Shown: positions 1 to 64,000, counted from the stretch's first letter. The stretch is 64,000 bases of DNA from a virus (IMGVR_UViG_2863177392_000001:2579-66578), one strand, 5' to 3'. The notes: generated by a model from the sequence alone, not told the origin. A program made the numbers and translations.

Positions 1-123
1 GCGGAGACCGCTGCGAAGGTCGCCCGGGGCGCGTCGCTGATCAAGCACCCGTCGCACACCCGCACCCGTAAGCACCTCGCCGAAAACCCGCTCCCGGAGC
101 AGCAGGACAGGCGGTCGGCATGA
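1..123 (+). CDS. 3' end of a phage hypothetical protein (partial)
   Basis: Open frame from base 1 (AETAAKVARG...RRSA*) whose TGA overlaps the ATG at 120 (ATGA coupling). Confidence 0.5.
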   Translation, partial: AETAAKVARGASLIKHPSHTRTRKHLAENPLPEQQDRRSA

Positions 124-374
124 GCACCCTGACCGAGCCGATGACGCGCCGCGCGTACCTCCTCGCCGCCATACAGGCCGACGGCCGGCCGCTCACCGTG
201 CAGGGCGCCGAACAGCTGATGGCCGACTCGCCCTGGCCGACCGCCCGCCGCAACACCCTCCGCAAGGACCTCCGCTCGCTGGCCGCGCGCGGCCAGCTCC
301 TCGCGACGAACGCGGCCGGGCGCCGCACCTACCACCTGATCAGCACGACCACCGGAGAGGACGGCCGCTCATGA
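120..374 (+). CDS. small winged-HTH-like protein
   Basis: RNTLRKDLRSLAARGQL resembles a wHTH recognition helix; translationally coupled. Confidence 0.55.
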   Translation: MSTLTEPMTRRAYLLAAIQADGRPLTVQGAEQLMADSPWPTARRNTLRKDLRSLAARGQLLATNAAGRRTYHLISTTTGEDGRS

Positions 375-565
375 CGCCGACCCCCGACAGCGAGCGGGTC
401 CTCGGGCAGATCGCCCGCCGCGAGGTCCAGGCGGGGCCCGAGGCCGCCCGCCGGATCGCCATCCGCCACGAGATCGCGTACGGCGCGGCGTTCCGCGGCT
501 CGCCCGCCGAGGCCCTGCTGCTCGCGCTGGCTCGGGCGCAGCGTGAGGCAGGTGCCACCTCGTGA
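371..565 (+). CDS. phage hypothetical protein
   Basis: ATGA/GTGA coupling on both sides, RBS upstream. Confidence 0.6.
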   Translation: MTPTPDSERVLGQIARREVQAGPEAARRIAIRHEIAYGAAFRGSPAEALLLALARAQREAGATS

Positions 566-912
566 GCACCCGTGACCAGCTCCGCCGCTACGTGGCGATG
601 GCGTCGGACGTGTGGACGCCGCGCGAGACGACGGACGCCCGCACCGACGAGCTGTACCAGGCCATCCGCGATGAGGCGTACCGCGAGGGCTACGCCACTG
701 GCCGCAGCCACTCCGGCGCCGACGGCTGGGTCCTCGACCAGTTCAGCGCTGTGTTCACGACCAGCGACGGCAGCGACCGCGCCGTGGGCGAAGTGCGGTG
801 CAACGCCTGCCGCGAGCTGATGCAGGGCGTCGGCCCGCAGACCCTCATCGACCTGATGGCGCTCGCCGCCCGGCACGAGTGCCCGACCCCCAGGAAGGAC
901 GGCCGCTCATGA
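562..912 (+). CDS. phage hypothetical protein (CxxC...HxC, possible Zn binding)
   Basis: Coupled ORF; CNAC and HEC motifs. Confidence 0.6.
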   Translation: MSTRDQLRRYVAMASDVWTPRETTDARTDELYQAIRDEAYREGYATGRSHSGADGWVLDQFSAVFTTSDGSDRAVGEVRCNACRELMQGVGPQTLIDLMALAARHECPTPRKDGRS

Positions 913-1169
913 CCGGCCCCGAGCACTACCGCGAGGCCGAGCGCCTCCTCACCATGGCCCACCGCTTCACCTACGGCGACGGGGCGGACCCCACCGTGGG
1001 CGCCGCGCTGGCCACTGAGGCGCAGGCGCACGCCACGCTCGCCCTCACCGCCGCCACCGCCATGCAGGCCGCGGTCGACGGCTCCGAGCCCGGCATGGGC
1101 TCGGCCGAGTTCAGCGAGTGGTACCAGGCCGCCGGTGTGAAGCCGAAGCCGAGGGGCGGTACCGCCTGA
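909..1169 (+). CDS. phage hypothetical protein (MTGPEHYREAERLL type)
   Basis: ATGA-coupled start at 909; similar to ORF 52520..52717. Confidence 0.7.
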   Translation: MTGPEHYREAERLLTMAHRFTYGDGADPTVGAALATEAQAHATLALTAATAMQAAVDGSEPGMGSAEFSEWYQAAGVKPKPRGGTA

Positions 1170-2110
1170 TGACGACAAGCACGACGGCTGGGACCTCGAA
1201 GGCCCCGGCCGCCGGCCGCCGCTCCCGCACCAAGCAGGAGCCGACCGGCACCGACCGCATCCCCAAGCCGAGCCAGGGCTGGTACCGCGTCAAGGGCACC
1301 GACCTCAAGCTCCGCCGCGTCACCACCATCCTCGAGCAGGGCACGAGCAAGGGCGACGCCCTCACCTTCTGGGCCGGGAACATCACCGCCGAGACCGCGA
1401 TGAACAACCTGCCCTACCTGGTCAGTTCGTCGCTCCGCCTCGACCAGCGCACCGAGGCGTACGACTGGCTGCGCCGCGCCCACGTCCGCAAGAAGGACGA
1501 GCGGGGCGACATCGGCACCGCCGTCCACCGGCTCGTCGAAGCGCATGTCCTGGGCACGCCGATGCCGGAGGAGCTGCTCGCCGACGAGGAGTTGGCGCCG
1601 TTCCTCGACCACTTCCTCCGCTTCGTCGAGGAGTGGCAGGTCAGCTTCGAGGCGTCCGAGATGGTCGTCGGCAACGAGGACGAGGGCTACGCCGGCACGC
1701 TCGACTACCTGCTGCGCTCCCCGCTCATCGCCGGTGCGCTCGCCGCGTACTTCCAGACCGACGTCCCGGCCGACGCCGTCTTCCTCGGCGACACGAAGAC
1801 CGGCGGCGAGCTGGACGTGAAGGGCGTCTACCCGGAAGCGGCCCTGCAGATGGCCGCCTACCGCAAGGCCCGGGTGGCGTGGCTGCGGGACGGCACGAAG
1901 ATCCCGATGCCGTCCACGTTCTGGGCCGGGGTCGTTCTGCACCTGCGGCCCGAGGGCTACCGGCTCATCCCGGCCGTCGCCGACGACGACGTGTACGCGG
2001 CCTTCCTGACCGTGAAGCGCAACGCCGAGTGGACCTCGGGCCTCTCGAAGACGGTCATCCGGCCCGCCCTCACCCTGCCCACCCCGAACGACGAAGAGAG
2101 GGCCGCCTGA
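1169..2110 (+). CDS. PD-(D/E)XK exonuclease (Cas4/RecE-like phage recombination nuclease)
   Basis: GTAVH, YAGTLD, LGDTKTG and LQMAAY motifs. Confidence 0.8.
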   Translation: MTTSTTAGTSKAPAAGRRSRTKQEPTGTDRIPKPSQGWYRVKGTDLKLRRVTTILEQGTSKGDALTFWAGNITAETAMNNLPYLVSSSLRLDQRTEAYDWLRRAHVRKKDERGDIGTAVHRLVEAHVLGTPMPEELLADEELAPFLDHFLRFVEEWQVSFEASEMVVGNEDEGYAGTLDYLLRSPLIAGALAAYFQTDVPADAVFLGDTKTGGELDVKGVYPEAALQMAAYRKARVAWLRDGTKIPMPSTFWAGVVLHLRPEGYRLIPAVADDDVYAAFLTVKRNAEWTSGLSKTVIRPALTLPTPNDEERAA

Positions 2111-3267
2111 TGCCCATCATCGACCTGCAGCGCCGCATGCGGCAGCTCGGCGAGATCCGCCTCGGCCACGTCGTGCCCACCGCCAACGGCAAGACCCGCC
2201 CGGCCAAGCTCGACAAGTTCCGCTTCACCAGCCCCTCCCGGGACATCCTCACCGCCGTCGCCGAGCTGTACGGCGGCGAGGTCAAGCCCTGGACCCCGGC
2301 CAACGGCGGCCCCTCCGAGTACGAGGTCTACTCCCAGGCCAACCGGCTCCCGGTGCTGATCCCGCCGAAGGACGCCGTCTCGCAGTGGTACGAGCTGTAC
2401 GCCGGATCGAAGTGCGTGCGCCGCTGCGACGGCCAGACCGAGCATAAGTCCGACCGGCCCTGCATGTGCGACCCGGACAACCGCGAGTGCGCCATGACCA
2501 CCCGCGTCAACGTCATGCTCCGCGACGTCCCAGCGCTCGGGCAGTGGCTCCTCATCTCCAAGGGCTACTACGCGGCCGTCACCCTGCCCCCGGCCGCCGA
2601 GCTGCTGTCGCAGGCCGGCGGGTACGTCGCCGGGTGGCTCGGGATGGAAGAGAAGACGGCCATCGTCAAGGACAAGCTGGCCCGCTTCAAGGTGCCCACC
2701 CTGGACGTCGAGATCACCCCGGCCGCGCTGATGGCCGGGCAGATCACCGGCGGCCCCCAGGAGGTGGCGTCCGGGCCCGAGCGGGTGGCCATCACCAGCG
2801 GCCGGCCGGACTACGCGGCGCTCGCCGCCGAGGCGAAGACCCCCGCGGAGGTGCGCGCCCTCTATGAGCAGGCCGTCGAGCGCGGGGAGATGGACAAGAA
2901 CCTCGCGGACACGCTGACCGCCCGCGCGACGGCCCTTGGCGCCGAGGTGAAGAAGCCGAGCGAGAGGAAGCCGGACAACGACGGCCCACACCCGGACGAC
3001 GTCCAGCGGATCCTCAACCCCGCCGACTACGGCGACGCCCCGGACGACGAGGGCGTGTACGAGGCCGAGGTCGTGGACGCCCCCGACCCGGCCGCCGCCG
3101 AGGCCATGTGGTTCCAGATCATGGCCGCCGCCGGGCCGCGCGGCATGACCACCGAACAGTTGGAGACCGCGTTCGCCCAGCGCCACGGCGGCCTGCACCC
3201 CTCGTCCGCCACCATCGCGCAGCTGGAGCAGTTCCTCGCCGCGCTCAAGGCGGGTGAGGTCGCATGA
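2110..3267 (+). CDS. Gp3-like (recombination directionality factor-like) protein, possible recombinase partner
   Basis: N-terminus MPIIDLQRRMRQLGEIRLG...KFRFTS, CVRRCDG...CMC..C; follows the exonuclease; family call from memory. Confidence 0.6.
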   Translation: MPIIDLQRRMRQLGEIRLGHVVPTANGKTRPAKLDKFRFTSPSRDILTAVAELYGGEVKPWTPANGGPSEYEVYSQANRLPVLIPPKDAVSQWYELYAGSKCVRRCDGQTEHKSDRPCMCDPDNRECAMTTRVNVMLRDVPALGQWLLISKGYYAAVTLPPAAELLSQAGGYVAGWLGMEEKTAIVKDKLARFKVPTLDVEITPAALMAGQITGGPQEVASGPERVAITSGRPDYAALAAEAKTPAEVRALYEQAVERGEMDKNLADTLTARATALGAEVKKPSERKPDNDGPHPDDVQRILNPADYGDAPDDEGVYEAEVVDAPDPAAAEAMWFQIMAAAGPRGMTTEQLETAFAQRHGGLHPSSATIAQLEQFLAALKAGEVA

Positions 3268-3998
3268 CCGCCTGGTACGAGGGACGCCTGGCCGGCTTCG
3301 ACCTGGAGACCACCGGCGTCGATGTCGAGCAGGACCGCATCGTCACCGCGTGCGTCGTTCAGTGCGGCGGCGGCAATCCCACTCAGTCCTTCACGTGGAT
3401 GGCCGACCCGGGCATCGAGATCCCCGAAGAGGCCGCGAAGGTCCACGGGATCACCACCGAGCGGGCCCGCGCGGAGGGGCGGCCGGCGGCCGAGGTCGTC
3501 GAGCAGGTGGTGGCCGCGCTGGCCGAGTCGGTGCTGGCTGGTCTGCCGGTTGTCGCGATGAACGCCTCATTCGACCTGACGATCCTGGACCGGGAGGCCC
3601 GCCGCCACGGAGTTCAGCCGCTGGTCGACATCGTCGGCGACGACCTGCTGGTGGTCGACCCGCGGGTGCTGGACAAGAAGGTTGACCGGTACCGGCCCGG
3701 TGGCCGCAAGCTCGAAGACCTCTGCCGCACCTACAAAGTCGCCCTGGACGGCGCGCACTCCGCCGATGCGGACGCGATCGCCGCGTGCCGAGTGGCGTGG
3801 CGGATCGCGACGAAGGACCCGCGAATCGGCGGCGCCCCGCTGAGCGCACTACACCTGTGGCAGGTCTCGTGGGCACGGGAGCAGGCGGAGTCGCTGGCCG
3901 CGCACTTCCGGAGCACGCCCGGCAAGGAGTCGTGGGCGGACGGCGTGCGCACGGAGTGGCCGCTGATCCCCGTGCAGCGGGCGGGTGAAGCGTCGTGA
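3264..3998 (+). CDS. DnaQ-like DEDDh 3'-5' exonuclease
   Basis: FDLETTG, NASFDL and AHSADADA motifs. Confidence 0.9.
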   Translation: MTAWYEGRLAGFDLETTGVDVEQDRIVTACVVQCGGGNPTQSFTWMADPGIEIPEEAAKVHGITTERARAEGRPAAEVVEQVVAALAESVLAGLPVVAMNASFDLTILDREARRHGVQPLVDIVGDDLLVVDPRVLDKKVDRYRPGGRKLEDLCRTYKVALDGAHSADADAIAACRVAWRIATKDPRIGGAPLSALHLWQVSWAREQAESLAAHFRSTPGKESWADGVRTEWPLIPVQRAGEAS

Positions 3999-4288
3999 TC
4001 ACGGACGTCACCCTCGGCGCCACCGCCGTCATGGCCGCCCTCGTCGGCGCCACGTCCCTCGCCCGCTGGTGGACCCTCCCAGTCCCGGCCGGGCGCCGCC
4101 ACCGCCGCACCGGGCCGCCGCTCCCGCCGCCCGTCGAGGCCCTGGAGAAGACCGCCGCGCTCTGCCGGGCGGAGGGCCGGGTCACGGTCCACGCCCGCAC
4201 CCACATCACCCGGCAGCTGATCTGCCTCGACTGCCGCAACACCACCTCAGACCCGCTCAACACCCGAGAGGAGGCCACCGGTGCCTGA
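3995..4288 (+). CDS. hypothetical protein with N-terminal hydrophobic segment and C-terminal Cys/His motif
   Basis: Coupled ORF; LC...H...CLDC. Confidence 0.55.
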   Translation: MITDVTLGATAVMAALVGATSLARWWTLPVPAGRRHRRTGPPLPPPVEALEKTAALCRAEGRVTVHARTHITRQLICLDCRNTTSDPLNTREEATGA

Positions 4289-4517
4289 CCTCACCGACGC
4301 CGAACTCGACCAGCTCATCAAGGACATCGGCCTGAAGCTGCCCCGCGGCGGCAGCCTCCGCAAGCCGATCGCCCACGGCACCTATCGGGGCTCGCGGCAG
4401 CACTACTACCGCCGGGAGCCGCTGTGCGAGGCGTGCCGCAAGGCCGAGCGCGAGTACCAGAACGCGCGGTACGCCGCGGGGAAGCGCCAGTACAGCCCGA
4501 AGGGTGGTGCCCGGTGA
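4281..4517 (+). CDS. small Zn-finger-like phage protein
   Basis: HGT...H...EPLCEACR motif, also found at the end of the WhiB protein. Confidence 0.6.
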   Translation: MPDLTDAELDQLIKDIGLKLPRGGSLRKPIAHGTYRGSRQHYYRREPLCEACRKAEREYQNARYAAGKRQYSPKGGAR

Positions 4518-5104
4518 GCACCCTCTTCGACGTCACCCCCGAGGCACCGGCCGCCCCCGCGGCGGCCGGGCCCCGGCCCCTCGTGATCGGGGCCGACCTC
4601 TCCCTCAAGTCCACCGGGCTCGGCTCCGCCGACTGGACCGACCACGTCCGCACCAAGGACAGCCAGCGCGGCCACCCCCGACTCGCGTTCCTCATGCAGG
4701 AGATCGGCTCGTTCCTCCGCACCGCCGACCTCGTCGTCCTCGAAGGCCCCTCCTACGGCCACGCCGGACAAGGCGGCCACGAGGAACTCGCCGGACTGCG
4801 GATCATGGTGCAGCACTGGCTGTGGCGCCGCGAGATCCCGTACGCCATCGTCCCGCCGTCCTCACTGAAGCTGTTCTTCGCCGGACACGGCCAAGCCCCG
4901 AAGTCGCTCATGCGCGGCGCCGCCGAGCGCCTGTACGGCCGCACCTTCGAGGGACCGGCCGCGAACGACGAGTGCGACGGCTTCGCCCTGGCGGCCGCAG
5001 GCTACGCCTGGCTGGGGCACCCGCTGGCCGAGGTGCCGGAGCGGCAACTCGCCGCGCTGGAGGGCTGCGCGTGGCCCGAGCGCGAGTCGGTGACCACCCG
5101 ATGA
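4514..5104 (+). CDS. RuvC-like Holliday junction resolvase
   Basis: VIGADLSLKSTG, VVLEG, VPPSSLK..FAGHG and NDECDGFALA motifs. Confidence 0.8.
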   Translation: MSTLFDVTPEAPAAPAAAGPRPLVIGADLSLKSTGLGSADWTDHVRTKDSQRGHPRLAFLMQEIGSFLRTADLVVLEGPSYGHAGQGGHEELAGLRIMVQHWLWRREIPYAIVPPSSLKLFFAGHGQAPKSLMRGAAERLYGRTFEGPAANDECDGFALAAAGYAWLGHPLAEVPERQLAALEGCAWPERESVTTR

Positions 5105-5472
5105 GCACCGCCCTCGCCCTCTTCGACCTCGCCGCCCTCACCCCGGCCGACCCCACCCAGTGCGCCTGGTGCGGCACCCGGCCGGCCACCACCCGCGTCA
5201 CCGCCGTGAAGAACCTCTACGGCACCCACCCGGCCTGGCTCGGCCGCACCCGCTACCGCGACGCCACCCGCACCACCAACTCCGGGCCCTGCTGCCACCC
5301 GTGCGCCACCTACGTCGCCGACGCCTGGTGGGGCACCACCACCAGCTGCGGCCACGGCGCCTGCCGCCTGTGGACCCACACCCTCAACCAGCCGCGCCCG
5401 CAGGCCAACTGCGCGCACCACCACACCGAACGCACCGTCGTCCGGCTCGCACCGATGGAGGTGCCCGCATGA
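5101..5472 (+). CDS. Cys-rich hypothetical protein
   Basis: Coupled ORF with several CxxC motifs. Confidence 0.55.
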   Translation: MSTALALFDLAALTPADPTQCAWCGTRPATTRVTAVKNLYGTHPAWLGRTRYRDATRTTNSGPCCHPCATYVADAWWGTTTSCGHGACRLWTHTLNQPRPQANCAHHHTERTVVRLAPMEVPA

Positions 5473-6176
5473 CCCGCATCACCCACCGGGTCCACGGCAA
5501 GCCCGACCACGGCGACCACTGGCGCGACCAAGCCGCCTGCGCCGACCCCCAGTACAAGGGCCACGAAGACCTCTGGTTCGCACTCTCCACCGACAAGGAA
5601 GCCATCGCCGCGGCCAAGCGGATCTGCGCCACGTGCCCCGTCCTCGAAGCATGCCTCCGCGACGCCCTCACCGAAGAAGGCGGCCAGTCCCTCGACCGCA
5701 GGTACGGCATCCGCGGCGGCACGACCGCCACCGAGCGGCTCAACGCCTACCGCCGCGCCCGCAAGGCCGCGACGCCGATCCAGCCCCCCGTCACCGGGAT
5801 CCGGCCGCCGGCCAGCCTCGCCGAGGCCTTCGCCCGGCGCACCGCCCGCACCAGCGACGGCCACCTCACGTGGACCGGCACCGTCGAGCACATCAAGTTC
5901 TCCGGGCAGCGCTACACCGCGCTCCAGGCCGCGTTCATCGTCAGCCACGGCCGCGAACCGGACGGCCCGGTGCGCCGCTCCTGCGGCACCGACTGCTTCC
6001 GCGGCGACCACCTCACCGACGCGGTGATCCGCGACTCGCAGGCGGTGTGCGGGACTCGGGAGGGCTACCGGCGGCACCGCAGGCGCGGCGAGGACGCGTG
6101 TCCGGCGTGCAGGCGGGCCAACGCGGACGCCGACAACCGGTTGCGCCGTACCGGCACGACACGGACGGCGGCATGA
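5469..6176 (+). CDS. WhiB-family transcription factor with C-terminal extension
   Basis: WRDQAAC...AKRICATCPVLEACL...YGIRGGTTATER signature. Confidence 0.9.
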   Translation: MTRITHRVHGKPDHGDHWRDQAACADPQYKGHEDLWFALSTDKEAIAAAKRICATCPVLEACLRDALTEEGGQSLDRRYGIRGGTTATERLNAYRRARKAATPIQPPVTGIRPPASLAEAFARRTARTSDGHLTWTGTVEHIKFSGQRYTALQAAFIVSHGREPDGPVRRSCGTDCFRGDHLTDAVIRDSQAVCGTREGYRRHRRRGEDACPACRRANADADNRLRRTGTTRTAA

Positions 6177-6448
6177 GCAGCCGCTGCGACGTCCCCCGCG
6201 ACGACCACGACGGCGAAGTCCGGCCCTACGTCAACGGCCCCAAGTGCGACCGGCACGCCCCGTGGGCCGTCAAGGGACTGCCGAAGCCCCAGCCCGGGCC
6301 CGGGCTCCCGGCCGGCGCCTGGACCACACCGTCGCCGATCTCGGACTCGGCCCTCTTCGACGACCGGGCCGTCGCCTCCGGTAAGCGCCGCGCCAGCCCC
6401 GAGGCCTACCGCGCCGCCCAGGCCGCCACCAGCCACACGACCACCTGA
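6173..6448 (+). CDS. phage hypothetical protein
   Basis: Coupled ORF (MSSRCDV...). Confidence 0.6.
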   Translation: MSSRCDVPRDDHDGEVRPYVNGPKCDRHAPWAVKGLPKPQPGPGLPAGAWTTPSPISDSALFDDRAVASGKRRASPEAYRAAQAATSHTTT

Positions 6449-6486
6449 CCTACCCGCACCACCCACAAGAGAGGCACCAACCGCAC

Positions 6487-6852
6487 ATGACCGTGAACCA
6501 CGAGACCGGCGAGATCCAGCAGGCGCCCGTCGCCGCCTTCCTCGCCAGCCACCTCAACGGCCGCACCGACGAGGAACTCTCCTGCGAGTTCCACCAGCTG
6601 CTCGACGCCGTCCGCGCCCACGGCAAGAAGGGCTCGATGACGATCACCATCGTCGTCGACCCGCCGGCCAACGGCGTCGACTCCGCCCCCATGCCCATCG
6701 GCGTCGAGTCCGCCCTCAAGGCCCCCAAGCCCACCCCCGTCAAGTCCCTGTACTTCCTCGACGACGACGGCCAGCCCGTCCGCGAGGACCCCCGCCAGAT
6801 GGCCATCGAGTTCCGCACCGCCCCCGCCACCGACAACTTCAAGGACGCCTGA
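6487..6852 (+). CDS. hypothetical protein, usual partner upstream of DUF2303 (YfdP-like)
   Basis: AVRAHGKKGSMTITI...FLDDDGQPVREDPRQ; synteny. Confidence 0.7.
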   Translation: MTVNHETGEIQQAPVAAFLASHLNGRTDEELSCEFHQLLDAVRAHGKKGSMTITIVVDPPANGVDSAPMPIGVESALKAPKPTPVKSLYFLDDDGQPVREDPRQMAIEFRTAPATDNFKDA

Positions 6853-6855
6853 CCC

Positions 6856-7662
6856 ATGACCAACGACAACGCGCAGGTCATCGTCGACACCGCCCTCCGC
6901 GGCGCCGAGCCGGCCGAACTCACCCCGGGCAAGTACTACGCCTTCGTCACCCCCGCCGGCCTCCAGAAGGTCGACCTCACCGGCGACGAGTACAAGGACA
7001 CCCCCACCCGCAAGACCGGCACCACCACCGTCCGCGACGCCGAGTCCTTCCTCGCCTACTGGACGAAGCACCACGACGACAACAGCGAGGTCTACGCCGA
7101 CGCCGAGCGCCTCACCGTAACCGCCGTCCTCGACGCCCACACCCCCGACGGCGCCCGCTGGTCCGGCCACCGCCTCCACCTCGCCCTGCGCGAGACCGAC
7201 GCCTGGAAGCAGTGGATCCGCAACGACGGCCAGCTGATGCCCCAGGAGCAGTTCGCCGAGTTCCTCGAGGACCACCTCCCCGAACTCCTGGAGCCGACCT
7301 CCGCCGAAATGCTGGAGATCGCCCAGTCCTTCCAGGCCGCCGTGAAGGTCGACTTCCAGTCCGCCACCCGACTCTCCTCCGGGCAGCGGCAGTTCCAGTA
7401 CGTCGAGACCGCCACCACGAAGGCCGGCCAGAAGGGCCAGCTGGTGGTGCCCGAGACCTTCGTCGTCGGCCTCATCCCGTTCGAGGGCAGCGACGGCTAC
7501 CGGCTCACCGCCCGCCTCCGCCACCGCATCGGGCAGAACGGCCTCGCCCTCGGCTACAAGCTCGAGCGGCCCGCGGACATCCGCAAGACCGCCTTCGACG
7601 ACGTCGTCCGGAAGATCGGTGAGCAGATCGACACCGCGGTCATGAACGGCAGCCCGGCGTGA
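6856..7662 (+). CDS. DUF2303 (YfdQ-like) protein
   Basis: AVLDAH...W..HR, QEQFAEFLED, PETFVVGLIPFEG, ARLRHR motifs. Confidence 0.8.
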   Translation: MTNDNAQVIVDTALRGAEPAELTPGKYYAFVTPAGLQKVDLTGDEYKDTPTRKTGTTTVRDAESFLAYWTKHHDDNSEVYADAERLTVTAVLDAHTPDGARWSGHRLHLALRETDAWKQWIRNDGQLMPQEQFAEFLEDHLPELLEPTSAEMLEIAQSFQAAVKVDFQSATRLSSGQRQFQYVETATTKAGQKGQLVVPETFVVGLIPFEGSDGYRLTARLRHRIGQNGLALGYKLERPADIRKTAFDDVVRKIGEQIDTAVMNGSPA

Positions 7663-7970
7663 CCGGGGCCCGGCCGCGGGGCGGCGACACCCCACAGCGC
7701 TGCCCCGCGTGCCGGGCAACCCTCCTCGTCCAGTGGGTCGGCCGCACCGCAGCCCTCAAAGCCACGGTCGACGTCCCGCCCCCGGACGAGGCCCGGCCCT
7801 ACCCGGCCGCCGCCGCAGCCAGCACACCCCACGACCTCGTCTGGTGCCTGCCCCGCCCCCGCCACGGCCCGCTCCGGCTCCGCTGGACCACCGGTCGACA
7901 CCCGCCCGACTGCCCCCACCAGCACCTGCTCACGCACCGCTGCACCACCGAACCGACCACGCTCTTCTGA
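7659..7970 (+). CDS. hypothetical protein (CPAC...HRC)
   Basis: Coupled ORF upstream of the helicase. Confidence 0.5.
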   Translation: MTGARPRGGDTPQRCPACRATLLVQWVGRTAALKATVDVPPPDEARPYPAAAAASTPHDLVWCLPRPRHGPLRLRWTTGRHPPDCPHQHLLTHRCTTEPTTLF

Positions 7971-7982
7971 GGAGACCGCCCC

Positions 7983-9566
7983 GTGGAGGACAACGTCCGC
8001 CCCTTCCCGCTCGATCCGGCGGACAGCGACGGCTTCAAGCGGCTCCCCCCTCAGGACCTCACCGCAGAACAGTCCGTCCTCGGCGGCATGCTGCTGTCCG
8101 AACGCGCCATCACCGAGGTCATCGAGATCCTCGAAGGCCTCGACTTCTACCGCCCCGCCCACGAAACGATCTACAACACGATCGCGTCCATGGCCGTCCG
8201 CGGCGAGCGAGTCGACCCCATCACCGTCACCGCCGAACTCACCAAGCGCGGCGACATCAACCGCGTCGGCGGCGCCGCCTACCTCCACAGCCTCGTCCAG
8301 CAGGTCCCCACCGCCGCCAACGCCGAGCACTACGCCGAGATCGTCCACGAAGCAGCCGTCCGCCGCCGCGCCATCGAGGAGCTGGACCGGGCCGCCGGCC
8401 TCGTCCGCTCCGGCGAAGGCGACCTCGCCGAAGTCCTCGACCTGGTCCGCGAACGCGTCACCCGCGCCACCGAAGAGACCGGGCCCCGCGGCAGCGACGA
8501 GACCGGCTGGTCGTTCTCCGACCTCACCCCCGTCCTCGACGGCACCCACAAGCCGGCCCAGCCCACCGTCGGCGCCCGCGACGACGGCATCGGCCTGTTC
8601 TACCCGGGCCGCGTCAACGGCATCCAGGGCGAGTCCGAGGCCGGGAAGTCGTGGGTGGCGCTCATCTCCTGCCTCACCGAGATCAACCGCGGCAACCACG
8701 TCGTCTACCTCGACTTCGAGGACTCCGAAGAAGGCGTCGTCTCCCGGCTCCTCCTCATCGGCGCCAACCCGCGTGACCTCACCCAGCAGTTCCACTACGT
8801 CCGCCCGGGCACCACCCCCACCCCGGCCGCCCTCAAGGCGTTCATCGCCCGCATCGGCGACCTCGGCCCCTCCCTGATCATCGTCGACGGCGTCACCGAA
8901 GCCATGGTCATGCTCGGCCTGGAGCTGAAGGAGAACACCGAGATCGCCAAGTTCGGCCGGATGCTCCTGCGGCCCCTGGCCGACACCGGCGCCGCCGTCG
9001 TCCCCCTCGACCACGTCGTCAAGAACAACGAGTCCCGCGGCCGCTACGCCCTCGGCGGCGTCCACAAGCTCAACGCCGTCGACGGCGTCCAGTACATGCT
9101 CGAAGCCGTCCGCCCCTTCGGCATCAACACCGAAGGCCGCTCCCGGCTCCGCATCGCCAAGGACCGGCCCGCGCAGGTCCGCCGACACGCCCTGCCCGGC
9201 GGCCGCAACCCGATGCACTGGTTCGCCGACCTCGTCATCCGCTCCGAAGGCACCGACTTCGCCGACGCCCACCTCTACCCGCCGATCCAGCACCACGACG
9301 ACCCCCAGGAGACCGCCGCCGCCACCGACAAGGCCGCCCAGGAGGAGGCCGACATCAAGGACCGGGAGGCCGCCGTCCTCGACGCCCTCGCCGCCGCCAC
9401 CGAGCCGATGAGCAAGAACGCCCTCGAGGAACTCATCCCCGGACGCGCCTCCGTCACCCGCCGCGCCCTTACCCGCCTCGTCCACGCCGGCGCCGTCGTC
9501 ACCGAGATCGGCCCCCGCAAGGCGGTCCTCCACCGGCTGCCGCCGAAGGCCGGTGAGAAGGCGTGA
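7983..9566 (+). CDS. replication protein: DnaB N-terminal domain + RecA-like helicase/ATPase + C-terminal wHTH
   Basis: PPQDLTAEQSVLGGMLL...DFYRPAHETIY (DnaB N-terminus); Walker A GESEAGKS; Walker B LIIVDG. Confidence 0.85.
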   Translation: MEDNVRPFPLDPADSDGFKRLPPQDLTAEQSVLGGMLLSERAITEVIEILEGLDFYRPAHETIYNTIASMAVRGERVDPITVTAELTKRGDINRVGGAAYLHSLVQQVPTAANAEHYAEIVHEAAVRRRAIEELDRAAGLVRSGEGDLAEVLDLVRERVTRATEETGPRGSDETGWSFSDLTPVLDGTHKPAQPTVGARDDGIGLFYPGRVNGIQGESEAGKSWVALISCLTEINRGNHVVYLDFEDSEEGVVSRLLLIGANPRDLTQQFHYVRPGTTPTPAALKAFIARIGDLGPSLIIVDGVTEAMVMLGLELKENTEIAKFGRMLLRPLADTGAAVVPLDHVVKNNESRGRYALGGVHKLNAVDGVQYMLEAVRPFGINTEGRSRLRIAKDRPAQVRRHALPGGRNPMHWFADLVIRSEGTDFADAHLYPPIQHHDDPQETAAATDKAAQEEADIKDREAAVLDALAAATEPMSKNALEELIPGRASVTRRALTRLVHAGAVVTEIGPRKAVLHRLPPKAGEKA

Positions 9567-9568
9567 GC

Positions 9569-9868
9569 GACCTCGTCCCGACCTCGTCCGCGATCACCGG
9601 ACGACCTCGTCCCGACCTCGTCCCGATCATGAACGGCGCGGGACGAGGTCACAGGAAACCCGCAGGTCACAGCCCTAACGACCTCGTCCCGATCTTGAAA
9701 GCGACCTCGTCCCGACCTGACACACCGTCACGGGACGAAGTCACACCCCCTCTCACCAGCACACCCCTTGATCGCTTGACCTCGTCCCACCTCGTCCCGG
9801 ACGAAGTCGGGACGAAGTGCCAGCGACCTCGTCCCTCGTCCCCCGCCTTATAGGGGGACGAGGACGAG
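9569..9868. repeat. iteron-like cluster of GACCTCGTCC direct and inverted repeats; putative replication origin
   Basis: Exact forward copies at 9569, 9580, 9603, 9614, 9680, 9703, 9778, 9825; near copy at 9788; reverse or variant copies at 9641, 9733, 9799, 9810, 9856; terminal hairpin around CCTTATAGGGG. Confidence 0.8.
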
Positions 9869-9923
9869 CGTCGCGCACCACCCGACCCACACACCCCACC
9901 ACCGACCCCGAAAGGCACACCGC

Positions 9924-10241
9924 ATGACCACCACCGACCTCGCCGACCAAGTCGCCGCCCACATGACCGACCACGTCCCCGACGACCCCGACTTCGGCGG
10001 CTGGATCGTCGCCCGCAACACCACCGACCACACAGCCGCCATCGCCTGGCGCCGCGGCACCGCCACCCTCACCACCCCAGCGATCCGCGGGCAGATGCTG
10101 ACCCGCTGGCTCGGCGGCCTACATGCCGCTGGCTTCATCGGCGAAGCGCGCACCGACCGCAGCGTGTTCGCCGACGCCCGAGAGCCAGACGGCTACGCCT
10201 GCTGGCTACACATCACCGACCGACAGCCCCACACCGCCTGA
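9924..10241 (+). CDS. phage hypothetical protein
   Basis: GAAAGG RBS; high-GC3 codon usage. Confidence 0.6.
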   Translation: MTTTDLADQVAAHMTDHVPDDPDFGGWIVARNTTDHTAAIAWRRGTATLTTPAIRGQMLTRWLGGLHAAGFIGEARTDRSVFADAREPDGYACWLHITDRQPHTA

Positions 10242-10321
10242 CCGAACGCCAACCACACCCCCGACCAACACCACCGCATATCCGGTTCCAGCACACCCCA
10301 CGCGAAAGGACACAAACCCAC

Positions 10322-11476
10322 ATGACCACCATCGAGTGGACCGACCGCACATGGAACCCAGTCACCGGCTGCACCAAGGTCAGCCCCGGCTGCAACCACT
10401 GCTACGCCGAGAACATCGCCCACCGCTTCGCCGGGTCGAAGGCCTTCCCGGACGGCTTCGACGTCACCGTCCACGAGGACCGCGTCGACGCCCCGTACCG
10501 GTGGAAGAAGCCGACCCGGGTCTTCGTGAACTCCATGAGCGACCTGTTCCACGACGCGGTGCCGGACCTGGTCCTCACCCACGTGTTCGACGTCATGGAG
10601 GCCAACCCACAGCACACGTTCCAGGTGCTGACGAAGCGGCACGCCCGGATGCGGTCCTTCGTCCAGCAGCGCGAGGAGCAGCGGCGGGAGTACGCGGCGA
10701 AGTTCGACGACTGCCCGACAGAGGCCATGCGGAACAGTCCGGCCGCGAAGGCCGCGCGCGCCCGGGCCGCGCAGCCGCCGGCGAACATCTGGCTGGGCGT
10801 GTCGGTGGAGAACCAGAAGTGGGCGGACATCCGTATCCCGGCGCTGCTGGAGACGCCGGCCGCTGTCCGGTTCCTGTCCTGCGAGCCGCTCCTCGGGCCG
10901 GTCTGGATCCGGGACCACATCTGGCAGGCCTGCTCTTGCTGTGACGGCGAGGGCCACGATGAGGCGTGCGCGAGGTGCGCCGACAGCGGCTGCGACTCCG
11001 GCCACATCCGCCAGCTCGACTGGGTCATCGTCGGCGGCGAGTCCGGGCCCAAGGCGCGCGCCGTGCACCCGGACTGGGTGCGCTCGCTGCGTGATCAGTG
11101 CAAGCAGAACCACGTGCCGTTCTTCTTCAAGCAGTGGGGCGAGTGGGGCCCCGCCCCGTTCATCGTCCGCGTGTGCGACCCCGACGTCGGCTGGGCGGGC
11201 ACCGACGAGGAGCTGGCCGCCGCCAAGAAGGACAGCGAGGCCCGTGGCGCGACGCACGTCCACACCGGCAACTGCTGGGAGCAGGACGGCGAGCGTCATT
11301 ACGAGGTCTTCAAGATGGGCCACAAGCCCTGGTCGCTCGAGCGTGTCGGCCTGCCCGAAGGCATGGAGGCCATCCGTCGTTGGGGCAAGAAGCGCGCCGG
11401 CCGAGAGCTGGACGGCCGCATCCACGACGCGTTCCCGCAGGCCGTGCCGAACAGCCGCCCGGCCGGGGCTCGGTGA
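10322..11476 (+). CDS. DUF5131 (phage Gp37/Gp68) family protein
   Basis: IEWTDRTWNPVTGCTKVSPGCNHCYAE, FVNSMSDLFH, FLSCEPLLG, WVIVGGESG and FFFKQWG motifs. Confidence 0.92.
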   Translation: MTTIEWTDRTWNPVTGCTKVSPGCNHCYAENIAHRFAGSKAFPDGFDVTVHEDRVDAPYRWKKPTRVFVNSMSDLFHDAVPDLVLTHVFDVMEANPQHTFQVLTKRHARMRSFVQQREEQRREYAAKFDDCPTEAMRNSPAAKAARARAAQPPANIWLGVSVENQKWADIRIPALLETPAAVRFLSCEPLLGPVWIRDHIWQACSCCDGEGHDEACARCADSGCDSGHIRQLDWVIVGGESGPKARAVHPDWVRSLRDQCKQNHVPFFFKQWGEWGPAPFIVRVCDPDVGWAGTDEELAAAKKDSEARGATHVHTGNCWEQDGERHYEVFKMGHKPWSLERVGLPEGMEAIRRWGKKRAGRELDGRIHDAFPQAVPNSRPAGAR

Positions 11477-11480
11477 CGTC

Positions 11481-11651
11481 ATGGCGCTGCACCTCACCGG
11501 CCTCAGCCTCGACGAGCTCGCCGACGTCGTCGACTGCCTGATCCTCGCCGCTGACCACGTCGCCGACACCGACGGCGAGCGGGCCGCGCACCGCCTGGCC
11601 CTCGCGCACCGGATCGGTGACGCGCTGGACGCGCTGCCGCCGACCTCGTGA
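11481..11651 (+). CDS. small hypothetical protein
   Basis: Short ORF with normal codon usage. Confidence 0.45.
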   Translation: MALHLTGLSLDELADVVDCLILAADHVADTDGERAAHRLALAHRIGDALDALPPTS

Positions 11652-11727
11652 GCAGCAGGACGGCCGGCCGCGTTGGAGCCGCGGCCGGCCGCACCCCGAC
11701 CATCCCACACCACCCAGGAGCCAGACC

Positions 11728-12060
11728 ATGAGCTACCCCACGATCTTCACCACCCCCGGCGTCCGCCAGTTCGCCGAGGCCGTCGACACCGAACGCCGGG
11801 CGCAGCTCGCTAAGTGGGGCGAGCAGCACCACCCGGACGGCACCGAGCGCCGCCGCGCCCGCCTCGCCGGAGCAGCCCGAGCCCGCTGCCAGGTCGCCGC
11901 CGAAGAGGGCCGCGTGACGTGGCGCCACATCCTCGACGAGGAGGTCGAGGAAGCGTTCGCCGAGACAGACCCCGCCAAGCTCCGCGCCGAGCTGGTCCAG
12001 GTGGCCGCGGTCTGCGCCGCGTGGATCGCCGACCTCGACAGCAGGAAGCCCGCCCCGTGA
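11728..12060 (+). CDS. MazG-like all-alpha NTP pyrophosphohydrolase-fold protein
   Basis: ILDEEVEEA...LRAELVQVAAV; AGGAG RBS. Confidence 0.6.
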   Translation: MSYPTIFTTPGVRQFAEAVDTERRAQLAKWGEQHHPDGTERRRARLAGAARARCQVAAEEGRVTWRHILDEEVEEAFAETDPAKLRAELVQVAAVCAAWIADLDSRKPAP

Positions 12061-12130
12061 CGCACCGCGACCCGGCCGGGGGCTATCCGGCCGGGTCTGC
12101 CCCCACCGTACCGATCTCTTGGAGGACCCC

Positions 12131-12655
12131 ATGACCGACCCCACCACCAGCCAGCCCGACCAGGCCGCCCTCCGCGACCGCATCGCCGAAGCGCTGTACG
12201 AGCGCGATCACCCCCACCATGTCGTTCCGCTGACCGGGACGGGCATGGTGGCCGCCTATAGGGAGTCGGCCGACGCGGTGTTGGCGGTGCTGCCTGCGCC
12301 CACCGACCGGGCCGCCGTCCTGCGGGAAGCTGCCGAGGTAGCTGTCCGCGAGGCCCGCGGCTGTGGTGACAGCGAAGCGGGCCAGTACGCCGCCTCGGTC
12401 GCTGCGGGCATTGCCAAGATCCTGCGCCGCATGGCCGACGAGACGCAGCCCAGCGGGCCCCCGGCCGACGACGACGCCGAGGCCGAAGCCGAACGCCAGA
12501 TGGCCACCGTCCAGCGCGTACGCCACGTCCTGGACACGGAGCACGTCGTCGGCCGCACCGCCCTGGAGTACCGGGGGCTGGTCCTGGCCGCCGTGATGGC
12601 CGACGAGCAGCCCGCCGCCGAGGCGCAGCAGGACGGGGAGCGCAAGACCTCATGA
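12131..12655 (+). CDS. mosaic phage hypothetical protein
   Basis: GGAGG RBS; LRDRIAEAL and DRAAVLREAA modules. Confidence 0.65.
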   Translation: MTDPTTSQPDQAALRDRIAEALYERDHPHHVVPLTGTGMVAAYRESADAVLAVLPAPTDRAAVLREAAEVAVREARGCGDSEAGQYAASVAAGIAKILRRMADETQPSGPPADDDAEAEAERQMATVQRVRHVLDTEHVVGRTALEYRGLVLAAVMADEQPAAEAQQDGERKTS

Positions 12656-12963
12656 CGTGGCTCCTGATCACCGCCGCCCTGGCCGTAGGGTTCGCCCTCG
12701 GCCGGGCCCGGCTCGCCCCCATCCTCGACTGGGCCGAAGACTGGACCGCGCCCGGCTGGCGCACCTGGCGGTTCTGGCCCGCCGCGCCGGTCGCCCTCCT
12801 CATGCTCGCCTGGGTGTGGACCATGCACCCCCGCCGGACCCTCGCCAACGTCCGCTCCTGGCGCCAGCCGGCGCCCCGCGGCCCGGCGCTCACCTTCGAC
12901 CCCAACTGGGCCACCAAGCGGCGCGCCCGGGACGAGGCCCAACAGGACGGGGCCACGCCGTGA
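12652..12963 (+). CDS. small membrane protein
   Basis: Two hydrophobic segments; coupled. Confidence 0.6.
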   Translation: MTWLLITAALAVGFALGRARLAPILDWAEDWTAPGWRTWRFWPAAPVALLMLAWVWTMHPRRTLANVRSWRQPAPRGPALTFDPNWATKRRARDEAQQDGATP

Positions 12964-13193
12964 TCGTCGCCGAAGCCCTCGACACCCTCATCACCCTCGG
13001 CTGGTGGGCCCTCGGCTGGCTCATCGTCCTCGGCGTCGTCGGCAGCATCCTCACCCTCACCGCGATCGCCACCGGCGCCTACACCGTCCGCCTCGTCTAC
13101 CGCGCCGCGCGCCGCCCCGCCTGGGCCCTCACCCGCGCCGGCGCCCGCCGGTACGCCCACCGCACCCGCCACGACTACGAGGAAGCCGCATGA
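12960..13193 (+). CDS. small membrane protein
   Basis: GTGA coupling; long hydrophobic stretch. Confidence 0.6.
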   Translation: MIVAEALDTLITLGWWALGWLIVLGVVGSILTLTAIATGAYTVRLVYRAARRPAWALTRAGARRYAHRTRHDYEEAA

Positions 13194-13681
13194 CACTGCC
13201 CGTCGTCCTCCTCGCCGGCGCCCGCCACCTCACCGAACCCGGCGTCGTCCCCGGCACCCTCTTCGACCTCGCCGTGAACCTCACCGACGGACCCGTCATC
13301 ATCCGCCACGGCGCCTGCCCCGGCCCCAACTCCGCCGACCAAGCAGCCTCTGACTGGATCAACAGCCACGGCAACCGATACGGGCTCGTCGAAGACCCGA
13401 TGCCCGCCGACTGGGACCACTGCGCCCCCGACTGCCCCACCACACCCGGGCACCGGCGCCGGAAGAAGCCCGGCGACATCGCCCACCCCGGCCTGCTCCC
13501 CGACTACTGCCCCGGCGCAGGCCCCCGCCGTAACGCCGCCATGGTCGCCAAGCTGCCCCGACCCGCCTGGATGCTCGCTTTCCCGGAGCCCGGCCAGCCC
13601 AACTACGGCACCCGCAACTGCGTGCGGCTCGCCAAGCAGGCAGGCATTCCCATCCGCGTCATCGAGAGGAACTCGCAGTGA
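13190..13681 (+). CDS. SLOG-superfamily (DUF2493/YspA-like) protein
   Basis: LLAGAR, IRHGACP, AD, PADW, AGPRRNAAMV, AFP and GT..C...A..AGIP motifs. Confidence 0.75.
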   Translation: MTLPVVLLAGARHLTEPGVVPGTLFDLAVNLTDGPVIIRHGACPGPNSADQAASDWINSHGNRYGLVEDPMPADWDHCAPDCPTTPGHRRRKKPGDIAHPGLLPDYCPGAGPRRNAAMVAKLPRPAWMLAFPEPGQPNYGTRNCVRLAKQAGIPIRVIERNSQ

Positions 13682-13956
13682 ACCTCCACCGCCTCGCCTG
13701 CCGCGCCTTCATCCTCGCCGCCGCAGCCGCCATCGCAGCCACCGGCTGGGCCGTCCTCGGCCCCGCCCCCTGGGCGATCGTTCCCGGCTTCTTCCTCATC
13801 TGCGCCCTCATCTGCTGCGCCGGCATCACCAACGAACTCGCCAACGACGCCGACCAGCGCGCCCGCGAACTCCGCGACGGGCCACCCCTCGACGACGCCG
13901 AGACCGCCGCCTTCACCGAGATCACCCGCCACTTCGACCACGGGACCGCCGCATGA
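13678..13956 (+). CDS. small membrane protein
   Basis: Two TM-like segments; coupled. Confidence 0.6.
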   Translation: MNLHRLACRAFILAAAAAIAATGWAVLGPAPWAIVPGFFLICALICCAGITNELANDADQRARELRDGPPLDDAETAAFTEITRHFDHGTAA

Positions 13957-13990
13957 ACCACACCGACGACGACAGCCGCTGGAGCCGCAC

Positions 13991-15574
13991 ATGACCACCA
14001 CCGACGACCACGCCGAGCCCGAAGACACCTGCCGCCCCGTCGAGATCGACGGCGAGACCATCAGCGTCCGCGGCGCCACCGAACTCACCGAGGAAGGGCG
14101 CACCGCGCTCACCGCCCTCGTCCGCGCCGCCAAGGCCAAGATGGCCGCCGAACCCCCGCCCGCTCGGCAGCAGCTGCGCGCCGTCGCGTTCAACGCCGTC
14201 GCTCCGGCCCTGCGGCTGCACGGCGAGTGGCTGAGGCTCAGCGTCCGCCGAACGGTCGCGGACGCCGTCCTGTCCGCTGTCGGGAAGCACCTGATCGACC
14301 TTACCGAGCAGGCCGCGCCGTCCAACGTGACCACGGCTGGTGAGTGGGAGTGCGGCTGGGAGGCCGCTATGGAAGCCGTCCGCGCGGTTCTCACCCCGGC
14401 CGCCGCCCAACCCGCCGGCGTGACACCCCAAGGTGTCGCGGCCGCGCCCACCCCGACAGCGACCGAAGCGACCCAGCCCAGCACCACCGGCTACTGCCCC
14501 GCCTGCGGACGCGGCGACCTCGCGCCCACCGCCGACGACTGGGAGCAGCAGCGCAAGCGTGCTGAGACCGCCGAGTCCCGCCTCCACCTCGCGCACGAAG
14601 CCCGCCGCGGCAAAGAGCACCAACTCGACGACGTCCGCCGCGCCCTGTGCGACATCGGCTTCATGGACGACGACGACCCGTACTCGCACGCCGACCTCGC
14701 CGACGTCATCCGGCAGAACGGCCAGGCCCTCCGCGAGAGCGGGTGGCGCCCCGAGGACCACGCCGGACACGGAAGCCCCTGCGAGCGGCAGCCCGACGGC
14801 GCATGCAGCGCGCCCGCCCCGGCAGCGCCCGAGCCCGCCGAAGGGACGCCGTGCAGCAGCATCCCGGGCTGCGATGGCCAGTGCTGCAAGCAGGCCCCGG
14901 CCGACGACGAGGCGCAGCGCACCACCCGCCGCGACAGCCTGCACAACCTCCTCGGCCGCGCTCAACGGACCGGCCTCACCTGGGACGAGGGCGCCCTCCT
15001 CCACGAGCACGTCGAAGCGGAGATGCGCGAGGCCGACGCCGCACGAGCCGAACTGACTCGGTCCGAGAACGCCCGCGATCACCTCCGGCGCCGAGCCGAG
15101 CAGGTCGAGCAGTTGCTGCGCATCGCGTACGAGACGTCCAACCAGTCCGAGGCCGAACGCGCCCGCGCAGCGCAGCGCGCCGACATCGCCGAGACTGAAC
15201 TCCGCACCCTCCGCGCCGGCCTGCGCGCCAACGGCGCCGACCCCACCCAGATCCAGAACCTGTGGGCACAGATCAGCCTCCGCAACCGGCAGTGGCGGGA
15301 GACGAAGCGGGAGCTGGCCCTGACGCGCAGCATGCTCGAGGCCGAGGGCGGAGACGTGGCCCTGGTGGACGAGATGGTCGACGCAGTGGCGAAGGCCGAG
15401 CGGGAAGCGCGGGAGGCGCAGGCCACCATCGAGCGGGTGCGCGCCATCAAGAGAGCACCGCAGCGTTCGCAGTTCAACACCCTCGCCAACGCGCAGGACA
15501 ACGGTTGGGACGCCGCGCTGCACGCCGTGCACGAGGCCCTCGACGGCGCCGAGCAGCCCAGCACGGAGGCATGA
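13991..15574 (+). CDS. large mosaic coiled-coil phage protein
   Basis: 527-aa ORF with GGAG RBS; Cys motifs and a coiled-coil C-terminal half. Confidence 0.7.
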   Translation: MTTTDDHAEPEDTCRPVEIDGETISVRGATELTEEGRTALTALVRAAKAKMAAEPPPARQQLRAVAFNAVAPALRLHGEWLRLSVRRTVADAVLSAVGKHLIDLTEQAAPSNVTTAGEWECGWEAAMEAVRAVLTPAAAQPAGVTPQGVAAAPTPTATEATQPSTTGYCPACGRGDLAPTADDWEQQRKRAETAESRLHLAHEARRGKEHQLDDVRRALCDIGFMDDDDPYSHADLADVIRQNGQALRESGWRPEDHAGHGSPCERQPDGACSAPAPAAPEPAEGTPCSSIPGCDGQCCKQAPADDEAQRTTRRDSLHNLLGRAQRTGLTWDEGALLHEHVEAEMREADAARAELTRSENARDHLRRRAEQVEQLLRIAYETSNQSEAERARAAQRADIAETELRTLRAGLRANGADPTQIQNLWAQISLRNRQWRETKRELALTRSMLEAEGGDVALVDEMVDAVAKAEREAREAQATIERVRAIKRAPQRSQFNTLANAQDNGWDAALHAVHEALDGAEQPSTEA

Positions 15575-15694
15575 CCATGCGCAACGCCCCCGTCCGCTCT
15601 GGGCGGGTGTCAGTGGCGCACTGCACGGGGTGCGGGCGGGTGTGGTCGGAGGGCGCCGTGATCGCGGCGTAAGCCTCGGCCACCCGGTGACCGG

Positions 15695-16333
15695 CTACAG
15701 CCAGCGCACACGCACTGGCTGTGGCACCTCCACGTCGAGCGGCACCACCCACGGCTCGAACTCCTCCTGCCCATCCGGCTCGTGCCGCTTGCAGGTGATC
15801 ACCAAGCGGACCGGCTGGTTGGACCAGTCTTCGGTCCACCGGTGTTGAACGTCGTTGCCCTCCTGCCAGTGGGGGGCCCGCGTCTTCTCCAAGCTGAGCG
15901 GCCGCCCCGTCCCGACGCGCAGCGGGAAGGGCGCCACCGTCTGCCCGGTGGGGTCGACACCTTCCGCATTCGGGTTGAACCGGCACGGCCCCCAGACCTG
16001 AGCGTCCATCTCTTCGCGGCTCGGGCCGCCGGGCCGTTCCTGGGTCCGGTCCTGGTCATCGCTGGGGACGATGCGGATGACGATCTCGTCCAGATGCCCC
16101 AGCGGTACCGGGCCCACGAGCCGCACGTTCATCGTGGCGCGGTCGCCCTGCGCGCGCTCGATCGTGATGTCGAACTGCGGTGTCAGGTCAGCATGCCAGC
16201 GCTGGCGCTCGATGCGCGCCACGGTGTCCGCGGTCTTCGCCGAGCGTACGGCCGCCCGCCAGGCGCCCCAGGTGGCGATCGCGCTCAGGCCGGCGGTGGT
16301 GACGGTGCCTATGTCCGTCCAAGAGATGTCCAT
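15695..16333 (-). CDS. membrane-anchored hypothetical protein (moron-like)
   Basis: N-terminal hydrophobic segment; TACCCT -10-like hexamer just upstream of the ATG. Confidence 0.7.
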   Translation of the reverse strand: MDISWTDIGTVTTAGLSAIATWGAWRAAVRSAKTADTVARIERQRWHADLTPQFDITIERAQGDRATMNVRLVGPVPLGHLDEIVIRIVPSDDQDRTQERPGGPSREEMDAQVWGPCRFNPNAEGVDPTGQTVAPFPLRVGTGRPLSLEKTRAPHWQEGNDVQHRWTEDWSNQPVRLVITCKRHEPDGQEEFEPWVVPLDVEVPQPVRVRWL

Positions 16334-16457
16334 GGCGGGCGAGGGTAGCGGGCCCCGCCGTCAGTGCTGCTGCTGGTCCTGGTGGCTGCGCCCCGGGAGG
16401 CCGGGGCGAGTGTCAGTCCGGTGCGGGATACTCGGATGCAGGCGCGGGGCCTCTTCG

Positions 16458-16685
16458 ATGGGAGACCGTGCGTTGATAAGCGTCACCGCCGCCTTCTACG
16501 GCGGCCCGCTCGACGGCCACAGCCAGAACTACGAGGGCATCACCGTGATTGACAAGGACCTCAGCTTCCAGTCCGATCACGACCCCGGCGTCCTGGCGCT
16601 CTACCGGCTCGCCGCTATCCACACCACCTGGCCGCTGCGCCTCGACTACCGGTACGAGGGCACCATCGCGGCCTCAGCTGCTTGA
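16458..16685 (+). CDS. small hypothetical protein (FYGGPLDG motif)
   Basis: GGPLDG motif typical of small phage proteins; followed by a hairpin; start uncertain. Confidence 0.5.
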   Translation: MGDRALISVTAAFYGGPLDGHSQNYEGITVIDKDLSFQSDHDPGVLALYRLAAIHTTWPLRLDYRYEGTIAASAA

Positions 16686-16693
16686 GCAGCACG

Positions 16694-16726
16694 CGGCCCG
16701 CCGCTCCAGTCGTGAGCGGCGGGCCG
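16694..16726. terminator. hairpin terminator
   Basis: CGGCCCGCCGCTC-N7-GAGCGGCGGGCCG. Confidence 0.6.
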
Positions 16727-16909
16727 TCGCGGGATTGCCCCCCATGCGGTGCCCGACGACCGTACGCCCGCCGCGATCAGCGCGTCCAGACCTCTGCTCC
16801 GCTGTGCAGTGGCGGCGGCGTGACCGTGGCATGCTGAGACCGGCAGTGCGGCACCGCGCGCGGGTGTGTCGTCCGATCGGCTGCCGGGCACCGGACCGCG
16901 ACCGGGCCC

Positions 16910-16939
16910 CCGAACGCCCCGCCTCGTGCGGGGCGTTCG
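16910..16939. terminator. hairpin terminator
   Basis: CGAACGCCCCGC-N5-GCGGGGCGTTCG after the 16945 stop. Confidence 0.6.
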
Positions 16940-16944
16940 CGTGG

Positions 16945-17166
16945 CTACCAGCCAGCCTCAGCCCGCTCAGCACACGTCGGGCACGGAGTCAGAACGCGAG
17001 GCGGCCACTCTTGCTCCTGGATGATGTACACGCCGACCCCGCACAGGGCCCGACGCCGGCGCTGCTGCGCCTCGGGAATCGCGTGTACCAGATCATCCGC
17101 AGGCATCGCCTTGCCCGACAGGTCCACGTCTCGATGGGTCCACGCCTGCTGGTAAGGAGCACTCAT
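16945..17166 (-). CDS. small Zn-finger-like protein
   Basis: VHA...ALCG...CPTC; TAGCCT-N6-ATG leaderless-type start. Confidence 0.6.
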   Translation of the reverse strand: MSAPYQQAWTHRDVDLSGKAMPADDLVHAIPEAQQRRRRALCGVGVYIIQEQEWPPRVLTPCPTCAERAEAGW

Positions 17167-17189
17167 CCCGACAGGCTAGGCCAGTGTGG

Positions 17190-17402
17190 TCAGTGAACCC
17201 ACTGGTCCGGCCCGCCTCCACGCCACTCGACCATCCGGGCCTGGACCACGTCCAGTTCGTCCCAGCCCTCCAGCCCGGCTCTCTCCAGGAACACGGCCAG
17301 GTCGTGCAGCGAGTAGGCAGTGCCGAGGATCTCCTCGTCGACGCGCACTCGCCGGCCGCCGGTCTCGGACGGCGGGTAGACGACGACGCGCGGGGTGCTC
17401 AT
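17190..17402 (-). CDS. small Streptomyces-type hypothetical protein
   Basis: VVYPPSETGGRRVRVD..ILG.A....DL..FL.RAGL...W.GGGP..W pattern. Confidence 0.7.
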   Translation of the reverse strand: MSTPRVVVYPPSETGGRRVRVDEEILGTAYSLHDLAVFLERAGLEGWDELDVVQARMVEWRGGGPDQWVH

Positions 17403-17443
17403 GTCTCCAGCGTCAGCCCGGGCCGGGGCGGGCGCACGCGGGG

Positions 17444-17680
17444 CTACTCCGCCGGGTCCTCCGTCGCGTGTCGCACCGCCTTCTTGACGGCCATCTCCAC
17501 GTCGTACCGGGGCAGCCCGGCCGCCGTGGCGTGGTCGGTGATCGCCGCCTGCACGGCCTCGGCAGCCTCGCGCCAGGCGCGGCGCTGCGCGTCGTACTCC
17601 TCGCCTTCGAGGCCGGCCAGCCGGGCCCGCTGCTCTTCGGCGGCGCGTTCCAGTGCGATCAGATCATCGGGGATGTTCAC
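17444..17680 (-). CDS. small hypothetical protein
   Basis: IPDDLIALERAA...EMAVKKAVRH; TACGAT-N6-GTG start. Confidence 0.7.
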   Translation of the reverse strand: MNIPDDLIALERAAEEQRARLAGLEGEEYDAQRRAWREAAEAVQAAITDHATAAGLPRYDVEMAVKKAVRHATEDPAE

Positions 17681-17706
17681 GGGGTGATCGTAGGCGGGAC
17701 ATAAGG

Positions 17707-17737
17707 AAGCCCCCGCCTCGACACGAGACGGGGGCTT
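17707..17737. terminator. hairpin terminator
   Basis: AAGCCCCCGCCTCG-aca-CGAGACGGGGGCTT. Confidence 0.6.
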
Positions 17738-17749
17738 GGACGGGTGGGG

Positions 17750-18127
17750 CTACGGCCGCCACTCCTTGCGGTAGCCCGGCCGGTCCGCATACGGCAGGGC
17801 CAGCAGGCGTAGGGTCAGGCAGTTCGACTGCCCCGCGGCCTCGTCCCAGGATTGGGCGGTGGTGCACGACAGGCAGTGTCGCTCCATCCCCGGTCGGACC
17901 TTTGGTGTCTGCGGAGTGTGCTCGGAGAGCAGTCGCCGCTTGGCGTCGATCTCGCGCAGCACCCGCGCCGGATCATGCGCGGCCATGTGGGCGCGCACCT
18001 CTACTCCGAGATCTGGCCCGTAGATCGCGATGTGCTCGGCCTCCCACTCTCCGTTCCCGGAGCAGGCCCGCGCGATCCGCTCGTCCTCGTCCAACTGGGC
18101 GCTCAGCCACACCACCAGCTCATCCAT
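17750..18127 (-). CDS. DUF6221-like protein
   Basis: WLSAQLDEDE...HDPARVLREIDAKRRLL...LRLLALPYADRPGYRKEWRP. Confidence 0.75.
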   Translation of the reverse strand: MDELVVWLSAQLDEDERIARACSGNGEWEAEHIAIYGPDLGVEVRAHMAAHDPARVLREIDAKRRLLSEHTPQTPKVRPGMERHCLSCTTAQSWDEAAGQSNCLTLRLLALPYADRPGYRKEWRP

Positions 18128-18404
18128 CCGACGCCTCCTCGGTGTCGGACGGCGGTTCGAGTTCCTCGGCGAGGATCTGTCGAACACGGCCGAAGCTGAT
18201 GCTCAGCTCGTCGGCGATCTGCCGGTACGTCATGCCGCTCTCGTGCATCCGGCGCACCGCCTGCTGGCGCCGCCAACGGAAGCGATCGACAGCTTCACCC
18301 CAGGCCTGCGTGATCCGCTTGGCCTGTTCGGTTGGCGGCTCGTCAGCCGCTACGGCGTCCACAGCGTCGAGCACTCGCCGCACCTCCTCCGCCCGGTCTG
18401 CCAT
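18120..18404 (-). CDS. HTH DNA-binding protein, putative regulator of the transfer operon
   Basis: GMTYRQIADELSISFGRVRQI; divergent from 18602. Confidence 0.8.
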   Translation of the reverse strand: MADRAEEVRRVLDAVDAVAADEPPTEQAKRITQAWGEAVDRFRWRRQQAVRRMHESGMTYRQIADELSISFGRVRQILAEELEPPSDTEEASDG

Positions 18405-18450
18405 GTCCGTTCCTTCCCGGGGCTCGGGAGGCGGATCTTCATGCCGTCTT

Positions 18451-18486
18451 GTGTAGGAAGACTACACGCGTGTAGCTTGGCTACAC
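18451..18486. promoter_or_regulatory. tandem operators GTGTAG-N5-CTACAC (two copies)
   Basis: Perfect inverted half-sites at 18451-18467 and 18470-18486 in the divergent intergenic region. Confidence 0.7.
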
Positions 18487-18601
18487 AACGGCTCGGAGCC
18501 CGCCTCCGACCGTGATCAACAACAAAGCCCCGGCCCGGAGTTGCAGCTCCACATGGGCCGGGGCGGACCCACCCCGAAGCGATCAAAGGAGCAGGTCCGC
18601 C

Positions 18602-18931
18602 ATGGAGCGTACCGACCAGCCCACCCAGCAGCCCAGCCCGGCGCAGCCCTGGCCCGTCGGCATCGTCGCCCGCTACCTCACCGACGCGGGCAAGGCCCTC
18701 GCCAACCCCGACCTCGCCGTCAACGTCCACACCTACCGGCGCGAGGCTCAGCACACCCTCGTCACGTGCAGCGTCTGCCCGTGGCAGTACGACGTCAGCG
18801 GCAACCCCAGCCTCAGCAGCTCGCTCCCCGACACGTACTGCGAGCGTGAGGCCAACCAGGCGGCCCACGCCCACGCCCAGGCCCACGCCGAGAAGTGCCG
18901 CGCCCTGCCCCGCCCCCAGGCCACACAGTGA
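18602..18931 (+). CDS. hypothetical protein (CSVC...HAEKCRALP)
   Basis: AAGGAG RBS; IVARYLT...HA..CRA.P pattern. Confidence 0.7.
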   Translation: MERTDQPTQQPSPAQPWPVGIVARYLTDAGKALANPDLAVNVHTYRREAQHTLVTCSVCPWQYDVSGNPSLSSSLPDTYCEREANQAAHAHAQAHAEKCRALPRPQATQ

Positions 18932-19095
18932 GCCGGCCCCCCGGACGCACCGCGACCCGCGCCCTCACCCTCCTCGCGCTGGCCGTCACCCTCATCGCCC
19001 TCGCTACCGCCCTCCACCGGTAGCCACCAGACCGCCGGGCGCGGCCCATCCCTCTGTGCCGCGCCCGGCCCTTACCGCTGTCCGCAGGGAGCACC

Positions 19096-19314
19096 GTGAA
19101 GACCCGACTCGTCGAAGTCCCCCGCCGCCGACCGGTGCGCCGCTACAAGCGCTGCGGATGCCGCCGACGCCGCTCGACCATCGTCGACACCTTCCACACC
19201 GCCTTCATGCGCTGGGCGCTCACCGCCCTCGCCTTACTCGCCCTCGCCGCCCACCAGGCCTGGCCGTGGGTCATCACCACCACCCTCGCCGCCCTCGCCT
19301 GGAAGCACCGCTAA
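19096..19314 (+). CDS. small membrane protein of the transfer operon, with a TTA codon
   Basis: Basic N-terminus plus hydrophobic C-terminus; in-frame TTA at 19234. Confidence 0.6.
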   Translation: MKTRLVEVPRRRPVRRYKRCGCRRRRSTIVDTFHTAFMRWALTALALLALAAHQAWPWVITTTLAALAWKHR

Positions 19315-19334
19315 CCCCCCACGGAGCCGTCACC

Positions 19335-20330
19335 GTGAAGAAGCTGACCAAGGGACAGATCATCGTCCTCGGCGTCGCCACCCTGCCGATGATCGCCGTC
19401 GGTATCGGCGGCGCCATCGGCACCTACGCCAACGCCGCGTCCGTCCTGCACCGCAAGGAGACCGCGCTCGGCGTCGTCGCCGCCGGCGAAGGCGCCACCC
19501 TCGTCGCGGCCCTCGTCATGATCGGCGTGACCATGCTCGGGCAGGCCGCGCCCCTCGCGATCCGCGCCGCGCTCTGGCTCCTGCCCGCCGCAGCGTCCGT
19601 GATGGGCCTCGCGATCGCCCCGACCATGACCGAGGCCGTGGTGTTCGCGCTCACCCCCCTCGCGATGACCGCCTCCGCGGAGGGCATCAGCTTCCTCGCC
19701 CGACGGATCGTCGTGCACCGCACCGGCGTCGACATCGAGGCCCAGCGCCGCAACGCCGCCACCCTCCGGCGGATCGCGTTCCACCGGGCGCGCGCCGAGC
19801 GCCACCCCTGGAAGTGGGTGCGGAAGGCCTCGGCGCTCGCAGCGTGGCGGCTCATGGGGCGGCTCGGCGATAGCGACGCCACCCTCGGTAGCGCCCTCAC
19901 CGACGTACAGAACACCCGGATCGTCGACGGAGCCAACACGGCGCTCGCCGCCATGTTCAGTAGCGCCCCCGCTCTGCCGCCCGTAGCGCAGCCCGCTACC
20001 CCGGCCGCCACGCCACGCCCCGTAGCGTCCTCCCCCGCCACACCGAAGCCGCCGCGCGCCACTCCGCCCGAGCCCGCCGCCACGCCACCCGCCGATAGCG
20101 CCACCGCCGCTGACGCCACCGTCGACCGGACGGTGCCGGCCTACGAGCCGGGCACCCCGCAGTACATCGTCCGCCAGCTGTGGCTGCAGCTCGGACACCG
20201 GCCCACCGAGAGCGCCATCGTCGACGCCCTCGGCGAAGCCCACCTGGCCAACTCCCGCGCGCAGGCCGGGAAGATCCGCCGCCAGGTCGAAGCCGAGAAC
20301 CCCGCCCTCCCCGGCCCCCGCGCCGCCTGA
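19335..20330 (+). CDS. SpdB-like multi-TM plasmid spread/transfer protein
   Basis: About 4 TM segments, Pro/Ala linker and HTH-like C-terminus; upstream of traA/traB. Confidence 0.6.
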   Translation: MKKLTKGQIIVLGVATLPMIAVGIGGAIGTYANAASVLHRKETALGVVAAGEGATLVAALVMIGVTMLGQAAPLAIRAALWLLPAAASVMGLAIAPTMTEAVVFALTPLAMTASAEGISFLARRIVVHRTGVDIEAQRRNAATLRRIAFHRARAERHPWKWVRKASALAAWRLMGRLGDSDATLGSALTDVQNTRIVDGANTALAAMFSSAPALPPVAQPATPAATPRPVASSPATPKPPRATPPEPAATPPADSATAADATVDRTVPAYEPGTPQYIVRQLWLQLGHRPTESAIVDALGEAHLANSRAQAGKIRRQVEAENPALPGPRAA

Positions 20331-21040
20331 CCTTGACCGCGACTGCAGCCCGACTGCAGTCACCCCCCGACCCGCCCCCCCCCTGAACAGCGCAAACCCC
20401 CACCCGGTCAGAGCGCGACTGCAGTCAGAGTCACAGTGAACGGAGCACCCCCCGATGACCCGCACGAAGACCGCCCCCGACACCCACCGCACCGTCGAGA
20501 CCCCGCCTGATCCCCCCACACAAGAGACGGCCCGGCCGTCTCCCGTCCTCGCGTGGCCCTCCGAGTGGCCCCTTCCCGAACTCCCCGAGCAGCAGACCCG
20601 GCAGCGCCGCACCCGCGGCCTGCCCATGGGCCCCGTCCTCGCGGGCGCCGGCAATGCCACCACGCTCACGACGACCGCCGCTTACAGCGTGGGCGGGCCG
20701 GCCGCTGCCGCCGTTACCGGTGTCGTGATCGTGGCGGGCGCTACCGCGGCGACGCTCCGCCGCCGCGCCACGGTGAAGGCCGGGCGCGCTACGGCGCAGC
20801 GGGCGCGTAGCGGCGGTGGTAGCGCCGTGCGTAGCGGGCCGGGCGGGGGCGGCAGCCGTAGCGGTAGCGGGTCCGGTAGCGGCTCCCGTAGCGGGCGTAG
20901 CGGTGGCGCTACCGGCCCCGGTGGCGCCGGCCGTGGCGTGCTGCCCCGTAGCAACGGGCGCTCGTCCGGGCTGGGCTCGCGTGGCGGCATGGGTGGCGGC
21001 GGCCGATCGCGTGGCGGGCTCCTCGGCGACCGCGGTAGCG
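19888..21040. repeat. dispersed GTAGCG/CGCTAC motifs inside coding sequence (candidate clt/TRS)
   Basis: 13 forward copies (19888, 19960, 19983, 20022, 20807, 20819, 20831, 20858, 20864, 20876, 20888, 20897, 21035) and 4 reverse copies (19994, 20739, 20787, 20907). Confidence 0.6.
20341..20426. promoter_or_regulatory. GACTGCAGTC palindromes (three copies)
   Basis: 20341 (1 mismatch), 20352 and 20417 in the spd-traA intergenic region. Confidence 0.5.
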
Positions 21041-21897
21041 CGCTCCGCAAGAACAGCAGCGGCCGCCACGACGGGCCGGGCCGCCACCGCCGGAAGCACG
21101 ACCGGCCGAGCAAGCGGCATCAGCAGCGGGCCGTGGAGAAGGCCGCCCGGAAGGCGCTGAAGCAGGCCGCCAAGCGGCTCGCCGCGAAGGACACCGCCAG
21201 CAAGGCGGGCAGCGGCGGCAAGCAGCACGCGCTGAAGGCCGCCGCCGGACGCGCGGCCCGAGCCGCGTACAACGCCGGCCGGCCCCTCCTCACCCGCGCC
21301 CGCCAGGCCGCCGCCCGGCAGGCACGCCGCGCCTGCGGCGCCCTGTGGGACGGCCTGTGCGCGCTCGGCGCCGGGACGTGGGGTCTCCTCTCCGGCGGCC
21401 CCAAGGGGGCCCTCGCCCGACTGAAGGCGGCATGGAAGCGGCGCCGCAAGAACCGCACCGAACCCGACACCGCCGAGCCGACCGTCGCCGCCACCGTGCG
21501 ACGCCCCGTCAACCCCAACCACGCCCAGAGTGCAGGAGGAACCACCATGTCCGGTGGACACCACTTCGTCGCCGCCGCCCACGAGATGGCGCGCGCCGCA
21601 TCCGCCTACCAGCCCACCGGCATGCTCCAGGTCGGCCAGGACTTCGCCGGACTCGAGGAGGCACTGCGGATCCACGCTGAGGCGCTGAAGACGACCGTTG
21701 AGAACGCCGACGCGAACTGGCCGCTCGCCCCGCAGATCGTCGAGATCATGCGGCAGATCCACGGCCTGCAGCTGAAGGCGGCCGAACTCGCTACCGAGCT
21801 CACGCCCGCGTTCCGCCAGCTCCACGACGTCGACATCGCCCGCCTGGAGAACCCCCGCACCGGCGAGCGCATGTGGGACGTCTCCGCCAACCTCTAA
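20455..21897 (+). CDS. TraA-like transfer accessory protein (possible internal start at 21547)
   Basis: TM segment, Gly/Ser/Arg low-complexity linker and helical C-terminus ending in ENPRTGERMWDV; directly upstream of traB. Confidence 0.6.
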   Translation: MTRTKTAPDTHRTVETPPDPPTQETARPSPVLAWPSEWPLPELPEQQTRQRRTRGLPMGPVLAGAGNATTLTTTAAYSVGGPAAAAVTGVVIVAGATAATLRRRATVKAGRATAQRARSGGGSAVRSGPGGGGSRSGSGSGSGSRSGRSGGATGPGGAGRGVLPRSNGRSSGLGSRGGMGGGGRSRGGLLGDRGSALRKNSSGRHDGPGRHRRKHDRPSKRHQQRAVEKAARKALKQAAKRLAAKDTASKAGSGGKQHALKAAAGRAARAAYNAGRPLLTRARQAAARQARRACGALWDGLCALGAGTWGLLSGGPKGALARLKAAWKRRRKNRTEPDTAEPTVAATVRRPVNPNHAQSAGGTTMSGGHHFVAAAHEMARAASAYQPTGMLQVGQDFAGLEEALRIHAEALKTTVENADANWPLAPQIVEIMRQIHGLQLKAAELATELTPAFRQLHDVDIARLENPRTGERMWDVSANL

Positions 21898-21916
21898 CCC
21901 CGACTGGGAGCACGTT

Positions 21917-24037
21917 GTGAAGCTCGACTGGGACGCCAAGCACGGCGCGATCACCGGCCCGATCAACACCGGGTGCGCCGCGCTGGCCGTCGGCTACGCC
22001 GGCCACACCCTGGCCATGCCGTGGGAGTGGGCCGCCCTCACCGCCGGGGCCGGGATGGTCGGCACCCACATCGCCGGCCGCCGCCACAAGGTCACGTCCG
22101 CGACGCTCTCGCTGCGCGCCGCGGGTTGGCTCGGCGCGGCAGGGTGGTGCTCGTGGGCCATCGTCAACGGCCCCTGGTCGCAGTGGGGCATGGGCAGTCT
22201 CCTCGCCGGTGTCCTCGGCCTGGGCGCGGCGATGGCCGGCGCGCACCACGTCGAGGAGAAAGCCGAAGAGGCGCGGGCCGAGCAGGAGGCCGCCGCCCGG
22301 CGGGCCACCCTGGACGGCAAGCGCAAGCAGATCGCGGACGAGTGGGAGGACCGCATCGTCCGCGTCTGCGGCGGCGCGGTCGTGCAGATCGTCGGCGTCG
22401 AGGTGTGGGAGTCCGGCGGCGGGTTCAGCCTCGACGGCGAGTGCGGCGCGGGCGGCACCCGTTGGAAGGACATCGCCGTCTACAAGGACCAGCTGGCGTC
22501 GGACGCGAGGCTTCCGGAGGGCTGCGGTGTCGAGGTCGGGCCGGGAGCGCACCGCGGCGCCGTCCTGATCCACGTGTCCACCGTGAACCGGCTGATCGAG
22601 GATGTGTACTACCCGGAGGACTACTCGCCGCTCACCGTCAACGCGCCGGCCCCGCTCGGTGTCCTCCGCGACGGCACCGCCGAGGGCCCGGTCAACCGGC
22701 AGACGTCCATGCTGGTCGTCGGCCAGCGCGGCTCGGGCAAGACGAACCTCCTCAACGTGATGATCGCCAACCAGTGCCGGATGGTCGACTCGATCACCTG
22801 GGTCATCGACCTCAACGGCGGCGGCCTCGCGCTGAAGTGGATGCGCGCCTGGGCCGCCGCGGGCAAACCGGGCCGGCCGCCGATCGACTGGGTGGCCGAC
22901 ACCCCGGAGAAGGCGCTCGGCATGGCGGCCGCTCTCGTGCGGGTCGCGAAGGCCCGGAAGGTCGGCTACCAGGACCGGGAGATCGCCGCGAACGACGACA
23001 AGCTGCCGGTGGACGCCGAGGTGCCGGAGATCCGTGTCTTCAACGACGAGGGCGCCGAGGTCTTCTCCACCCGCTCCCGCCGCAACGAAACCCTCCGCGC
23101 CATCGCCGACAACCTGATCCAGACCCTGGAGATCGCCCGCGCCGCCGCCGTCAACGAGACCACGTCCGGGCTCCGGGCCACTCAGGACGTGCTGGCCGAC
23201 CCGCAGGTCCTCAAGCAGTCCACATTCAAGGCCGGGATGAAGGTCGCCGACGATGCGGAGCTGAACTACTTCTTCGGCTACAACCACGGCGCGTCCGCTG
23301 AGGACGCCCCCTACCCGGGGTGCGCGCTCGTCCGGGACGGCGACAGCCAGGTCCACCCGATCAAGGTCTACCGGATGCGGCCGTCGCAGATCCTCGACAT
23401 CGTCAAGGCGACCGCCGACCGGCACCCCGAGCTGGACGAGCTGTCCCGCCGCGCAGCCGGTGAAGCGTACGAGCAGCGGTGGATGAACACCGACCACCTC
23501 CTCGGCGGGCCCGCCCCGCAACCGGCGCCCGTCGTCGAGGCCGCCCCCGAGCCGCCCGCCGCGGCGCCGCGCGGCCGGGGTGTCACCGCGGACTGGGGCA
23601 GCAGCCCCGCCGGCGGCGACGCCCAGGCGGCGATCGACCAGGCCGAGGCCGCGCGCCGCAAGCTGCACGAAGCGATGAGCGAGACCGGCCGCCGGGATGA
23701 CGACCTCGACGCCCAGTTCCTCGACATCCTCGCGGGCGGCGGCGTCACCTGGCAGCCACCCGCCACCGACACTCCCCCGCCCGCTGGGGACGGGGAGTCG
23801 CAGAACGACGACGCCGACCCGCGCCGCAAGATGGTCTTCGGGATCGTCGAGAAGGCCGGGCGCGACGGCATCGGCCCGGCCGCCATCCAGGACATCTTCG
23901 AGCGGTTCTTCAAGCCGCACGGCTACGAGACCCCGCACGCCGCGACGATCGGCCGCTGGCTGCAGGCCGACCCGCGCATCCACAAGCCCGGCTACGGCCG
24001 TTACGCCGTGCGCCCCGACCGCCCCCAGGAGCCGTGA
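21917..24037 (+). CDS. traB: TraB-like FtsK/SpoIIIE conjugal DNA translocase
   Basis: N-terminal TM segments, Walker A GQRGSGKT, Walker B VFNDEG, IARAAAV, C-terminal wHTH-like domain. Confidence 0.8.
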   Translation: MKLDWDAKHGAITGPINTGCAALAVGYAGHTLAMPWEWAALTAGAGMVGTHIAGRRHKVTSATLSLRAAGWLGAAGWCSWAIVNGPWSQWGMGSLLAGVLGLGAAMAGAHHVEEKAEEARAEQEAAARRATLDGKRKQIADEWEDRIVRVCGGAVVQIVGVEVWESGGGFSLDGECGAGGTRWKDIAVYKDQLASDARLPEGCGVEVGPGAHRGAVLIHVSTVNRLIEDVYYPEDYSPLTVNAPAPLGVLRDGTAEGPVNRQTSMLVVGQRGSGKTNLLNVMIANQCRMVDSITWVIDLNGGGLALKWMRAWAAAGKPGRPPIDWVADTPEKALGMAAALVRVAKARKVGYQDREIAANDDKLPVDAEVPEIRVFNDEGAEVFSTRSRRNETLRAIADNLIQTLEIARAAAVNETTSGLRATQDVLADPQVLKQSTFKAGMKVADDAELNYFFGYNHGASAEDAPYPGCALVRDGDSQVHPIKVYRMRPSQILDIVKATADRHPELDELSRRAAGEAYEQRWMNTDHLLGGPAPQPAPVVEAAPEPPAAAPRGRGVTADWGSSPAGGDAQAAIDQAEAARRKLHEAMSETGRRDDDLDAQFLDILAGGGVTWQPPATDTPPPAGDGESQNDDADPRRKMVFGIVEKAGRDGIGPAAIQDIFERFFKPHGYETPHAATIGRWLQADPRIHKPGYGRYAVRPDRPQEP

Positions 24038-24501
24038 TGTTGCCCGACGCGTATCAGCGGCACGCCCAGCCCACCGGGCAGCGCCCCGTCCACCCCGCCG
24101 GCGTGGAGCTGTACACGGAGCGACCCGCGGTCACGTGGGTGCCGTCCGCGCAGGACCCGAGCGTGATGGTGCCCGTGCTGAAGGAGTACGTGCAGCCGAT
24201 GCCGGCGCCGGTGCCGAGGGACCTGACTCCGCAGCCGCTGCTGGACCCGGTCGCGCAGCGCATGCTCGCTGGCGGGGTCGGGGTCGGCGCGGCCGGCGCC
24301 GGAGTGGGGTTCGGGTTGAACCAGCTGGCCGCTGGGGTCGCGATGATGGGGACGAGCGGGCTGGTGGTCCTGGCCGCGCTGCTCCTCGCGGCGGGCAGTG
24401 TGCGGGGGCGGAGCGTGGTGAACGTCCGCAACGAGGCGCACACGCACGTCCATCAGAAGTGGTTCGGGCGGACTGGCGTGGAGAACCAGCAGCGGGGCTG
24501 A
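24034..24501 (+). CDS. SpdD-like membrane protein
   Basis: Pro-rich N-terminus and two TM segments; coupled to traB. Confidence 0.55.
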   Translation: MMLPDAYQRHAQPTGQRPVHPAGVELYTERPAVTWVPSAQDPSVMVPVLKEYVQPMPAPVPRDLTPQPLLDPVAQRMLAGGVGVGAAGAGVGFGLNQLAAGVAMMGTSGLVVLAALLLAAGSVRGRSVVNVRNEAHTHVHQKWFGRTGVENQQRG

Positions 24502-24520
24502 CCGGCTGCCACACTGGACC

Positions 24521-24554
24521 GCGCCCCGTCTCGTCCCCCGTCGAGGCGGGGCGC
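24521..24554. terminator. hairpin terminator between convergent operons
   Basis: GCGCCCCGTCTCG...CGAGGCGGGGCGC. Confidence 0.6.
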
Positions 24555-24598
24555 CTTCATGTGCAGGCCCCGCGCCGGGAGTCCGGGCGGGGCCGTCG

Positions 24599-24826
24599 TC
24601 ATTGCGGGCCGCGTCTCCATGGCCGGTCGCCGGGCTGCGGTGGCCGCTTGCCCTCCTCCAGCTGCCTGCGCGCCGCGGTCGTCACCATCACGCCGACGAG
24701 GACGACGAGGGACAGGACGATGAACCCGGTCCAGCCCTGGGCGGCGCTGATGAACAGCAGGACCAGGGCGGCGACGAACACGCCGGCGTCGACGGCGCCG
24801 CTCTTCCGCTGGGGTTGATCGGTCAC
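24599..24826 (-). CDS. small membrane protein
   Basis: Two TM segments; AGGAG RBS. Confidence 0.6.
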   Translation of the reverse strand: MTDQPQRKSGAVDAGVFVAALVLLFISAAQGWTGFIVLSLVVLVGVMVTTAARRQLEEGKRPPQPGDRPWRRGPQ

Positions 24827-24984
24827 GGGGTGGGCTCCTTGCCCTCGTCGGCCAGTTCGCGCGCGTAGTCGGCGAGCATCTCCTCGATCTCCGCCCGCTG
24901 GAAGCCCTGCTGCAGCAGCGCGGCGGTGAGCCTGCGCCGGGCGGGGCGGAGGCTGTCCAGGGCTTCGAACGGGGGCGTGGTCAT
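24823..24984 (-). CDS. small hypothetical protein (not in the ORF track)
   Basis: MTTPPFEALDSL...EGKEPTP*; coupled at both ends. Confidence 0.55.
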   Translation of the reverse strand: MTTPPFEALDSLRPARRRLTAALLQQGFQRAEIEEMLADYARELADEGKEPTP

Positions 24985-25214
24985 GCGGTCTTCTCCTCGC
25001 TGCCCGCCGGGCGCAGCGTGAACGCGGTGCGCAGCCGGTCCGCCATGGTGATGCCGTCCGGCTGGACTGCGCGCATCACCGCGGAGGCGGCGGAAGCGAG
25101 TTGCCGCTCCATCGGTGTCAGCGGCCGAGGCTCGGACAGCGGTGGAGTCTCGTCGTCGTGGCGGTCGAGCTGGTGGAGGGCTCGGTCCACGTTCGGGTAC
25201 GGACGGTGCGTCAT
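24981..25214 (-). CDS. phage hypothetical protein
   Basis: MTHRPYPNVDRA...; GGAGG RBS; coupled. Confidence 0.6.
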   Translation of the reverse strand: MTHRPYPNVDRALHQLDRHDDETPPLSEPRPLTPMERQLASAASAVMRAVQPDGITMADRLRTAFTLRPAGSEEKTA

Positions 25215-25516
25215 GCGGGTGCCTCCTGGGCGCGCTTCAGCTGGGCGATCTCCTGGCGCAGCTCGTGGATGGTCCGCGCGAACTGCTCCGGTGTGTGCGT
25301 ACCGAGATGCTCTCGCAGCGCGGCCTCGGTGATCCGGGTTTCCGCGAGGCAGGCATTGCTGGCGAGCGCCTGCGCGGCCGCCGGGAAGTCGCTCGCGCCG
25401 GAGTCGGGCAGCGCGGTGAGTGCGGCGGCACGGGCCGGGCTCGGCGGTGGGACGTCGTGGTGCCAGCCGCATTCGAGTGGGCACAGGTAGCGGGTCGTGC
25501 CTGCGGCGGGGCTCAT
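25211..25516 (-). CDS. phage hypothetical protein (CPLECGWHH)
   Basis: Coupled ORF. Confidence 0.6.
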   Translation of the reverse strand: MSPAAGTTRYLCPLECGWHHDVPPPSPARAAALTALPDSGASDFPAAAQALASNACLAETRITEAALREHLGTHTPEQFARTIHELRQEIAQLKRAQEAPA

Positions 25517-25833
25517 GGGGCCTCGTCCTCGCCGCTCGCCGGGAGTTCCGCCACCTTGGCGCGCAGCTCGTCGAGTGCCTTAGCAGCTGGAACGCGCTTC
25601 TCCTTGCCGAGGGCCTTCGGGCCGGGTTTGGCCGGCTCGATGCCGTTGTCGCGGGCGATGCGCCGGACGTAGGCGGCGGTGAAGGGTGACCGGGCGGTGA
25701 CGTCGGTTGGGCGCTCGCCCGCCTTGAGGGCTTCCACGACTGCCTCGACCGCTGCGTCTCGGGAGGCATCGTGGGCCGCTTCGGTCTCGCGGTAGCGGAT
25801 CGCGGCCTGGTCGAGCTTGATCATCGGGTCCAT
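25513..25833 (-). CDS. HTH-like regulator
   Basis: ALKAGERPTDVTARSPFTAAYVRRIARDNGI; TACTCT-N7-ATG start. Confidence 0.65.
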   Translation of the reverse strand: MDPMIKLDQAAIRYRETEAAHDASRDAAVEAVVEALKAGERPTDVTARSPFTAAYVRRIARDNGIEPAKPGPKALGKEKRVPAAKALDELRAKVAELPASGEDEAP

Positions 25834-25922
25834 GCGATACAGAGTAGCGCAACCCCCTTGCGCCGCATAGCAATGAAGCGCTAGCGTGTATCGCAACAAA
25901 GAAGCGCAACGAGGGGGACCCG

Positions 25923-26261
25923 ATGAACGCCAGCACCCGCACCGCCCGCCGCACCCTCCGCCAGCGCACCCGCACCAACCGCGCCGCCGCCAAGATCCGC
26001 CGCCACGGCACCGCCACCCTCACCACCCACTGCATCGCCGCCGGCCTCCCCGTCCGCGAAGCCCGCACCGTGGCGAGCAGCCTCCGCAAGAACGCCGCCA
26101 AGGCGAACGTCACCGGCACCCCCAGCGTCAGCTACACCCACGGCCGCGCCCGCCAGTGCACGCGCTACAGCCCGGCGGAGGTCGCCCGCATCGCCGTCAT
26201 CTACCGGCCCCGTAAGCCGGCTTACCGCACTGCGGCCGCCCGCCTCGCCCTCGCCGCCTGA
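25923..26261 (+). CDS. basic hypothetical protein
   Basis: Arg/Thr-rich, ending YRPRKPAYR; RBS present. Confidence 0.65.
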   Translation: MNASTRTARRTLRQRTRTNRAAAKIRRHGTATLTTHCIAAGLPVREARTVASSLRKNAAKANVTGTPSVSYTHGRARQCTRYSPAEVARIAVIYRPRKPAYRTAAARLALAA

Positions 26262-26299
26262 CCCCCCGCCCGCGCACCGCCCCGAGACCGGAGTCACCC

Positions 26300-26584
26300 A
26301 TGAAGACCACCGACCTGACCGCCCAGATCCTCACCCTCGCCGCCGAGCAGCTCGACCAGCGAGCCACCTTCACCCACCCCGGCGGCTACCAGACCCCCCG
26401 CTGCATTTCCCTTGGTACCGCGAGGGCGGCGATCGCTGCCGCCTCCGACACGCTTCTCCGCCGCGACCGGCTGGTGGGCTGCAGCTACATCGACGCGGCG
26501 CGGATCACCGTGTACCGCATGCTGCCGCCCGTCACGGGCACCGTGGCCGAGTACGCCGACAGGCTCCGTGCCCTCGCCGCCTGA
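26300..26584 (+). CDS. hypothetical protein
   Basis: GGAG RBS. Confidence 0.6.
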   Translation: MKTTDLTAQILTLAAEQLDQRATFTHPGGYQTPRCISLGTARAAIAAASDTLLRRDRLVGCSYIDAARITVYRMLPPVTGTVAEYADRLRALAA

Positions 26585-26671
26585 TTCCTCCGATGGCCTG
26601 CCGCCACGGCGGGCCCTCGCGGCTTGACCCCCGCCATACGCTCAACCCACCGCCACGAAAGGACCCCAGCC

Positions 26672-26941
26672 GTGTCCGAACTCTCCCACCGTCAGGCACC
26701 GTCCGCCCCGATCGTGTGGGTCCTCTCCACTGGTGAGGACTGCGAGGGCGGTGAAGTCCTCGGCGTCTACGCCAGCAAGGACGCCGCCAAGGGGCCGTTC
26801 GTCGAGGCAGCGAAGCGCATCCCGTTCGACCTGGATCAGGCGTGGCAGGACGAGGAGAGCGGAGCCGTGCACGCCCACGGCGGCTGCGACTGGGTCTCTC
26901 TGGAGCCGCACCCGCTGATCACCGCAACGCAGCTCACCTGA
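26672..26941 (+). CDS. hypothetical protein
   Basis: GAAAGGA RBS; VWVL..GE..EG..VLGVYAS...A pattern. Confidence 0.6.
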   Translation: MSELSHRQAPSAPIVWVLSTGEDCEGGEVLGVYASKDAAKGPFVEAAKRIPFDLDQAWQDEESGAVHAHGGCDWVSLEPHPLITATQLT

Positions 26942-26967
26942 CCGCCCGACACGACAGGACGAACCCC

Positions 26968-27171
26968 ATGACCACCAAACCCACCCGGATCACCCTGTAC
27001 GTCGGCATGAACGCGATCGCCGGAAGCATGCAGGAACTCGTCATCGAAGGCGACGACGTCCCCGACGGCTGGGAGTCCATGACGAACGATGAGAAGGAGG
27101 CGGCACTCGCGCCGTCGATGGACGCCTTCCTCGCGAACGAACTCGACTACGGCTGGACCGAAGCCGACTGA
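26968..27171 (+). CDS. small acidic protein
   Basis: PDGWESMTNDEKE...LDYGWTE. Confidence 0.6.
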   Translation: MTTKPTRITLYVGMNAIAGSMQELVIEGDDVPDGWESMTNDEKEAALAPSMDAFLANELDYGWTEAD

Positions 27172-27184
27172 ACCCGACATGGCC

Positions 27185-27220
27185 GAAGCCCCTCTCCACC
27201 GCCCGGCGGAGAGGGGCTTC
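27185..27220. terminator. hairpin terminator
   Basis: GAAGCCCCTCTCC...GGAGAGGGGCTTC. Confidence 0.65.
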
Positions 27221-27318
27221 CCGTTCGCCCCGAACAAGACGTCACCGTTCGATCACCCCGCCCCCGCGCGCACCCCGACCTCGCGACCCTGGACGCCCAC
27301 CCGCACCCAGGAGCCGCC

Positions 27319-27651
27319 ATGCGAACACGCACCCGCCGCCCCATGTACCCGAAGCCCTGGCACCGCTGGGCCTGGGCCGCCCTGCCGGCCGTCAGCGCCA
27401 CCGCGCTCACCTTCGTGCCGTTCCTCCTCGCCTGGCAGCGCCGCGTCGTCGGCCCGCGCACCGTCGCCGTCTACGCGATCCTCAGCGGCACCCTCATCAC
27501 AGCCGCAGCGGCCGACCTCAACGTCCGCCAGTGGGGCGAGATCTGGCGGGAGGTCATCCGATACGCCATGTGGGCCTACCTCATCACCGGGGTGGTGCAC
27601 GTCGCCCTGCTCGACCTCCCCCGGCGGAACCACGAGACCGTGAAGCAGTAG
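27319..27651 (+). CDS. membrane protein
   Basis: Three hydrophobic segments; AGGAG RBS. Confidence 0.65.
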   Translation: MRTRTRRPMYPKPWHRWAWAALPAVSATALTFVPFLLAWQRRVVGPRTVAVYAILSGTLITAAAADLNVRQWGEIWREVIRYAMWAYLITGVVHVALLDLPRRNHETVKQ

Positions 27652-27717
27652 CCGCCGGACGCGACAGGACCCCGGGAGCCGCCGCCATTGGCCCCCGGGG
27701 TCCCGCCCTGTCGCCCC

Positions 27718-27915
27718 TCAGCGACGCTTACGCCCCCGCGCCTGGCGGGTCCGTGCCGCCTTGCGCGCCATCAGGCTGCGCTGGGCGTGCGTGCGGCCGG
27801 CGTTGGAGATGCGTGCGGCCTTGCTCTTCGAGGCGCCCTGGCGGCGCAGCGCCCGGTACACGTCCTGGCGGGTCTTGTAGACGAAGCCGAAGCGGCCTCC
27901 GCGGTCCGACACCAT
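27718..27915 (-). CDS. small very basic protein
   Basis: YRALRRQGASKSKAARISNA...ARKAARTR; divergent from terS. Confidence 0.65.
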   Translation of the reverse strand: MVSDRGGRFGFVYKTRQDVYRALRRQGASKSKAARISNAGRTHAQRSLMARKAARTRQARGRKRR

Positions 27916-27930
27916 CCCAGCCGCCCTTCT

Positions 27931-27976
27931 CCGTCGAATCGAAGGCACAATGAACCATTGCCCTACGATTCAAAGG
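27931..27976. promoter_or_regulatory. paired 15-bp palindromic sites upstream of terS
   Basis: CCGTCGAATCGAAGG (27931) and CCTACGATTCAAAGG (27962). Confidence 0.7.
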
Positions 27977-28001
27977 TACCCGCATGGAGGAGGCAGCAGA
28001 C

Positions 28002-28586
28002 GTGGCCAACCCGTACCAGGACGCACGCGACGGCAACGGCCGCTACGTCCGCACACCCCAAGCCGCCACCCGCGACGCCCAGGCCGCCGACCTCCGCGCC
28101 CAGGGCTGGACCTACCAGCGCATCGCCGACCACCTCGGCTACACCGGCCGCAGCGAGGCCCGCCAAGCCATCCTCCGCGCCATCAAGGACATCACACAGG
28201 AGCCGGCCGAAGCCGTCCTCCACTTCGAACTGGAGCGCCTCGACGCCGAACTCGCACGCCTCGACGAGCTGGAGACCGCCGTCCGCAAGGTCCTCGGCGC
28301 CCGGCACATCACCGTCAGCAACGGCAGGGTCATCCTCCACCCCGACACCGAGGAGCCGATGGAGGACGACGGGCCGGTCCTCCAGGCCGTCGACCGCCTC
28401 CTGAAGATCGAGGAAGCCCGGCGCCGCAACGGTGAGCGCCGCGCCAAGTTGCGCGGGCTGGAGACCCTCAAGCTCGACGCGACCGTCCACCAGGTCACCG
28501 AACAGGACCGGGAGCTGCAGGAGCTGCTGCGCGAGGCGAGGGCCAAGATGCAGGCCGAGGAGCAGCACATCGTCAACGAGGACTGA
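28002..28586 (+). CDS. terminase small subunit (HTH)
   Basis: LRAQGWTYQRIADHLGY HTH; ERRAKLRGL; directly upstream of terL. Confidence 0.75.
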   Translation: MANPYQDARDGNGRYVRTPQAATRDAQAADLRAQGWTYQRIADHLGYTGRSEARQAILRAIKDITQEPAEAVLHFELERLDAELARLDELETAVRKVLGARHITVSNGRVILHPDTEEPMEDDGPVLQAVDRLLKIEEARRRNGERRAKLRGLETLKLDATVHQVTEQDRELQELLREARAKMQAEEQHIVNED

Positions 28587-28588
28587 CC

Positions 28589-30193
28589 GTGACCACCGCC
28601 ACCCGCACGGCCGGCTACCTCGACGGCCTCGACGCCGAGACGTTCGACCTCGCCGCCTACCTCGCCCAGTTCGACGAGCGGCTCCTCGCCGACCCCAAGG
28701 GCCGCCGGATCCTCACCCGCCTGGATCCGCTGCTCTTCGCGCTCGTCTACCTGCGCCACCACCTCAAGGACGAGGAGGGCCGCATCAGCTTCGGTGACGC
28801 CCACCTCGACTGGTGCCGCGCCGGCCGACGCTGGGTGCGCCCCCCGGCCGGGCCCGCCGCGGAGCGGGACGCGTGGATCGCCCCACGCAACACCGGGAAG
28901 ACCACCTGGTGGTTCCTCATCCTGCCGATGTGGGCCGCCGCCCACGGCCACGTGAAGTTCGCCGCGGCGTTCGCGTCCGCCGCCACCCAGGCCGAGCGGC
29001 ACCTGACGACCTTCAAGCGCGAGCTCGACGGCAACGTCCTGCTGCGCCGCGACTTCCCCGGCCTGTGCACCGCGGCCAAGCGGCCGTCGGGGCAGAACGT
29101 CGCGGACACCCAGTCCATGTACGTCGCGAAGTCCGGGTTCATCTTCGCCGCGCACGGCATCGACTCCAGCGCCCTTGGCATGAAGGTCGAGGAGAAGCGG
29201 CCCGACCTGTTGTTGTGCGACGACATCGAACCGGACGAGGCGTCGTACTCGGCCGAGCTCGCCCGGAAGCGGCTCACCACCCTGCTCGACGCGATCCTGC
29301 CGCTGAACATCTACGCGAGGGTGGCGATCTGCGGGACCGTCACCATGCCGGGCAGCATCATCCACCAGCTGGTGAAGGCCGCGAAGGGCGTCCACGTCCA
29401 GGACTGGATCCGCGACGAGGGGATCCGTGCGCACCACAGCCTGCCGATCGTGCAGCGCCCGGACGGCACCGAGCGGTCGATGTGGCCGGCGAAGTGGCCG
29501 ATCGGGTACCTGCTGGAGATCCGGCACACACGGTCGTACGCGAAGAACATGGCGAATGACCCCTTGGCCGCGGACGGCGCGCTGTGGACGCCGGACGACT
29601 TCCGGTACCCGGAGCCTCCGACGCTGCTGGACCGCGCGGAGCCGCTGAACGCCGCGGACCGGGTGGACCCGGTCACCGGCGCCGACCCGGTCACCCACAT
29701 GATGCTGAGCATCGACCCGGCCACCACCGCGAAGCGCGCGAGCGACTTCACGGGCCTGGCCGTCGTGTCGTGGTCGGCGCAGCACCGGCGGTGCACGGTA
29801 CACGCGGCCATGGCGCTGAAGGTGCGGCCGGGGCCGGAGCTGCGCGCGCGGGTCCTGGCGCTGCTGGATGAGTTCCCGCGGATCGGGCTGATCCTGATCG
29901 AGGTGAACCAGGGCGGGGACGCGTGGCAGGCGATCCTGCACGGGATGCCGGTGCGGGTGAAGACGGTCCACCAGAATGAGCCGAAGTTCTCGCGCGCCGA
30001 GGGGCTGCTCGGCCTGTACCAGCGCGGCCGGGTGCTGCACGCGCGGCGGCTGCCGGAGCTGGAGCAGCAGATGTGCACGTTCCCGAAGGGCCCGAACGAC
30101 GACATGGTCGACGCGGTGGGGAGCGCGGTGCGGCGGTTCATCCCGCCGGAGCGGAAGGCGGCGCCGTCGGCCCGGAAGGCCGCGTACACGTAG
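28589..30193 (+). CDS. terminase large subunit
   Basis: APRNTGKTT, RPDLLLCDD, SIDPA...DFTG and PKGPNDDMVDA motifs. Confidence 0.92.
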   Translation: MTTATRTAGYLDGLDAETFDLAAYLAQFDERLLADPKGRRILTRLDPLLFALVYLRHHLKDEEGRISFGDAHLDWCRAGRRWVRPPAGPAAERDAWIAPRNTGKTTWWFLILPMWAAAHGHVKFAAAFASAATQAERHLTTFKRELDGNVLLRRDFPGLCTAAKRPSGQNVADTQSMYVAKSGFIFAAHGIDSSALGMKVEEKRPDLLLCDDIEPDEASYSAELARKRLTTLLDAILPLNIYARVAICGTVTMPGSIIHQLVKAAKGVHVQDWIRDEGIRAHHSLPIVQRPDGTERSMWPAKWPIGYLLEIRHTRSYAKNMANDPLAADGALWTPDDFRYPEPPTLLDRAEPLNAADRVDPVTGADPVTHMMLSIDPATTAKRASDFTGLAVVSWSAQHRRCTVHAAMALKVRPGPELRARVLALLDEFPRIGLILIEVNQGGDAWQAILHGMPVRVKTVHQNEPKFSRAEGLLGLYQRGRVLHARRLPELEQQMCTFPKGPNDDMVDAVGSAVRRFIPPERKAAPSARKAAYT

Positions 30194-30196
30194 GCG

Positions 30197-30274
30197 TCTT
30201 CGATTCCAAGGTGTAGCGACCGGTGCTCATCTGCCCTCGGGTGCTCAACCTTCGTCTATCCTTCGATTCAAAGG
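30197..30274. promoter_or_regulatory. paired 15-bp palindromic sites upstream of the portal gene
   Basis: TCTTCGATTCCAAGG (30197) and CCTTCGATTCAAAGG (30260). Confidence 0.7.
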
Positions 30275-30293
30275 TGAAGGGTGGGAGGTCGCA

Positions 30294-31820
30294 TTGGAAG
30301 ACGAGACGCGCGCCGACCTCATGCTCGGTATCGAAGAGCTCCAGGAGGCCCGGCCCGGTTACGACCAGGCCCAGACCTACTACGACGGCAAAGTCCCCGA
30401 GGTCTTCACCAACGCCCGCCTGCGCCGCGCCCTAGCCGCACACCGCATCGACTTCGACCTCAACTTCGCCAAGACCCCGGTCAACGCGGTCACCGACCGC
30501 CTGGAGATCGCGGGCATCACCGGCGGCGACGACGACCAGACCGCCCTCATCTCGAAGATCTGGCAGGACAACCAGCTCGACCTGGAGATGCCCGACCTGT
30601 TCCGCCGGGCCGGCGAGTACGGCGACGCCTACCTGATGGTCCTGCCCGTCGACGACGAGCGCGGCAACACGGTCCGGGTCGAGATGTACTACAACTCCCC
30701 GCAGACCGTCCGCGTGATCTACGACGAGGAGAACCCGCGCCGCAAGGCTTTCACGATCAAGCGGTGGGCCGAGGGCAAGTACCAGCGCGCTGAGCTGTAC
30801 TACGACGACCACATCGAACGCTGGACCACCGGCGAGAACAGCAGCGGTGACAACCCCCGCGACTGGCAGCCCTGGCCGGCCGACCCGGAGGACCCCGAGT
30901 CCTGGTCGAGCGAGCACGACTGGGGCGAGCAGCCCGTCTTTCATTTCCGCAACGACCGCCCCTACGGCACGCCCGAGCATTTCGGTGCCTATGGCCCGCA
31001 GAACGCGATCACCAAACTCCAGGCCACCCACATGGGCACGGTCGACTACCAGGGCGCCCCCCAGCGGTACGCGCTCACCGAGACGTCGACAACCGACACC
31101 AGCGACCTGGAGCCCGGCGACTTCGACGACGGCGACTGGCCCGCCGACGAGAACGGGCTGGGCCCGAGCGACTCCGGCGACGACAGCAGCCTGAAGGCCG
31201 GGCCGGGCGAGATGTGGCTGCTGCGCGGCTACAAGGCCGTCGGTCAATTCGACGCGGCCAATCCGCAGGTGTTCCTCGACCCGATCCTGTTCAACGTCCG
31301 CGCGATGGCGCAGATCTGCACCACCCCTCTGCACCTGTTCGATCCGTCCGGCGAGCAGCCGTCCGGGCAGTCGGTGAGGGCGCAGGACGCCCCGTTCACC
31401 AAGAAGGTCGGCAACCGGCAGCTCTCGTACGGCGCCACCCTCCGCGAGGCGCTGGTGTTCGCGCTGCGCCGTCTCGGCGTTGAGAACCCGGTCGTCACGG
31501 TGCACTGGAAGCCGGCGCAGACCGTTGACGACGTCGAGGGCTGGCAGACCGTCAAGGCGAAGATCGAGGCGGGGGTGCCGCGCCGGCAGGCACTCATCGA
31601 GGCCGGTTACCGGGCCGAGCAGGTCGACGCCTGGCTGACCGGGGTCGACGACGCCGAGCTGCAGCGCCGCGTCGACATCCTCGCCAGCCTGGCCGACAGC
31701 GCCCAGAAGATCGGTGCGGCGGCGACGCTCGGCGTGCTGTCCAACGAGCAGGCGCAGGCCCTGCTGGCCGGTGCTCTGTCGGACCTCGAAGTGCTCGCCG
31801 GGGCTCAGGAGAGCGCCTGA
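30294..31820 (+). CDS. portal protein (SPP1 gp6-like)
   Basis: YYDG...LNFAKTPVNAVTDRL...GDAYLMV...PVFHFRN...PSGQSVR; GGAGG + TTG start; follows terL. Confidence 0.88.
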   Translation: MEDETRADLMLGIEELQEARPGYDQAQTYYDGKVPEVFTNARLRRALAAHRIDFDLNFAKTPVNAVTDRLEIAGITGGDDDQTALISKIWQDNQLDLEMPDLFRRAGEYGDAYLMVLPVDDERGNTVRVEMYYNSPQTVRVIYDEENPRRKAFTIKRWAEGKYQRAELYYDDHIERWTTGENSSGDNPRDWQPWPADPEDPESWSSEHDWGEQPVFHFRNDRPYGTPEHFGAYGPQNAITKLQATHMGTVDYQGAPQRYALTETSTTDTSDLEPGDFDDGDWPADENGLGPSDSGDDSSLKAGPGEMWLLRGYKAVGQFDAANPQVFLDPILFNVRAMAQICTTPLHLFDPSGEQPSGQSVRAQDAPFTKKVGNRQLSYGATLREALVFALRRLGVENPVVTVHWKPAQTVDDVEGWQTVKAKIEAGVPRRQALIEAGYRAEQVDAWLTGVDDAELQRRVDILASLADSAQKIGAAATLGVLSNEQAQALLAGALSDLEVLAGAQESA

Positions 31821-32830
31821 TGCCGTACGTCAGCCGCGACCTGATCCGTCTCACCGACGACCACGCTGAGGCGGCACTTGCGCTCGAGCAGGAGACGGCG
31901 GACTCGGCTGTGGGCAGCGCGGACACGGCTACCAAGGCCCTGGTGACGCGGATGCTCACCGCGTGGGTGGCGGCGTTCGGTAGCCCCGACGCGGAGGCCG
32001 GTGACCCGGGCATCGTGCGGCGCCTGCTGGCGTCCGCGCGCGCCGCCGTCCGGCGGATCCTCGACCAGTTGGCGGTGCGCGCCGGGGACGTCCTGACCGC
32101 GGTGCTTCCAGACGCCCTCGCGCTCGGTGTGCGGCAGGCCGGGGAGACGATCGCCGCAGCGGTCGGGCGGCCGCGTCGGGCATCGGCGGCCCGGCCGGGC
32201 CGCGAGCTTGCCGCGGCGGCGGGCCGGGTGGCGGAGATGGTGCGCGAGCGCCGGGACCGCGCGCTGGCGCTGCTGCATCCCGAGCGCGTATCGCGCTGGA
32301 GCGACGTCCTGGCCGGGCTCGGCGCGGCGCGTGCGGCTGTGGCCGCGGTGCGCGCGCAGGCCGCGCTGGTCGTGCACACCGGTGCCAACGACGGTGGCCG
32401 GGCCGTCGCGGATGCCGCGGGCCTCGGCCGGCTGTGGGTGGCGGAGGCAGACGCGTGCGTCAACTGCTTGGCGTACGCGGGCCGCATCGCTCCGGTCGGC
32501 ACCGGCTTCCCTGGCGGCCTGTCCTGGGATCCGCGGCAGCGCCGCACGGGCGCACCGGCCGTGCAGGGCCCGCCGCTCCACCCGAACTGCCGGTGCCGGG
32601 CGATCCCGTGGTCGGTGCGCTGGACGTCGTCGGGCATCCCGTTCCCCGAGGCGGTGCAGCGGGAAGCGGAGCGCGCCATCGGCTACGGCCGGGCCCGCGC
32701 GTCGGAGTCCCGGGCCGCGCGCGTCCGGGCGGCGCGGGAGCTGCTGCGCACCGGCGAGGACCTGCTGCCCGACGTTGAGGCCCGCGCCCGGGCCGCTGCC
32801 ACGAGCGGCCGGTTCCCGGCCGCCGCATAG
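31820..32830 (+). CDS. MuF-like head morphogenesis (minor capsid) protein
   Basis: ACVNC...GPPLHPNCRC motif. Confidence 0.8.
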   Translation: MPYVSRDLIRLTDDHAEAALALEQETADSAVGSADTATKALVTRMLTAWVAAFGSPDAEAGDPGIVRRLLASARAAVRRILDQLAVRAGDVLTAVLPDALALGVRQAGETIAAAVGRPRRASAARPGRELAAAAGRVAEMVRERRDRALALLHPERVSRWSDVLAGLGAARAAVAAVRAQAALVVHTGANDGGRAVADAAGLGRLWVAEADACVNCLAYAGRIAPVGTGFPGGLSWDPRQRRTGAPAVQGPPLHPNCRCRAIPWSVRWTSSGIPFPEAVQREAERAIGYGRARASESRAARVRAARELLRTGEDLLPDVEARARAAATSGRFPAAA

Positions 32831-32883
32831 ACCCCGGCGCCTCGTGACGGGGTCGCCGCCAGCCCCGTGATGGGAGACACCAG

Positions 32884-33639
32884 ATGGGCATCCAGCACAC
32901 CGAGACCGATCTCGACCGCCCGACGGGCATCAGCCTGCCCCCGGGCACGATCGTCGGCTACCGCGCCGACGGCCGGCCGGTCTACGTCATCGCCGGCGGC
33001 GCCGAGGATGATGACGAAGCCGGTACCGAAGTCGATGACGTCGAGGAAGAGGACGTCGAGCCCGAACCGGCAGAGCAGCCGAAGCCGAAGGCCCCCGCGA
33101 AGCCCGACGAGCCGAAGCCGGGTGACGACGAGTACGTACCGCCATCCCGCGAGGAGTGGGAGCGCGTCCGCCGCACCATGGCCGCGCGTAAGAAGGAAAA
33201 GCTCGAAGTGCAGCGGCAGTTGAACGAGCTGCGCGACAAGTACAAGGAGCAGGAGACCGAGACGGAGAAGGCCGTTCGGGAGGCGGAGGAGCGGGCCGAG
33301 GCCCGTTACAAGCCGATCGCGGTCCGCAAGGCCGTCCGGGCTGCGCTCGTCGAAGCCGGGGCGACGGCGTCGACGGAAGGCGACAAGGCGAAGACCGAGG
33401 CGCGCATCGCCCGTCTGATGAAACTGGTCGACGTCACGGACCTGAGCATCGACGACGACGGCGAGGTCCTCGGCGTAGACGAGCAGATCGACAGCCTGCG
33501 CGCCGACTACCCGGAGCTGTTCGAGCCTGCCTCGAAGAAGGCGAAGGCGCGGCCGACTGGGGCGCCGCGGCCGCCGGCGGTGGAGAAGCCGAAGTCGACG
33601 GCGGAGCTCCATGCGGCCAAGCTGCTGGGCAAGGGTTGA
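32884..33639 (+). CDS. capsid scaffolding protein
   Basis: Acidic N-terminus, coiled coil, YPELF; upstream of the capsid gene. Confidence 0.8.
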   Translation: MGIQHTETDLDRPTGISLPPGTIVGYRADGRPVYVIAGGAEDDDEAGTEVDDVEEEDVEPEPAEQPKPKAPAKPDEPKPGDDEYVPPSREEWERVRRTMAARKKEKLEVQRQLNELRDKYKEQETETEKAVREAEERAEARYKPIAVRKAVRAALVEAGATASTEGDKAKTEARIARLMKLVDVTDLSIDDDGEVLGVDEQIDSLRADYPELFEPASKKAKARPTGAPRPPAVEKPKSTAELHAAKLLGKG

Positions 33640-33772
33640 CATTCGCAGGTACATTAAGCCTGTCGCCACCGATTCGGTGATCGAATCACCCTGACGACCT
33701 TGCTTGCGAAGGCGCCCGTGATGGGGCCGGAGCCTCACCGCTTCCCCCATCACGCGCCCGCAGGAGGGCCCA

Positions 33773-34687
33773 GTGGCACGCAACACCATGGAAGCCTGGA
33801 TCCCGGAAGAGTACGAGACCAGCCGGATCGTCCAGGGCATCAACCAGATCAGCGCGGTCGAGGCGCTCGCCTCCCGCATCCCGATGGGCTCCGACACCAA
33901 GCACGTCCCGCGCACCGCCGGGATGGGCGTCGACGTCGTCGCCAAGGGCGGCGCGTACGGTGAGGACACCTCGCTGAACGACGAGGTCCTGCTCACCGCG
34001 CGGAAGTTCGGCAAGGCAGCCAGGCTGGCCGAAGAGGACATCGACGACTCGGTCGCCAACGTCATCGACGCGAAGATGATGGGCTGGGGCAAGTCCTACG
34101 CCAAGATGATCGACAACGCGACCCTCGCCGTGTCGGCCGCGGAGAACGGCACGACCGTCCCCTTCACGTCGCTGTACCAGCTGCTGAACACGACCGACGC
34201 CACCCTCGGCTACACCGGCGGCACGAACATCACCACCGCCTCCAGCAGCGGCGCCCCGACCTACGCCGAGTTCTCCACCGCCATCGGCGGCGTGGAGACG
34301 GGCGACTACTTCGACCCCGGCAACATGGTCGCCATCGCGCACCCGGCGTTCCGCAAGAGCCTGCGTGGCGTCCTCGACGGCCAGAGCCGACCGATCTTCA
34401 ACGAGAACGGTGCCGGGACACCGGACACCATCTTCAGCATCCCGGTCCGCTGGAGCCTCGGCGCCCGCATCTCGGCCACCGCCACGTCCGCTCCGACCGG
34501 CCGCCCGATCATGGCGTTCGTCAACCCCGAGCTCATGCTTCTCGGTGTGCGCTCGGGCCCGGAGTCCGTGTTCATCGACGGCCGCGACGGCCTGTCCGCC
34601 CTCACCGACGAGTCGATCCTCAAGATGCGCGCCCGCCGCGGCTGGGCCTACGGCCACCCGGCCGGCGCGTCCATCCTCGTCGGCTGA
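33773..34687 (+). CDS. major capsid protein (HK97 fold)
   Basis: WIPEEY, EVLLTARKFG, LRGVLDGQSRPIF; synteny. Confidence 0.88.
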   Translation: MARNTMEAWIPEEYETSRIVQGINQISAVEALASRIPMGSDTKHVPRTAGMGVDVVAKGGAYGEDTSLNDEVLLTARKFGKAARLAEEDIDDSVANVIDAKMMGWGKSYAKMIDNATLAVSAAENGTTVPFTSLYQLLNTTDATLGYTGGTNITTASSSGAPTYAEFSTAIGGVETGDYFDPGNMVAIAHPAFRKSLRGVLDGQSRPIFNENGAGTPDTIFSIPVRWSLGARISATATSAPTGRPIMAFVNPELMLLGVRSGPESVFIDGRDGLSALTDESILKMRARRGWAYGHPAGASILVG

Positions 34688-34700
34688 CACCCCCCATACC

Positions 34701-34731
34701 CCGCACCGCCCGACGGCTCCGGGCGGTGCGG
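34701..34731 (+). terminator. hairpin after the capsid gene
   Basis: CCGCACCGCCCG...CGGGCGGTGCGG. Confidence 0.6.
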
Positions 34732-34752
34732 CGGCCAGCAGGGAGGTGAGCC

Positions 34753-35220
34753 ATGGTCAGCAGGAAGACCACCAGCAGCAGCAAGGCGGCCGACACCGCC
34801 GCCGAGGAGACGCCGGCCGCGTCGAGCGAGGACCGCGAGCAGCTGCGGCAGCGGCAGTTCCCCGCGAAGGCCGGCGCTCCGGACGTCGAGGTCGACGAAC
34901 GCTCGCCCGACGGCGCCGAAGGCACCCGCCACGTCAAGGAGTTCGTCGTCCATGGTGACACCTGGACCGGCGAGGAGTACCAGCACGAGGCGAACAAGGC
35001 GGCCGTCGCCAACGAGGCGATCCAGCGCGGCCTCCACCCGCGCGGCGAGGCCGCCTTCGACGGCGCCGAGGACCACCCGGACGGGGTCTCCGTGGTGCTC
35101 ACCTACTCGGTCGAGACCGTCCCGTCGGCCGTCGACCACGCGCCGGAGGACACCACCACGCCGCGCGACGTCATCGAGGCCGACGGCAAGGACACCAGCA
35201 GCAGCAAGCAGGAGCCCTGA
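34753..35220 (+). CDS. virion-region hypothetical protein
   Basis: GGAGGTG RBS; synteny. Confidence 0.7.
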   Translation: MVSRKTTSSSKAADTAAEETPAASSEDREQLRQRQFPAKAGAPDVEVDERSPDGAEGTRHVKEFVVHGDTWTGEEYQHEANKAAVANEAIQRGLHPRGEAAFDGAEDHPDGVSVVLTYSVETVPSAVDHAPEDTTTPRDVIEADGKDTSSSKQEP

Positions 35221-35666
35221 TGGTCAGCGCCTGGGCGACCGCGCAGGACGTCATCGACGCCACCGGGGTGTCGGTGACGGATCAGCAGCTTGCCCAGGCG
35301 CAGTCGGACATCGAGATCTTCACCAACCGGATCTACGCGGACACGCCCCGGATCCGGACGCGGGATCTCTACTGGCTGGGCCGGGCCGTCGCCCGACAGG
35401 CAGCGTGGCTGGCAGGCCAGTTCGGGCTGGAGACGCGGCTGGATGCCACGCAGATCCAGCAGGACCAGGTCTCCACCACGCTGCAGGGCGACGGCCTGGT
35501 CCTCGCACCGATGGCGAAGCGGGCCCTGCAGAGGGTGTCGTGGATGCGGTCGCGGACTGTGCACATCCGCTCCGCCCTGGAGGGCGGCGGGCCGCTGCTC
35601 GCCGACCCGCTGGCCGACTCCAGCGACGACGCGATGGTGTGGACGCCGTACCGCGGGGGTGCGTGA
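35220..35666 (+). CDS. head-tail adaptor-like protein
   Basis: WATAQDV...AQ..IE...A.A.Q pattern; position. Confidence 0.65.
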   Translation: MVSAWATAQDVIDATGVSVTDQQLAQAQSDIEIFTNRIYADTPRIRTRDLYWLGRAVARQAAWLAGQFGLETRLDATQIQQDQVSTTLQGDGLVLAPMAKRALQRVSWMRSRTVHIRSALEGGGPLLADPLADSSDDAMVWTPYRGGA

Positions 35667-35995
35667 TGCAGGCCGTCGCGACCACCCTCCTCACCGTGCT
35701 GCGGGGCACCACCACCGACGCGTACGGCGACGAGCAGGACACCGACACCCCCGTCCAGACGGGCGTCCCGGCGTCGCTGGTCGAGCAGTCCCGCCGGGTC
35801 ACCACCCGCGACGACCCGACACCGCGGATCGTGCGCTACGCCGTCGCCCGGGTCCCGGCCGGCACCGACATCACCGACCAGGACCGGGTGCGTGACGAGC
35901 GCACCGGCGCCGTCTACATCGTCGACGCGGTGTCCGGGATGGACAACCCGGCGCTGCAGGTCGACCGCAGGCTCGACCTGCGCCGCACCACCTGA
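35666..35995 (+). CDS. head closure/stopper-like protein
   Basis: TDAYGD...DITDQDRV...YIVDAV; position. Confidence 0.65.
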   Translation: MQAVATTLLTVLRGTTTDAYGDEQDTDTPVQTGVPASLVEQSRRVTTRDDPTPRIVRYAVARVPAGTDITDQDRVRDERTGAVYIVDAVSGMDNPALQVDRRLDLRRTT

Positions 35996-36099
35996 TCACT
36001 CTGCGGCTGTCCGCAACGTGATCAAGAACTGAACAGGCCACACAGCCCGGGGAGACCGGGCGGCCACCGAACGAGACCACCTTCGGAGAGGAGGCGGCC

Positions 36100-36471
36100 A
36101 TGGCGCGATCCGGTGTGCGGATCGACCCCTCGGCGCGCGCGCACGTCAACGCCGCAATCAACGAGTGGCTCGAAGACACGATCGGCGCGGCGATCCTGGG
36201 CGACGCCCGGGACTACGTCCACAAGCGCTCCGGCCGCCTGCACGACTCCCTGCGCGCCGAGGTCCACGACAAGGTCCTGCGGGTCGGCTCCCTCGACTGC
36301 AACTACGCCACGGACGTCGAGCTCGGCACGCCCGCGCACGTGATCCTCCCGCGCAACAAAAAGGCCTTGTTCTGGCCGGGCGCCGACCACCCGGTGCGCC
36401 GCGTCAACCACCCCGGCACCCCACCGATGCCCTACCTGCGGCCGGCGCTGTTCCAGCGGAGGACCGCATGA
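36100..36471 (+). CDS. HK97 gp10-like neck protein
   Basis: SGRLHDSL...YA.DVELGT...HPGTPPMPYLRPAL. Confidence 0.75.
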   Translation: MARSGVRIDPSARAHVNAAINEWLEDTIGAAILGDARDYVHKRSGRLHDSLRAEVHDKVLRVGSLDCNYATDVELGTPAHVILPRNKKALFWPGADHPVRRVNHPGTPPMPYLRPALFQRRTA

Positions 36472-36917
36472 GCCTCCGCCTGCGCGCCACCCCCGAACTC
36501 GTCGCCGAGGCTTGGCTGAAGGCTGTCGTCGGCGACCGCGTGTCCACCAGCCTGCCCAAGGACAACACCTCCTGGGCCGCGTCCGGGTTCGTCACCCTGA
36601 CCACCGTCGGCGGCACCCCCAACGCCTACGTCCCCCTGCGCGACCCGGTGATGAGCGTCGACTGCTGGGCGGTCAACAAGCAGTCGCAGAAGCCGCCGTG
36701 GAACAAGGCCGCCGCCCTGGCCGAGGCGATCGTCGCCGCCTGCCAGGACCACCAGACCATCGCACGGACCGTCACCCTGCCCACCGGGTATCCGGCCGCG
36801 CAGGTGAAATCCGCGTACGTCACCGGCGACCCCCGCCGCGTGCACAGCGACCCCTCCTCGTACGCCCACTACCTGATCCCGGGCCTCGTCATCGCCTGGA
36901 CGGAGGTCCCCTCATGA
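36468..36917 (+). CDS. tail terminator-like protein
   Basis: Position; VGG.P...DP.MSVDCWA. Confidence 0.6.
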   Translation: MSLRLRATPELVAEAWLKAVVGDRVSTSLPKDNTSWAASGFVTLTTVGGTPNAYVPLRDPVMSVDCWAVNKQSQKPPWNKAAALAEAIVAACQDHQTIARTVTLPTGYPAAQVKSAYVTGDPRRVHSDPSSYAHYLIPGLVIAWTEVPS

Positions 36918-37144
36918 ACCGCCGGTACGCCGTCCAGGAGGCGCGCCTCGGCGGCGACCTCCTCACCTGGAACGGACGCGTCATCGTCCACAACAGCCGG
37001 GGCGAGCTGGAGTTCCTGCTGACCGGCGACATCCGCATCGTCGAGTGCCCCCGCAGCATCCCGCCCGAACAGACCCTCGAGCTCCGACACCACCCGCAGT
37101 TCAGCCACCACCGGTTCCCGCTCCGCCGAGAGGACTACCCCTGA
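36914..37144 (+). CDS. hypothetical protein
   Basis: Coupled ORF. Confidence 0.55.
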   Translation: MNRRYAVQEARLGGDLLTWNGRVIVHNSRGELEFLLTGDIRIVECPRSIPPEQTLELRHHPQFSHHRFPLRREDYP

Positions 37145-37380
37145 TGCCCACTGTCCGGACCACCATGCAGCCCGACCGGGAGATCGAGGTCGACGACGCC
37201 GAGTACGTCGACCTGCAGCGGCAGGGCCTCCTCGTCGAGGACGACCACGCCCCCGTCGCGGAGCCGGAGCCCACCGCCCCGGCCGCCCCGGCGGCTCCCG
37301 AGCAGCCGGCCGCCGCCGCTGCGCCGGCCGCCCCCGTGAAGAAGACCCCCGCCGGCCCGGCCGGAAGCAAGGAGAGCTGA
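37144..37380 (+). CDS. hypothetical protein with Pro/Ala-rich tail
   Basis: Coupled ORF. Confidence 0.6.
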   Translation: MPTVRTTMQPDREIEVDDAEYVDLQRQGLLVEDDHAPVAEPEPTAPAAPAAPEQPAAAAAPAAPVKKTPAGPAGSKES

Positions 37381-37383
37381 CCC

Positions 37384-37944
37384 ATGTCGGTGACCACCAC
37401 CAACCTCATCCAGGGCCCGGCCACGCTCTACAAGGGCAACTTCGGCGCCGTCGAGCCCCTCGACACGGCGGTCAACACGGTCCCGGCGGCGTCGTCGTGG
37501 ACGGACCTGGGCGGCACCCAGGACGGCGTGAAGCTGTCCGTCGACCAGAACTACAGCGAGCTCGAAGTCGACCAGATCACCCTCCGCGTCGGCTCCCGGC
37601 TCACGAAGCAGGACTTCACCATCGAGACCTCCCTCGCCGAGGCCACGCTGGAGAACCTGTCGCTCTCCCTCAACGGCGGCACCGCCGCGTCGGGCGCCGG
37701 ATGGAAGTCGTACGACCCCGACGTGAGCAGCTCGGCCACCCAGCCGAACTACTTCGCGATCATCATGGACGGCTACGCGCCGAACCAGTTCACCAGGCGC
37801 GTCATCGGCCGCCGCATGCTCAACACCGAGTCGTCCGAGCTGGCCTACACCAAGGACAAGCAGACCTTGATTCCGGTCAAGTTCGCGGGCCACTACGTCA
37901 GCGCCAGCATCAAGCCCTTCCACATCGTCGACCAGACCAGCTGA
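37384..37944 (+). CDS. major tail (tube) protein
   Basis: QGPATLY...WTDLGGTQDGV...VDQ...LAEATLENL. Confidence 0.8.
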   Translation: MSVTTTNLIQGPATLYKGNFGAVEPLDTAVNTVPAASSWTDLGGTQDGVKLSVDQNYSELEVDQITLRVGSRLTKQDFTIETSLAEATLENLSLSLNGGTAASGAGWKSYDPDVSSSATQPNYFAIIMDGYAPNQFTRRVIGRRMLNTESSELAYTKDKQTLIPVKFAGHYVSASIKPFHIVDQTS

Positions 37945-37988
37945 CCCGCCGGTCCCCCTGACCCTGCCCGCAGCGAGGAGCACCACCC

Positions 37989-38411
37989 ATGGCATCCACC
38001 ACCGCCCGCACCCGCCAGGCCGCCGCGGCCCGCAAGAAGGCCGCGGCCCGCCCAGCCGCCCCGGTCAGCGACCCGCTGGCCGACTTTGAACCGATCCGGA
38101 TCGCCGCCGACGACGACGTCGAGGAGGAGCGCGTCCCGCTCTTCTACATCGGCGACGACGAGTACACGATCCCCCGCGACATCCCCCCGGGCGTCGCACT
38201 GCAGTACCTGCGCCAGGCCCGCGAGTCCGGCCACGAACTCGCGACGCCGCCCCTGCTGATCCGCGTCCTCGGCGAGGACGCCTACATGGCGCTGGAGCAG
38301 TCCAGGGCGGTCACCGAGGAGCAGCTGGAGCGGATCGTGAAGCTCATCATCGACCTCGCCCTCGGCCAGGCCGAGACCAAGGAGAAGGAGGGAAAAGCCC
38401 CGCGTGGCTGA
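37989..38411 (+). CDS. tail assembly chaperone
   Basis: Between tail tube and tape measure; ends at a slippery site. Confidence 0.8.
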   Translation: MASTTARTRQAAAARKKAAARPAAPVSDPLADFEPIRIAADDDVEEERVPLFYIGDDEYTIPRDIPPGVALQYLRQARESGHELATPPLLIRVLGEDAYMALEQSRAVTEEQLERIVKLIIDLALGQAETKEKEGKAPRG

Positions 38412-38785
38412 CGACCCTGCAGGGGTGGCTGTACGCGGCGCCGTGGGCTGACCCGGCCGCCGAGCGCCTCGGCCAGGTCCTGTGGGTCCTCGACCACCTC
38501 GACGACCTGGACGCCGACTTCCTCGCCATCTACGGCATCGACCTCGAGCACAGCAGCATCAGCGCCCGCCGCTACTTCGCTCTCGCGCACCGGCTCACCG
38601 CCTACACCGGCGTGATGGCGGCCCGGGCCGAGGACGAGCGCGACGAGCGGCCGGCCAGCACGACACCAACCCGCACCCACAGCAGTAGTCCCGCGCCCGA
38701 GCGCGGCGACGAGCGCACCGAAGTCAGCCTGACCCAGTTCCGGGCCCAGTTCCCGTGGCTGGTCAGCGTGGGGCAGGGAGGGTAG
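38390..38785 (+). CDS. -1 frameshift extension of the tail assembly chaperone
   Basis: G GGA AAA heptamer at 38390-38396; the -1 frame is open to TAG at 38783-38785 (WVLDHLDDLDADFLAIYGIDL...). Confidence 0.75.
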   Translation, partial: GKSPAWLTTLQGWLYAAPWADPAAERLGQVLWVLDHLDDLDADFLAIYGIDLEHSSISARRYFALAHRLTAYTGVMAARAEDERDERPASTTPTRTHSSSPAPERGDERTEVSLTQFRAQFPWLVSVGQGG

Positions 38786-38788
38786 GAC

Positions 38789-41700
38789 GTGGCGGGAGCA
38801 TTCCGCATCGCCGAGGGCTACGTCGAGGTCACCGCCGAGGAGTCCGCCTACGACCGCGCCATGGACCGGCTGCGCGCGCGCAAGTACCAGGTGAAGGTAG
38901 GCGTCGACCTCGACGACAAGGCGGTCAAGGCCCGGCTCGCCGCGCTGCTCAAGCCGCACACCGTGAAGCTGACGGCGGACCTGGACCACAAGGCCACGTC
39001 GGCCGCCCTGCTGAAGCTGGCCAAGCAGCGCACGATCAAGCTGAACGTGCGCCTGGACGACAAGGCGGCCGTCGCCGGGCTCGACAAGCTGACCCGCCCC
39101 CGGACCGTCAAGGTCACCGCGGTCCTCGACGACACGGCGACCAAGGCGCGCCTGGCCGGGCTGGCCAACGGCAAGACCATCTCGATTGCGCCCGAGGTGC
39201 AGCAGGCCGCCTACGACCGGGCCAAGGCGAAGCTCGACAAGCTCACGGCCGACCGGACCGTCATCATCCGGGCGTCCGCGGACACCCGCGTCGCGGCCGA
39301 CGAGATCCGCAACCTCACCGCCCGCCGCAAGGTCCGCATCGGCGTCGACGTCGACACCCGCGTCGCCGCCGACGACATCGCCAACCTGACCCGCCGCCGG
39401 CAGATGACGGTGCAGGCGCGCGCCGACACCGCCGCCGCTGCGGCCTCGCTCCGGTTCCTGACCCGCGACCGCAACGTCAACGTCCGCACCCGCCTCCTCG
39501 GCGGGCTCGGCGGCCTCGCCGGGATCGGGTCCAGCGCCTCCAGCGGCGCGGCCGGGGTGGGCATGCTCGGCAGCCGGTTCATGATGCTGGCGGGCGCCGC
39601 GCTGGGCGCGCTGCCCGCGGTCGCCTCGCTAGGCCAGGCCATCATGCAGATGGGCCCGGCCGCCGCCGTCGCGGTGCCCGCGCTCGGTGCGCTCCTGTCG
39701 ATGGGCGCGGCGCTCGCGGTCGGGCTGCGCGGCGTGGGCGGCGCCTTCAAGGCCGCGTCCGACGCCAGCAGCCAGGGCTCGGCCCAGGCGGCGGCGTCCG
39801 CGCGGGCCCTGCAGCAGGCTCACGTCAACGTGGCCCGCGCGGCCCGCGCGCTGCGGGAGGCGGAGGTCGACGCCGGGCGGCAGATCGCCGACGCTCAGGC
39901 CCGCGTGAAGGACGCGGTGAAGGACGTCCGCGACGCCGAGGTGAAGGCGGCCGCCGACCGGGCCGCCGCCCTGCAGCGGGTGCAGGACGCCGAACGCGAC
40001 CTCACCGACGCCATCCGCGACGCGCAGCGCGCCCAGGCCGACCTCACCGAGGCCCGCAAGGAAGCCACCGAGCAGCTCGAAGACCTCAACGACCGCTTGG
40101 TGGATGCCCAGCTCGACCAGCGGCAGGCCGTCCTCGACCTGCAGGACGCTGAGAAGAACCTCGCCGCGGTCAAGGCCAAGGGGGCGGCCGCGTCGGCGAA
40201 GGACCTCGAAGAGGCCCAACTGCAGTACGACCGCGCGGTCCAGCGGCTGAAGGAGCAGCAGACCGAGACCGCGCGGCTGACCGACGAGACCGCCGCGGCG
40301 AACGCGGCTGGCGTCGAGGGCTCCGACACCGTGCGGGCCGCGCAGGAGCGCATCGCGGACGCGCAGCGCACCGTGCAGGACCGCACGCGCGCGGTCCGTG
40401 ACGCGCAGGCGGACGCCAACCAGACGGCCCGGGAGGGCGCCGACGCGGTGCTGGCGGCGCAGCAGCGGCTGGCCGACGCGCAGCGGGGTGTGGCCGATGC
40501 TCAGGTGGCCGCGGCGCGGCAGATCCGTTCGGCGCAGGAGTCGCTGGCGGACGCTCAGCAGGCGGTGGCGGCCGCCGCCGACAAGGGCGCCACGGCCTCC
40601 TCCAAGCTGGCCGACGCGATGGCCAAGCTGTCGCCGAACGCGCGCGGGTTCGTCACCGCGGTCCGCGACATGGGCCCGGCGTTCTCGGCGCTGCGGATGG
40701 ACGTGCAGGACCGGCTGTTCGCCGGGCTCGGCGCCTCGTTCACGCGGATGGCGACCGCGTCACTGCCCGCGCTGCGGTCGGGACTGGGCGGCATGGCCGA
40801 CGTCCTCAACGGCATGGGCCGCGGCCTCATGGACACCTTCACCCGGCTCGCCGACGCGGGCCTGCTGAAGCGGATGTTCGACGGGTTCACGCAGAGCATG
40901 CAGCCCCTGACCCGTGTGCCGGGCCAGCTCGGCGAGGCCTTCACGAAGCTCAGCATCGCCGCGGCGCCGTCGCTGACCCGGGTCACCACCGGCTTCGCCG
41001 GGGTGGTGGACCGGATGATGGGCAAGCTCGACAAGGCGTTCACCTCGGGGCGCCTGGAGCAGGTCATCGGCCAGGCCCTCGACATCGCGAAGCAGTTCGG
41101 GAGCCTGATCGGCGACATCTTCGGGACCCTCGGCAACGTCCTGGGCGCGGCGTCGAAGGCCGGCGGTGACGTCCTCGGCGGGCTCGGCGCGATGTTCGCG
41201 GAGCTGCGCCGCATCACGGCGATGCCGGAGGTGCAGGCGGCACTCACCACGATCTTCCGTGCGGTCAACGACATCGCCAAGCTCCTCGCCGGGACGCTCG
41301 GCTCGGTCATCCAGGCGGTGCTGCCGCTGCTCGCTCAGCTAGCGCCGGTGGTGTCATCGCTGGCGCAGAAGTTCGGGCCGGTCCTGGCCATGCTGGCCGA
41401 CACGCTGGGCCGGGCCCTGGCCCCGATCATGACGGCGCTGCTGCCCGTCATCAGCCAGCTCGGCGACATCCTCGTCCGGCTCGTCACCAGCCTGGCGCCG
41501 CTGCTGGAGCCGGTCGGCCAACTGATCGGCGCGATCATCAGCGCGCTCGCCCCGATCCTGCCGGTCATCGGCGACATCCTCGTGATGCTGGTCGGCGCCC
41601 TCGTCACCGGGCTGAAGCCGGTGATCGCCGTGCTGATCCCGGCAGTAGCGACGTTCGGCCAGTTCATCGGGCAGCTCGTGCCGAAGCTGCTGCCCCTGTA

Positions 41701-43606
41701 CGCGGCGGTGGTCCCGCTGATCCCCGTCCTCGGGGAGATGGCCGCCAAGCTCCTCACGCTGGCCATGCAGGTCATCACGCCGCTGATGCCGCTGATCCTG
41801 GGCCTGGCCACGCTCATGTCCGGGGTGCTGGCCGGCGCGTTCAACATCCTGATCCCGGTGCTGAGCACGGTCATCGGGTGGATCGGGAAGTTCGTCGACG
41901 GCATCACCAGCGCGGTGAAGTGGGTCGTCGACAAGTTCCAGTGGCTGTACGACGTGCTGGTCGGCCACAGCATCATCCCCGACCTGGTCAAGTCGATCAT
42001 CAACTGGTTCAGCCAGCTGTGGACCCGCGCGCGGGAAATCTTCAACACCATCCGGCAGGGCATCGTCGACCGGTGGAACGCCATCTGGAAGTACGCCTCC
42101 GACCGGTGGTCGTCGTTCTGGCGGGGCTTCGCCGCGAACATCTCCAACGCCAAGGCGACGGTGCTGAACTGGCTGACCAGCCTGCGGACGTCGTTCATGA
42201 ACGGCTGGAACTTCCTGTGGAACTCCGCCGTCTCGAAGGTCACGAGCATCTTCACGACGCTGCGCGGGAAGCTCGCCGACTTCAAGACGGGGATGCTCAA
42301 CGCCGTCAAGGCGCTGCGGGACGGGACCGGCACCCTCTTCGCCGGCATCCAGTCGAAGTTCGCCGGGCCCGTGCGCTGGGTGATCTCGCACGTCTACAAC
42401 AACGGCCTGCGCAAGATGTGGAACACCATCGCAGGGAAGATCAACAGCAAGCTCAACCTGCCCACGATCAGCCTCGGCTTCAACAAGGGCGGCGTCGTCC
42501 CCGGCACCGGCAACAGCGACACCGTCCCCGCCATGCTCACTCCCGGCGAGCGGATCCTCTCCAACGAGCAGGTCACCCGGCTCGGCGGGCACCGTGCCAT
42601 CGACGCCATGCTCGGCCGTGACCAGCCCACTCGCACCGGCGGCAACCCCAGCCAGCAGACCGAGAAGCGCCGCTACCAGGGCCCCGTCCAGCACTTCGAC
42701 TCCGGCGGCATCGTCGGCAAGGTCACCGGCGCGATCGGCGGCGCCATCGGCTCCGTCACCGACTGGGCCAAGGACATCGTCGTCGGCGGCCTCAAGCAGG
42801 CCGCGGCCAAGGCGCTGTCGTCGCTGGTGCGGCCGCTCATCGCGCAGATCCCCGGCGGGCCCGGCCTCGGCAGCCTACTGAAGGGCATGGCGGGCAAGGC
42901 CGTCGACGGGATGATGAGCTGGTTCGGCAACGAGGACAAGAAGGCCAAGGGCGGCCCAGCCGTCCAGAGGGCCCTGTCCTGGGCGCGCACCCAGAACGGC
43001 CTGCCGTATCAGTGGGGCGGCAACGGCAACCCTTCGTGGGACTGCAGCGGCCTGATGAGCGCCATCGAGTCGGTCATCCGCGGCGAGCGGCCTCACCGGC
43101 GGTGGGCGACCGGGGCGTTCGTCGGGAACTCGGGCCCGTCGGGCTGGGTCCGCAACCTGAACAGCCCGTTCATGATCGGCATCACGAACGCCGGGGTGGG
43201 CCATACCGCGGGCACGTTGGCCGGGGTGAATGTGGAGTCGCGCGGCGGGGACGGCGTGATCGTCGGCAAGGGCGCCCGCTCGTACAAGGACAGCCTGTTC
43301 ACCTCGCACTGGGGGTTCGCGCCGGCCGCGAAGTACGACTCCGGCGGCCTTCTCGCCAGGGGCGCCACGATGGTCGTCAACGAGACCCGCCGACCGGAAC
43401 GCATCCTCACTCCGCAGCAGAACGCGCTGTTCGAGCAGCTCGTCACCAGCGGGGCCGCCGGCGCCGGCGGCGGCGTGACGATCGAGAACATCACGGTGTC
43501 CGGCACGTTCGACTTCTCCACCCCGTCCGCCCGCAGGGCCGCCGCCCAGGCGCTCGTCGCCGAGATGAAGGAAGCCCTGCGCAACTACGACAGGAGCCGT
43601 GCCTGA
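38789..43606 (+). CDS. tape measure protein with C-terminal NlpC/P60-like domain
   Basis: 1605 aa, helical and amphipathic repeats; GGVVPG...DTVPAMLTPGE; PYQWGGNGNPSWDCSGL...GHT. Confidence 0.92.
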   Translation: MAGAFRIAEGYVEVTAEESAYDRAMDRLRARKYQVKVGVDLDDKAVKARLAALLKPHTVKLTADLDHKATSAALLKLAKQRTIKLNVRLDDKAAVAGLDKLTRPRTVKVTAVLDDTATKARLAGLANGKTISIAPEVQQAAYDRAKAKLDKLTADRTVIIRASADTRVAADEIRNLTARRKVRIGVDVDTRVAADDIANLTRRRQMTVQARADTAAAAASLRFLTRDRNVNVRTRLLGGLGGLAGIGSSASSGAAGVGMLGSRFMMLAGAALGALPAVASLGQAIMQMGPAAAVAVPALGALLSMGAALAVGLRGVGGAFKAASDASSQGSAQAAASARALQQAHVNVARAARALREAEVDAGRQIADAQARVKDAVKDVRDAEVKAAADRAAALQRVQDAERDLTDAIRDAQRAQADLTEARKEATEQLEDLNDRLVDAQLDQRQAVLDLQDAEKNLAAVKAKGAAASAKDLEEAQLQYDRAVQRLKEQQTETARLTDETAAANAAGVEGSDTVRAAQERIADAQRTVQDRTRAVRDAQADANQTAREGADAVLAAQQRLADAQRGVADAQVAAARQIRSAQESLADAQQAVAAAADKGATASSKLADAMAKLSPNARGFVTAVRDMGPAFSALRMDVQDRLFAGLGASFTRMATASLPALRSGLGGMADVLNGMGRGLMDTFTRLADAGLLKRMFDGFTQSMQPLTRVPGQLGEAFTKLSIAAAPSLTRVTTGFAGVVDRMMGKLDKAFTSGRLEQVIGQALDIAKQFGSLIGDIFGTLGNVLGAASKAGGDVLGGLGAMFAELRRITAMPEVQAALTTIFRAVNDIAKLLAGTLGSVIQAVLPLLAQLAPVVSSLAQKFGPVLAMLADTLGRALAPIMTALLPVISQLGDILVRLVTSLAPLLEPVGQLIGAIISALAPILPVIGDILVMLVGALVTGLKPVIAVLIPAVATFGQFIGQLVPKLLPLYAAVVPLIPVLGEMAAKLLTLAMQVITPLMPLILGLATLMSGVLAGAFNILIPVLSTVIGWIGKFVDGITSAVKWVVDKFQWLYDVLVGHSIIPDLVKSIINWFSQLWTRAREIFNTIRQGIVDRWNAIWKYASDRWSSFWRGFAANISNAKATVLNWLTSLRTSFMNGWNFLWNSAVSKVTSIFTTLRGKLADFKTGMLNAVKALRDGTGTLFAGIQSKFAGPVRWVISHVYNNGLRKMWNTIAGKINSKLNLPTISLGFNKGGVVPGTGNSDTVPAMLTPGERILSNEQVTRLGGHRAIDAMLGRDQPTRTGGNPSQQTEKRRYQGPVQHFDSGGIVGKVTGAIGGAIGSVTDWAKDIVVGGLKQAAAKALSSLVRPLIAQIPGGPGLGSLLKGMAGKAVDGMMSWFGNEDKKAKGGPAVQRALSWARTQNGLPYQWGGNGNPSWDCSGLMSAIESVIRGERPHRRWATGAFVGNSGPSGWVRNLNSPFMIGITNAGVGHTAGTLAGVNVESRGGDGVIVGKGARSYKDSLFTSHWGFAPAAKYDSGGLLARGATMVVNETRRPERILTPQQNALFEQLVTSGAAGAGGGVTIENITVSGTFDFSTPSARRAAAQALVAEMKEALRNYDRSRA

Positions 43607-44814
43607 TGGCCCTCTACGGATGGGGTGACGTCCAGCTCGGCCGGATCCCCCTGCGCGAGGTGTTCGCCGTCGGAGAGTCCGGCGGCGACTCCCGCAGCCT
43701 CGACCTCGAAGGGCAGGAGTCCTACCCGCCGCTCACCCGCGCGCAGGTCGTCGCCCGGCACGACGGGGTCAACGCGCTGATCCCCGGCCAGTGCATCCCG
43801 GTCACGTTCACCGACAAGCCGGAGCGCAACGGCTACTACGCCGTGAAGTCGGCGGGCTCGACGTACACCGAGTACCGCACCGAGATGGTCACCGCCGACT
43901 GGAAGGTGAGCCTGGAGCGGGTCGGCTCCGACGCCGAGACCGACCTGCAGAGCAGGCTGACGGGTGCCGTACGCCTCAACGATTTCGCGCTGGCCGGCGA
44001 GCGCTGGCACGCCCCGCCCATCGGCCACTACGGCTACTACACCGGCTCCACCAACCCGAGCACGATGACCCGCACCGGCGCCGACGGCACGATGACCGTG
44101 TACCGGGGCGTCCCCGCGAACGTCTCCCCGCGCTGGGGCTGCGCGCCGACCGCCTATCTCACCGGCCGCGTCCGGCTCACCACCACGGGCGGGCAGGAGG
44201 TGTACGGCGTCGACGTGCCCCTCGCCGCGACGGGCTGGGCCCTGACCAACGGCCTCGTCAACGTCACCCCGTCCGCGTCCGCCTCCTTCGATGTACAGGC
44301 GTACACCGGCGGCGCCTGGCGGTCGAAGCTGTGGAACGTCTCCGTCGCCGGGTCCGCCGCGTCGATCACCTCCTGGGACGGCGCCACCCTGCTCCGCAAC
44401 GACCCCGAGGCCTGCATCGTCCGCCTCATCAAGGGCCTCAACCCCGGCCGCGCCACCCTCGACCTCACCCTGCGTCGCGGCTCCCGCTTCGTCGAGGGCT
44501 ACCTCCAGACCGGCACCAGCGCCACGCTCGCCGCCTACCGCTCCACCCTGGAGACCAACACGTCGTTCGCGGCGTCCGGGTACGTCACCGCCACCGCCAA
44601 CGACAGCGACGGCAACCGCTTCGCCGTCGGCTCCGCCCGGGCGTTCACCGCGCACGCCAACGGCGGCGTCACCAAGGCCGCAGCGACCGCCCTGGACTTC
44701 TGGATCGGCGTGGTGGCCGGCGGCGGCTCCGCAGTGTCCGGCGACGCGGCAACCGACCTGCGCAACCAGTACGTGGCCTGCATGCCCGAAAGCGTCTACG
44801 GCGTGAGGAGGTAG
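43606..44814 (+). CDS. minor tail (distal tail-like) protein
   Basis: Coupled to the tape measure gene; beta-rich. Confidence 0.75.
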   Translation: MALYGWGDVQLGRIPLREVFAVGESGGDSRSLDLEGQESYPPLTRAQVVARHDGVNALIPGQCIPVTFTDKPERNGYYAVKSAGSTYTEYRTEMVTADWKVSLERVGSDAETDLQSRLTGAVRLNDFALAGERWHAPPIGHYGYYTGSTNPSTMTRTGADGTMTVYRGVPANVSPRWGCAPTAYLTGRVRLTTTGGQEVYGVDVPLAATGWALTNGLVNVTPSASASFDVQAYTGGAWRSKLWNVSVAGSAASITSWDGATLLRNDPEACIVRLIKGLNPGRATLDLTLRRGSRFVEGYLQTGTSATLAAYRSTLETNTSFAASGYVTATANDSDGNRFAVGSARAFTAHANGGVTKAAATALDFWIGVVAGGGSAVSGDAATDLRNQYVACMPESVYGVRR

Positions 44815-44816
44815 CC

Positions 44817-47687
44817 GTGCCCGTACAGGAGATCCTGAAAGCGCTCGGCTCGTGGGAGATCAAGCTCCTGCCGAGCACACCCCGCGAAGTCCTCGACTCC
44901 CTCGACTACTTCGGGCACGTCGCGATCGTGCCCGGCCGCCTCGACCCGCTGCAGTACGGCGACAACCTCCTCACCCCCGGGACCGCCCGCTACGTCGGCG
45001 TGCTCCGCACCCGCACCATCGGCGACGACGGCCGCACCAACACCCCCCAGGACGACCTCAGCGTCGGCGGGGTCGGGATGGCGTTCTGGCTCGGCGACGA
45101 GGACGGCAAGGGCGACGTCTACGAGAATGCTGTCGCCCCTGCCAGCGCCTCCTTCGCGACCACGATCAACATGCTGCTGCCCGCGTCCGGCGCGGTGACC
45201 GCTGGCACGATCTACCCGGTGCCCGGCACGTACACCGGCCGGCACCAGTACGAGTCGCCCCGCAAGGCGATCACCTACGTGTGCGACACGTTCTCCACCC
45301 CGTCGGTGCCGGTGTCGTGGCGCGTCAACAGCAACGCGACCCTCGACGCGGGCCCGGACTCGAACCTGTTCGTCACGGACCCCACCTGCGTCATCACCTC
45401 CAAGGACGCCGGCGAGGACATGAGCCTGCGGGCCCTGCCCGGGTCGGTGGACGTCACCAGGGACGTCGAGGACTACACCACCCGCGTCGTGCTGCTGGCC
45501 GAGGGCGAGGGCTCCAGCATCGCTACCGGCGCCGCGGACATCACCCCCGCGACCGGCTACAAGGACCTGCACGGCAACCCGCTGAAGCTGACGCGCCTCG
45601 TCAGCGAGTCGGACACCGCCACCGCGAACGCGGCCACGCGCGCGCAGCTGGCGCTGTCGCAGTTCACGTCGACCCGCAACGCGCTCACCCTGTCGACGAC
45701 CGACTACGACGTACACGGCAGCTTCGTGGTCGGCGACCGGGTATGGGTGTACGACCCCGACTCCGGACTGACCGACCCCACCACTGAGATCGTGTTCCGC
45801 GGGCAGCGCATCAACCCGATCAAACTGCAGGTCACCGAAACTTCGTGGGCGATCACCAACCAGTACACCGTCGCCTACCGCAACGCCGCCGGCGCATGGG
45901 TCGACCTCACCCAGTACGTCGACTGGGAGACCGACACCACCAGCACGGTGACCGTCGGCGACTTCTCCCGGCAGCTCACCAACACCGGCTCCGAGCCCGT
46001 CGGCTCGCGGCCCAACGCCGACACGTCCATTCCTGGGCAGCCTGTCCTCGTCACCCCGTTCGCCGGAAGCGCCTACCTTGACGGCCGCGGCTTCACCCGG
46101 GCCCGCGTCGTCCTCGCCTGGAACGCCCCGCTCAACACCGACGGCAGCACGATCATCGACGGCGACCACTACGAGATCCGCTACGCCGTCGACACCGACA
46201 TGATCTACCCGGCCACTTGGTCGCAGGTCTCTCAGGTGCGCTGGCAGGACCTGCAGATCTGGGCCCAGCCGTTCGCCGCGCCCTCAGGCCGCTGGCAGAC
46301 GATGGTCGTCCGCTGGGACACCACCACCGCCCAGCTGCAGGACCTCAGCCCGGGCATCGGCTACGACGTACAGATCCGCGCCATCGACACCACCGGCAAC
46401 ACGGGCGCCTGGTCGCCGGTGACGACGTTCGTGGCGTCGTCCGACAACATCCCGCCGTCGACGCCGGCCGCCCCGACGGTGGCCGGGTCACGGATCGCGG
46501 TGCAGGTGACGCACCAGCTCGGCAGGAGCACCGGCGGCACGTTCAACCTGGAATCGGACCTCGACCACCTGGAGATCCACGTCTCCTACGAGCCGACGTT
46601 CACCCCCGACACGACCACCCTGAAGGGGAAGGCGCCCGCGAACTCGGGGATGATCCAGGCGCAGATCCCCGTGGTGTTCACCGCGCAGGTCGAGGAGACA
46701 ACCGCCCGGTACGTGCGGGTCGTCGCGGTCGACAAGACCGGCAACAAGAGCGGGCCCAGCGATGCGGCGACGGCGACGGCTCTGCTGATCGACGACGCGC
46801 ACATCTCCGACCTGACCGTCTCCAAGGTCACCGCGGGCACGGTCTCCGCGTCGTGGGTGATGGCCGGGGAGATCAAGACCGCTGATGTCGGCGCCCGGGC
46901 CCGGATGTCGGCTGCGGGGTACGAGCTGTACAACTCGGGCGGCGACCGTACGTTCTTCGCTGACGCCTCGAACGGCGACGTGACGATCGTCGGCAAGCTC
47001 GTGTCAGGCACGTCGGGATTCCGCCTGGAAATCAACCCGGCCTCAACGTTGCCGGAATTGCGGTTCTATCCGTCCAGCGGCACCAACTATGCGTTCATCA
47101 ACAGCTTCCCCTTCTCGACAAGTGAAGCGGCACTCGGACTCGCCAGCAGCTCCTACGACGCCAGCGGCGTCGACGCCCACTCCCGGGTCCTCCTCACCGG
47201 CAACGGCGCCTACATGCAAACCGTCCGCACGGACACCCAAGCGACCTACGGCGGATTCGTACGCGCATCATCCCTCAGCTTCCAAGGGTCGTTCAACAAG
47301 GCAAGCACCGATGGCGGTGTTTTCTACGCGGACGAGTTCCTGGCCCGCGCAGGCTGGAACCCCACCGACAGCAACGCCAACTACTTCAACTTCTCCTCCG
47401 GCAAGACCTACCACATCGGCCAATGGGAGAACTTCTCCACGCCCTCCACCACCCAGGGCATCTTCATGGGCACCCTCCTTTTCGGCACGACCGCGTCCGC
47501 CTCCATCACCTACGGAGTGACGATGGCCTCCAACGTGATTCCCCTCGTGACCTGCGTGTCCGGGAACTTCGGTACGGCCACCCCCACCGTGTGGGGAATT
47601 CAGTCCTTCACCACCAGCGGATTCACCGTGGCCTGGAACAACAGCCAGGGAATGCGCCTCAACTTCCTGTGCCACCGGACGAACTGA
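44817..47687 (+). CDS. minor tail / central fibre protein with FN3-like domains
   Basis: YDVQIRAIDTTGNTGAWS and YVRVVAVDKTGNKSGPS FN3-like ends; ISDLTVSKVTAG. Confidence 0.8.
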   Translation: MPVQEILKALGSWEIKLLPSTPREVLDSLDYFGHVAIVPGRLDPLQYGDNLLTPGTARYVGVLRTRTIGDDGRTNTPQDDLSVGGVGMAFWLGDEDGKGDVYENAVAPASASFATTINMLLPASGAVTAGTIYPVPGTYTGRHQYESPRKAITYVCDTFSTPSVPVSWRVNSNATLDAGPDSNLFVTDPTCVITSKDAGEDMSLRALPGSVDVTRDVEDYTTRVVLLAEGEGSSIATGAADITPATGYKDLHGNPLKLTRLVSESDTATANAATRAQLALSQFTSTRNALTLSTTDYDVHGSFVVGDRVWVYDPDSGLTDPTTEIVFRGQRINPIKLQVTETSWAITNQYTVAYRNAAGAWVDLTQYVDWETDTTSTVTVGDFSRQLTNTGSEPVGSRPNADTSIPGQPVLVTPFAGSAYLDGRGFTRARVVLAWNAPLNTDGSTIIDGDHYEIRYAVDTDMIYPATWSQVSQVRWQDLQIWAQPFAAPSGRWQTMVVRWDTTTAQLQDLSPGIGYDVQIRAIDTTGNTGAWSPVTTFVASSDNIPPSTPAAPTVAGSRIAVQVTHQLGRSTGGTFNLESDLDHLEIHVSYEPTFTPDTTTLKGKAPANSGMIQAQIPVVFTAQVEETTARYVRVVAVDKTGNKSGPSDAATATALLIDDAHISDLTVSKVTAGTVSASWVMAGEIKTADVGARARMSAAGYELYNSGGDRTFFADASNGDVTIVGKLVSGTSGFRLEINPASTLPELRFYPSSGTNYAFINSFPFSTSEAALGLASSSYDASGVDAHSRVLLTGNGAYMQTVRTDTQATYGGFVRASSLSFQGSFNKASTDGGVFYADEFLARAGWNPTDSNANYFNFSSGKTYHIGQWENFSTPSTTQGIFMGTLLFGTTASASITYGVTMASNVIPLVTCVSGNFGTATPTVWGIQSFTTSGFTVAWNNSQGMRLNFLCHRTN

Positions 47688-47696
47688 GAAACCGCC

Positions 47697-48212
47697 ATGC
47701 CTGAGAAATGGACGGTCCGAGAGACCACCGCCCTCACCGTCGGCAGCACCCCCTGCTGGCAGGTCATCCTGGAGCGCCCCGACGGGCGCCTCCACGCCCA
47801 CCTCATGCCGACCATGGCCCTGGACGCCCGGGCCGCCGAGTACGGCATCGACCCGACCGACGTGGACGCGCTCCTGGAAGTCATCCTCCACGAGCCGCAC
47901 ATGCCCACCGTCGACGACGGGACGGGCCCCCGGTACGCCGACGGTGCCCCCGATCTGTGGGATGCCGAGAGCACCGACGCGGCCCGGCAGGCGCACCAGG
48001 CGCGGGTGCAGACGGCCGGTGTCCGGATCGACGTGCGTGGCGCCAAGGGCCTGGACGCCATCCGCAAGGGCCACCGGCCGGACCTGGCGACCGTCCGCGC
48101 CGTGCGGGAGGCCGTCGACACCGGCCGCTGGATCAAGCGCTACGGGGACCTGCCGGCCGGGCCGCGCCCCAAGGCGCCCGTCACGAACCCGAAGGAGGCC
48201 GCCCGTGCCTGA
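47697..48212 (+). CDS. tail-region hypothetical protein
   Basis: RAAEYGIDP...LLEVILHEPH; synteny. Confidence 0.65.
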   Translation: MPEKWTVRETTALTVGSTPCWQVILERPDGRLHAHLMPTMALDARAAEYGIDPTDVDALLEVILHEPHMPTVDDGTGPRYADGAPDLWDAESTDAARQAHQARVQTAGVRIDVRGAKGLDAIRKGHRPDLATVRAVREAVDTGRWIKRYGDLPAGPRPKAPVTNPKEAARA

Positions 48213-49248
48213 CACTCCCACCAGCCGCCTGGGCCTGTACAAGTCGAAGCCGGACGGATCCGAGCAGGTGTCCTACACGCAGGACATCGGCCAGAACCTC
48301 GACAAGCTCGACCTCGCCGCTGGCTTCCAGGCGTGCACCAACAGCACCCGGCCGTCGTCCCCGTACAGCGGCAAGCCGATCTTCGAGACGGACACCGGGT
48401 ACCGCACGTTCTTCTCCAACGGCACCTCGCCGGCGTCCGGCTCGTGGGTCGAGATCCCCAACGGCAGCGCCACCTTCAACAGCAGCCTGCGGCTCGCCGC
48501 AGGCAAGCAGCTCGTCATCGGCGGCAGCACCAGCGCGGCCAACGTCGCCGTCCTCAACGCCGCAACGAGCGACGACGTCCTGTCCGCCCGCGTGACAGGC
48601 GACACCCAGTCCCGCTACCTTCTCGAAGCCGACGGCGCCATGTCCTGGGGGGCGGGCGGTTCCACCGCCGCCGATGTCAGCCTGAGCCGCCCGGCGGCCG
48701 GCCGCCTCGCCGTGACCGCGACGAACGCCGCGTTCGGCATCGGCAGCGCCTACCTGCGGCCGATCCTGTCGGCTGCCACCACCCTGGCCAACTCGGCGGC
48801 GCAGACGGCGATCGCGACGTACACGATCCCGGCCGGCGACGCCGTGGCGGGCGCCGTGTACTGCATCCGGGCGTGGGGCACGCTGGCGGTCACCGGCACC
48901 CCCACCATGACGTTCGTGTGCAAGCTGGGCGGCGTCGCGGGCGCCGTCATGATCGCGTTCCCGGCTGTCACCGTCCGCTCCGGCGCGACGGACGGAACGT
49001 GGGACGCGGAGTTCTACCTCGCCTGCGCCAGCACCGGCGTGTCCGGGACCTGGGCGCCGATGGCGAAGTACACGCACAACTGGCTGACGAGCGCCACCAC
49101 GTACACGCCGGTCGGGCCGATCACCGCCGCGCCTGTCACGCGGGATACGACCGTGGCTTCCGACATGGTGCTGTGCGCGACCTGGGGCACTGCGTCCGCC
49201 TCGAACACGATCACCTGCCGCGGGTTCGCCGGGCAGCGCATCGCCTGA
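48205..49248 (+). CDS. tail fibre / receptor-binding-like protein
   Basis: TSRLGLYK...NLDKLD...STRPSSPYSGKPIFETDT; Ser/Thr/Gly-rich. Confidence 0.7.
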   Translation: MPDTPTSRLGLYKSKPDGSEQVSYTQDIGQNLDKLDLAAGFQACTNSTRPSSPYSGKPIFETDTGYRTFFSNGTSPASGSWVEIPNGSATFNSSLRLAAGKQLVIGGSTSAANVAVLNAATSDDVLSARVTGDTQSRYLLEADGAMSWGAGGSTAADVSLSRPAAGRLAVTATNAAFGIGSAYLRPILSAATTLANSAAQTAIATYTIPAGDAVAGAVYCIRAWGTLAVTGTPTMTFVCKLGGVAGAVMIAFPAVTVRSGATDGTWDAEFYLACASTGVSGTWAPMAKYTHNWLTSATTYTPVGPITAAPVTRDTTVASDMVLCATWGTASASNTITCRGFAGQRIA

Positions 49249-49258
49249 GGGAACAGGG

Positions 49259-49288
49259 CAGCCCGCCGGGCGGGGGCACGGCGGGCTG
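49259..49288. terminator. bidirectional hairpin terminator
   Basis: CAGCCCGCCG-N10-CGGCGGGCTG between convergent operons. Confidence 0.6.
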
Positions 49289-49310
49289 TGGAAGGTCGGT
49301 GGCGTGGGCG

Positions 49311-49508
49311 CTACGTGCTCGGGTCCGGTCCGGCCGGCACGCTGGCGTCCGCGTGCCCCTCGGCGGGCGGGGTGTTCTGCTGCTGCGCGGCGGCGAGCTG
49401 CCGCTCCAGGACGTCGACTTGTGCGCGAAGGAGGAGGTTCTCCTCGAACAGCTCCCCGAGCCGCTTGCGGAAGGTGGGGAACGCGTCCTCGATGCTGATC
49501 TGGGCCAT
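49311..49508 (-). CDS. small coiled-coil protein
   Basis: MAQISIEDAF...ENLLLRAQV; TGATG coupling. Confidence 0.65.
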   Translation of the reverse strand: MAQISIEDAFPTFRKRLGELFEENLLLRAQVDVLERQLAAAQQQNTPPAEGHADASVPAGPDPST

Positions 49509-50377
49509 CAGGCGACCGCCTTCTCTGCGAGTTCCCGGTACCGGTCCAGGAGGCTGGTGTTGTTGAGGAACGGGTGCTGCGGGAAGAACGACCAGTGGCT
49601 GACGATGGCGTCGCCGCGGAGGATGTTCGGTGCGCCGGCGGCGAGCGGGTGGTGGATGGTGTGCCAGGACTCCTCCTCGTCCGGGACGAGGACGCCGGGC
49701 CCGTCCGGCAGGCCGGCGTACATGCTGCCGAGGCTGGCGAAGCAGCTGACGGAGAACTGGGTGCCGGGCTGGATGGTGAAGTCCTGGTACAGGTAGAGCT
49801 GGTCGACGGTGCCGGCGTCGATGTGGTCGAGGAGCAGCTCGTGCAGGCGCACGGCGAAGGGCCCGTTGGCCCAGCCGACGGGGTCCATGCAGTAGGGCTG
49901 GACGGCGCCCCACTCCAGCGGGACCTTGCCGCAGGCCTGGAGGAAGTGGCTGCAGATCGCGTTGTTGAAGATGACCGGGAACACGGCGGTCGGGGCGGGC
50001 ATCTGGAGGCGGGCACGGACGAGGTTCTCGATCGCGTGCTCGTGGATGTAGACGACGTCGTCGTCGAAGCGGAGGTAGACCGCGTCGGGGTCGGTCATCT
50101 CGCGGTAGGCGAGGCCGGTGTAGCGCTGCTTGGGGAGGTGGCCGAGGTCGATGCCTTCGGGCCGGTGCTTGATCCGGAACCAGTCGGGGTGTTCGGCGGC
50201 GAGCTGGTGGGCGTAGGCGATGTCGTCTTCCTGGCCGGTGGGGTCGGTGTTCATGTAGGCCCAGACCTCGTCGATGAGGCCGCGGTGGACGTCGCGCTCC
50301 AGGTACTTGATGAGGATGCTGTAGGTGCGTTCCCGGCCGTAGGGGGTCCAGGCGATGACGCGCTTGCCGTCGATCAT
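49508..50377 (-). CDS. GT-A fold glycosyltransferase-like protein
   Basis: VIAWTPYGRE...YLRFDDDVVYI (DxD-type motif). Confidence 0.7.
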   Translation of the reverse strand: MIDGKRVIAWTPYGRERTYSILIKYLERDVHRGLIDEVWAYMNTDPTGQEDDIAYAHQLAAEHPDWFRIKHRPEGIDLGHLPKQRYTGLAYREMTDPDAVYLRFDDDVVYIHEHAIENLVRARLQMPAPTAVFPVIFNNAICSHFLQACGKVPLEWGAVQPYCMDPVGWANGPFAVRLHELLLDHIDAGTVDQLYLYQDFTIQPGTQFSVSCFASLGSMYAGLPDGPGVLVPDEEESWHTIHHPLAAGAPNILRGDAIVSHWSFFPQHPFLNNTSLLDRYRELAEKAVA

Positions 50378-50640
50378 GTGGGGTCTCCTGGGGTGGTGGC
50401 GTGCTGCGCCTTGGGGTCGATGAGGTCCGGCAGGCCCTCGACGTCGTCGGGGCGGTAGTGCGTGCCCCAGTGGTCGTCGCGGTCGAAGGCGTCGATGGCT
50501 TGGCGCTGTAGCTCGGCGAGTTCGTGGGCGTGCAGGTCGAGAACCGTGTGTGCGGCGTGCTCGGCCTGCTCCCGGGTGTGCGGCACGCTGAGCAGGGCCA
50601 CGAGGATGGCGTGTACGTTGACGGCGAGGCGCTCGGTCAT
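50374..50640 (-). CDS. phage hypothetical protein
   Basis: HAHELAELQR...DLIDP; coupled. Confidence 0.6.
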   Translation of the reverse strand: MTERLAVNVHAILVALLSVPHTREQAEHAAHTVLDLHAHELAELQRQAIDAFDRDDHWGTHYRPDDVEGLPDLIDPKAQHATTPGDPT

Positions 50641-51395
50641 GGGATCCTCCTCGTAGTGCGGTGCTTGGGCGGCCAGACCCCGGAATCCGCCGTCCACGGC
50701 AGATCCGGATGCAGACGCCGGAACAGATCCACGCTCGCCGCATGCCACTCGCCGCGGTCATGGGACAGCTGGCCCGGGTGGACACGCACGAAGTACAGCG
50801 GCTGTTCGATCACCGCATACCGGGTCAGCCCCGCCTTCCACACCCGGATCCAGAACTCCCAGTCCTCCGCCGCACCGTGGCTCCCGGGCAGCGTGGCCTT
50901 CAGGCTGTACCCGCCCACCGCCTCCCACGTCTCCCGCCTGATCAGCGCCTTGTCAATCAGCGGCGGCCACACCACCAGGTCGTCCAGCCCGCAGTCCGGC
51001 AGCGACGCCTGCACATGCTCGGCCTCCCCGAACTGCTGCGCCCACGGCACCACGAAGTCCCGGCCGCCATCCGCGTCGAGAACGGCCGCACACCGGGCGA
51101 TGCACTCCGGGTGCAGCCGGTCATCCGCGCTCGCGGTGAACAGTGCGTCGCAGCCGTCGTCCAGGGCCAGCTGCGCGGCGGCGTTGAGGCTGCCCGCCCA
51201 GCCCTTGCGGGTCCGGTTGCGGCGCAGGCCTGCCCACAGGTCGGGGTGGTCGCGCAGCCACTCGTAGGTGCCGTCGTCGGAGCGGTCCTCGGCGACGTAG
51301 GCGTGCGCGGGGTGGGTCTGGCTCTGGACGGAGGCGAGCATCTCGCCGATCCACGGCGCCGCGTTGCGGGCAGGGATGATGACGCCGATCTTCAC
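50637..51395 (-). CDS. GT2-family glycosyltransferase
   Basis: VIIPARNA...LASVQSQT...EDRSDDGT...SLN...SADD...EAVGGY...AEDWEFWIR. Confidence 0.9.
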   Translation of the reverse strand: MKIGVIIPARNAAPWIGEMLASVQSQTHPAHAYVAEDRSDDGTYEWLRDHPDLWAGLRRNRTRKGWAGSLNAAAQLALDDGCDALFTASADDRLHPECIARCAAVLDADGGRDFVVPWAQQFGEAEHVQASLPDCGLDDLVVWPPLIDKALIRRETWEAVGGYSLKATLPGSHGAAEDWEFWIRVWKAGLTRYAVIEQPLYFVRVHPGQLSHDRGEWHAASVDLFRRLHPDLPWTADSGVWPPKHRTTRRIP

Positions 51396-52270
51396 CACTG
51401 CCTCCCGAGCCAGTCGAGGGTGTCGCTGACGCCGTCGGCCCACGCAACCCTGGGGGTCCAGCCGCGGACACCGCTGATCGACGTGTTGTCGGTGACGACA
51501 CGGTGCAGGTCGCCGGGCAGAGCCTCGTCGTGGGTGACGGGGTGCCGGGTGCCCGTCTCGTGCTCCAGGGCGGAGAGGAGCCCGAGGAGGCTGACCTCGT
51601 TGGCGGGGCCGCCGCCGACGTCGTACGGGTCGCGGCGCTCGTAGTCCGCGAAGTGCTCGGCGATGTCGACGAGGAGGGCGGTGAAGTCGTCGATGTGGAG
51701 GATGTCGCGGGACTGGGTGCCGTCGCCATGCAGGGTGAGGGGCTGCCCGGTGAGGAACGCCTTGAGGAACCAGGTCACCCACCCTGCTTCGGCGCTTCCG
51801 GCCTGGCCGGGCCCGTACACGGTGGAGGGGCGGAGGATGACGGAGGGCAGGCCGTACAGGTCGCCGTAGAGACGGAGGTAGTCCTCGCCGACGCGCTTGG
51901 ACTGGCCGAGCGGGGCGACCCGGCCGTCGGCGCCGGGGTAGACCTTGACCGTGCTGGTGTAGATGACGGGGATGCCGCCGGCCCAGCGCGCGGCCTCGCA
52001 GACGTTGACGGTGCCGACGGCGTTGTCGTGGAAGTCGCCGATGGGGTCGCGGAAGCTGACCTGGGTGGAGCAGGAGGCGCCGAGGTGGGCGATGACGTCG
52101 GGGCGGGTGTCGCCTACGACCCAGCGGAGGAAGTCGAGGTCGCTGGTGGAGCGGCCGTGTCGCTTGTCGATGGGGGTGACGGTGTGGCCGCGCGCGGCGA
52201 GGGCGGTGTAGAGGTGGCTGCCGATGAAGCCTTCGGCGCCGGTGACGAGGACCCTGAGGCTAGTCGTCAT
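51392..52270 (-). CDS. NAD-dependent NDP-sugar epimerase/dehydratase (extended SDR; catalytic Tyr apparently replaced)
   Basis: VLVTGAEGFIG, HLGA, RPSTVYGPG, GDGTQSRD; PLGQSK in place of YxxxK. Confidence 0.88.
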   Translation of the reverse strand: MTTSLRVLVTGAEGFIGSHLYTALAARGHTVTPIDKRHGRSTSDLDFLRWVVGDTRPDVIAHLGASCSTQVSFRDPIGDFHDNAVGTVNVCEAARWAGGIPVIYTSTVKVYPGADGRVAPLGQSKRVGEDYLRLYGDLYGLPSVILRPSTVYGPGQAGSAEAGWVTWFLKAFLTGQPLTLHGDGTQSRDILHIDDFTALLVDIAEHFADYERRDPYDVGGGPANEVSLLGLLSALEHETGTRHPVTHDEALPGDLHRVVTDNTSISGVRGWTPRVAWADGVSDTLDWLGRQW

Positions 52271-52523
52271 AGCGTGCCACCTCCGCCCGGCAACGCGTCA
52301 GCGTGTAGTCGAGCAGGCCCATCAGCCGGTGGTACGGGATGCCTCCGCCGCCTTCGGGGAGGATGGTGCCGACCTGGGTGATGCCGTCGCCGTCTTGGTC
52401 GTAGCGTTGAGCGGCGAAGATGACGGCCCACTCGGTGAGTACGCCCTCGGCTTCTTCGAGGTGGGCGACCTCGTTGATGGCGTCGGCGAGTCGCTGGTAG
52501 GCGGCCTTCGTCTCTGCGTTCAC
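52260..52523 (-). CDS. phage hypothetical protein
   Basis: VLTEWAV...PYHRLMGLL; coupled. Confidence 0.65.
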   Translation of the reverse strand: MNAETKAAYQRLADAINEVAHLEEAEGVLTEWAVIFAAQRYDQDGDGITQVGTILPEGGGGIPYHRLMGLLDYTLTRCRAEVARYDD

Positions 52524-52717
52524 CAGCCCACCGCTTTCTGCCAAGCGACGCTGAGGGTGAACTTGTCCTCGGCGTGGACGGCGGTGAGCGCGGCGAGGAA
52601 GTGGGCCTGCGCCTGGGCGGCGAGCGCTGCTGCCTCCCCGGGGTGGAAGGCCAGGCTGGTGTCTTGGGACTCGGCGAGGAGGCGTTCGCCTTCGCGGTAG
52701 TGGTCGGGCCCGGTCAC
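52520..52717 (-). CDS. phage hypothetical protein (TGPDHYREGERLL), paralog of 909..1169
   Basis: Shared N-terminal and AQAH motifs. Confidence 0.65.
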   Translation of the reverse strand: MTGPDHYREGERLLAESQDTSLAFHPGEAAALAAQAQAHFLAALTAVHAEDKFTLSVAWQKAVGW

Positions 52718-53727
52718 ACGGTCACCGCCTCGGGCACGCGGACTACCGCCTCCCACTGGTGGTGCAGCGCCTGCATGATGCTCCCCGACGCCTCACCACG
52801 CGCCGTCATCCCGATCCGCTCCCGCAGCTCGGGATCGTCCACCAACCGCTTCAAGTACCGGCCCCACTCGTGCTCGTACCGCACCAAGAACCCGTTCTCC
52901 CCATGCCGGATCACCCGCCGGTACGCCTCCGTGTCCGACGCGACCAGCGGGATGCCCAGCACGCTGGCCTCCAGCCACTTCGTCGGGAACTTCGCGGCGT
53001 TGAAGGGCGTGGACCGGTACGGCGCGCACCACACGTCGAACTCCCCGACCGCGTGCAGGTAGTGCTCCAGCCGCTCCACCCAGCCCAGCGCCCCCACCCG
53101 CCGGCCCCGCAGGCCCAGCCCCATCGCCTGCTCCGCGCCGATCCCCACCAGCCGCACCATCACCCCGTCCCCGCCGCGCGGGTACTGCGCGATCCGGTTC
53201 AGGGCGCGCACCGCCTCCGGCAGCTCGGCGACCGTCGATGTCGTCCCGGCCCAGCCGATGTACAGCGGCCGTCCCTCGGCCGTGTAGTCGCGGGGGTGGC
53301 CGAGGTACTGGGCGGGCAGCCCGTTTGGGATGACCCGCACGTCGGCCGCGTAGTCGCGCAGCACTGCGGCGAGGGGCTCGGTGACGCAGGTGACGAGGTC
53401 GGCGAGGGCGAGGTTGTCGGCGAGCCGGCGGAGCATGTCCGGTGTCCAGGCCTCGACGGCGGCGCGGTTGGACGGGTCGAGGTGGAAGTAGTCGTCGTCG
53501 AGGTCGAGGACCAGCCGCTTGCCCTCCGTCTTGAGGTGCTGCCACATCTTCGTGGGGCCGGTCTGGGCGACGCGGCAGCCGACGATCGTGTCGTAGGAGG
53601 CCCAGTTGGGTGGGAGGCGGACGCCGTGGCTGGTCTGGTGGCCGAGCCAGGACAGGGCCATGGCGGGGAGGACGGCGCGGTAGAAGGCGCTGCCGGCCGT
53701 GTCGGCGGACCAGAAGTGGACTCTCAT
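52714..53727 (-). CDS. GT-B fold (GT4-like) glycosyltransferase
   Basis: DLDDD, VIPNG, IGWAG, AP....FN.AK...KWLEASVLGIPLVASD...HGENGFL. Confidence 0.88.
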   Translation of the reverse strand: MRVHFWSADTAGSAFYRAVLPAMALSWLGHQTSHGVRLPPNWASYDTIVGCRVAQTGPTKMWQHLKTEGKRLVLDLDDDYFHLDPSNRAAVEAWTPDMLRRLADNLALADLVTCVTEPLAAVLRDYAADVRVIPNGLPAQYLGHPRDYTAEGRPLYIGWAGTTSTVAELPEAVRALNRIAQYPRGGDGVMVRLVGIGAEQAMGLGLRGRRVGALGWVERLEHYLHAVGEFDVWCAPYRSTPFNAAKFPTKWLEASVLGIPLVASDTEAYRRVIRHGENGFLVRYEHEWGRYLKRLVDDPELRERIGMTARGEASGSIMQALHHQWEAVVRVPEAVTV

Positions 53728-54233
53728 CGCGAGGTACCGCCCTTCTCCTTGCGGGCACTGCACTGCACGGCCTCGCGCAGGGCCTCTGGGGTGAAGGTGG
53801 TGTCGCCGATGCAGACGTCGACCTGCGGGGAGCCCTTGGCGGCGTCGAGCTGTCGGTACAGGCTGGCGGTCTCGCGCTGGCGGGCGGCGGCCTGCTCGGT
53901 GAGCTGGTGCCAGGTGGTGTCGCGGGAGAGGAGCAGGGCGTCGCAGAGGGCGAGGCGGGTCTGCTCGTGGGCGTGGAGGAGCTCGGCGGTCTGGGCGTCG
54001 CCTTCGGCGGGCGCGGTCGGCTCGTTGGCCGGGATGGTCACGGTGTCCTGGAAGACGAGGACCGTGCGGGCGCCGATCTGCTCGGCGACGCCCGCGAACT
54101 CGTCTGCCGGCGAGTGCTCCTGGTCGAGCCCCAGGACGTAGCGGCGCGGCTCGTACTCATCGACGATCAGGGCGAACGGCGGCCGATCGTCGTCGGCGGC
54201 GTCGGGGAGCGGCAGGATCTGCAAGCGGGCCAC
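53724..54233 (-). CDS. phage hypothetical protein
   Basis: MARLQILPLP...PPFALIVDE; coupled. Confidence 0.65.
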   Translation of the reverse strand: MARLQILPLPDAADDDRPPFALIVDEYEPRRYVLGLDQEHSPADEFAGVAEQIGARTVLVFQDTVTIPANEPTAPAEGDAQTAELLHAHEQTRLALCDALLLSRDTTWHQLTEQAAARQRETASLYRQLDAAKGSPQVDVCIGDTTFTPEALREAVQCSARKEKGGTSR

Positions 54234-54234
54234 C

Positions 54235-54465
54235 TCAACCCTCCTCGCCGCTCGGCGCCAGCCCGCGTAGCGCGTCGGCGATCACGAGTAGCGCGGAGGC
54301 GATGGCCAGGTTCGACCGCACTGTGAGTGCACCGATCGCGGTCGGACCATCCAGGTCACGCGGGCGCCCAGACGGCAGAGCTTCGATCAAGCGCAGGCTC
54401 TCGGCCGTCTCGTTGACCACGTGCAAGGCGTGCTCGTATGGCAGACGCCGGATCTGCTCAGGCAC
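54235..54465 (-). CDS. phage hypothetical protein
   Basis: Coupled ORF. Confidence 0.55.
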   Translation of the reverse strand: MPEQIRRLPYEHALHVVNETAESLRLIEALPSGRPRDLDGPTAIGALTVRSNLAIASALLVIADALRGLAPSGEEG

Positions 54466-55429
54466 TGACCCCCGCCTCCTTCAGCCAGCCGGGCAGCCAC
54501 TCGCTGGCGTAGAAGTCGACCGTCCGCCGTACTCCCTCCTCCAGCGACACGAAGTCCGCCGCCGACATGCCGATCTGCTGCAACGTCGACGTGTCCGACT
54601 TGACCACCGCGTTCGGGACCTCGCCCGGCCGCATCGGCAGGTGCTTGATCCCGACCGGCTCCCGGCCCGTCACCTTCGCCGCGTACTCGGCGACGAGGCG
54701 CGCGATGTCGTTGACCGTGCACGACGTCATCGGACCGACCTCCACCGGCGCCTGCGTGGGCCGCCCGGTCTCGGCGTTGTGCTCGAGCGCCGTCACGAAC
54801 GCCCTGGCCACGTCCTCCACGTACACGCAGTCCGAGACCTGCGTGCCGTCGCCGTACACCTCGATGTCCGCGCCCGTCAGCGCCCGGCACGTCAGCGCCG
54901 GCAGGATCTTCCGCACCTTCGATGTGCCGTACGGCGCGGCGACGGACTGGCCGGGCCCGTAAGCGTTGACCGGCCGGACGATTGTGATCTGCCCACCCTC
55001 CCGGTACGCGTTGTACATCCGGGCGAGGTCCTCGGCCGCGCTCTTGGTGATCGTGTAGCAGCCGGTGCCCTGCAGGCGCATGAAGTGGTTACCGACGCCG
55101 GCGTACACGGTGGGGAGCTGGTACTGGGTGGCGCCCTCAAAAACGTTCAGGCTGCCGAGGATGTTCGTCTCGGCGGAGGGGCGGGGGTTGCTGATGGTCT
55201 CCTGGGTGCCGAGGACGGCGGCGAGGTGGATGATGCCGTCGACGTGGGCGGCGGCTTCGGTGACGGCGACGTGGTCGCGGACGTCGCCGAGGAAGAACTC
55301 CTCGCCGCGGGCGAGGTGTTGGCGGCGGTCCTGGTGGTCGAGGATGAGGGTGGTGTGGCCGCGGGCGGTGAGTTCGCGGCGGATCCAGGTGGCGATGAAG
55401 CCGGTGCCGCCGGTGACGAGGACCTTCAT
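54458..55429 (-). CDS. NAD-dependent NDP-sugar epimerase/dehydratase (extended SDR)
   Basis: VLVTGGTGFIA, HLAA, YTITK, RPVNAYGPG, YGDGTQ, MRPGE motifs. Confidence 0.92.
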   Translation of the reverse strand: MKVLVTGGTGFIATWIRRELTARGHTTLILDHQDRRQHLARGEEFFLGDVRDHVAVTEAAAHVDGIIHLAAVLGTQETISNPRPSAETNILGSLNVFEGATQYQLPTVYAGVGNHFMRLQGTGCYTITKSAAEDLARMYNAYREGGQITIVRPVNAYGPGQSVAAPYGTSKVRKILPALTCRALTGADIEVYGDGTQVSDCVYVEDVARAFVTALEHNAETGRPTQAPVEVGPMTSCTVNDIARLVAEYAAKVTGREPVGIKHLPMRPGEVPNAVVKSDTSTLQQIGMSAADFVSLEEGVRRTVDFYASEWLPGWLKEAGVSA

Positions 55430-56157
55430 GAGTGGTGCTCCTTGGTGGGCGCGCCGTCGAGGGCGCGGATGGTGGGGCAGGGATACGGCACGCCGTCCTC
55501 GCGGGTGCAGTGCTCGCAGAGGCCAATCTCTTCTCGGTGCAGTGCGCGCACACGGGAGATGGCCGCTTCGGCGCTGTCCGGTTCGTCGGTGGCGAGGGCC
55601 TCGCGGGCGCGGCGGATCTGGTAGCGGAGCGACTCGATGGTCGCCTGCGCTTCCTCCAGTGGCGTTGGGACGGGCGGGGCCTCGGGGTACGTGCCGTCGT
55701 CCGGAAGGGGCGGCTCGGGCTGCTGCCGGGCCAGGGTGTACGCCTCAGAGAGGTCGTCGGCGTTGGCGATGAAGGTGTGGCGGCACGGCTGGAAGCTCAG
55801 CCGGAAGCCGCTGTTGGCGATGTCGGAGGAGCTGCTCAGGCGTTCGGGCGCCTGCTGGCACGTCGGGCAGGACGGCAACGTCGGCACGGGCCTGCCGAGG
55901 AGGACGCTGTTCTCCCGGTGCTGCACGGCGACGACGAGCGTGTAGAGCTGCTCGACGGTGAGGGTGACCGGCTCGGCCGGTGTGGCGGCGGTCGGCGTGC
56001 GGTCGGCGTGGGGACAGACCTTGCAGTGCTCGCACTGGGGGGCGTTGTCCGGGCAGTCGCAGCGCGGGCAGCGCCGGGCGGGGCACTGGATGGGGTTGCC
56101 CCAGCCGTCGGTGTGGGTCTCGCCGCCGCATTCGGGCCGCTGGCACGGATCGGTCAT
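55426..56157 (-). CDS. Cys-rich mosaic phage protein, first gene of the antisense operon
   Basis: Several CxxC motifs; C-terminal ISRVRALH...YPCPTIRALDG. Confidence 0.65.
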   Translation of the reverse strand: MTDPCQRPECGGETHTDGWGNPIQCPARRCPRCDCPDNAPQCEHCKVCPHADRTPTAATPAEPVTLTVEQLYTLVVAVQHRENSVLLGRPVPTLPSCPTCQQAPERLSSSSDIANSGFRLSFQPCRHTFIANADDLSEAYTLARQQPEPPLPDDGTYPEAPPVPTPLEEAQATIESLRYQIRRAREALATDEPDSAEAAISRVRALHREEIGLCEHCTREDGVPYPCPTIRALDGAPTKEHHS

Positions 56158-56267
56158 GAGAGTGCTCCAGTGCGGGTTGTGCGGGTCGGTGCGGGTTTAT
56201 GACGGTGAGGGCCACCCGCACGGGGCCCCCACCGTCGGTCCCTCTGAGAGGACTGCCAGGAACTGTA

Positions 56268-56313
56268 CCTTCGAATCGATGGAGATTGGCAAGCTCAGGC
56301 TACGATTCCAAGG
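56268..56313. promoter_or_regulatory. paired 15-bp palindromic sites between the glycosylation operon and the endolysin
   Basis: CCTTCGAATCGATGG (56268) and GCTACGATTCCAAGG (56299). Confidence 0.7.
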
Positions 56314-56341
56314 AGTCGGTTCGACGGATGGAGGACTCCCC

Positions 56342-57265
56342 GTGGCCACACCGATGAGCGCCGAACAATTCGCCGCAGCTCTACACGCCGAGGGCATCAC
56401 CGTCGTCGAAGTCGGCGACTGGGCCCACCACAACCGCAACACCAAGGGCCCCTGGGGCCCCGTGCACGGCGTGATGATCCACCACACCGTCACATCCGGC
56501 ACGACCAACACCGTCGGCATCGTCCGCGACGGCTACTCCGGCCTGCCCGGACCCCTCTGCCACGGCATGATCGCCAAGAACGGAACGGTGTACCTGGTCG
56601 GCTACGGCCGCGCCAACCACGCCGGATTGGGCGACCCCGACGTCCTGCGCGCCGTCATCACCGAGAAGCCGCTTCCCCCCGACGACGAAGCCACGGTCGA
56701 CGGGAACCGCGCGTTCTACGGCTTCGAGTGCGAGAACCTCGGCGACGGCCAGGACCCCTGGCCGCCGGAGCAACTGGAGGCGATCGAGCGCACGGCCGCC
56801 GCGATCTGCCGCCACCACGGATGGGACGCGCTCTCCGTCATCGGGCACCTGGAGTGGCAGCCCGGCAAGGTCGACCCCCGCGGCTTCACCATGGCGTCCA
56901 TGCGCGCCCGGATCGCGAGCCGTCTCAGCAGCAAGCCGCCCACGACCCCGCTGCCGGCGCCGAAGCCGCCGACGATCGACCTGTCCAAGCTGCGCGAGGC
57001 CGCCCGCACCAACCCCGGAATGAAGGGCACCCCGTGCACCTACGAGGGCGTGCGGATCTGGGAGGCCGCCCTCGTCGACGAAGGGTTGCTCGCCAAGAAG
57101 CGCCTCGACGGGCACTTCGGTACGGACACCAAGACCGCCACCTCCGAGTGGCAGGAGCGCCTCGGCTACCGCGGCCGCCAGCCCGGCCAGCCCGCCGACG
57201 GCATCCCCGGCCTCGACTCGGCCAAGCGGCTGGGCGCCCGGCACGGCTTCAAGGTCGTGGCGTGA
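56342..57265 (+). CDS. endolysin (N-acetylmuramoyl-L-alanine amidase + peptidoglycan-binding domain)
   Basis: GVMIHHT, GRANHAG, GFECEN, GHLEW..GKVDP; DGHFG..T..A...WQ...ADGIPG. Confidence 0.92.
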   Translation: MATPMSAEQFAAALHAEGITVVEVGDWAHHNRNTKGPWGPVHGVMIHHTVTSGTTNTVGIVRDGYSGLPGPLCHGMIAKNGTVYLVGYGRANHAGLGDPDVLRAVITEKPLPPDDEATVDGNRAFYGFECENLGDGQDPWPPEQLEAIERTAAAICRHHGWDALSVIGHLEWQPGKVDPRGFTMASMRARIASRLSSKPPTTPLPAPKPPTIDLSKLREAARTNPGMKGTPCTYEGVRIWEAALVDEGLLAKKRLDGHFGTDTKTATSEWQERLGYRGRQPGQPADGIPGLDSAKRLGARHGFKVVA

Positions 57266-57615
57266 TCCTCAACCTGACCCCGCACCCGATCCGCATCTAC
57301 CAGGCGGACCGGCCCGACGGCCTCGACGACCTGGAGCCCGGCCTCCGCCTCGTCATCGAGCCGGAGAAGCGGCCGGCCCGGCTCGGCGTCGTCCCACACA
57401 GCAGCGAGTACCGCGACGGCATCCCCGTCGAGGTCGTCCAGTACGGCCACGCCATCGGCCTGCCCCGCCGCCGCGAGGGCGCCTCCTACATCGTGTCGCT
57501 GCCCGTCGCACTCGCGCTGGCCCCGCGCCGCGCCGACCTGCTCGTCCCCTACCGCGAGGTCCGCAACGCCTCCGGGACCGTCATCGGCTGTCGCCAACTG
57601 GCCCAGCCCGTCTGA
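57262..57615 (+). CDS. conserved phage protein (NLTPH motif)
   Basis: ILNLTPHPI...YIVS...RADLLVP...VRN..G.VIGC. Confidence 0.7.
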   Translation: MILNLTPHPIRIYQADRPDGLDDLEPGLRLVIEPEKRPARLGVVPHSSEYRDGIPVEVVQYGHAIGLPRRREGASYIVSLPVALALAPRRADLLVPYREVRNASGTVIGCRQLAQPV

Positions 57616-57627
57616 AAGAGGAAGCCC

Positions 57628-57894
57628 ATGTCCGAGATCAACATGCCCAACACCGAGACCGTCGTGAAGACGGCAAAGACGTACGCCAGAGACCTGGCCG
57701 AGCGCACCCTGGCCACTGCGGTCGTCGCGGCCGGCGGCGTCGCCATCGCGGCGGGCCCTGGCGACATGTTCCACGCCAGCTTCTGGGAGACGATGGCGGC
57801 CGCCGCCATCGCCGCCGCCGGGACCCTGGTGAAGGGCATCCTGGCCCGCGCGTTCGGCAGCAAGAACAGCGCGTCCCTGGCCAAGGGCGTCTGA
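57628..57894 (+). CDS. holin-like protein
   Basis: DLAERTLAT, two TM segments, SASL; downstream of the lysin. Confidence 0.75.
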   Translation: MSEINMPNTETVVKTAKTYARDLAERTLATAVVAAGGVAIAAGPGDMFHASFWETMAAAAIAAAGTLVKGILARAFGSKNSASLAKGV

Positions 57895-58325
57895 TGCGCG
57901 CGGCGGCCAGGCGGCTTACCGACCGACTCGGCCGCCGCGGCGCCCTCCTCACCCTCAAGGGCGTGATCGCCTCCCTCTACGGCTACGGGCAGATCGTGCA
58001 ACCACCCGAGGACCTGCGCGGCCTGTGCCTCCTTCTCAAAGCGTGGCCCCTCGACGTGTGGGGCGCCCTCTGGATGGCGGCCGGAACCACCGCGCTGGTC
58101 TGCTCCTGGTTGCCACCACGTCGGGACTGGCCGGGCTTCCTCGCCGTGTGGGCCATCACCGCCCCCTGGTCCATGTCCTATCTCGCGGCGTGGTGGCCCC
58201 TGGGCGAGTACCCGCGGGGCTGGGTTCCCGCCGTCATCTTCGGCGCGTTCGGCTTGGTCTGCCTCGTCGCAATCGGCTGGACGGAGCCGCTCCGCGCACG
58301 ATCGGAGCCACCGCGTGAGACCTGA
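57894..58325 (+). CDS. multi-TM membrane protein (lysis cassette)
   Basis: Four hydrophobic segments. Confidence 0.7.
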   Translation: MRAAARRLTDRLGRRGALLTLKGVIASLYGYGQIVQPPEDLRGLCLLLKAWPLDVWGALWMAAGTTALVCSWLPPRRDWPGFLAVWAITAPWSMSYLAAWWPLGEYPRGWVPAVIFGAFGLVCLVAIGWTEPLRARSEPPRET

Positions 58326-58683
58326 GATGCTGACCGCGCTGAGCGCGCTGGCCGTCGCCCTCGTGACTGCTGCGGGCGGCATCGTCACCGCCATCGTCGG
58401 CCGGCGCCAGCCGCGCGGGCAGCAGCGCCGGGATGATTTCACCACGATCGTCGGCGAGCTCCGTACCAGCCTCGGCGAGGTGAAGACGGAACTGGCTGAG
58501 CAGAAGGCCGAGTCCGAACGGGACCGCGGCAGGATCGCCTCCCAGGATTTCGCGCTGCGGTACATCGCCAGCTGGTGCCGGACGCTGGTCGGCTACATGC
58601 GGGACCAGCACCTGGAGCCGCCACCCCCGCCTCATCCCGTACCCGAAGAGGTCCAGCCGTATCTCCACGACCTGAACAGCTGA
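58315..58683 (+). CDS. membrane-anchored coiled-coil protein (lysis cassette)
   Basis: N-terminal TM, coiled coil, Pro-rich end. Confidence 0.7.
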   Translation: MRPEMLTALSALAVALVTAAGGIVTAIVGRRQPRGQQRRDDFTTIVGELRTSLGEVKTELAEQKAESERDRGRIASQDFALRYIASWCRTLVGYMRDQHLEPPPPPHPVPEEVQPYLHDLNS

Positions 58684-58705
58684 AGTCCGTAAGAGGAGTA
58701 GCCCA

Positions 58706-59152
58706 ATGGCTTCGATCGTTTTCAATGTCGCCCTCGGCCGTGTCGCATCGCTCGCCGCGCTGCCCGCCGCCAACGACGGCCTGGTCCTCGTGCCGCTGGA
58801 AGCGTCCGGGTTGGAGACCGACGCCGTCCTCCGCGACAAGGACACCCTCGCCGACGTGGTGGCCGGCACCACCAACGAGCAGACCAGCGTTGGCCGCAAG
58901 GCCTTGGCGGGCGTGACGGTCACCGTCAACGACACCAACGACCGGGTCGAGGTGGACGCCACCGACGTCACCTGGACCTCACCCACCGGCAACGCCATCG
59001 GCGCCGTGGTGATCTGCTACGACCCCGACACCACCACCGGCACCGACGCCGACCTGGTCCCGCTCACCAAGCACGACGTGGCCTGGACGCCGGACGGGAA
59101 CGCGTTCACCCTGTCGATCGCCGACTTCTACCGGGCGAGCTCCACCGCCTGA
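58706..59152 (+). CDS. putative structural protein
   Basis: Beta-rich, Thr/Asp-rich; VTVNDTNDRVEVDATDVTWT; GAGGAG RBS. Confidence 0.65.
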   Translation: MASIVFNVALGRVASLAALPAANDGLVLVPLEASGLETDAVLRDKDTLADVVAGTTNEQTSVGRKALAGVTVTVNDTNDRVEVDATDVTWTSPTGNAIGAVVICYDPDTTTGTDADLVPLTKHDVAWTPDGNAFTLSIADFYRASSTA

Positions 59153-60189
59153 TGACCAGCTTCAGTGACGACTTCAACCGGCCCGACTCCACCGACTTGG
59201 GCGCCGGGTGGGTGGAGGTGTCCGGCGACTGGTCGATCATCTCGCAGCAGCTCTCGCCGGGCGCCGCGGGCGGCACGATCATCCTCCGCGCGGCCACGGC
59301 GATGGCCAGCAACGACAACTTTGCGCAGGTCACCATCGCTGCCACGACGGCGGCGAGCCAGGGCGTGTGGTGCCGCGGCAACGCGAACATCAGCCAGGGC
59401 TACCTGTGGCGGAACAACGGATCGACGTGGGACCTGTTCGCGGTCGTCGGCGGATCGTTCCTCGTCATCGGCACGTACTCGGCTGCCGCCGCCCCCGGCG
59501 ACGTCGCCAAGGTCCAGGCAGTCGGCTCTGCGATCCGCGGGTTCGTCAATGGCATCGAGCGGGTCAACGTCACCAACACCGATGTGCCCACCGGTACGAG
59601 CGTCGGCATCCGCGCCGAATCGGTCAGCGGGCTGCGATTCGATGACTTCGCCGCCGCCGATGTCACGGCCGGTGCCACCCTCGGTACCGCCACCTCCACC
59701 GAGGCAGCTCAGCCCCTCACCGCCGCCAAGATCGGCGCGCTCGCTACCGCCGCGGAGACCGCCGCCGCCCAGCTGCTGACCGGGGCCAAGGCCGCCGCGC
59801 TCACCGTGGCGTCCGGGCTGGACAGCGCGCAGATTCTCACCGGTGCCAAGGCGGCCGCCCTCGCTCCGGCCGGGGCCGCCGAGTCGGCTCAGCCGCTCGC
59901 CGGGGCCAAGACTGTGGTCCTCACCCCAGCCGTCGAGCAGGACGCCGCCCAGGCCCTGAGCGGGGTGGCACCGTCCGTGCTCGGCCCCGCAGGCACCGCC
60001 GAGACCGCGCTGCCGCTCATGGGGGCCAAGACGGCGGCCCTGGTGCCTGCGCTGGAGGTGGACATCGCGCGCCTGCTCATCGTGCCGTCGTCCGGCACGC
60101 CGAGCCCGGAGCGCACCTTCACCGTCCCCGCCGAGCGCCGGCGCTTCGCTGTGCCCGCCGAGCGCCGCACCCTGATCGTCCGGAGGTAA
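59152..60189 (+). CDS. putative fibre/appendage protein with lectin-like N-domain and ~20-aa repeats
   Basis: FSDDFNR...FDDF beta-sandwich; 6-7 repeats of the type ...AQ.LTGAK. Confidence 0.65.
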   Translation: MTSFSDDFNRPDSTDLGAGWVEVSGDWSIISQQLSPGAAGGTIILRAATAMASNDNFAQVTIAATTAASQGVWCRGNANISQGYLWRNNGSTWDLFAVVGGSFLVIGTYSAAAAPGDVAKVQAVGSAIRGFVNGIERVNVTNTDVPTGTSVGIRAESVSGLRFDDFAAADVTAGATLGTATSTEAAQPLTAAKIGALATAAETAAAQLLTGAKAAALTVASGLDSAQILTGAKAAALAPAGAAESAQPLAGAKTVVLTPAVEQDAAQALSGVAPSVLGPAGTAETALPLMGAKTAALVPALEVDIARLLIVPSSGTPSPERTFTVPAERRRFAVPAERRTLIVRR

Positions 60190-60193
60190 GGCC

Positions 60194-60472
60194 GTGTCCG
60201 ACAGCTTCATCAAGGACCCTTCTGCCCTGCTGGATTACAGCTGGGACTGGTCGGCGTGGCTGGCCGAGGTGGCTGATGCCATCAGCTCTGCGACGGTCGC
60301 GGTGCCGGCGGGGCTGACGGCGGTGGGGGCGCCGGTGGTGGGTGACACGGTTGTCACGCAGCGGGTGTCGGGCGGGGTCGTCGACAGCGTGTACACGCTG
60401 GTCTGCCAGATCACGACGGACGGGGGCCTGGTGGATGAGCGGTCGATCCATCTGACGATCGCCGACCGGTAG
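60194..60472 (+). CDS. phage fibre-tail adaptor-like protein
   Basis: FIKDPSALLDYSWDWSAWL...Y.L.C.ITT..G..DERSI. Confidence 0.7.
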   Translation: MSDSFIKDPSALLDYSWDWSAWLAEVADAISSATVAVPAGLTAVGAPVVGDTVVTQRVSGGVVDSVYTLVCQITTDGGLVDERSIHLTIADR

Positions 60473-60490
60473 CTCCTGCACGGACCGCGT

Positions 60491-60520
60491 GGCCCCCATC
60501 GCCTTCGGGTGGTGGGGGCC
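60491..60520 (+). terminator. hairpin terminator
   Basis: GGCCCCCATCGCC-ttcg-GGTGGTGGGGGCC. Confidence 0.65.
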
Positions 60521-60550
60521 CTTGCGTCATGCCCGGATATCGTCGTGCCC

Positions 60551-61213
60551 ATGATTCGCGCTGTGATCTTCGACGTCGGCGAGTGCCTCGTAGACGAGAC
60601 CACCGAGTACGGCACCTGGGCCGACTGGCTCGGCGTGCCCCGCCACACCTTCCACGCCATGTTCGGCGCCGTCATCGCCCAAGGCCGCGACTACCGCGAG
60701 ACCTTCGAGGAGTTCCGGCCCGGCTTCGACCTCTACGCCGAGCGCGAGCGCCGCGCCGAGGCCGGGCAGCCGGAGACCTTCAGCGAGGCCGACCTCTACC
60801 CGGACGTCCGCGACGCCCTGGCGGCCCTTCGGGCGGACGGCCTGTGGCTGGGCATCGCCGGGAACCAGACCGTCCGCGCGGGCGGCATCTTGCGCGAGCT
60901 GTTCTCAGGCGACGTCGACCTGATCGGCACCAGCGACGACTGGGGCGCCAGCAAGCCCGACCGGGCGTTCTTCGACCGCGTCGCCGAGGTCGTCCCGGCC
61001 GAGCCCGCCGAGATGCTGTACGTCGGCGACCGCGTCGACAACGACATCCGCCCGGCGGTCGCGGCCGGCATGCACACCGCGCTCGTGCGCCGGGGGCCGT
61101 GGGCGACGATCCAGTGGCACACGGAGGAAGCGGAGAAGCTCCCGACCGTCAGGGTCGAGAGCCTCCTCGAACTGTCCGGCGAGATCCGCCGCTTCAACGA
61201 GCGAGGGCGCTGA
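60551..61213 (+). CDS. HAD-superfamily hydrolase
   Basis: FDVGE, SKPD and YVGDRVDND motifs; TATCGT-N7-ATG start. Confidence 0.9.
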   Translation: MIRAVIFDVGECLVDETTEYGTWADWLGVPRHTFHAMFGAVIAQGRDYRETFEEFRPGFDLYAERERRAEAGQPETFSEADLYPDVRDALAALRADGLWLGIAGNQTVRAGGILRELFSGDVDLIGTSDDWGASKPDRAFFDRVAEVVPAEPAEMLYVGDRVDNDIRPAVAAGMHTALVRRGPWATIQWHTEEAEKLPTVRVESLLELSGEIRRFNERGR

Positions 61214-62414
61214 CGGTCGTCGCCCACCCGTACAGCCGGTCGTCCAACTCCCGGACGCACCGCTCGTGCTGGTGCGGCACCAGGGCGCGCCGCACCTCCC
61301 GCACGCGGTCCATGCCCATCGCGTACCAGGTGCGCTCCAACTGATCGAGGGCGCGCAGCGCGTACCCGCACGCAGCGTCGGGGTCGCCCGCCGCGGCCTC
61401 GACGGCGGCCAGGTCGCCAAGGACGACGGTGGCCTGCTTGTCCTCGCTCGGGGCGAGGGCGTCCAGGACGCCGAGAAGCGTGGTCCGCGCCTGCGGCAAG
61501 TGCCCGGCCCGCAGTTGGGTGTTGCCCTTGAACGCGGCGAGCCGCACGGGACTGAACCAGTCCAGCCACTCGGGGCTCTGGTGCTCGTTGTCCGCGGCGA
61601 GGACGTCCTCGGCGTGCCCGATCAGGTGCAGCGCGGTCCGGGTGTGCCCGCACCGGGTCTCGCACTCCGCTTCCACCGCGTCGAGCCAGGCGAGGAGCAG
61701 CGCGGAGGCCGGGCCGCGGCGGGCGTACGTGCGCGCCGCCGTCATCCGCTCGACGGCGGCGTCCCGGTCGCCCTCCCAGGCGGGGATGAACGCGGTGTGC
61801 GCCAGCACCGCGGCGCCCATCAGCGGGTCGTCGGCTTCGCCGGCGGCCTGGAGCGCGCGTAGCCACGTCTGCCGTGCACGCTCGGCGTCCCGCAGGTCGA
61901 AGAACTCGATCCGCCCGGCGAGCAGCCACGTCTCGGCGAGCGCTGCGGCGATGCGGCGGCGCGTCTCGCCTGCGGCCTCCGGGAGGAGCGCGCACCCGAG
62001 GGTGGCGTGGGCGAGCGCGGCCGGGTGCAGGGTGGCCGGGGCGACCGACCAGTACAGCCGGCGGTGCGAGCGGGTGACGGCCTCGTAGTCCTCGGCGGCC
62101 GTGGCGGGCTGCACGGCGATGGCCTGGCTGGGGACTGCGGCCAGGCCGACGGCGGCGGTCGCGGCGAGCACCGTGCGGCGCGGGTGGCCAACGGTTGTCC
62201 CGGCAGCCGGGGTGAAGCCGAGGGCTTCGAGGTCCTGCCCGAGGAGCCGTGTGAGAGCCTGGGCCACTTCGGGGTGCGGGACGGGCGGCTGGTCGGACTC
62301 CCACCGGCGGACCTGCCGCACGCCGACACTGAGCGCGTCCGCGAGGGCCTGCTGGGAGTGGTAACCGGCCGCGAGCCGGGCGGACTTCAAGCGTGTGTTC
62401 CCGGGTCGTGCCAC
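61194..62414 (-). CDS. XRE-family HTH regulator with helical (TPR-like) C-terminal domain
   Basis: LKSARLAAGYHSQQALADALSVGVRQVRRWES; RRTVL linker; helical repeats. Confidence 0.85.
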   Translation of the reverse strand: MARPGNTRLKSARLAAGYHSQQALADALSVGVRQVRRWESDQPPVPHPEVAQALTRLLGQDLEALGFTPAAGTTVGHPRRTVLAATAAVGLAAVPSQAIAVQPATAAEDYEAVTRSHRRLYWSVAPATLHPAALAHATLGCALLPEAAGETRRRIAAALAETWLLAGRIEFFDLRDAERARQTWLRALQAAGEADDPLMGAAVLAHTAFIPAWEGDRDAAVERMTAARTYARRGPASALLLAWLDAVEAECETRCGHTRTALHLIGHAEDVLAADNEHQSPEWLDWFSPVRLAAFKGNTQLRAGHLPQARTTLLGVLDALAPSEDKQATVVLGDLAAVEAAAGDPDAACGYALRALDQLERTWYAMGMDRVREVRRALVPHQHERCVRELDDRLYGWATTVSALAR

Positions 62415-62456
62415 TGCTGCACCTCCATCCTGAGAGCTCCGGCAAGTGTCGCGCGG

Positions 62457-62538
62457 AGTCCTCCACTTGGCCAGTCGTCACCCCTTAGGCGCAAAGAAAG
62501 TCCTCTTCGGGGCGACCAAGAGACCTCTCCGAGTCCTC
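62457..62538. promoter_or_regulatory. phased AG(T/A)CCTC direct repeats
   Basis: Copies at 62457, 62499, 62521 and 62532 in the divergent promoter region. Confidence 0.55.
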
Positions 62539-62604
62539 TCAATGACGCGCCGTGCAAGCCACTCTGATGGCACCTGACCGCCACGGGAGCCCGAGGAGAC
62601 CCCG

Positions 62605-62979
62605 ATGCTGACAAAACGCCTTCCGTCCGCCGCCGACTGCACGCTGCACGAGGCCGGAAGGGACTGGGACGTCATCCGCGTACCGCGCAGCCTCGGCCTG
62701 GCGGCCATGAGCATCCTCGGCTCCCGCTGCGGCGCCGTCGTCGAAGACCGCACCGTCCTGTACTACTTCGTTCCCGTCGGCACGGCCGCCGAGTGGCGCA
62801 TGGTCGCCACCCGAGCCCTCGGCGCCGGGACCTCCCTGACCATCCCCCCGGCCCGACGCACCCAGGGCCCCGGCCCGCACTGGCGGATCACCCCCGGCGA
62901 CGGCCGCTGGGTGACCAACCCGGAAGCCCTCGCCGCGGCCCTCGAGGACGCCTGCGCGCAGCAGGAGCCCGCAGCATGA
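62605..62979 (+). CDS. hypothetical protein (Streptomyces mobile-element type)
   Basis: AGRDWDVIRVP...LYYFVPVG...GPHWRI.P pattern. Confidence 0.65.
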   Translation: MLTKRLPSAADCTLHEAGRDWDVIRVPRSLGLAAMSILGSRCGAVVEDRTVLYYFVPVGTAAEWRMVATRALGAGTSLTIPPARRTQGPGPHWRITPGDGRWVTNPEALAAALEDACAQQEPAA

Positions 62980-63536
62980 CCGCCGAGCCCCAGCCGATCA
63001 TCTGCACCGGCGCCGAGCGGCGCCTGGCCGTCGAGCACTGGCTGCTGTCGACGCTCCCCACCCGAGAGGCCCGCGCGAAAGCCCGCGGTCAGTGGGCGGA
63101 ACACGGGCTGGCGATGCTCCCGCTCGGCGGGCTGATGTCCGCGGTTCACGTCCCGGCCGCCCTCGTGCAGGCCCTCGCCCACACCGTGCAACCCCGCGGC
63201 TTAGACGTGTTCCTCGCCGAGCGGCTGGAAGGCGGGCCGGTGGCGTGCGCAATGCACGGCGGCTGGCGCTACTACCTGCTCGTCCCGGGCCGGACACCCC
63301 GCACGTGGCACAAGGAGGCCGTCCGCTGGCACAAGCCGGGCGTTGGCGTCCTCGGCCGCGGCGCCTACCTGGGGGTGCCGCCCGTCGACCGCACGGAGTA
63401 CAACGCGGGAACCCGCGACTCGTACTGGTCGGTCCCGATGGCATCGCTCGGCGAGCTGTGCGACCCGCTCGTGGTGGGCCGGTTCGTGGCCGATGCGGTG
63501 CACGCTGCTGCGGCCCTCGAGGGAGCCGCCTCATGA
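62976..63536 (+). CDS. hypothetical protein related in pattern to 62605..62979, with a TTA codon
   Basis: AVHVP...GPV...YYLLVP...LGRGAYLGVP...YW.VP; in-frame TTA at 63201. Confidence 0.65.
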   Translation: MTAEPQPIICTGAERRLAVEHWLLSTLPTREARAKARGQWAEHGLAMLPLGGLMSAVHVPAALVQALAHTVQPRGLDVFLAERLEGGPVACAMHGGWRYYLLVPGRTPRTWHKEAVRWHKPGVGVLGRGAYLGVPPVDRTEYNAGTRDSYWSVPMASLGELCDPLVVGRFVADAVHAAAALEGAAS

Positions 63537-64000
63537 CCGGCACCCCCATCATCGACCCGGCCATCAGCCGCTTCCTCCTCACCTTCGAGGTCGGACACCT
63601 CACCTCCGACCAGCAGGCAGGCACCCTGTGCACCTGGTGCGACCAGCCTCTCCAGGCCGACGCCATCGACCTCGGAGGCACCGACGGCTGGCGCCCCCAC
63701 AGCTGCCCCGCCTGCTATCTGACCCGCAAGACGTGGCATGAGACGTACTTCGCCTGGCTCAGCCACACAGAGCAGTGCGAGTACTGCGCCCGTAACGGCT
63801 CCTGCCGGGTCGCCTACGGCCGCCGTGTCCAGCACGAGCAGGCCCGCCAGGCGGCGGGCAAGCCACCGATCTCATGCGCCGCCTGCCTGCAGCGGGTGCA
63901 GCGCACTCACCTGGTGGTGCCGTTCATCGCCAGGGGACTCAGCGCGACGCGGCCCATGGTCGCCCACCTTGGGCCGTGCCCGTCGAGGAGGCCCGCATGA
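63533..64000 (+). CDS. Cys-rich putative Zn-binding protein
   Basis: Several CxxC motifs; coupled. Confidence 0.6.
   Translation: MTGTPIIDPAISRFLLTFEVGHLTSDQQAGTLCTWCDQPLQADAIDLGGTDGWRPHSCPACYLTRKTWHETYFAWLSHTEQCEYCARNGSCRVAYGRRVQHEQARQAAGKPPISCAACLQRVQRTHLVVPFIARGLSATRPMVAHLGPCPSRRPA

Follow-up and report, generated by a model that had tools for sequence, protein, structure and literature searches.

A cytoplasmic glycosylation cassette acting on the phage's own virion proteins is proposed, with about an even chance of being correct, for the minus-strand operon that lies between the tail and lysis genes of this Streptomyces phage (49311-56157 of the window, i.e., of the whole 64,000-nucleotide stretch analyzed; Table 1). 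The operon comprises 11-12 tightly coupled genes, with junctions that are overlaps of 1-11 nt or 1-nt gaps, and specifies three glycosyltransferases (a GT4, a GT2, and a predicted one of 289 aa) together with two extended SDRs. Gene calls, Pfam matches, and predicted fold thereby bear out the original prediction of an antisense operon with three glycosyltransferases and two extended SDRs at this position. Codon-position GC analysis of 49311-56157 gave eleven well-scoring minus-strand genes and one weak 76-aa ORF (hydrophobic window up to 1.77); thus, eleven of the twelve genes originally claimed stand, and the twelfth may not be a real gene. A mechanically listed ORF (49311-49913) was discarded, as it actually represents the 65-aa gene (49311-49508) followed by the GT-A gene.

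Table 1. Features of the antisense operon and its boundaries, in order from the endolysin side to the tail side.
Feature	Coordinates	Strand	Observations
Divergent control region, first operon gene/endolysin	56158..56353		Palindrome pair, hairpin, repeats
First operon gene, 243 aa, Cys-rich N-terminus, no family	55426..56157	-	Poorly conserved, 3/45 related loci
SDR-A, GalE-like extended SDR, 323 aa, core gene	54458..55429	-	Pfam PF01370 1.2e-38; orthologue in 40/45 loci
Weak 76-aa ORF bridging SDR-A and next gene	54235..54465	-	Under coding-score threshold; conserved in 1/45 loci
169-aa protein, no family, accessory gene	53724..54233	-	7/45 loci
GT4-type (GT-B) glycosyltransferase, 337 aa, core gene	52714..53727	-	PF13692 1.7e-12, PF00534 1.6e-11, phrog_7162 5e-40
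Small phage protein, 65 aa	52520..52717	-	phrog_16141; 17/45 loci
Small phage protein, 87 aa	52260..52523	-	phrog_4307, weak DUF7213 match; 5/45 loci
SDR-B, extended SDR, 292 aa, accessory module	51392..52270	-	PF01370 2.1e-41
GT2 (GT-A) glycosyltransferase, 253 aa, accessory module	50637..51398	-	PF00535 8.8e-14, 52.2 bits; 18/45 loci
88-aa protein, no family	50374..50640	-	3/45 loci
Predicted GT-A-fold glycosyltransferase, 289 aa (P0002), core gene	49508..50377	-	Predicted structure, motif, Corndog gp36 relationship
Last operon gene, 65 aa, no family	49311..49508	-	Fairly well conserved, 32/45 loci
GC-rich hairpin between convergent ends of operon and last tail gene	49259..49288		Fold energy vs. 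shuffles

At one end of the operon is a divergent control region in common with the endolysin gene, and at the other a hairpin on the tail-gene side; the operon is flanked on the plus strand by tape measure and minor tail genes (ending at 49248) and by the endolysin gene (starting at 56354). The hairpin is likely a two-way terminator: the 101-nt stretch that contains it folds at -42.5 kcal/mol (z -3.54), and 0/200 shuffles fold as well. The control region contains two 15-bp palindromes (56268-56282 and 56299-56313), whose centers are separated by 31 bp; a GC-rich hairpin lies at 56201-56236, and GTGCGGGT is repeated three times at 56170-56196. With up to three mismatches, CCTTCGAWTCGAAGG occurs six times vs. 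0.81 expected, a count reached in 0/100 shuffles, and the six sites form three pairs: one 5' of gene 28002, one 5' of the portal gene, and one between the cassette and the endolysin gene, and nowhere else. The operon therefore has control sites in common with packaging, portal, and endolysin genes, as the original prediction of late palindromes shared with the endolysin had held, and 31 of the 45 related loci have a palindrome pair with 31-32 bp spacing 5' of the cassette.

The 289-aa product of the gene at 49508-50377 has no sequence match in Pfam, PHROG, NCBIfam, or the PDB. Its AlphaFold model (pLDDT 97.2) has 207 PDB matches at E <= 0.001, those among the matches listed being glycosyltransferases and nucleotidyltransferases of the nucleotide-diphospho-sugar transferase fold, with Z 13-14 to GnT-I, ppGalNAc-T2, Mnn9, and SpsA over ~200 residues. 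As judged from this model, the protein is a GT-A-fold glycosyltransferase with a DXD metal/donor-binding motif, in agreement with the GT-A-like protein first proposed; all 86 aligned relatives have D105-D106-D107, and R15, N138, and H261 are likewise invariant. By hhalign, the family alignment (A1) matches mycobacteriophage Corndog gp36 with a probability of 97.8% over 249 columns (E 1.1e-12), and Arg, DDD, NN, and His of the two fall in register; Corndog gp37 and Che8 gp109 gave no match to it. The profile comparison thus places the enzyme in a large undescribed family that includes gp36. Assignment as a WbbI-type galactofuranosyltransferase was rejected (hhalign of A1 vs. E. coli K-12 WbbI, probability 0.3%). 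Among members with known phylum, the nearest Atlas clusters are 64-90% viral, and a methyltransferase fusion protein from Pithovirus resembles the model (TM 0.79). Distant members are common in cellular chromosomes, where they are linked to UDP-galactopyranose mutase, and so the family is not virus-specific; members fused to TPR, methyltransferase, sulfotransferase, and PqqD-like domains indicate that it acts in varied contexts.

The GT4 and GT2 claimed for the operon were confirmed by Pfam matches above cut-off: Glyco_trans_1_4 and Glycos_transf_1 for the former (48.2 bits vs. 27, and 44.5 vs. 26.4) and Glycos_transf_2 for the latter (cut-off 23.3). An orthologue of the GT4 with at least 40% identity is present in 38/45 loci. 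Both SDRs have strong matches to PF01370 (133 and 142 bits), and neither reaches the cut-off of any NCBIfam equivalog. SDR-A retains the GxxGxxG NAD-binding motif (40/40 orthologues) and YxxxK, and its catalytic Ser/Thr is replaced (YAGVGN; A-G-V vs. S-S-T of GalE in PDB alignments), again in 40/40 orthologues. SDR-B, which is nearest to GalE and CDP-tyvelose 2-epimerase, retains GxxGxxG and has Leu in place of the catalytic Tyr (PLGxSK, aligned to 7ys8, 9rl0, and 1orr), both in 15/15 orthologues. The canonical Ser/Thr-Tyr-Lys triad is thus incomplete in both proteins, and both are atypical. This leaves in doubt the claim that the phage produces a nucleotide sugar of its own: the two PF01370 proteins are there, but each departs from the canonical catalytic residues, and no nucleotidyltransferase is encoded in the cassette.

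There were no matches in the operon to flippase, polymerase, or polyprenol-phosphate transferase families (Pfam, NCBIfam), and none of the cassette enzymes has a 19-residue Kyte-Doolittle window above 1.46, i.e., no transmembrane-grade stretch. The enzymes are soluble, the three glycosyltransferases being of the Leloir type, and the expectation that no flippase, polymerase, or multi-TM glycosyltransferase would be present was upheld.

Conservation was counted per gene across 45 related loci. SDR-A, GT4, and the GT-A enzyme form the core, and GT2 and SDR-B an optional module, in which SDR-B is invariably accompanied by GT2. The slot itself was located in 38 loci via the tail protein at 43606-44814, of which 32 were long enough to judge; 31 of these contain an antisense glycosylation cassette (25 of the present type, six with an alternative set), and one has none. 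Five of the six alternative cassettes include a GT4, the enzyme most consistently present at this position; GT2, SDR, and methyltransferase (5/6) occur in most, and a 2OG oxygenase or NTP-transferase in some. A sporadic moron would show a patchy distribution, unlike this near-universal filling.

For the proposed virion-directed cassette, glycosylation would take place in the cytoplasm during synthesis of the virion proteins. SDR-A, plus SDR-B where present, would probably remodel host NDP-sugars; the glycan would probably be started on the acceptor by the GT4, and extended by the GT-A enzyme and the optional GT2. We infer the acceptor, for which the capsid, the tail tube, and a Ser/Thr-rich protein of 155 aa (34753-35220) are candidates, and likewise the sugars, the order of enzyme action, and the late timing.

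The mycobacteriophage genes for virion O-glycosylation are reportedly Corndog gp35-38 and Che8 gp108-110 (PMC11256854, PMC12363180). The Corndog block consists of gp35 (TylF-like methyltransferase), gp36, gp37 (GT2-like), and gp38 (GT25-like), and lies between the portal and protease genes. Corndog gp38 and Che8 gp110 are reported to be the essential glycosyltransferases for capsid glycosylation (PMC12363180). Like these clusters, the operon belongs to an actinobacteriophage and encodes soluble glycosyltransferases, including a GT2-type enzyme, and its GT-A enzyme is a profile-level relative of gp36, which adjoins gp38; by analogy, this kinship would argue for virion proteins as the target, which is the leading reading. 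In contrast to the Corndog/Che8 type, the operon lacks a GT25-like enzyme and a TylF-like methyltransferase: no cassette protein has a blastp match to Che8 gp110 or Corndog gp38, a six-frame search of the record (estimated 85% complete) found neither PF01755 nor a Che8 gp110 match, and methyltransferase families are absent from the operon and the other window genes scanned. The operon has a GT4 and two SDRs, whereas the mycobacteriophage clusters examined have neither; it is antisense at the tail/lysis junction, whereas the Corndog set is in the head module and the Che8 set at the right genome end.

The nearest named phages are Zukovirus (Streptomyces phages KimJongPhill and Zuko), with a capsid 49-50% identical. 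Their genes 4-6 encode an SDR, a methyltransferase, and a GT4 (29-32% identical to the operon GT4, E 1e-30), directly 5' of the terminase genes and on the same strand, an arrangement that by analogy would also favor virion glycosylation. Gene 4 is annotated as a UDP-glucose dehydrogenase and is an SDR by Pfam. The two sets have in common a related lineage, a GT4 homologue, and an extended SDR; the Zukovirus set heads the late operon and includes a methyltransferase, whereas the present operon is antisense without one, and has a GT-A family member, a second SDR, and a GT2 that the Zukovirus set lacks.

Further support for virion glycosylation comes from the slot being filled in 31/32 loci, the palindrome pairs at late genes, the solubility of the enzymes, and the largely viral GT-A clusters. 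Against it are the missing GT25-like enzyme and methyltransferase; the orientation of the operon opposite to that of the late genes, its separate terminator, and the temperate nature of the lineage; and the fact that the GT-A family is not virus-specific and both SDRs are non-canonical. The C-termini of the capsid and tail-tube proteins also have no Ser/Thr-rich extension or obvious acceptor tract, and the virion proteins have no common end motif. RNA cover of the operon (below) counts against it as well. Thus, the original choice of virion proteins as the target persists as the leading reading on the strength of the gp36 kinship, but is qualified by the absence of a GT25-like enzyme and by a live rival in host conversion.

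That rival, which we regard as less likely than virion glycosylation, holds that soluble enzymes expressed in the lysogen add sugars either to a Streptomyces wall-glycopolymer precursor, in the cytoplasm or linked to lipid, or to a glycosylated receptor protein; the cell surface would then be changed, e.g., blocking superinfection or preventing re-adsorption of released particles. The lineage is temperate, with a tyrosine integrase in three of five related proviruses, among them both of those with a completeness of 90% or more, and close homologues occur in many Streptomyces chromosomes. For a lysogen with the exact same sequence, contigs from four RNA libraries cover the operon in 4/4 runs, with the tail genes at 44-46 kb nearly bare and the endolysin covered; these contigs carry neither strand nor level, and DNA carry-over is possible. 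The cover of the operon fits prophage-state expression and, together with the temperate lineage, makes host conversion a live rival, but the endolysin is in the same contigs, and so the cover may instead reflect spontaneous induction. The self-contained antisense operon at the tail/lysis position, with its own terminator, and the alternative gene sets in one fixed slot, like serotype-converting loci, also suit host conversion, but filling in 31/32 lineage members is unusual for a conversion moron, control sites are common to packaging, portal, and endolysin genes, and the homologues of known context (Corndog, Zukovirus) lie within or head virion-gene modules.

Two prophage systems bear on this rival. 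TarP is a soluble, prophage-encoded GT-A enzyme of Staphylococcus aureus that transfers GlcNAc to wall teichoic acid; it comes from a lone gene that is not known to have SDR or transferase partners. Many GT-A structures match the model about equally well, TarP among them (PDB 6h4f and 6h21; Z 12.8, rmsd 3.3-3.4, 10-11% identity). Like the operon enzyme, TarP is prophage-borne and soluble with a DXD motif; unlike lone-gene TarP, the operon has SDRs and partner transferases. Because TarP is soluble, missing membrane proteins do not exclude host-surface conversion. The GtrABC sets of Shigella and Salmonella phages resemble the operon as temperate-phage glycan-modifying sets with a fixed locus and variable content. 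Gtr systems require a flippase, a bactoprenol glucosyltransferase, and a multi-pass membrane transferase, whereas the operon showed no membrane component, of GtrA/GtrB type or otherwise (Pfam, NCBIfam, hydrophobicity), which counts against host conversion.

It is conceivable, although unlikely, that the tail/lysis slot is a glycan-diversity locus that combines a constant GT4 with interchangeable enzyme sets, one of them built on the undescribed GT-A family and non-canonical SDRs. The conserved atypical active sites of these SDRs would then signify either new nucleotide-sugar chemistry or non-catalytic roles. Expression would come from the prophage, and the host surface would be remodeled, either alongside the virion or in its place.

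Glycosylation of another soluble acceptor during infection, whether a small molecule or a host cytoplasmic protein (e.g., inactivating a metabolite or defense factor), would suit soluble enzymes and a GT-A family fused to varied domains; we consider it improbable, given that there was no PADLOC family match, that the operon gives no pointer to a particular small molecule, and that the conserved position beside virion genes would be left unexplained. Glycosylation of a modified base in phage DNA for restriction evasion, as by the soluble phage-encoded glycosyltransferases of T-even and some other phages, is very improbable despite that precedent and a DUF5131 protein of unassigned role at 10322-11476: in line with the original observation that no base hydroxymethylase was recognized, the thymidylate-synthase-like hydroxymethylase family PF00303 had no match in a six-frame search of the record (10/14 control genomes match), the genes scanned gave no match to kinase or base-modifying families, three transferases plus SDRs exceed the needs of DNA glucosylation, and the context of the relatives is virion genes.

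Elsewhere in the window, the gene at 909-1169 matches the same PHROG family (phrog_16141) as the 65-aa protein encoded at 52520-52717.

The IMG/VR record (66,578 bp, of which the window is bases 2579-66578) is classed as a provirus, with an estimated completeness of 85%. The window has a G+C content of 67-75% (2-kb windows), and PHROG and Pfam scans of its gene calls recover a siphophage gene order, into which the glycosylation genes are set as an antisense block (see table). The early region additionally encodes a Gp3-like protein of the recombination-directionality-factor type (2110-3267) and a DUF5131 protein (10322-11476). There are no Rfam families in the window, and PADLOC returned no match. 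Among named phages, the Streptomyces Zukoviruses are nearest (capsid identity 49-50%). No integrase was found in searches of the 85% complete record; of five related proviruses, three encode a tyrosine integrase, among them the two with a completeness of at least 90%, and Streptomyces chromosomal contigs as long as 1.9 Mb carry close homologues of operon genes. These integrases and chromosomal homologues show the phage lineage to be temperate.

Gene layout, cassette enzymes and palindrome pairs of the window
Feature	Position	Strand	Basis or remark
Early and replication genes	first part of layout		PHROG/Pfam
Terminase large subunit	28589-30193	+	PHROG/Pfam
Portal	between terminase and capsid	+	PHROG/Pfam
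Capsid	33788-34687	+	PHROG/Pfam
Tail tube	37384-37944	+	PHROG/Pfam
Tape measure	38789-43606	+	PHROG/Pfam
Minor tail genes	last end at 49248	+	PHROG/Pfam
Glycosylation block	49311-56157	-	
P0002	49508-50377	-	289 aa
GT2	50637-51398	-	
SDR-B	51392-52270	-	
GT4	52714-53727	-	
SDR-A	54458-55429	-	
Endolysin	56354-57265	+	followed by a holin-like gene (+)
CCTTCGAWTCGAAGG pair 27931/27962	27931-27976		upstream of gene 28002; centres 31 bp apart
CCTTCGAWTCGAAGG pair 30197/30260	30197-30274		upstream of portal gene; centres 63 bp apart
CCTTCGAWTCGAAGG pair 56268/56299	56268-56313		cassette/endolysin region; centres 31 bp apart

As judged by third-codon-position GC, the operon consists of 11 well-supported minus-strand genes plus a weak ORF of 76 aa; neighbours overlap by 1-11 nt or are separated by a 1-nt gap. 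The original prediction described the operon correctly, except that the first ORF is a gene of 65 aa rather than 200 aa; Pfam confirms the two extended SDRs, the GT4-type GT-B enzyme, and the GT2. At the 3' boundary, a strong hairpin (49259-49288; z -3.54, with 0 of 200 shuffles folding equally well) lies between the convergent gene ends, and the 5' boundary is a 196-bp region in common with the divergent endolysin. A search for sigma-70-like promoters in 48900-57000 was negative, and no close DNA relatives of the operon turned up when it was compared with the phage collection by megablast. None of the cassette enzymes has a hydrophobic segment of transmembrane grade, in agreement with the proposal that they are cytoplasmic. 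Small proteins of phrog_16141 are encoded twice in the window, in the early region (909-1169) and inside the operon (52520-52717).

P0002 matches no entry of Pfam, PHROG, or NCBIfam and no PDB sequence; PDB sequence and profile searches gave chance matches only, and tblastn against phages retrieved only two Synechococcus phages (22% identity). The clustered database holds 394 homologues, and the family extends to 875 representative clusters (50% identity) at E ≤ 0.001, the nearest of which are mostly viral in make-up. Residues R15, D105-D106-D107, N138, and H261 are invariant in 86 aligned relatives. The AlphaFold model (pLDDT 97.2, pTM 0.93) has 207 PDB matches at E ≤ 0.001, those listed being glycosyltransferases and nucleotidyltransferases of GT-A fold. 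The best (Z 13-14) are GnT-I, ppGalNAc-T2, Mnn9, SpsA, hyaluronan synthase, TarP, and RmlT, and because these are all tied, no CAZy family can be assigned. Judged by this model and the invariant residues, P0002 is predicted to be a GT-A-fold glycosyltransferase, as had been proposed for this gene. Fusions within the family involve GT2 with GT4, GT90 with a methyltransferase, a sulfotransferase, or TPR domains; E. coli WbbI, considered as possible kin, is unrelated. A large glycosyltransferase family that has neither a Pfam model nor a solved structure is thereby brought to notice.

When one genome per prokaryote species was scanned with the profile of the P0002 family alignment (A1), 197 relatives were recovered, and 80 of these were kept. 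Of the 80, 16 come from actinobacteria (mostly Streptomyces loci, with 67-89% identity to P0002); the remaining 64 (28-58% identity) are from Pirellulales, Verrucomicrobia, Alphaproteobacteria, cyanobacteria, and others. In 29 of these 80 loci, all of them non-actinobacterial (Planctomycetota, Verrucomicrobiota, cyanobacteria, Bacteroidota, and Alphaproteobacteria), glf, the gene for UDP-galactopyranose mutase, lies within 8 kb, mostly within 3 kb. Such linkage suggests that the cellular members constitute an undescribed family of galactofuranosyltransferases. No glf was found near any of the 16 actinobacterial loci, and a mutase is absent from all five host genomes that carry the prophage-type gene, as well as from the phage record. 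We therefore do not claim a galactofuranose donor for the phage enzyme; with no mutase in these five host genomes or in the phage record, the phage enzymes would use another donor.

Alignment to solved structures indicates that both SDRs lack the full Ser/Thr-Tyr-Lys triad. SDR-A retains GxxGxxG and YxxxK, with A-G-V at the position of S-S-T in GalE and a shortened loop, and the YAGVGN-type motif is present in all 40 orthologues from related loci. SDR-B retains T-S-T and the Lys, but where 7ys8, 9rl0, and 1orr have the catalytic Tyr it has a Leu; this Leu occurs in 15/15 orthologues. Being conserved, these substitutions are not decay, and two SDR lineages with such active-site changes call for a biochemical explanation. 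For both enzymes, all NCBIfam equivalogs fall well short of their cut-offs. There is no nucleotidyltransferase, so any sugar must come from host NDP-sugar pools. Given the incomplete triads and this absence, the claim that the phage makes its own nucleotide sugar is doubtful.

Among 45 related IMG/VR loci, found through P0002, the GT4 (at least 40% identity) is encoded in 38 and an SDR-A orthologue in 40. The GT2 is present in 18 loci, 15 of which also have an SDR-B orthologue, which never occurs without it. The small ORFs of the operon are each found in 1-17 of the 45 loci, with the exception of the last operon gene (65 aa; 32 loci). A minimal cassette, with SDR-A, GT4, and P0002 in close proximity, is seen in 16 loci. 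The cassette is convergent with the tail genes in all 39 loci that include these, and the endolysin is divergent upstream of the cassette in 13 of the 14 loci where one was detected. In a reverse search, the tail protein encoded at 43606-44814 retrieved 38 loci, 32 of which were judged (the six left out extend less than 5.6 kb beyond the match): 25 contain a P0002-type cassette and six a different antisense cassette, leaving only the most distant locus without one, which continues directly into a lysis amidase. Most of the six alternative cassettes encode a GT2, a methyltransferase, and an SDR, and five a GT4; a 2OG-Fe(II) oxygenase is encoded in two, one of which also has an NTP-transferase. 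Thus, with a cassette in 31/32 loci, the slot is almost always filled by glycosylation genes; GT4 is the most constant of its components, with exchange of the partner enzymes.

The 15-bp palindrome CCTTCGAWTCGAAGG occurs at six sites when up to three mismatches are allowed (0.81 expected; 0 of 100 shuffles reach six). Its three pairs look like candidate operator pairs of one regulator, and the pair in the divergent region substantiates the prediction that the operon's promoter region has palindromes in common with the endolysin. A pair with 31-32 bp spacing is found upstream of the cassette in 31 of the 45 relatives, about 40 bp from the endolysin start where an endolysin was detected adjacent. 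Being palindromic, the sites could serve both divergent units; their distance is fixed to the endolysin and variable to the cassette, which suggests that they belong primarily to the former. The minus-strand transcript would form a strong hairpin (56201-56236; 13-bp stem) before the first start codon of the operon, and between the two are three direct GTGCGGGT repeats (56170-56196), 9-10 nt apart.

Phage virion glycosylation as such is already known; to our knowledge, it has so far been shown only for a few mycobacteriophages, in which it shields particles from antibodies. Some Streptomyces phages reportedly encode putative glycosyltransferases. The A1 profile matches gp36 of mycobacteriophage Corndog (probability 97.8%, E 1.1e-12, 249 columns), and the alignment brings together the invariant Arg, DDD, NN, and His positions; Corndog gp37 and Che8 gp109 gave no match to the profile. 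Corndog gp36 is flanked by gp35 (TylF-like methyltransferase) and by gp37 (GT2-like) and gp38 (GT25-like), in a block located between the portal and protease genes. According to one source, proteins that carry glycans were found in Che8, Corndog, and Myrna (PMC12363180, citing Freeman et al. 2023), with Che8 gp110 and Corndog gp38 given as the glycosyltransferases essential to glycosylating the capsid (PMC12363180). There is no homologue of the GT25-like enzyme in our record and no methyltransferase in this cassette, which thus has one component (gp36-like) in common with the proven system but not its defining one. In the Zukoviruses, a GT4 homologue (29-32% identical to that of the window), an SDR, and a methyltransferase are encoded on the late strand, immediately upstream of the terminase genes. 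In Zukovirus KimJongPhill, gene 4 (L002 1199-2251) is recorded as 'UDP-glucose dehydrogenase'; by Pfam, it is an extended SDR (Epimerase 2e-42, GDP_Man_Dehyd 4e-35).

We consider the chance that the cassette glycosylates virion proteins to be about even, counting in favor of this the Corndog gp36 link, the Zukovirus arrangement, the filling of the slot in nearly all lineage members, the common control sites, the soluble enzymes, and the mostly viral clusters nearest to P0002. If so, virion glycosylation would extend to Streptomyces prophages, a widespread family that uses a different enzyme set, and their host, tractable and non-pathogenic, would allow the role of phage glycans in soil to be studied. 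A 155-aa acidic protein with Ser/Thr-rich ends and no family is encoded directly after the capsid gene (34753-35220); it is a possible decoration protein and candidate glycan acceptor. No C-terminal motif common to virion proteins was found as an acceptor signal. To what is known, the present analysis adds an account of an undescribed GT-A family (its fold, its invariant residues, and the proximity of glf to cellular relatives), the finding that the active sites of both SDRs are non-canonical, a tally of cassettes by core, accessory, and alternative type, and the RNA-library cover.

Conversion of the host surface by the cassette in a lysogen is a less probable reading that we entertain tentatively. 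It is favored by the temperate lifestyle, by the antisense layout with its own terminator, by diversity at one locus (as in serotype loci), and by the RNA-library contigs, and TarP is a precedent for host-surface conversion; if this reading is correct, the Streptomyces envelope would be subject to lysogenic conversion of a new kind. That the cassette enzymes act on another acceptor seems unlikely, and modification of DNA very improbable, since the record encodes no hydroxymethylase, as originally noted.

Six runs recorded as RNA contain parts of the window, and the four compared over 40001-60000 all derive from one organism; the listed pieces show no differences from the window. The region 49.3-57.3 kb, endolysin as well as operon, is covered in 4/4 runs. 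Bins 44003-46003 are bare or nearly so and cover of the tape-measure gene is low, which we do not take as a sign of silence, because holes in contigs prove nothing. The contigs are strandless, give no reliable level, and may include DNA carry-over, so that they at most hint that operon and endolysin are transcribed when the tail operon is less represented; the cover fits either expression in the prophage state or, in cells induced spontaneously, late transcription close to the promoter. The strongest cover in all four runs (46.69-47.33 kb; word depth 6.5-15) falls at 46689-47330, in the 3' part of the minor-tail/J-like gene 44817-47687, where G+C is lower (0.67) and matches to phrog_11445 and phrog_31 indicate that the plus-strand gene is real. 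This peak could reflect an internal promoter, antisense RNA, or a stable fragment.
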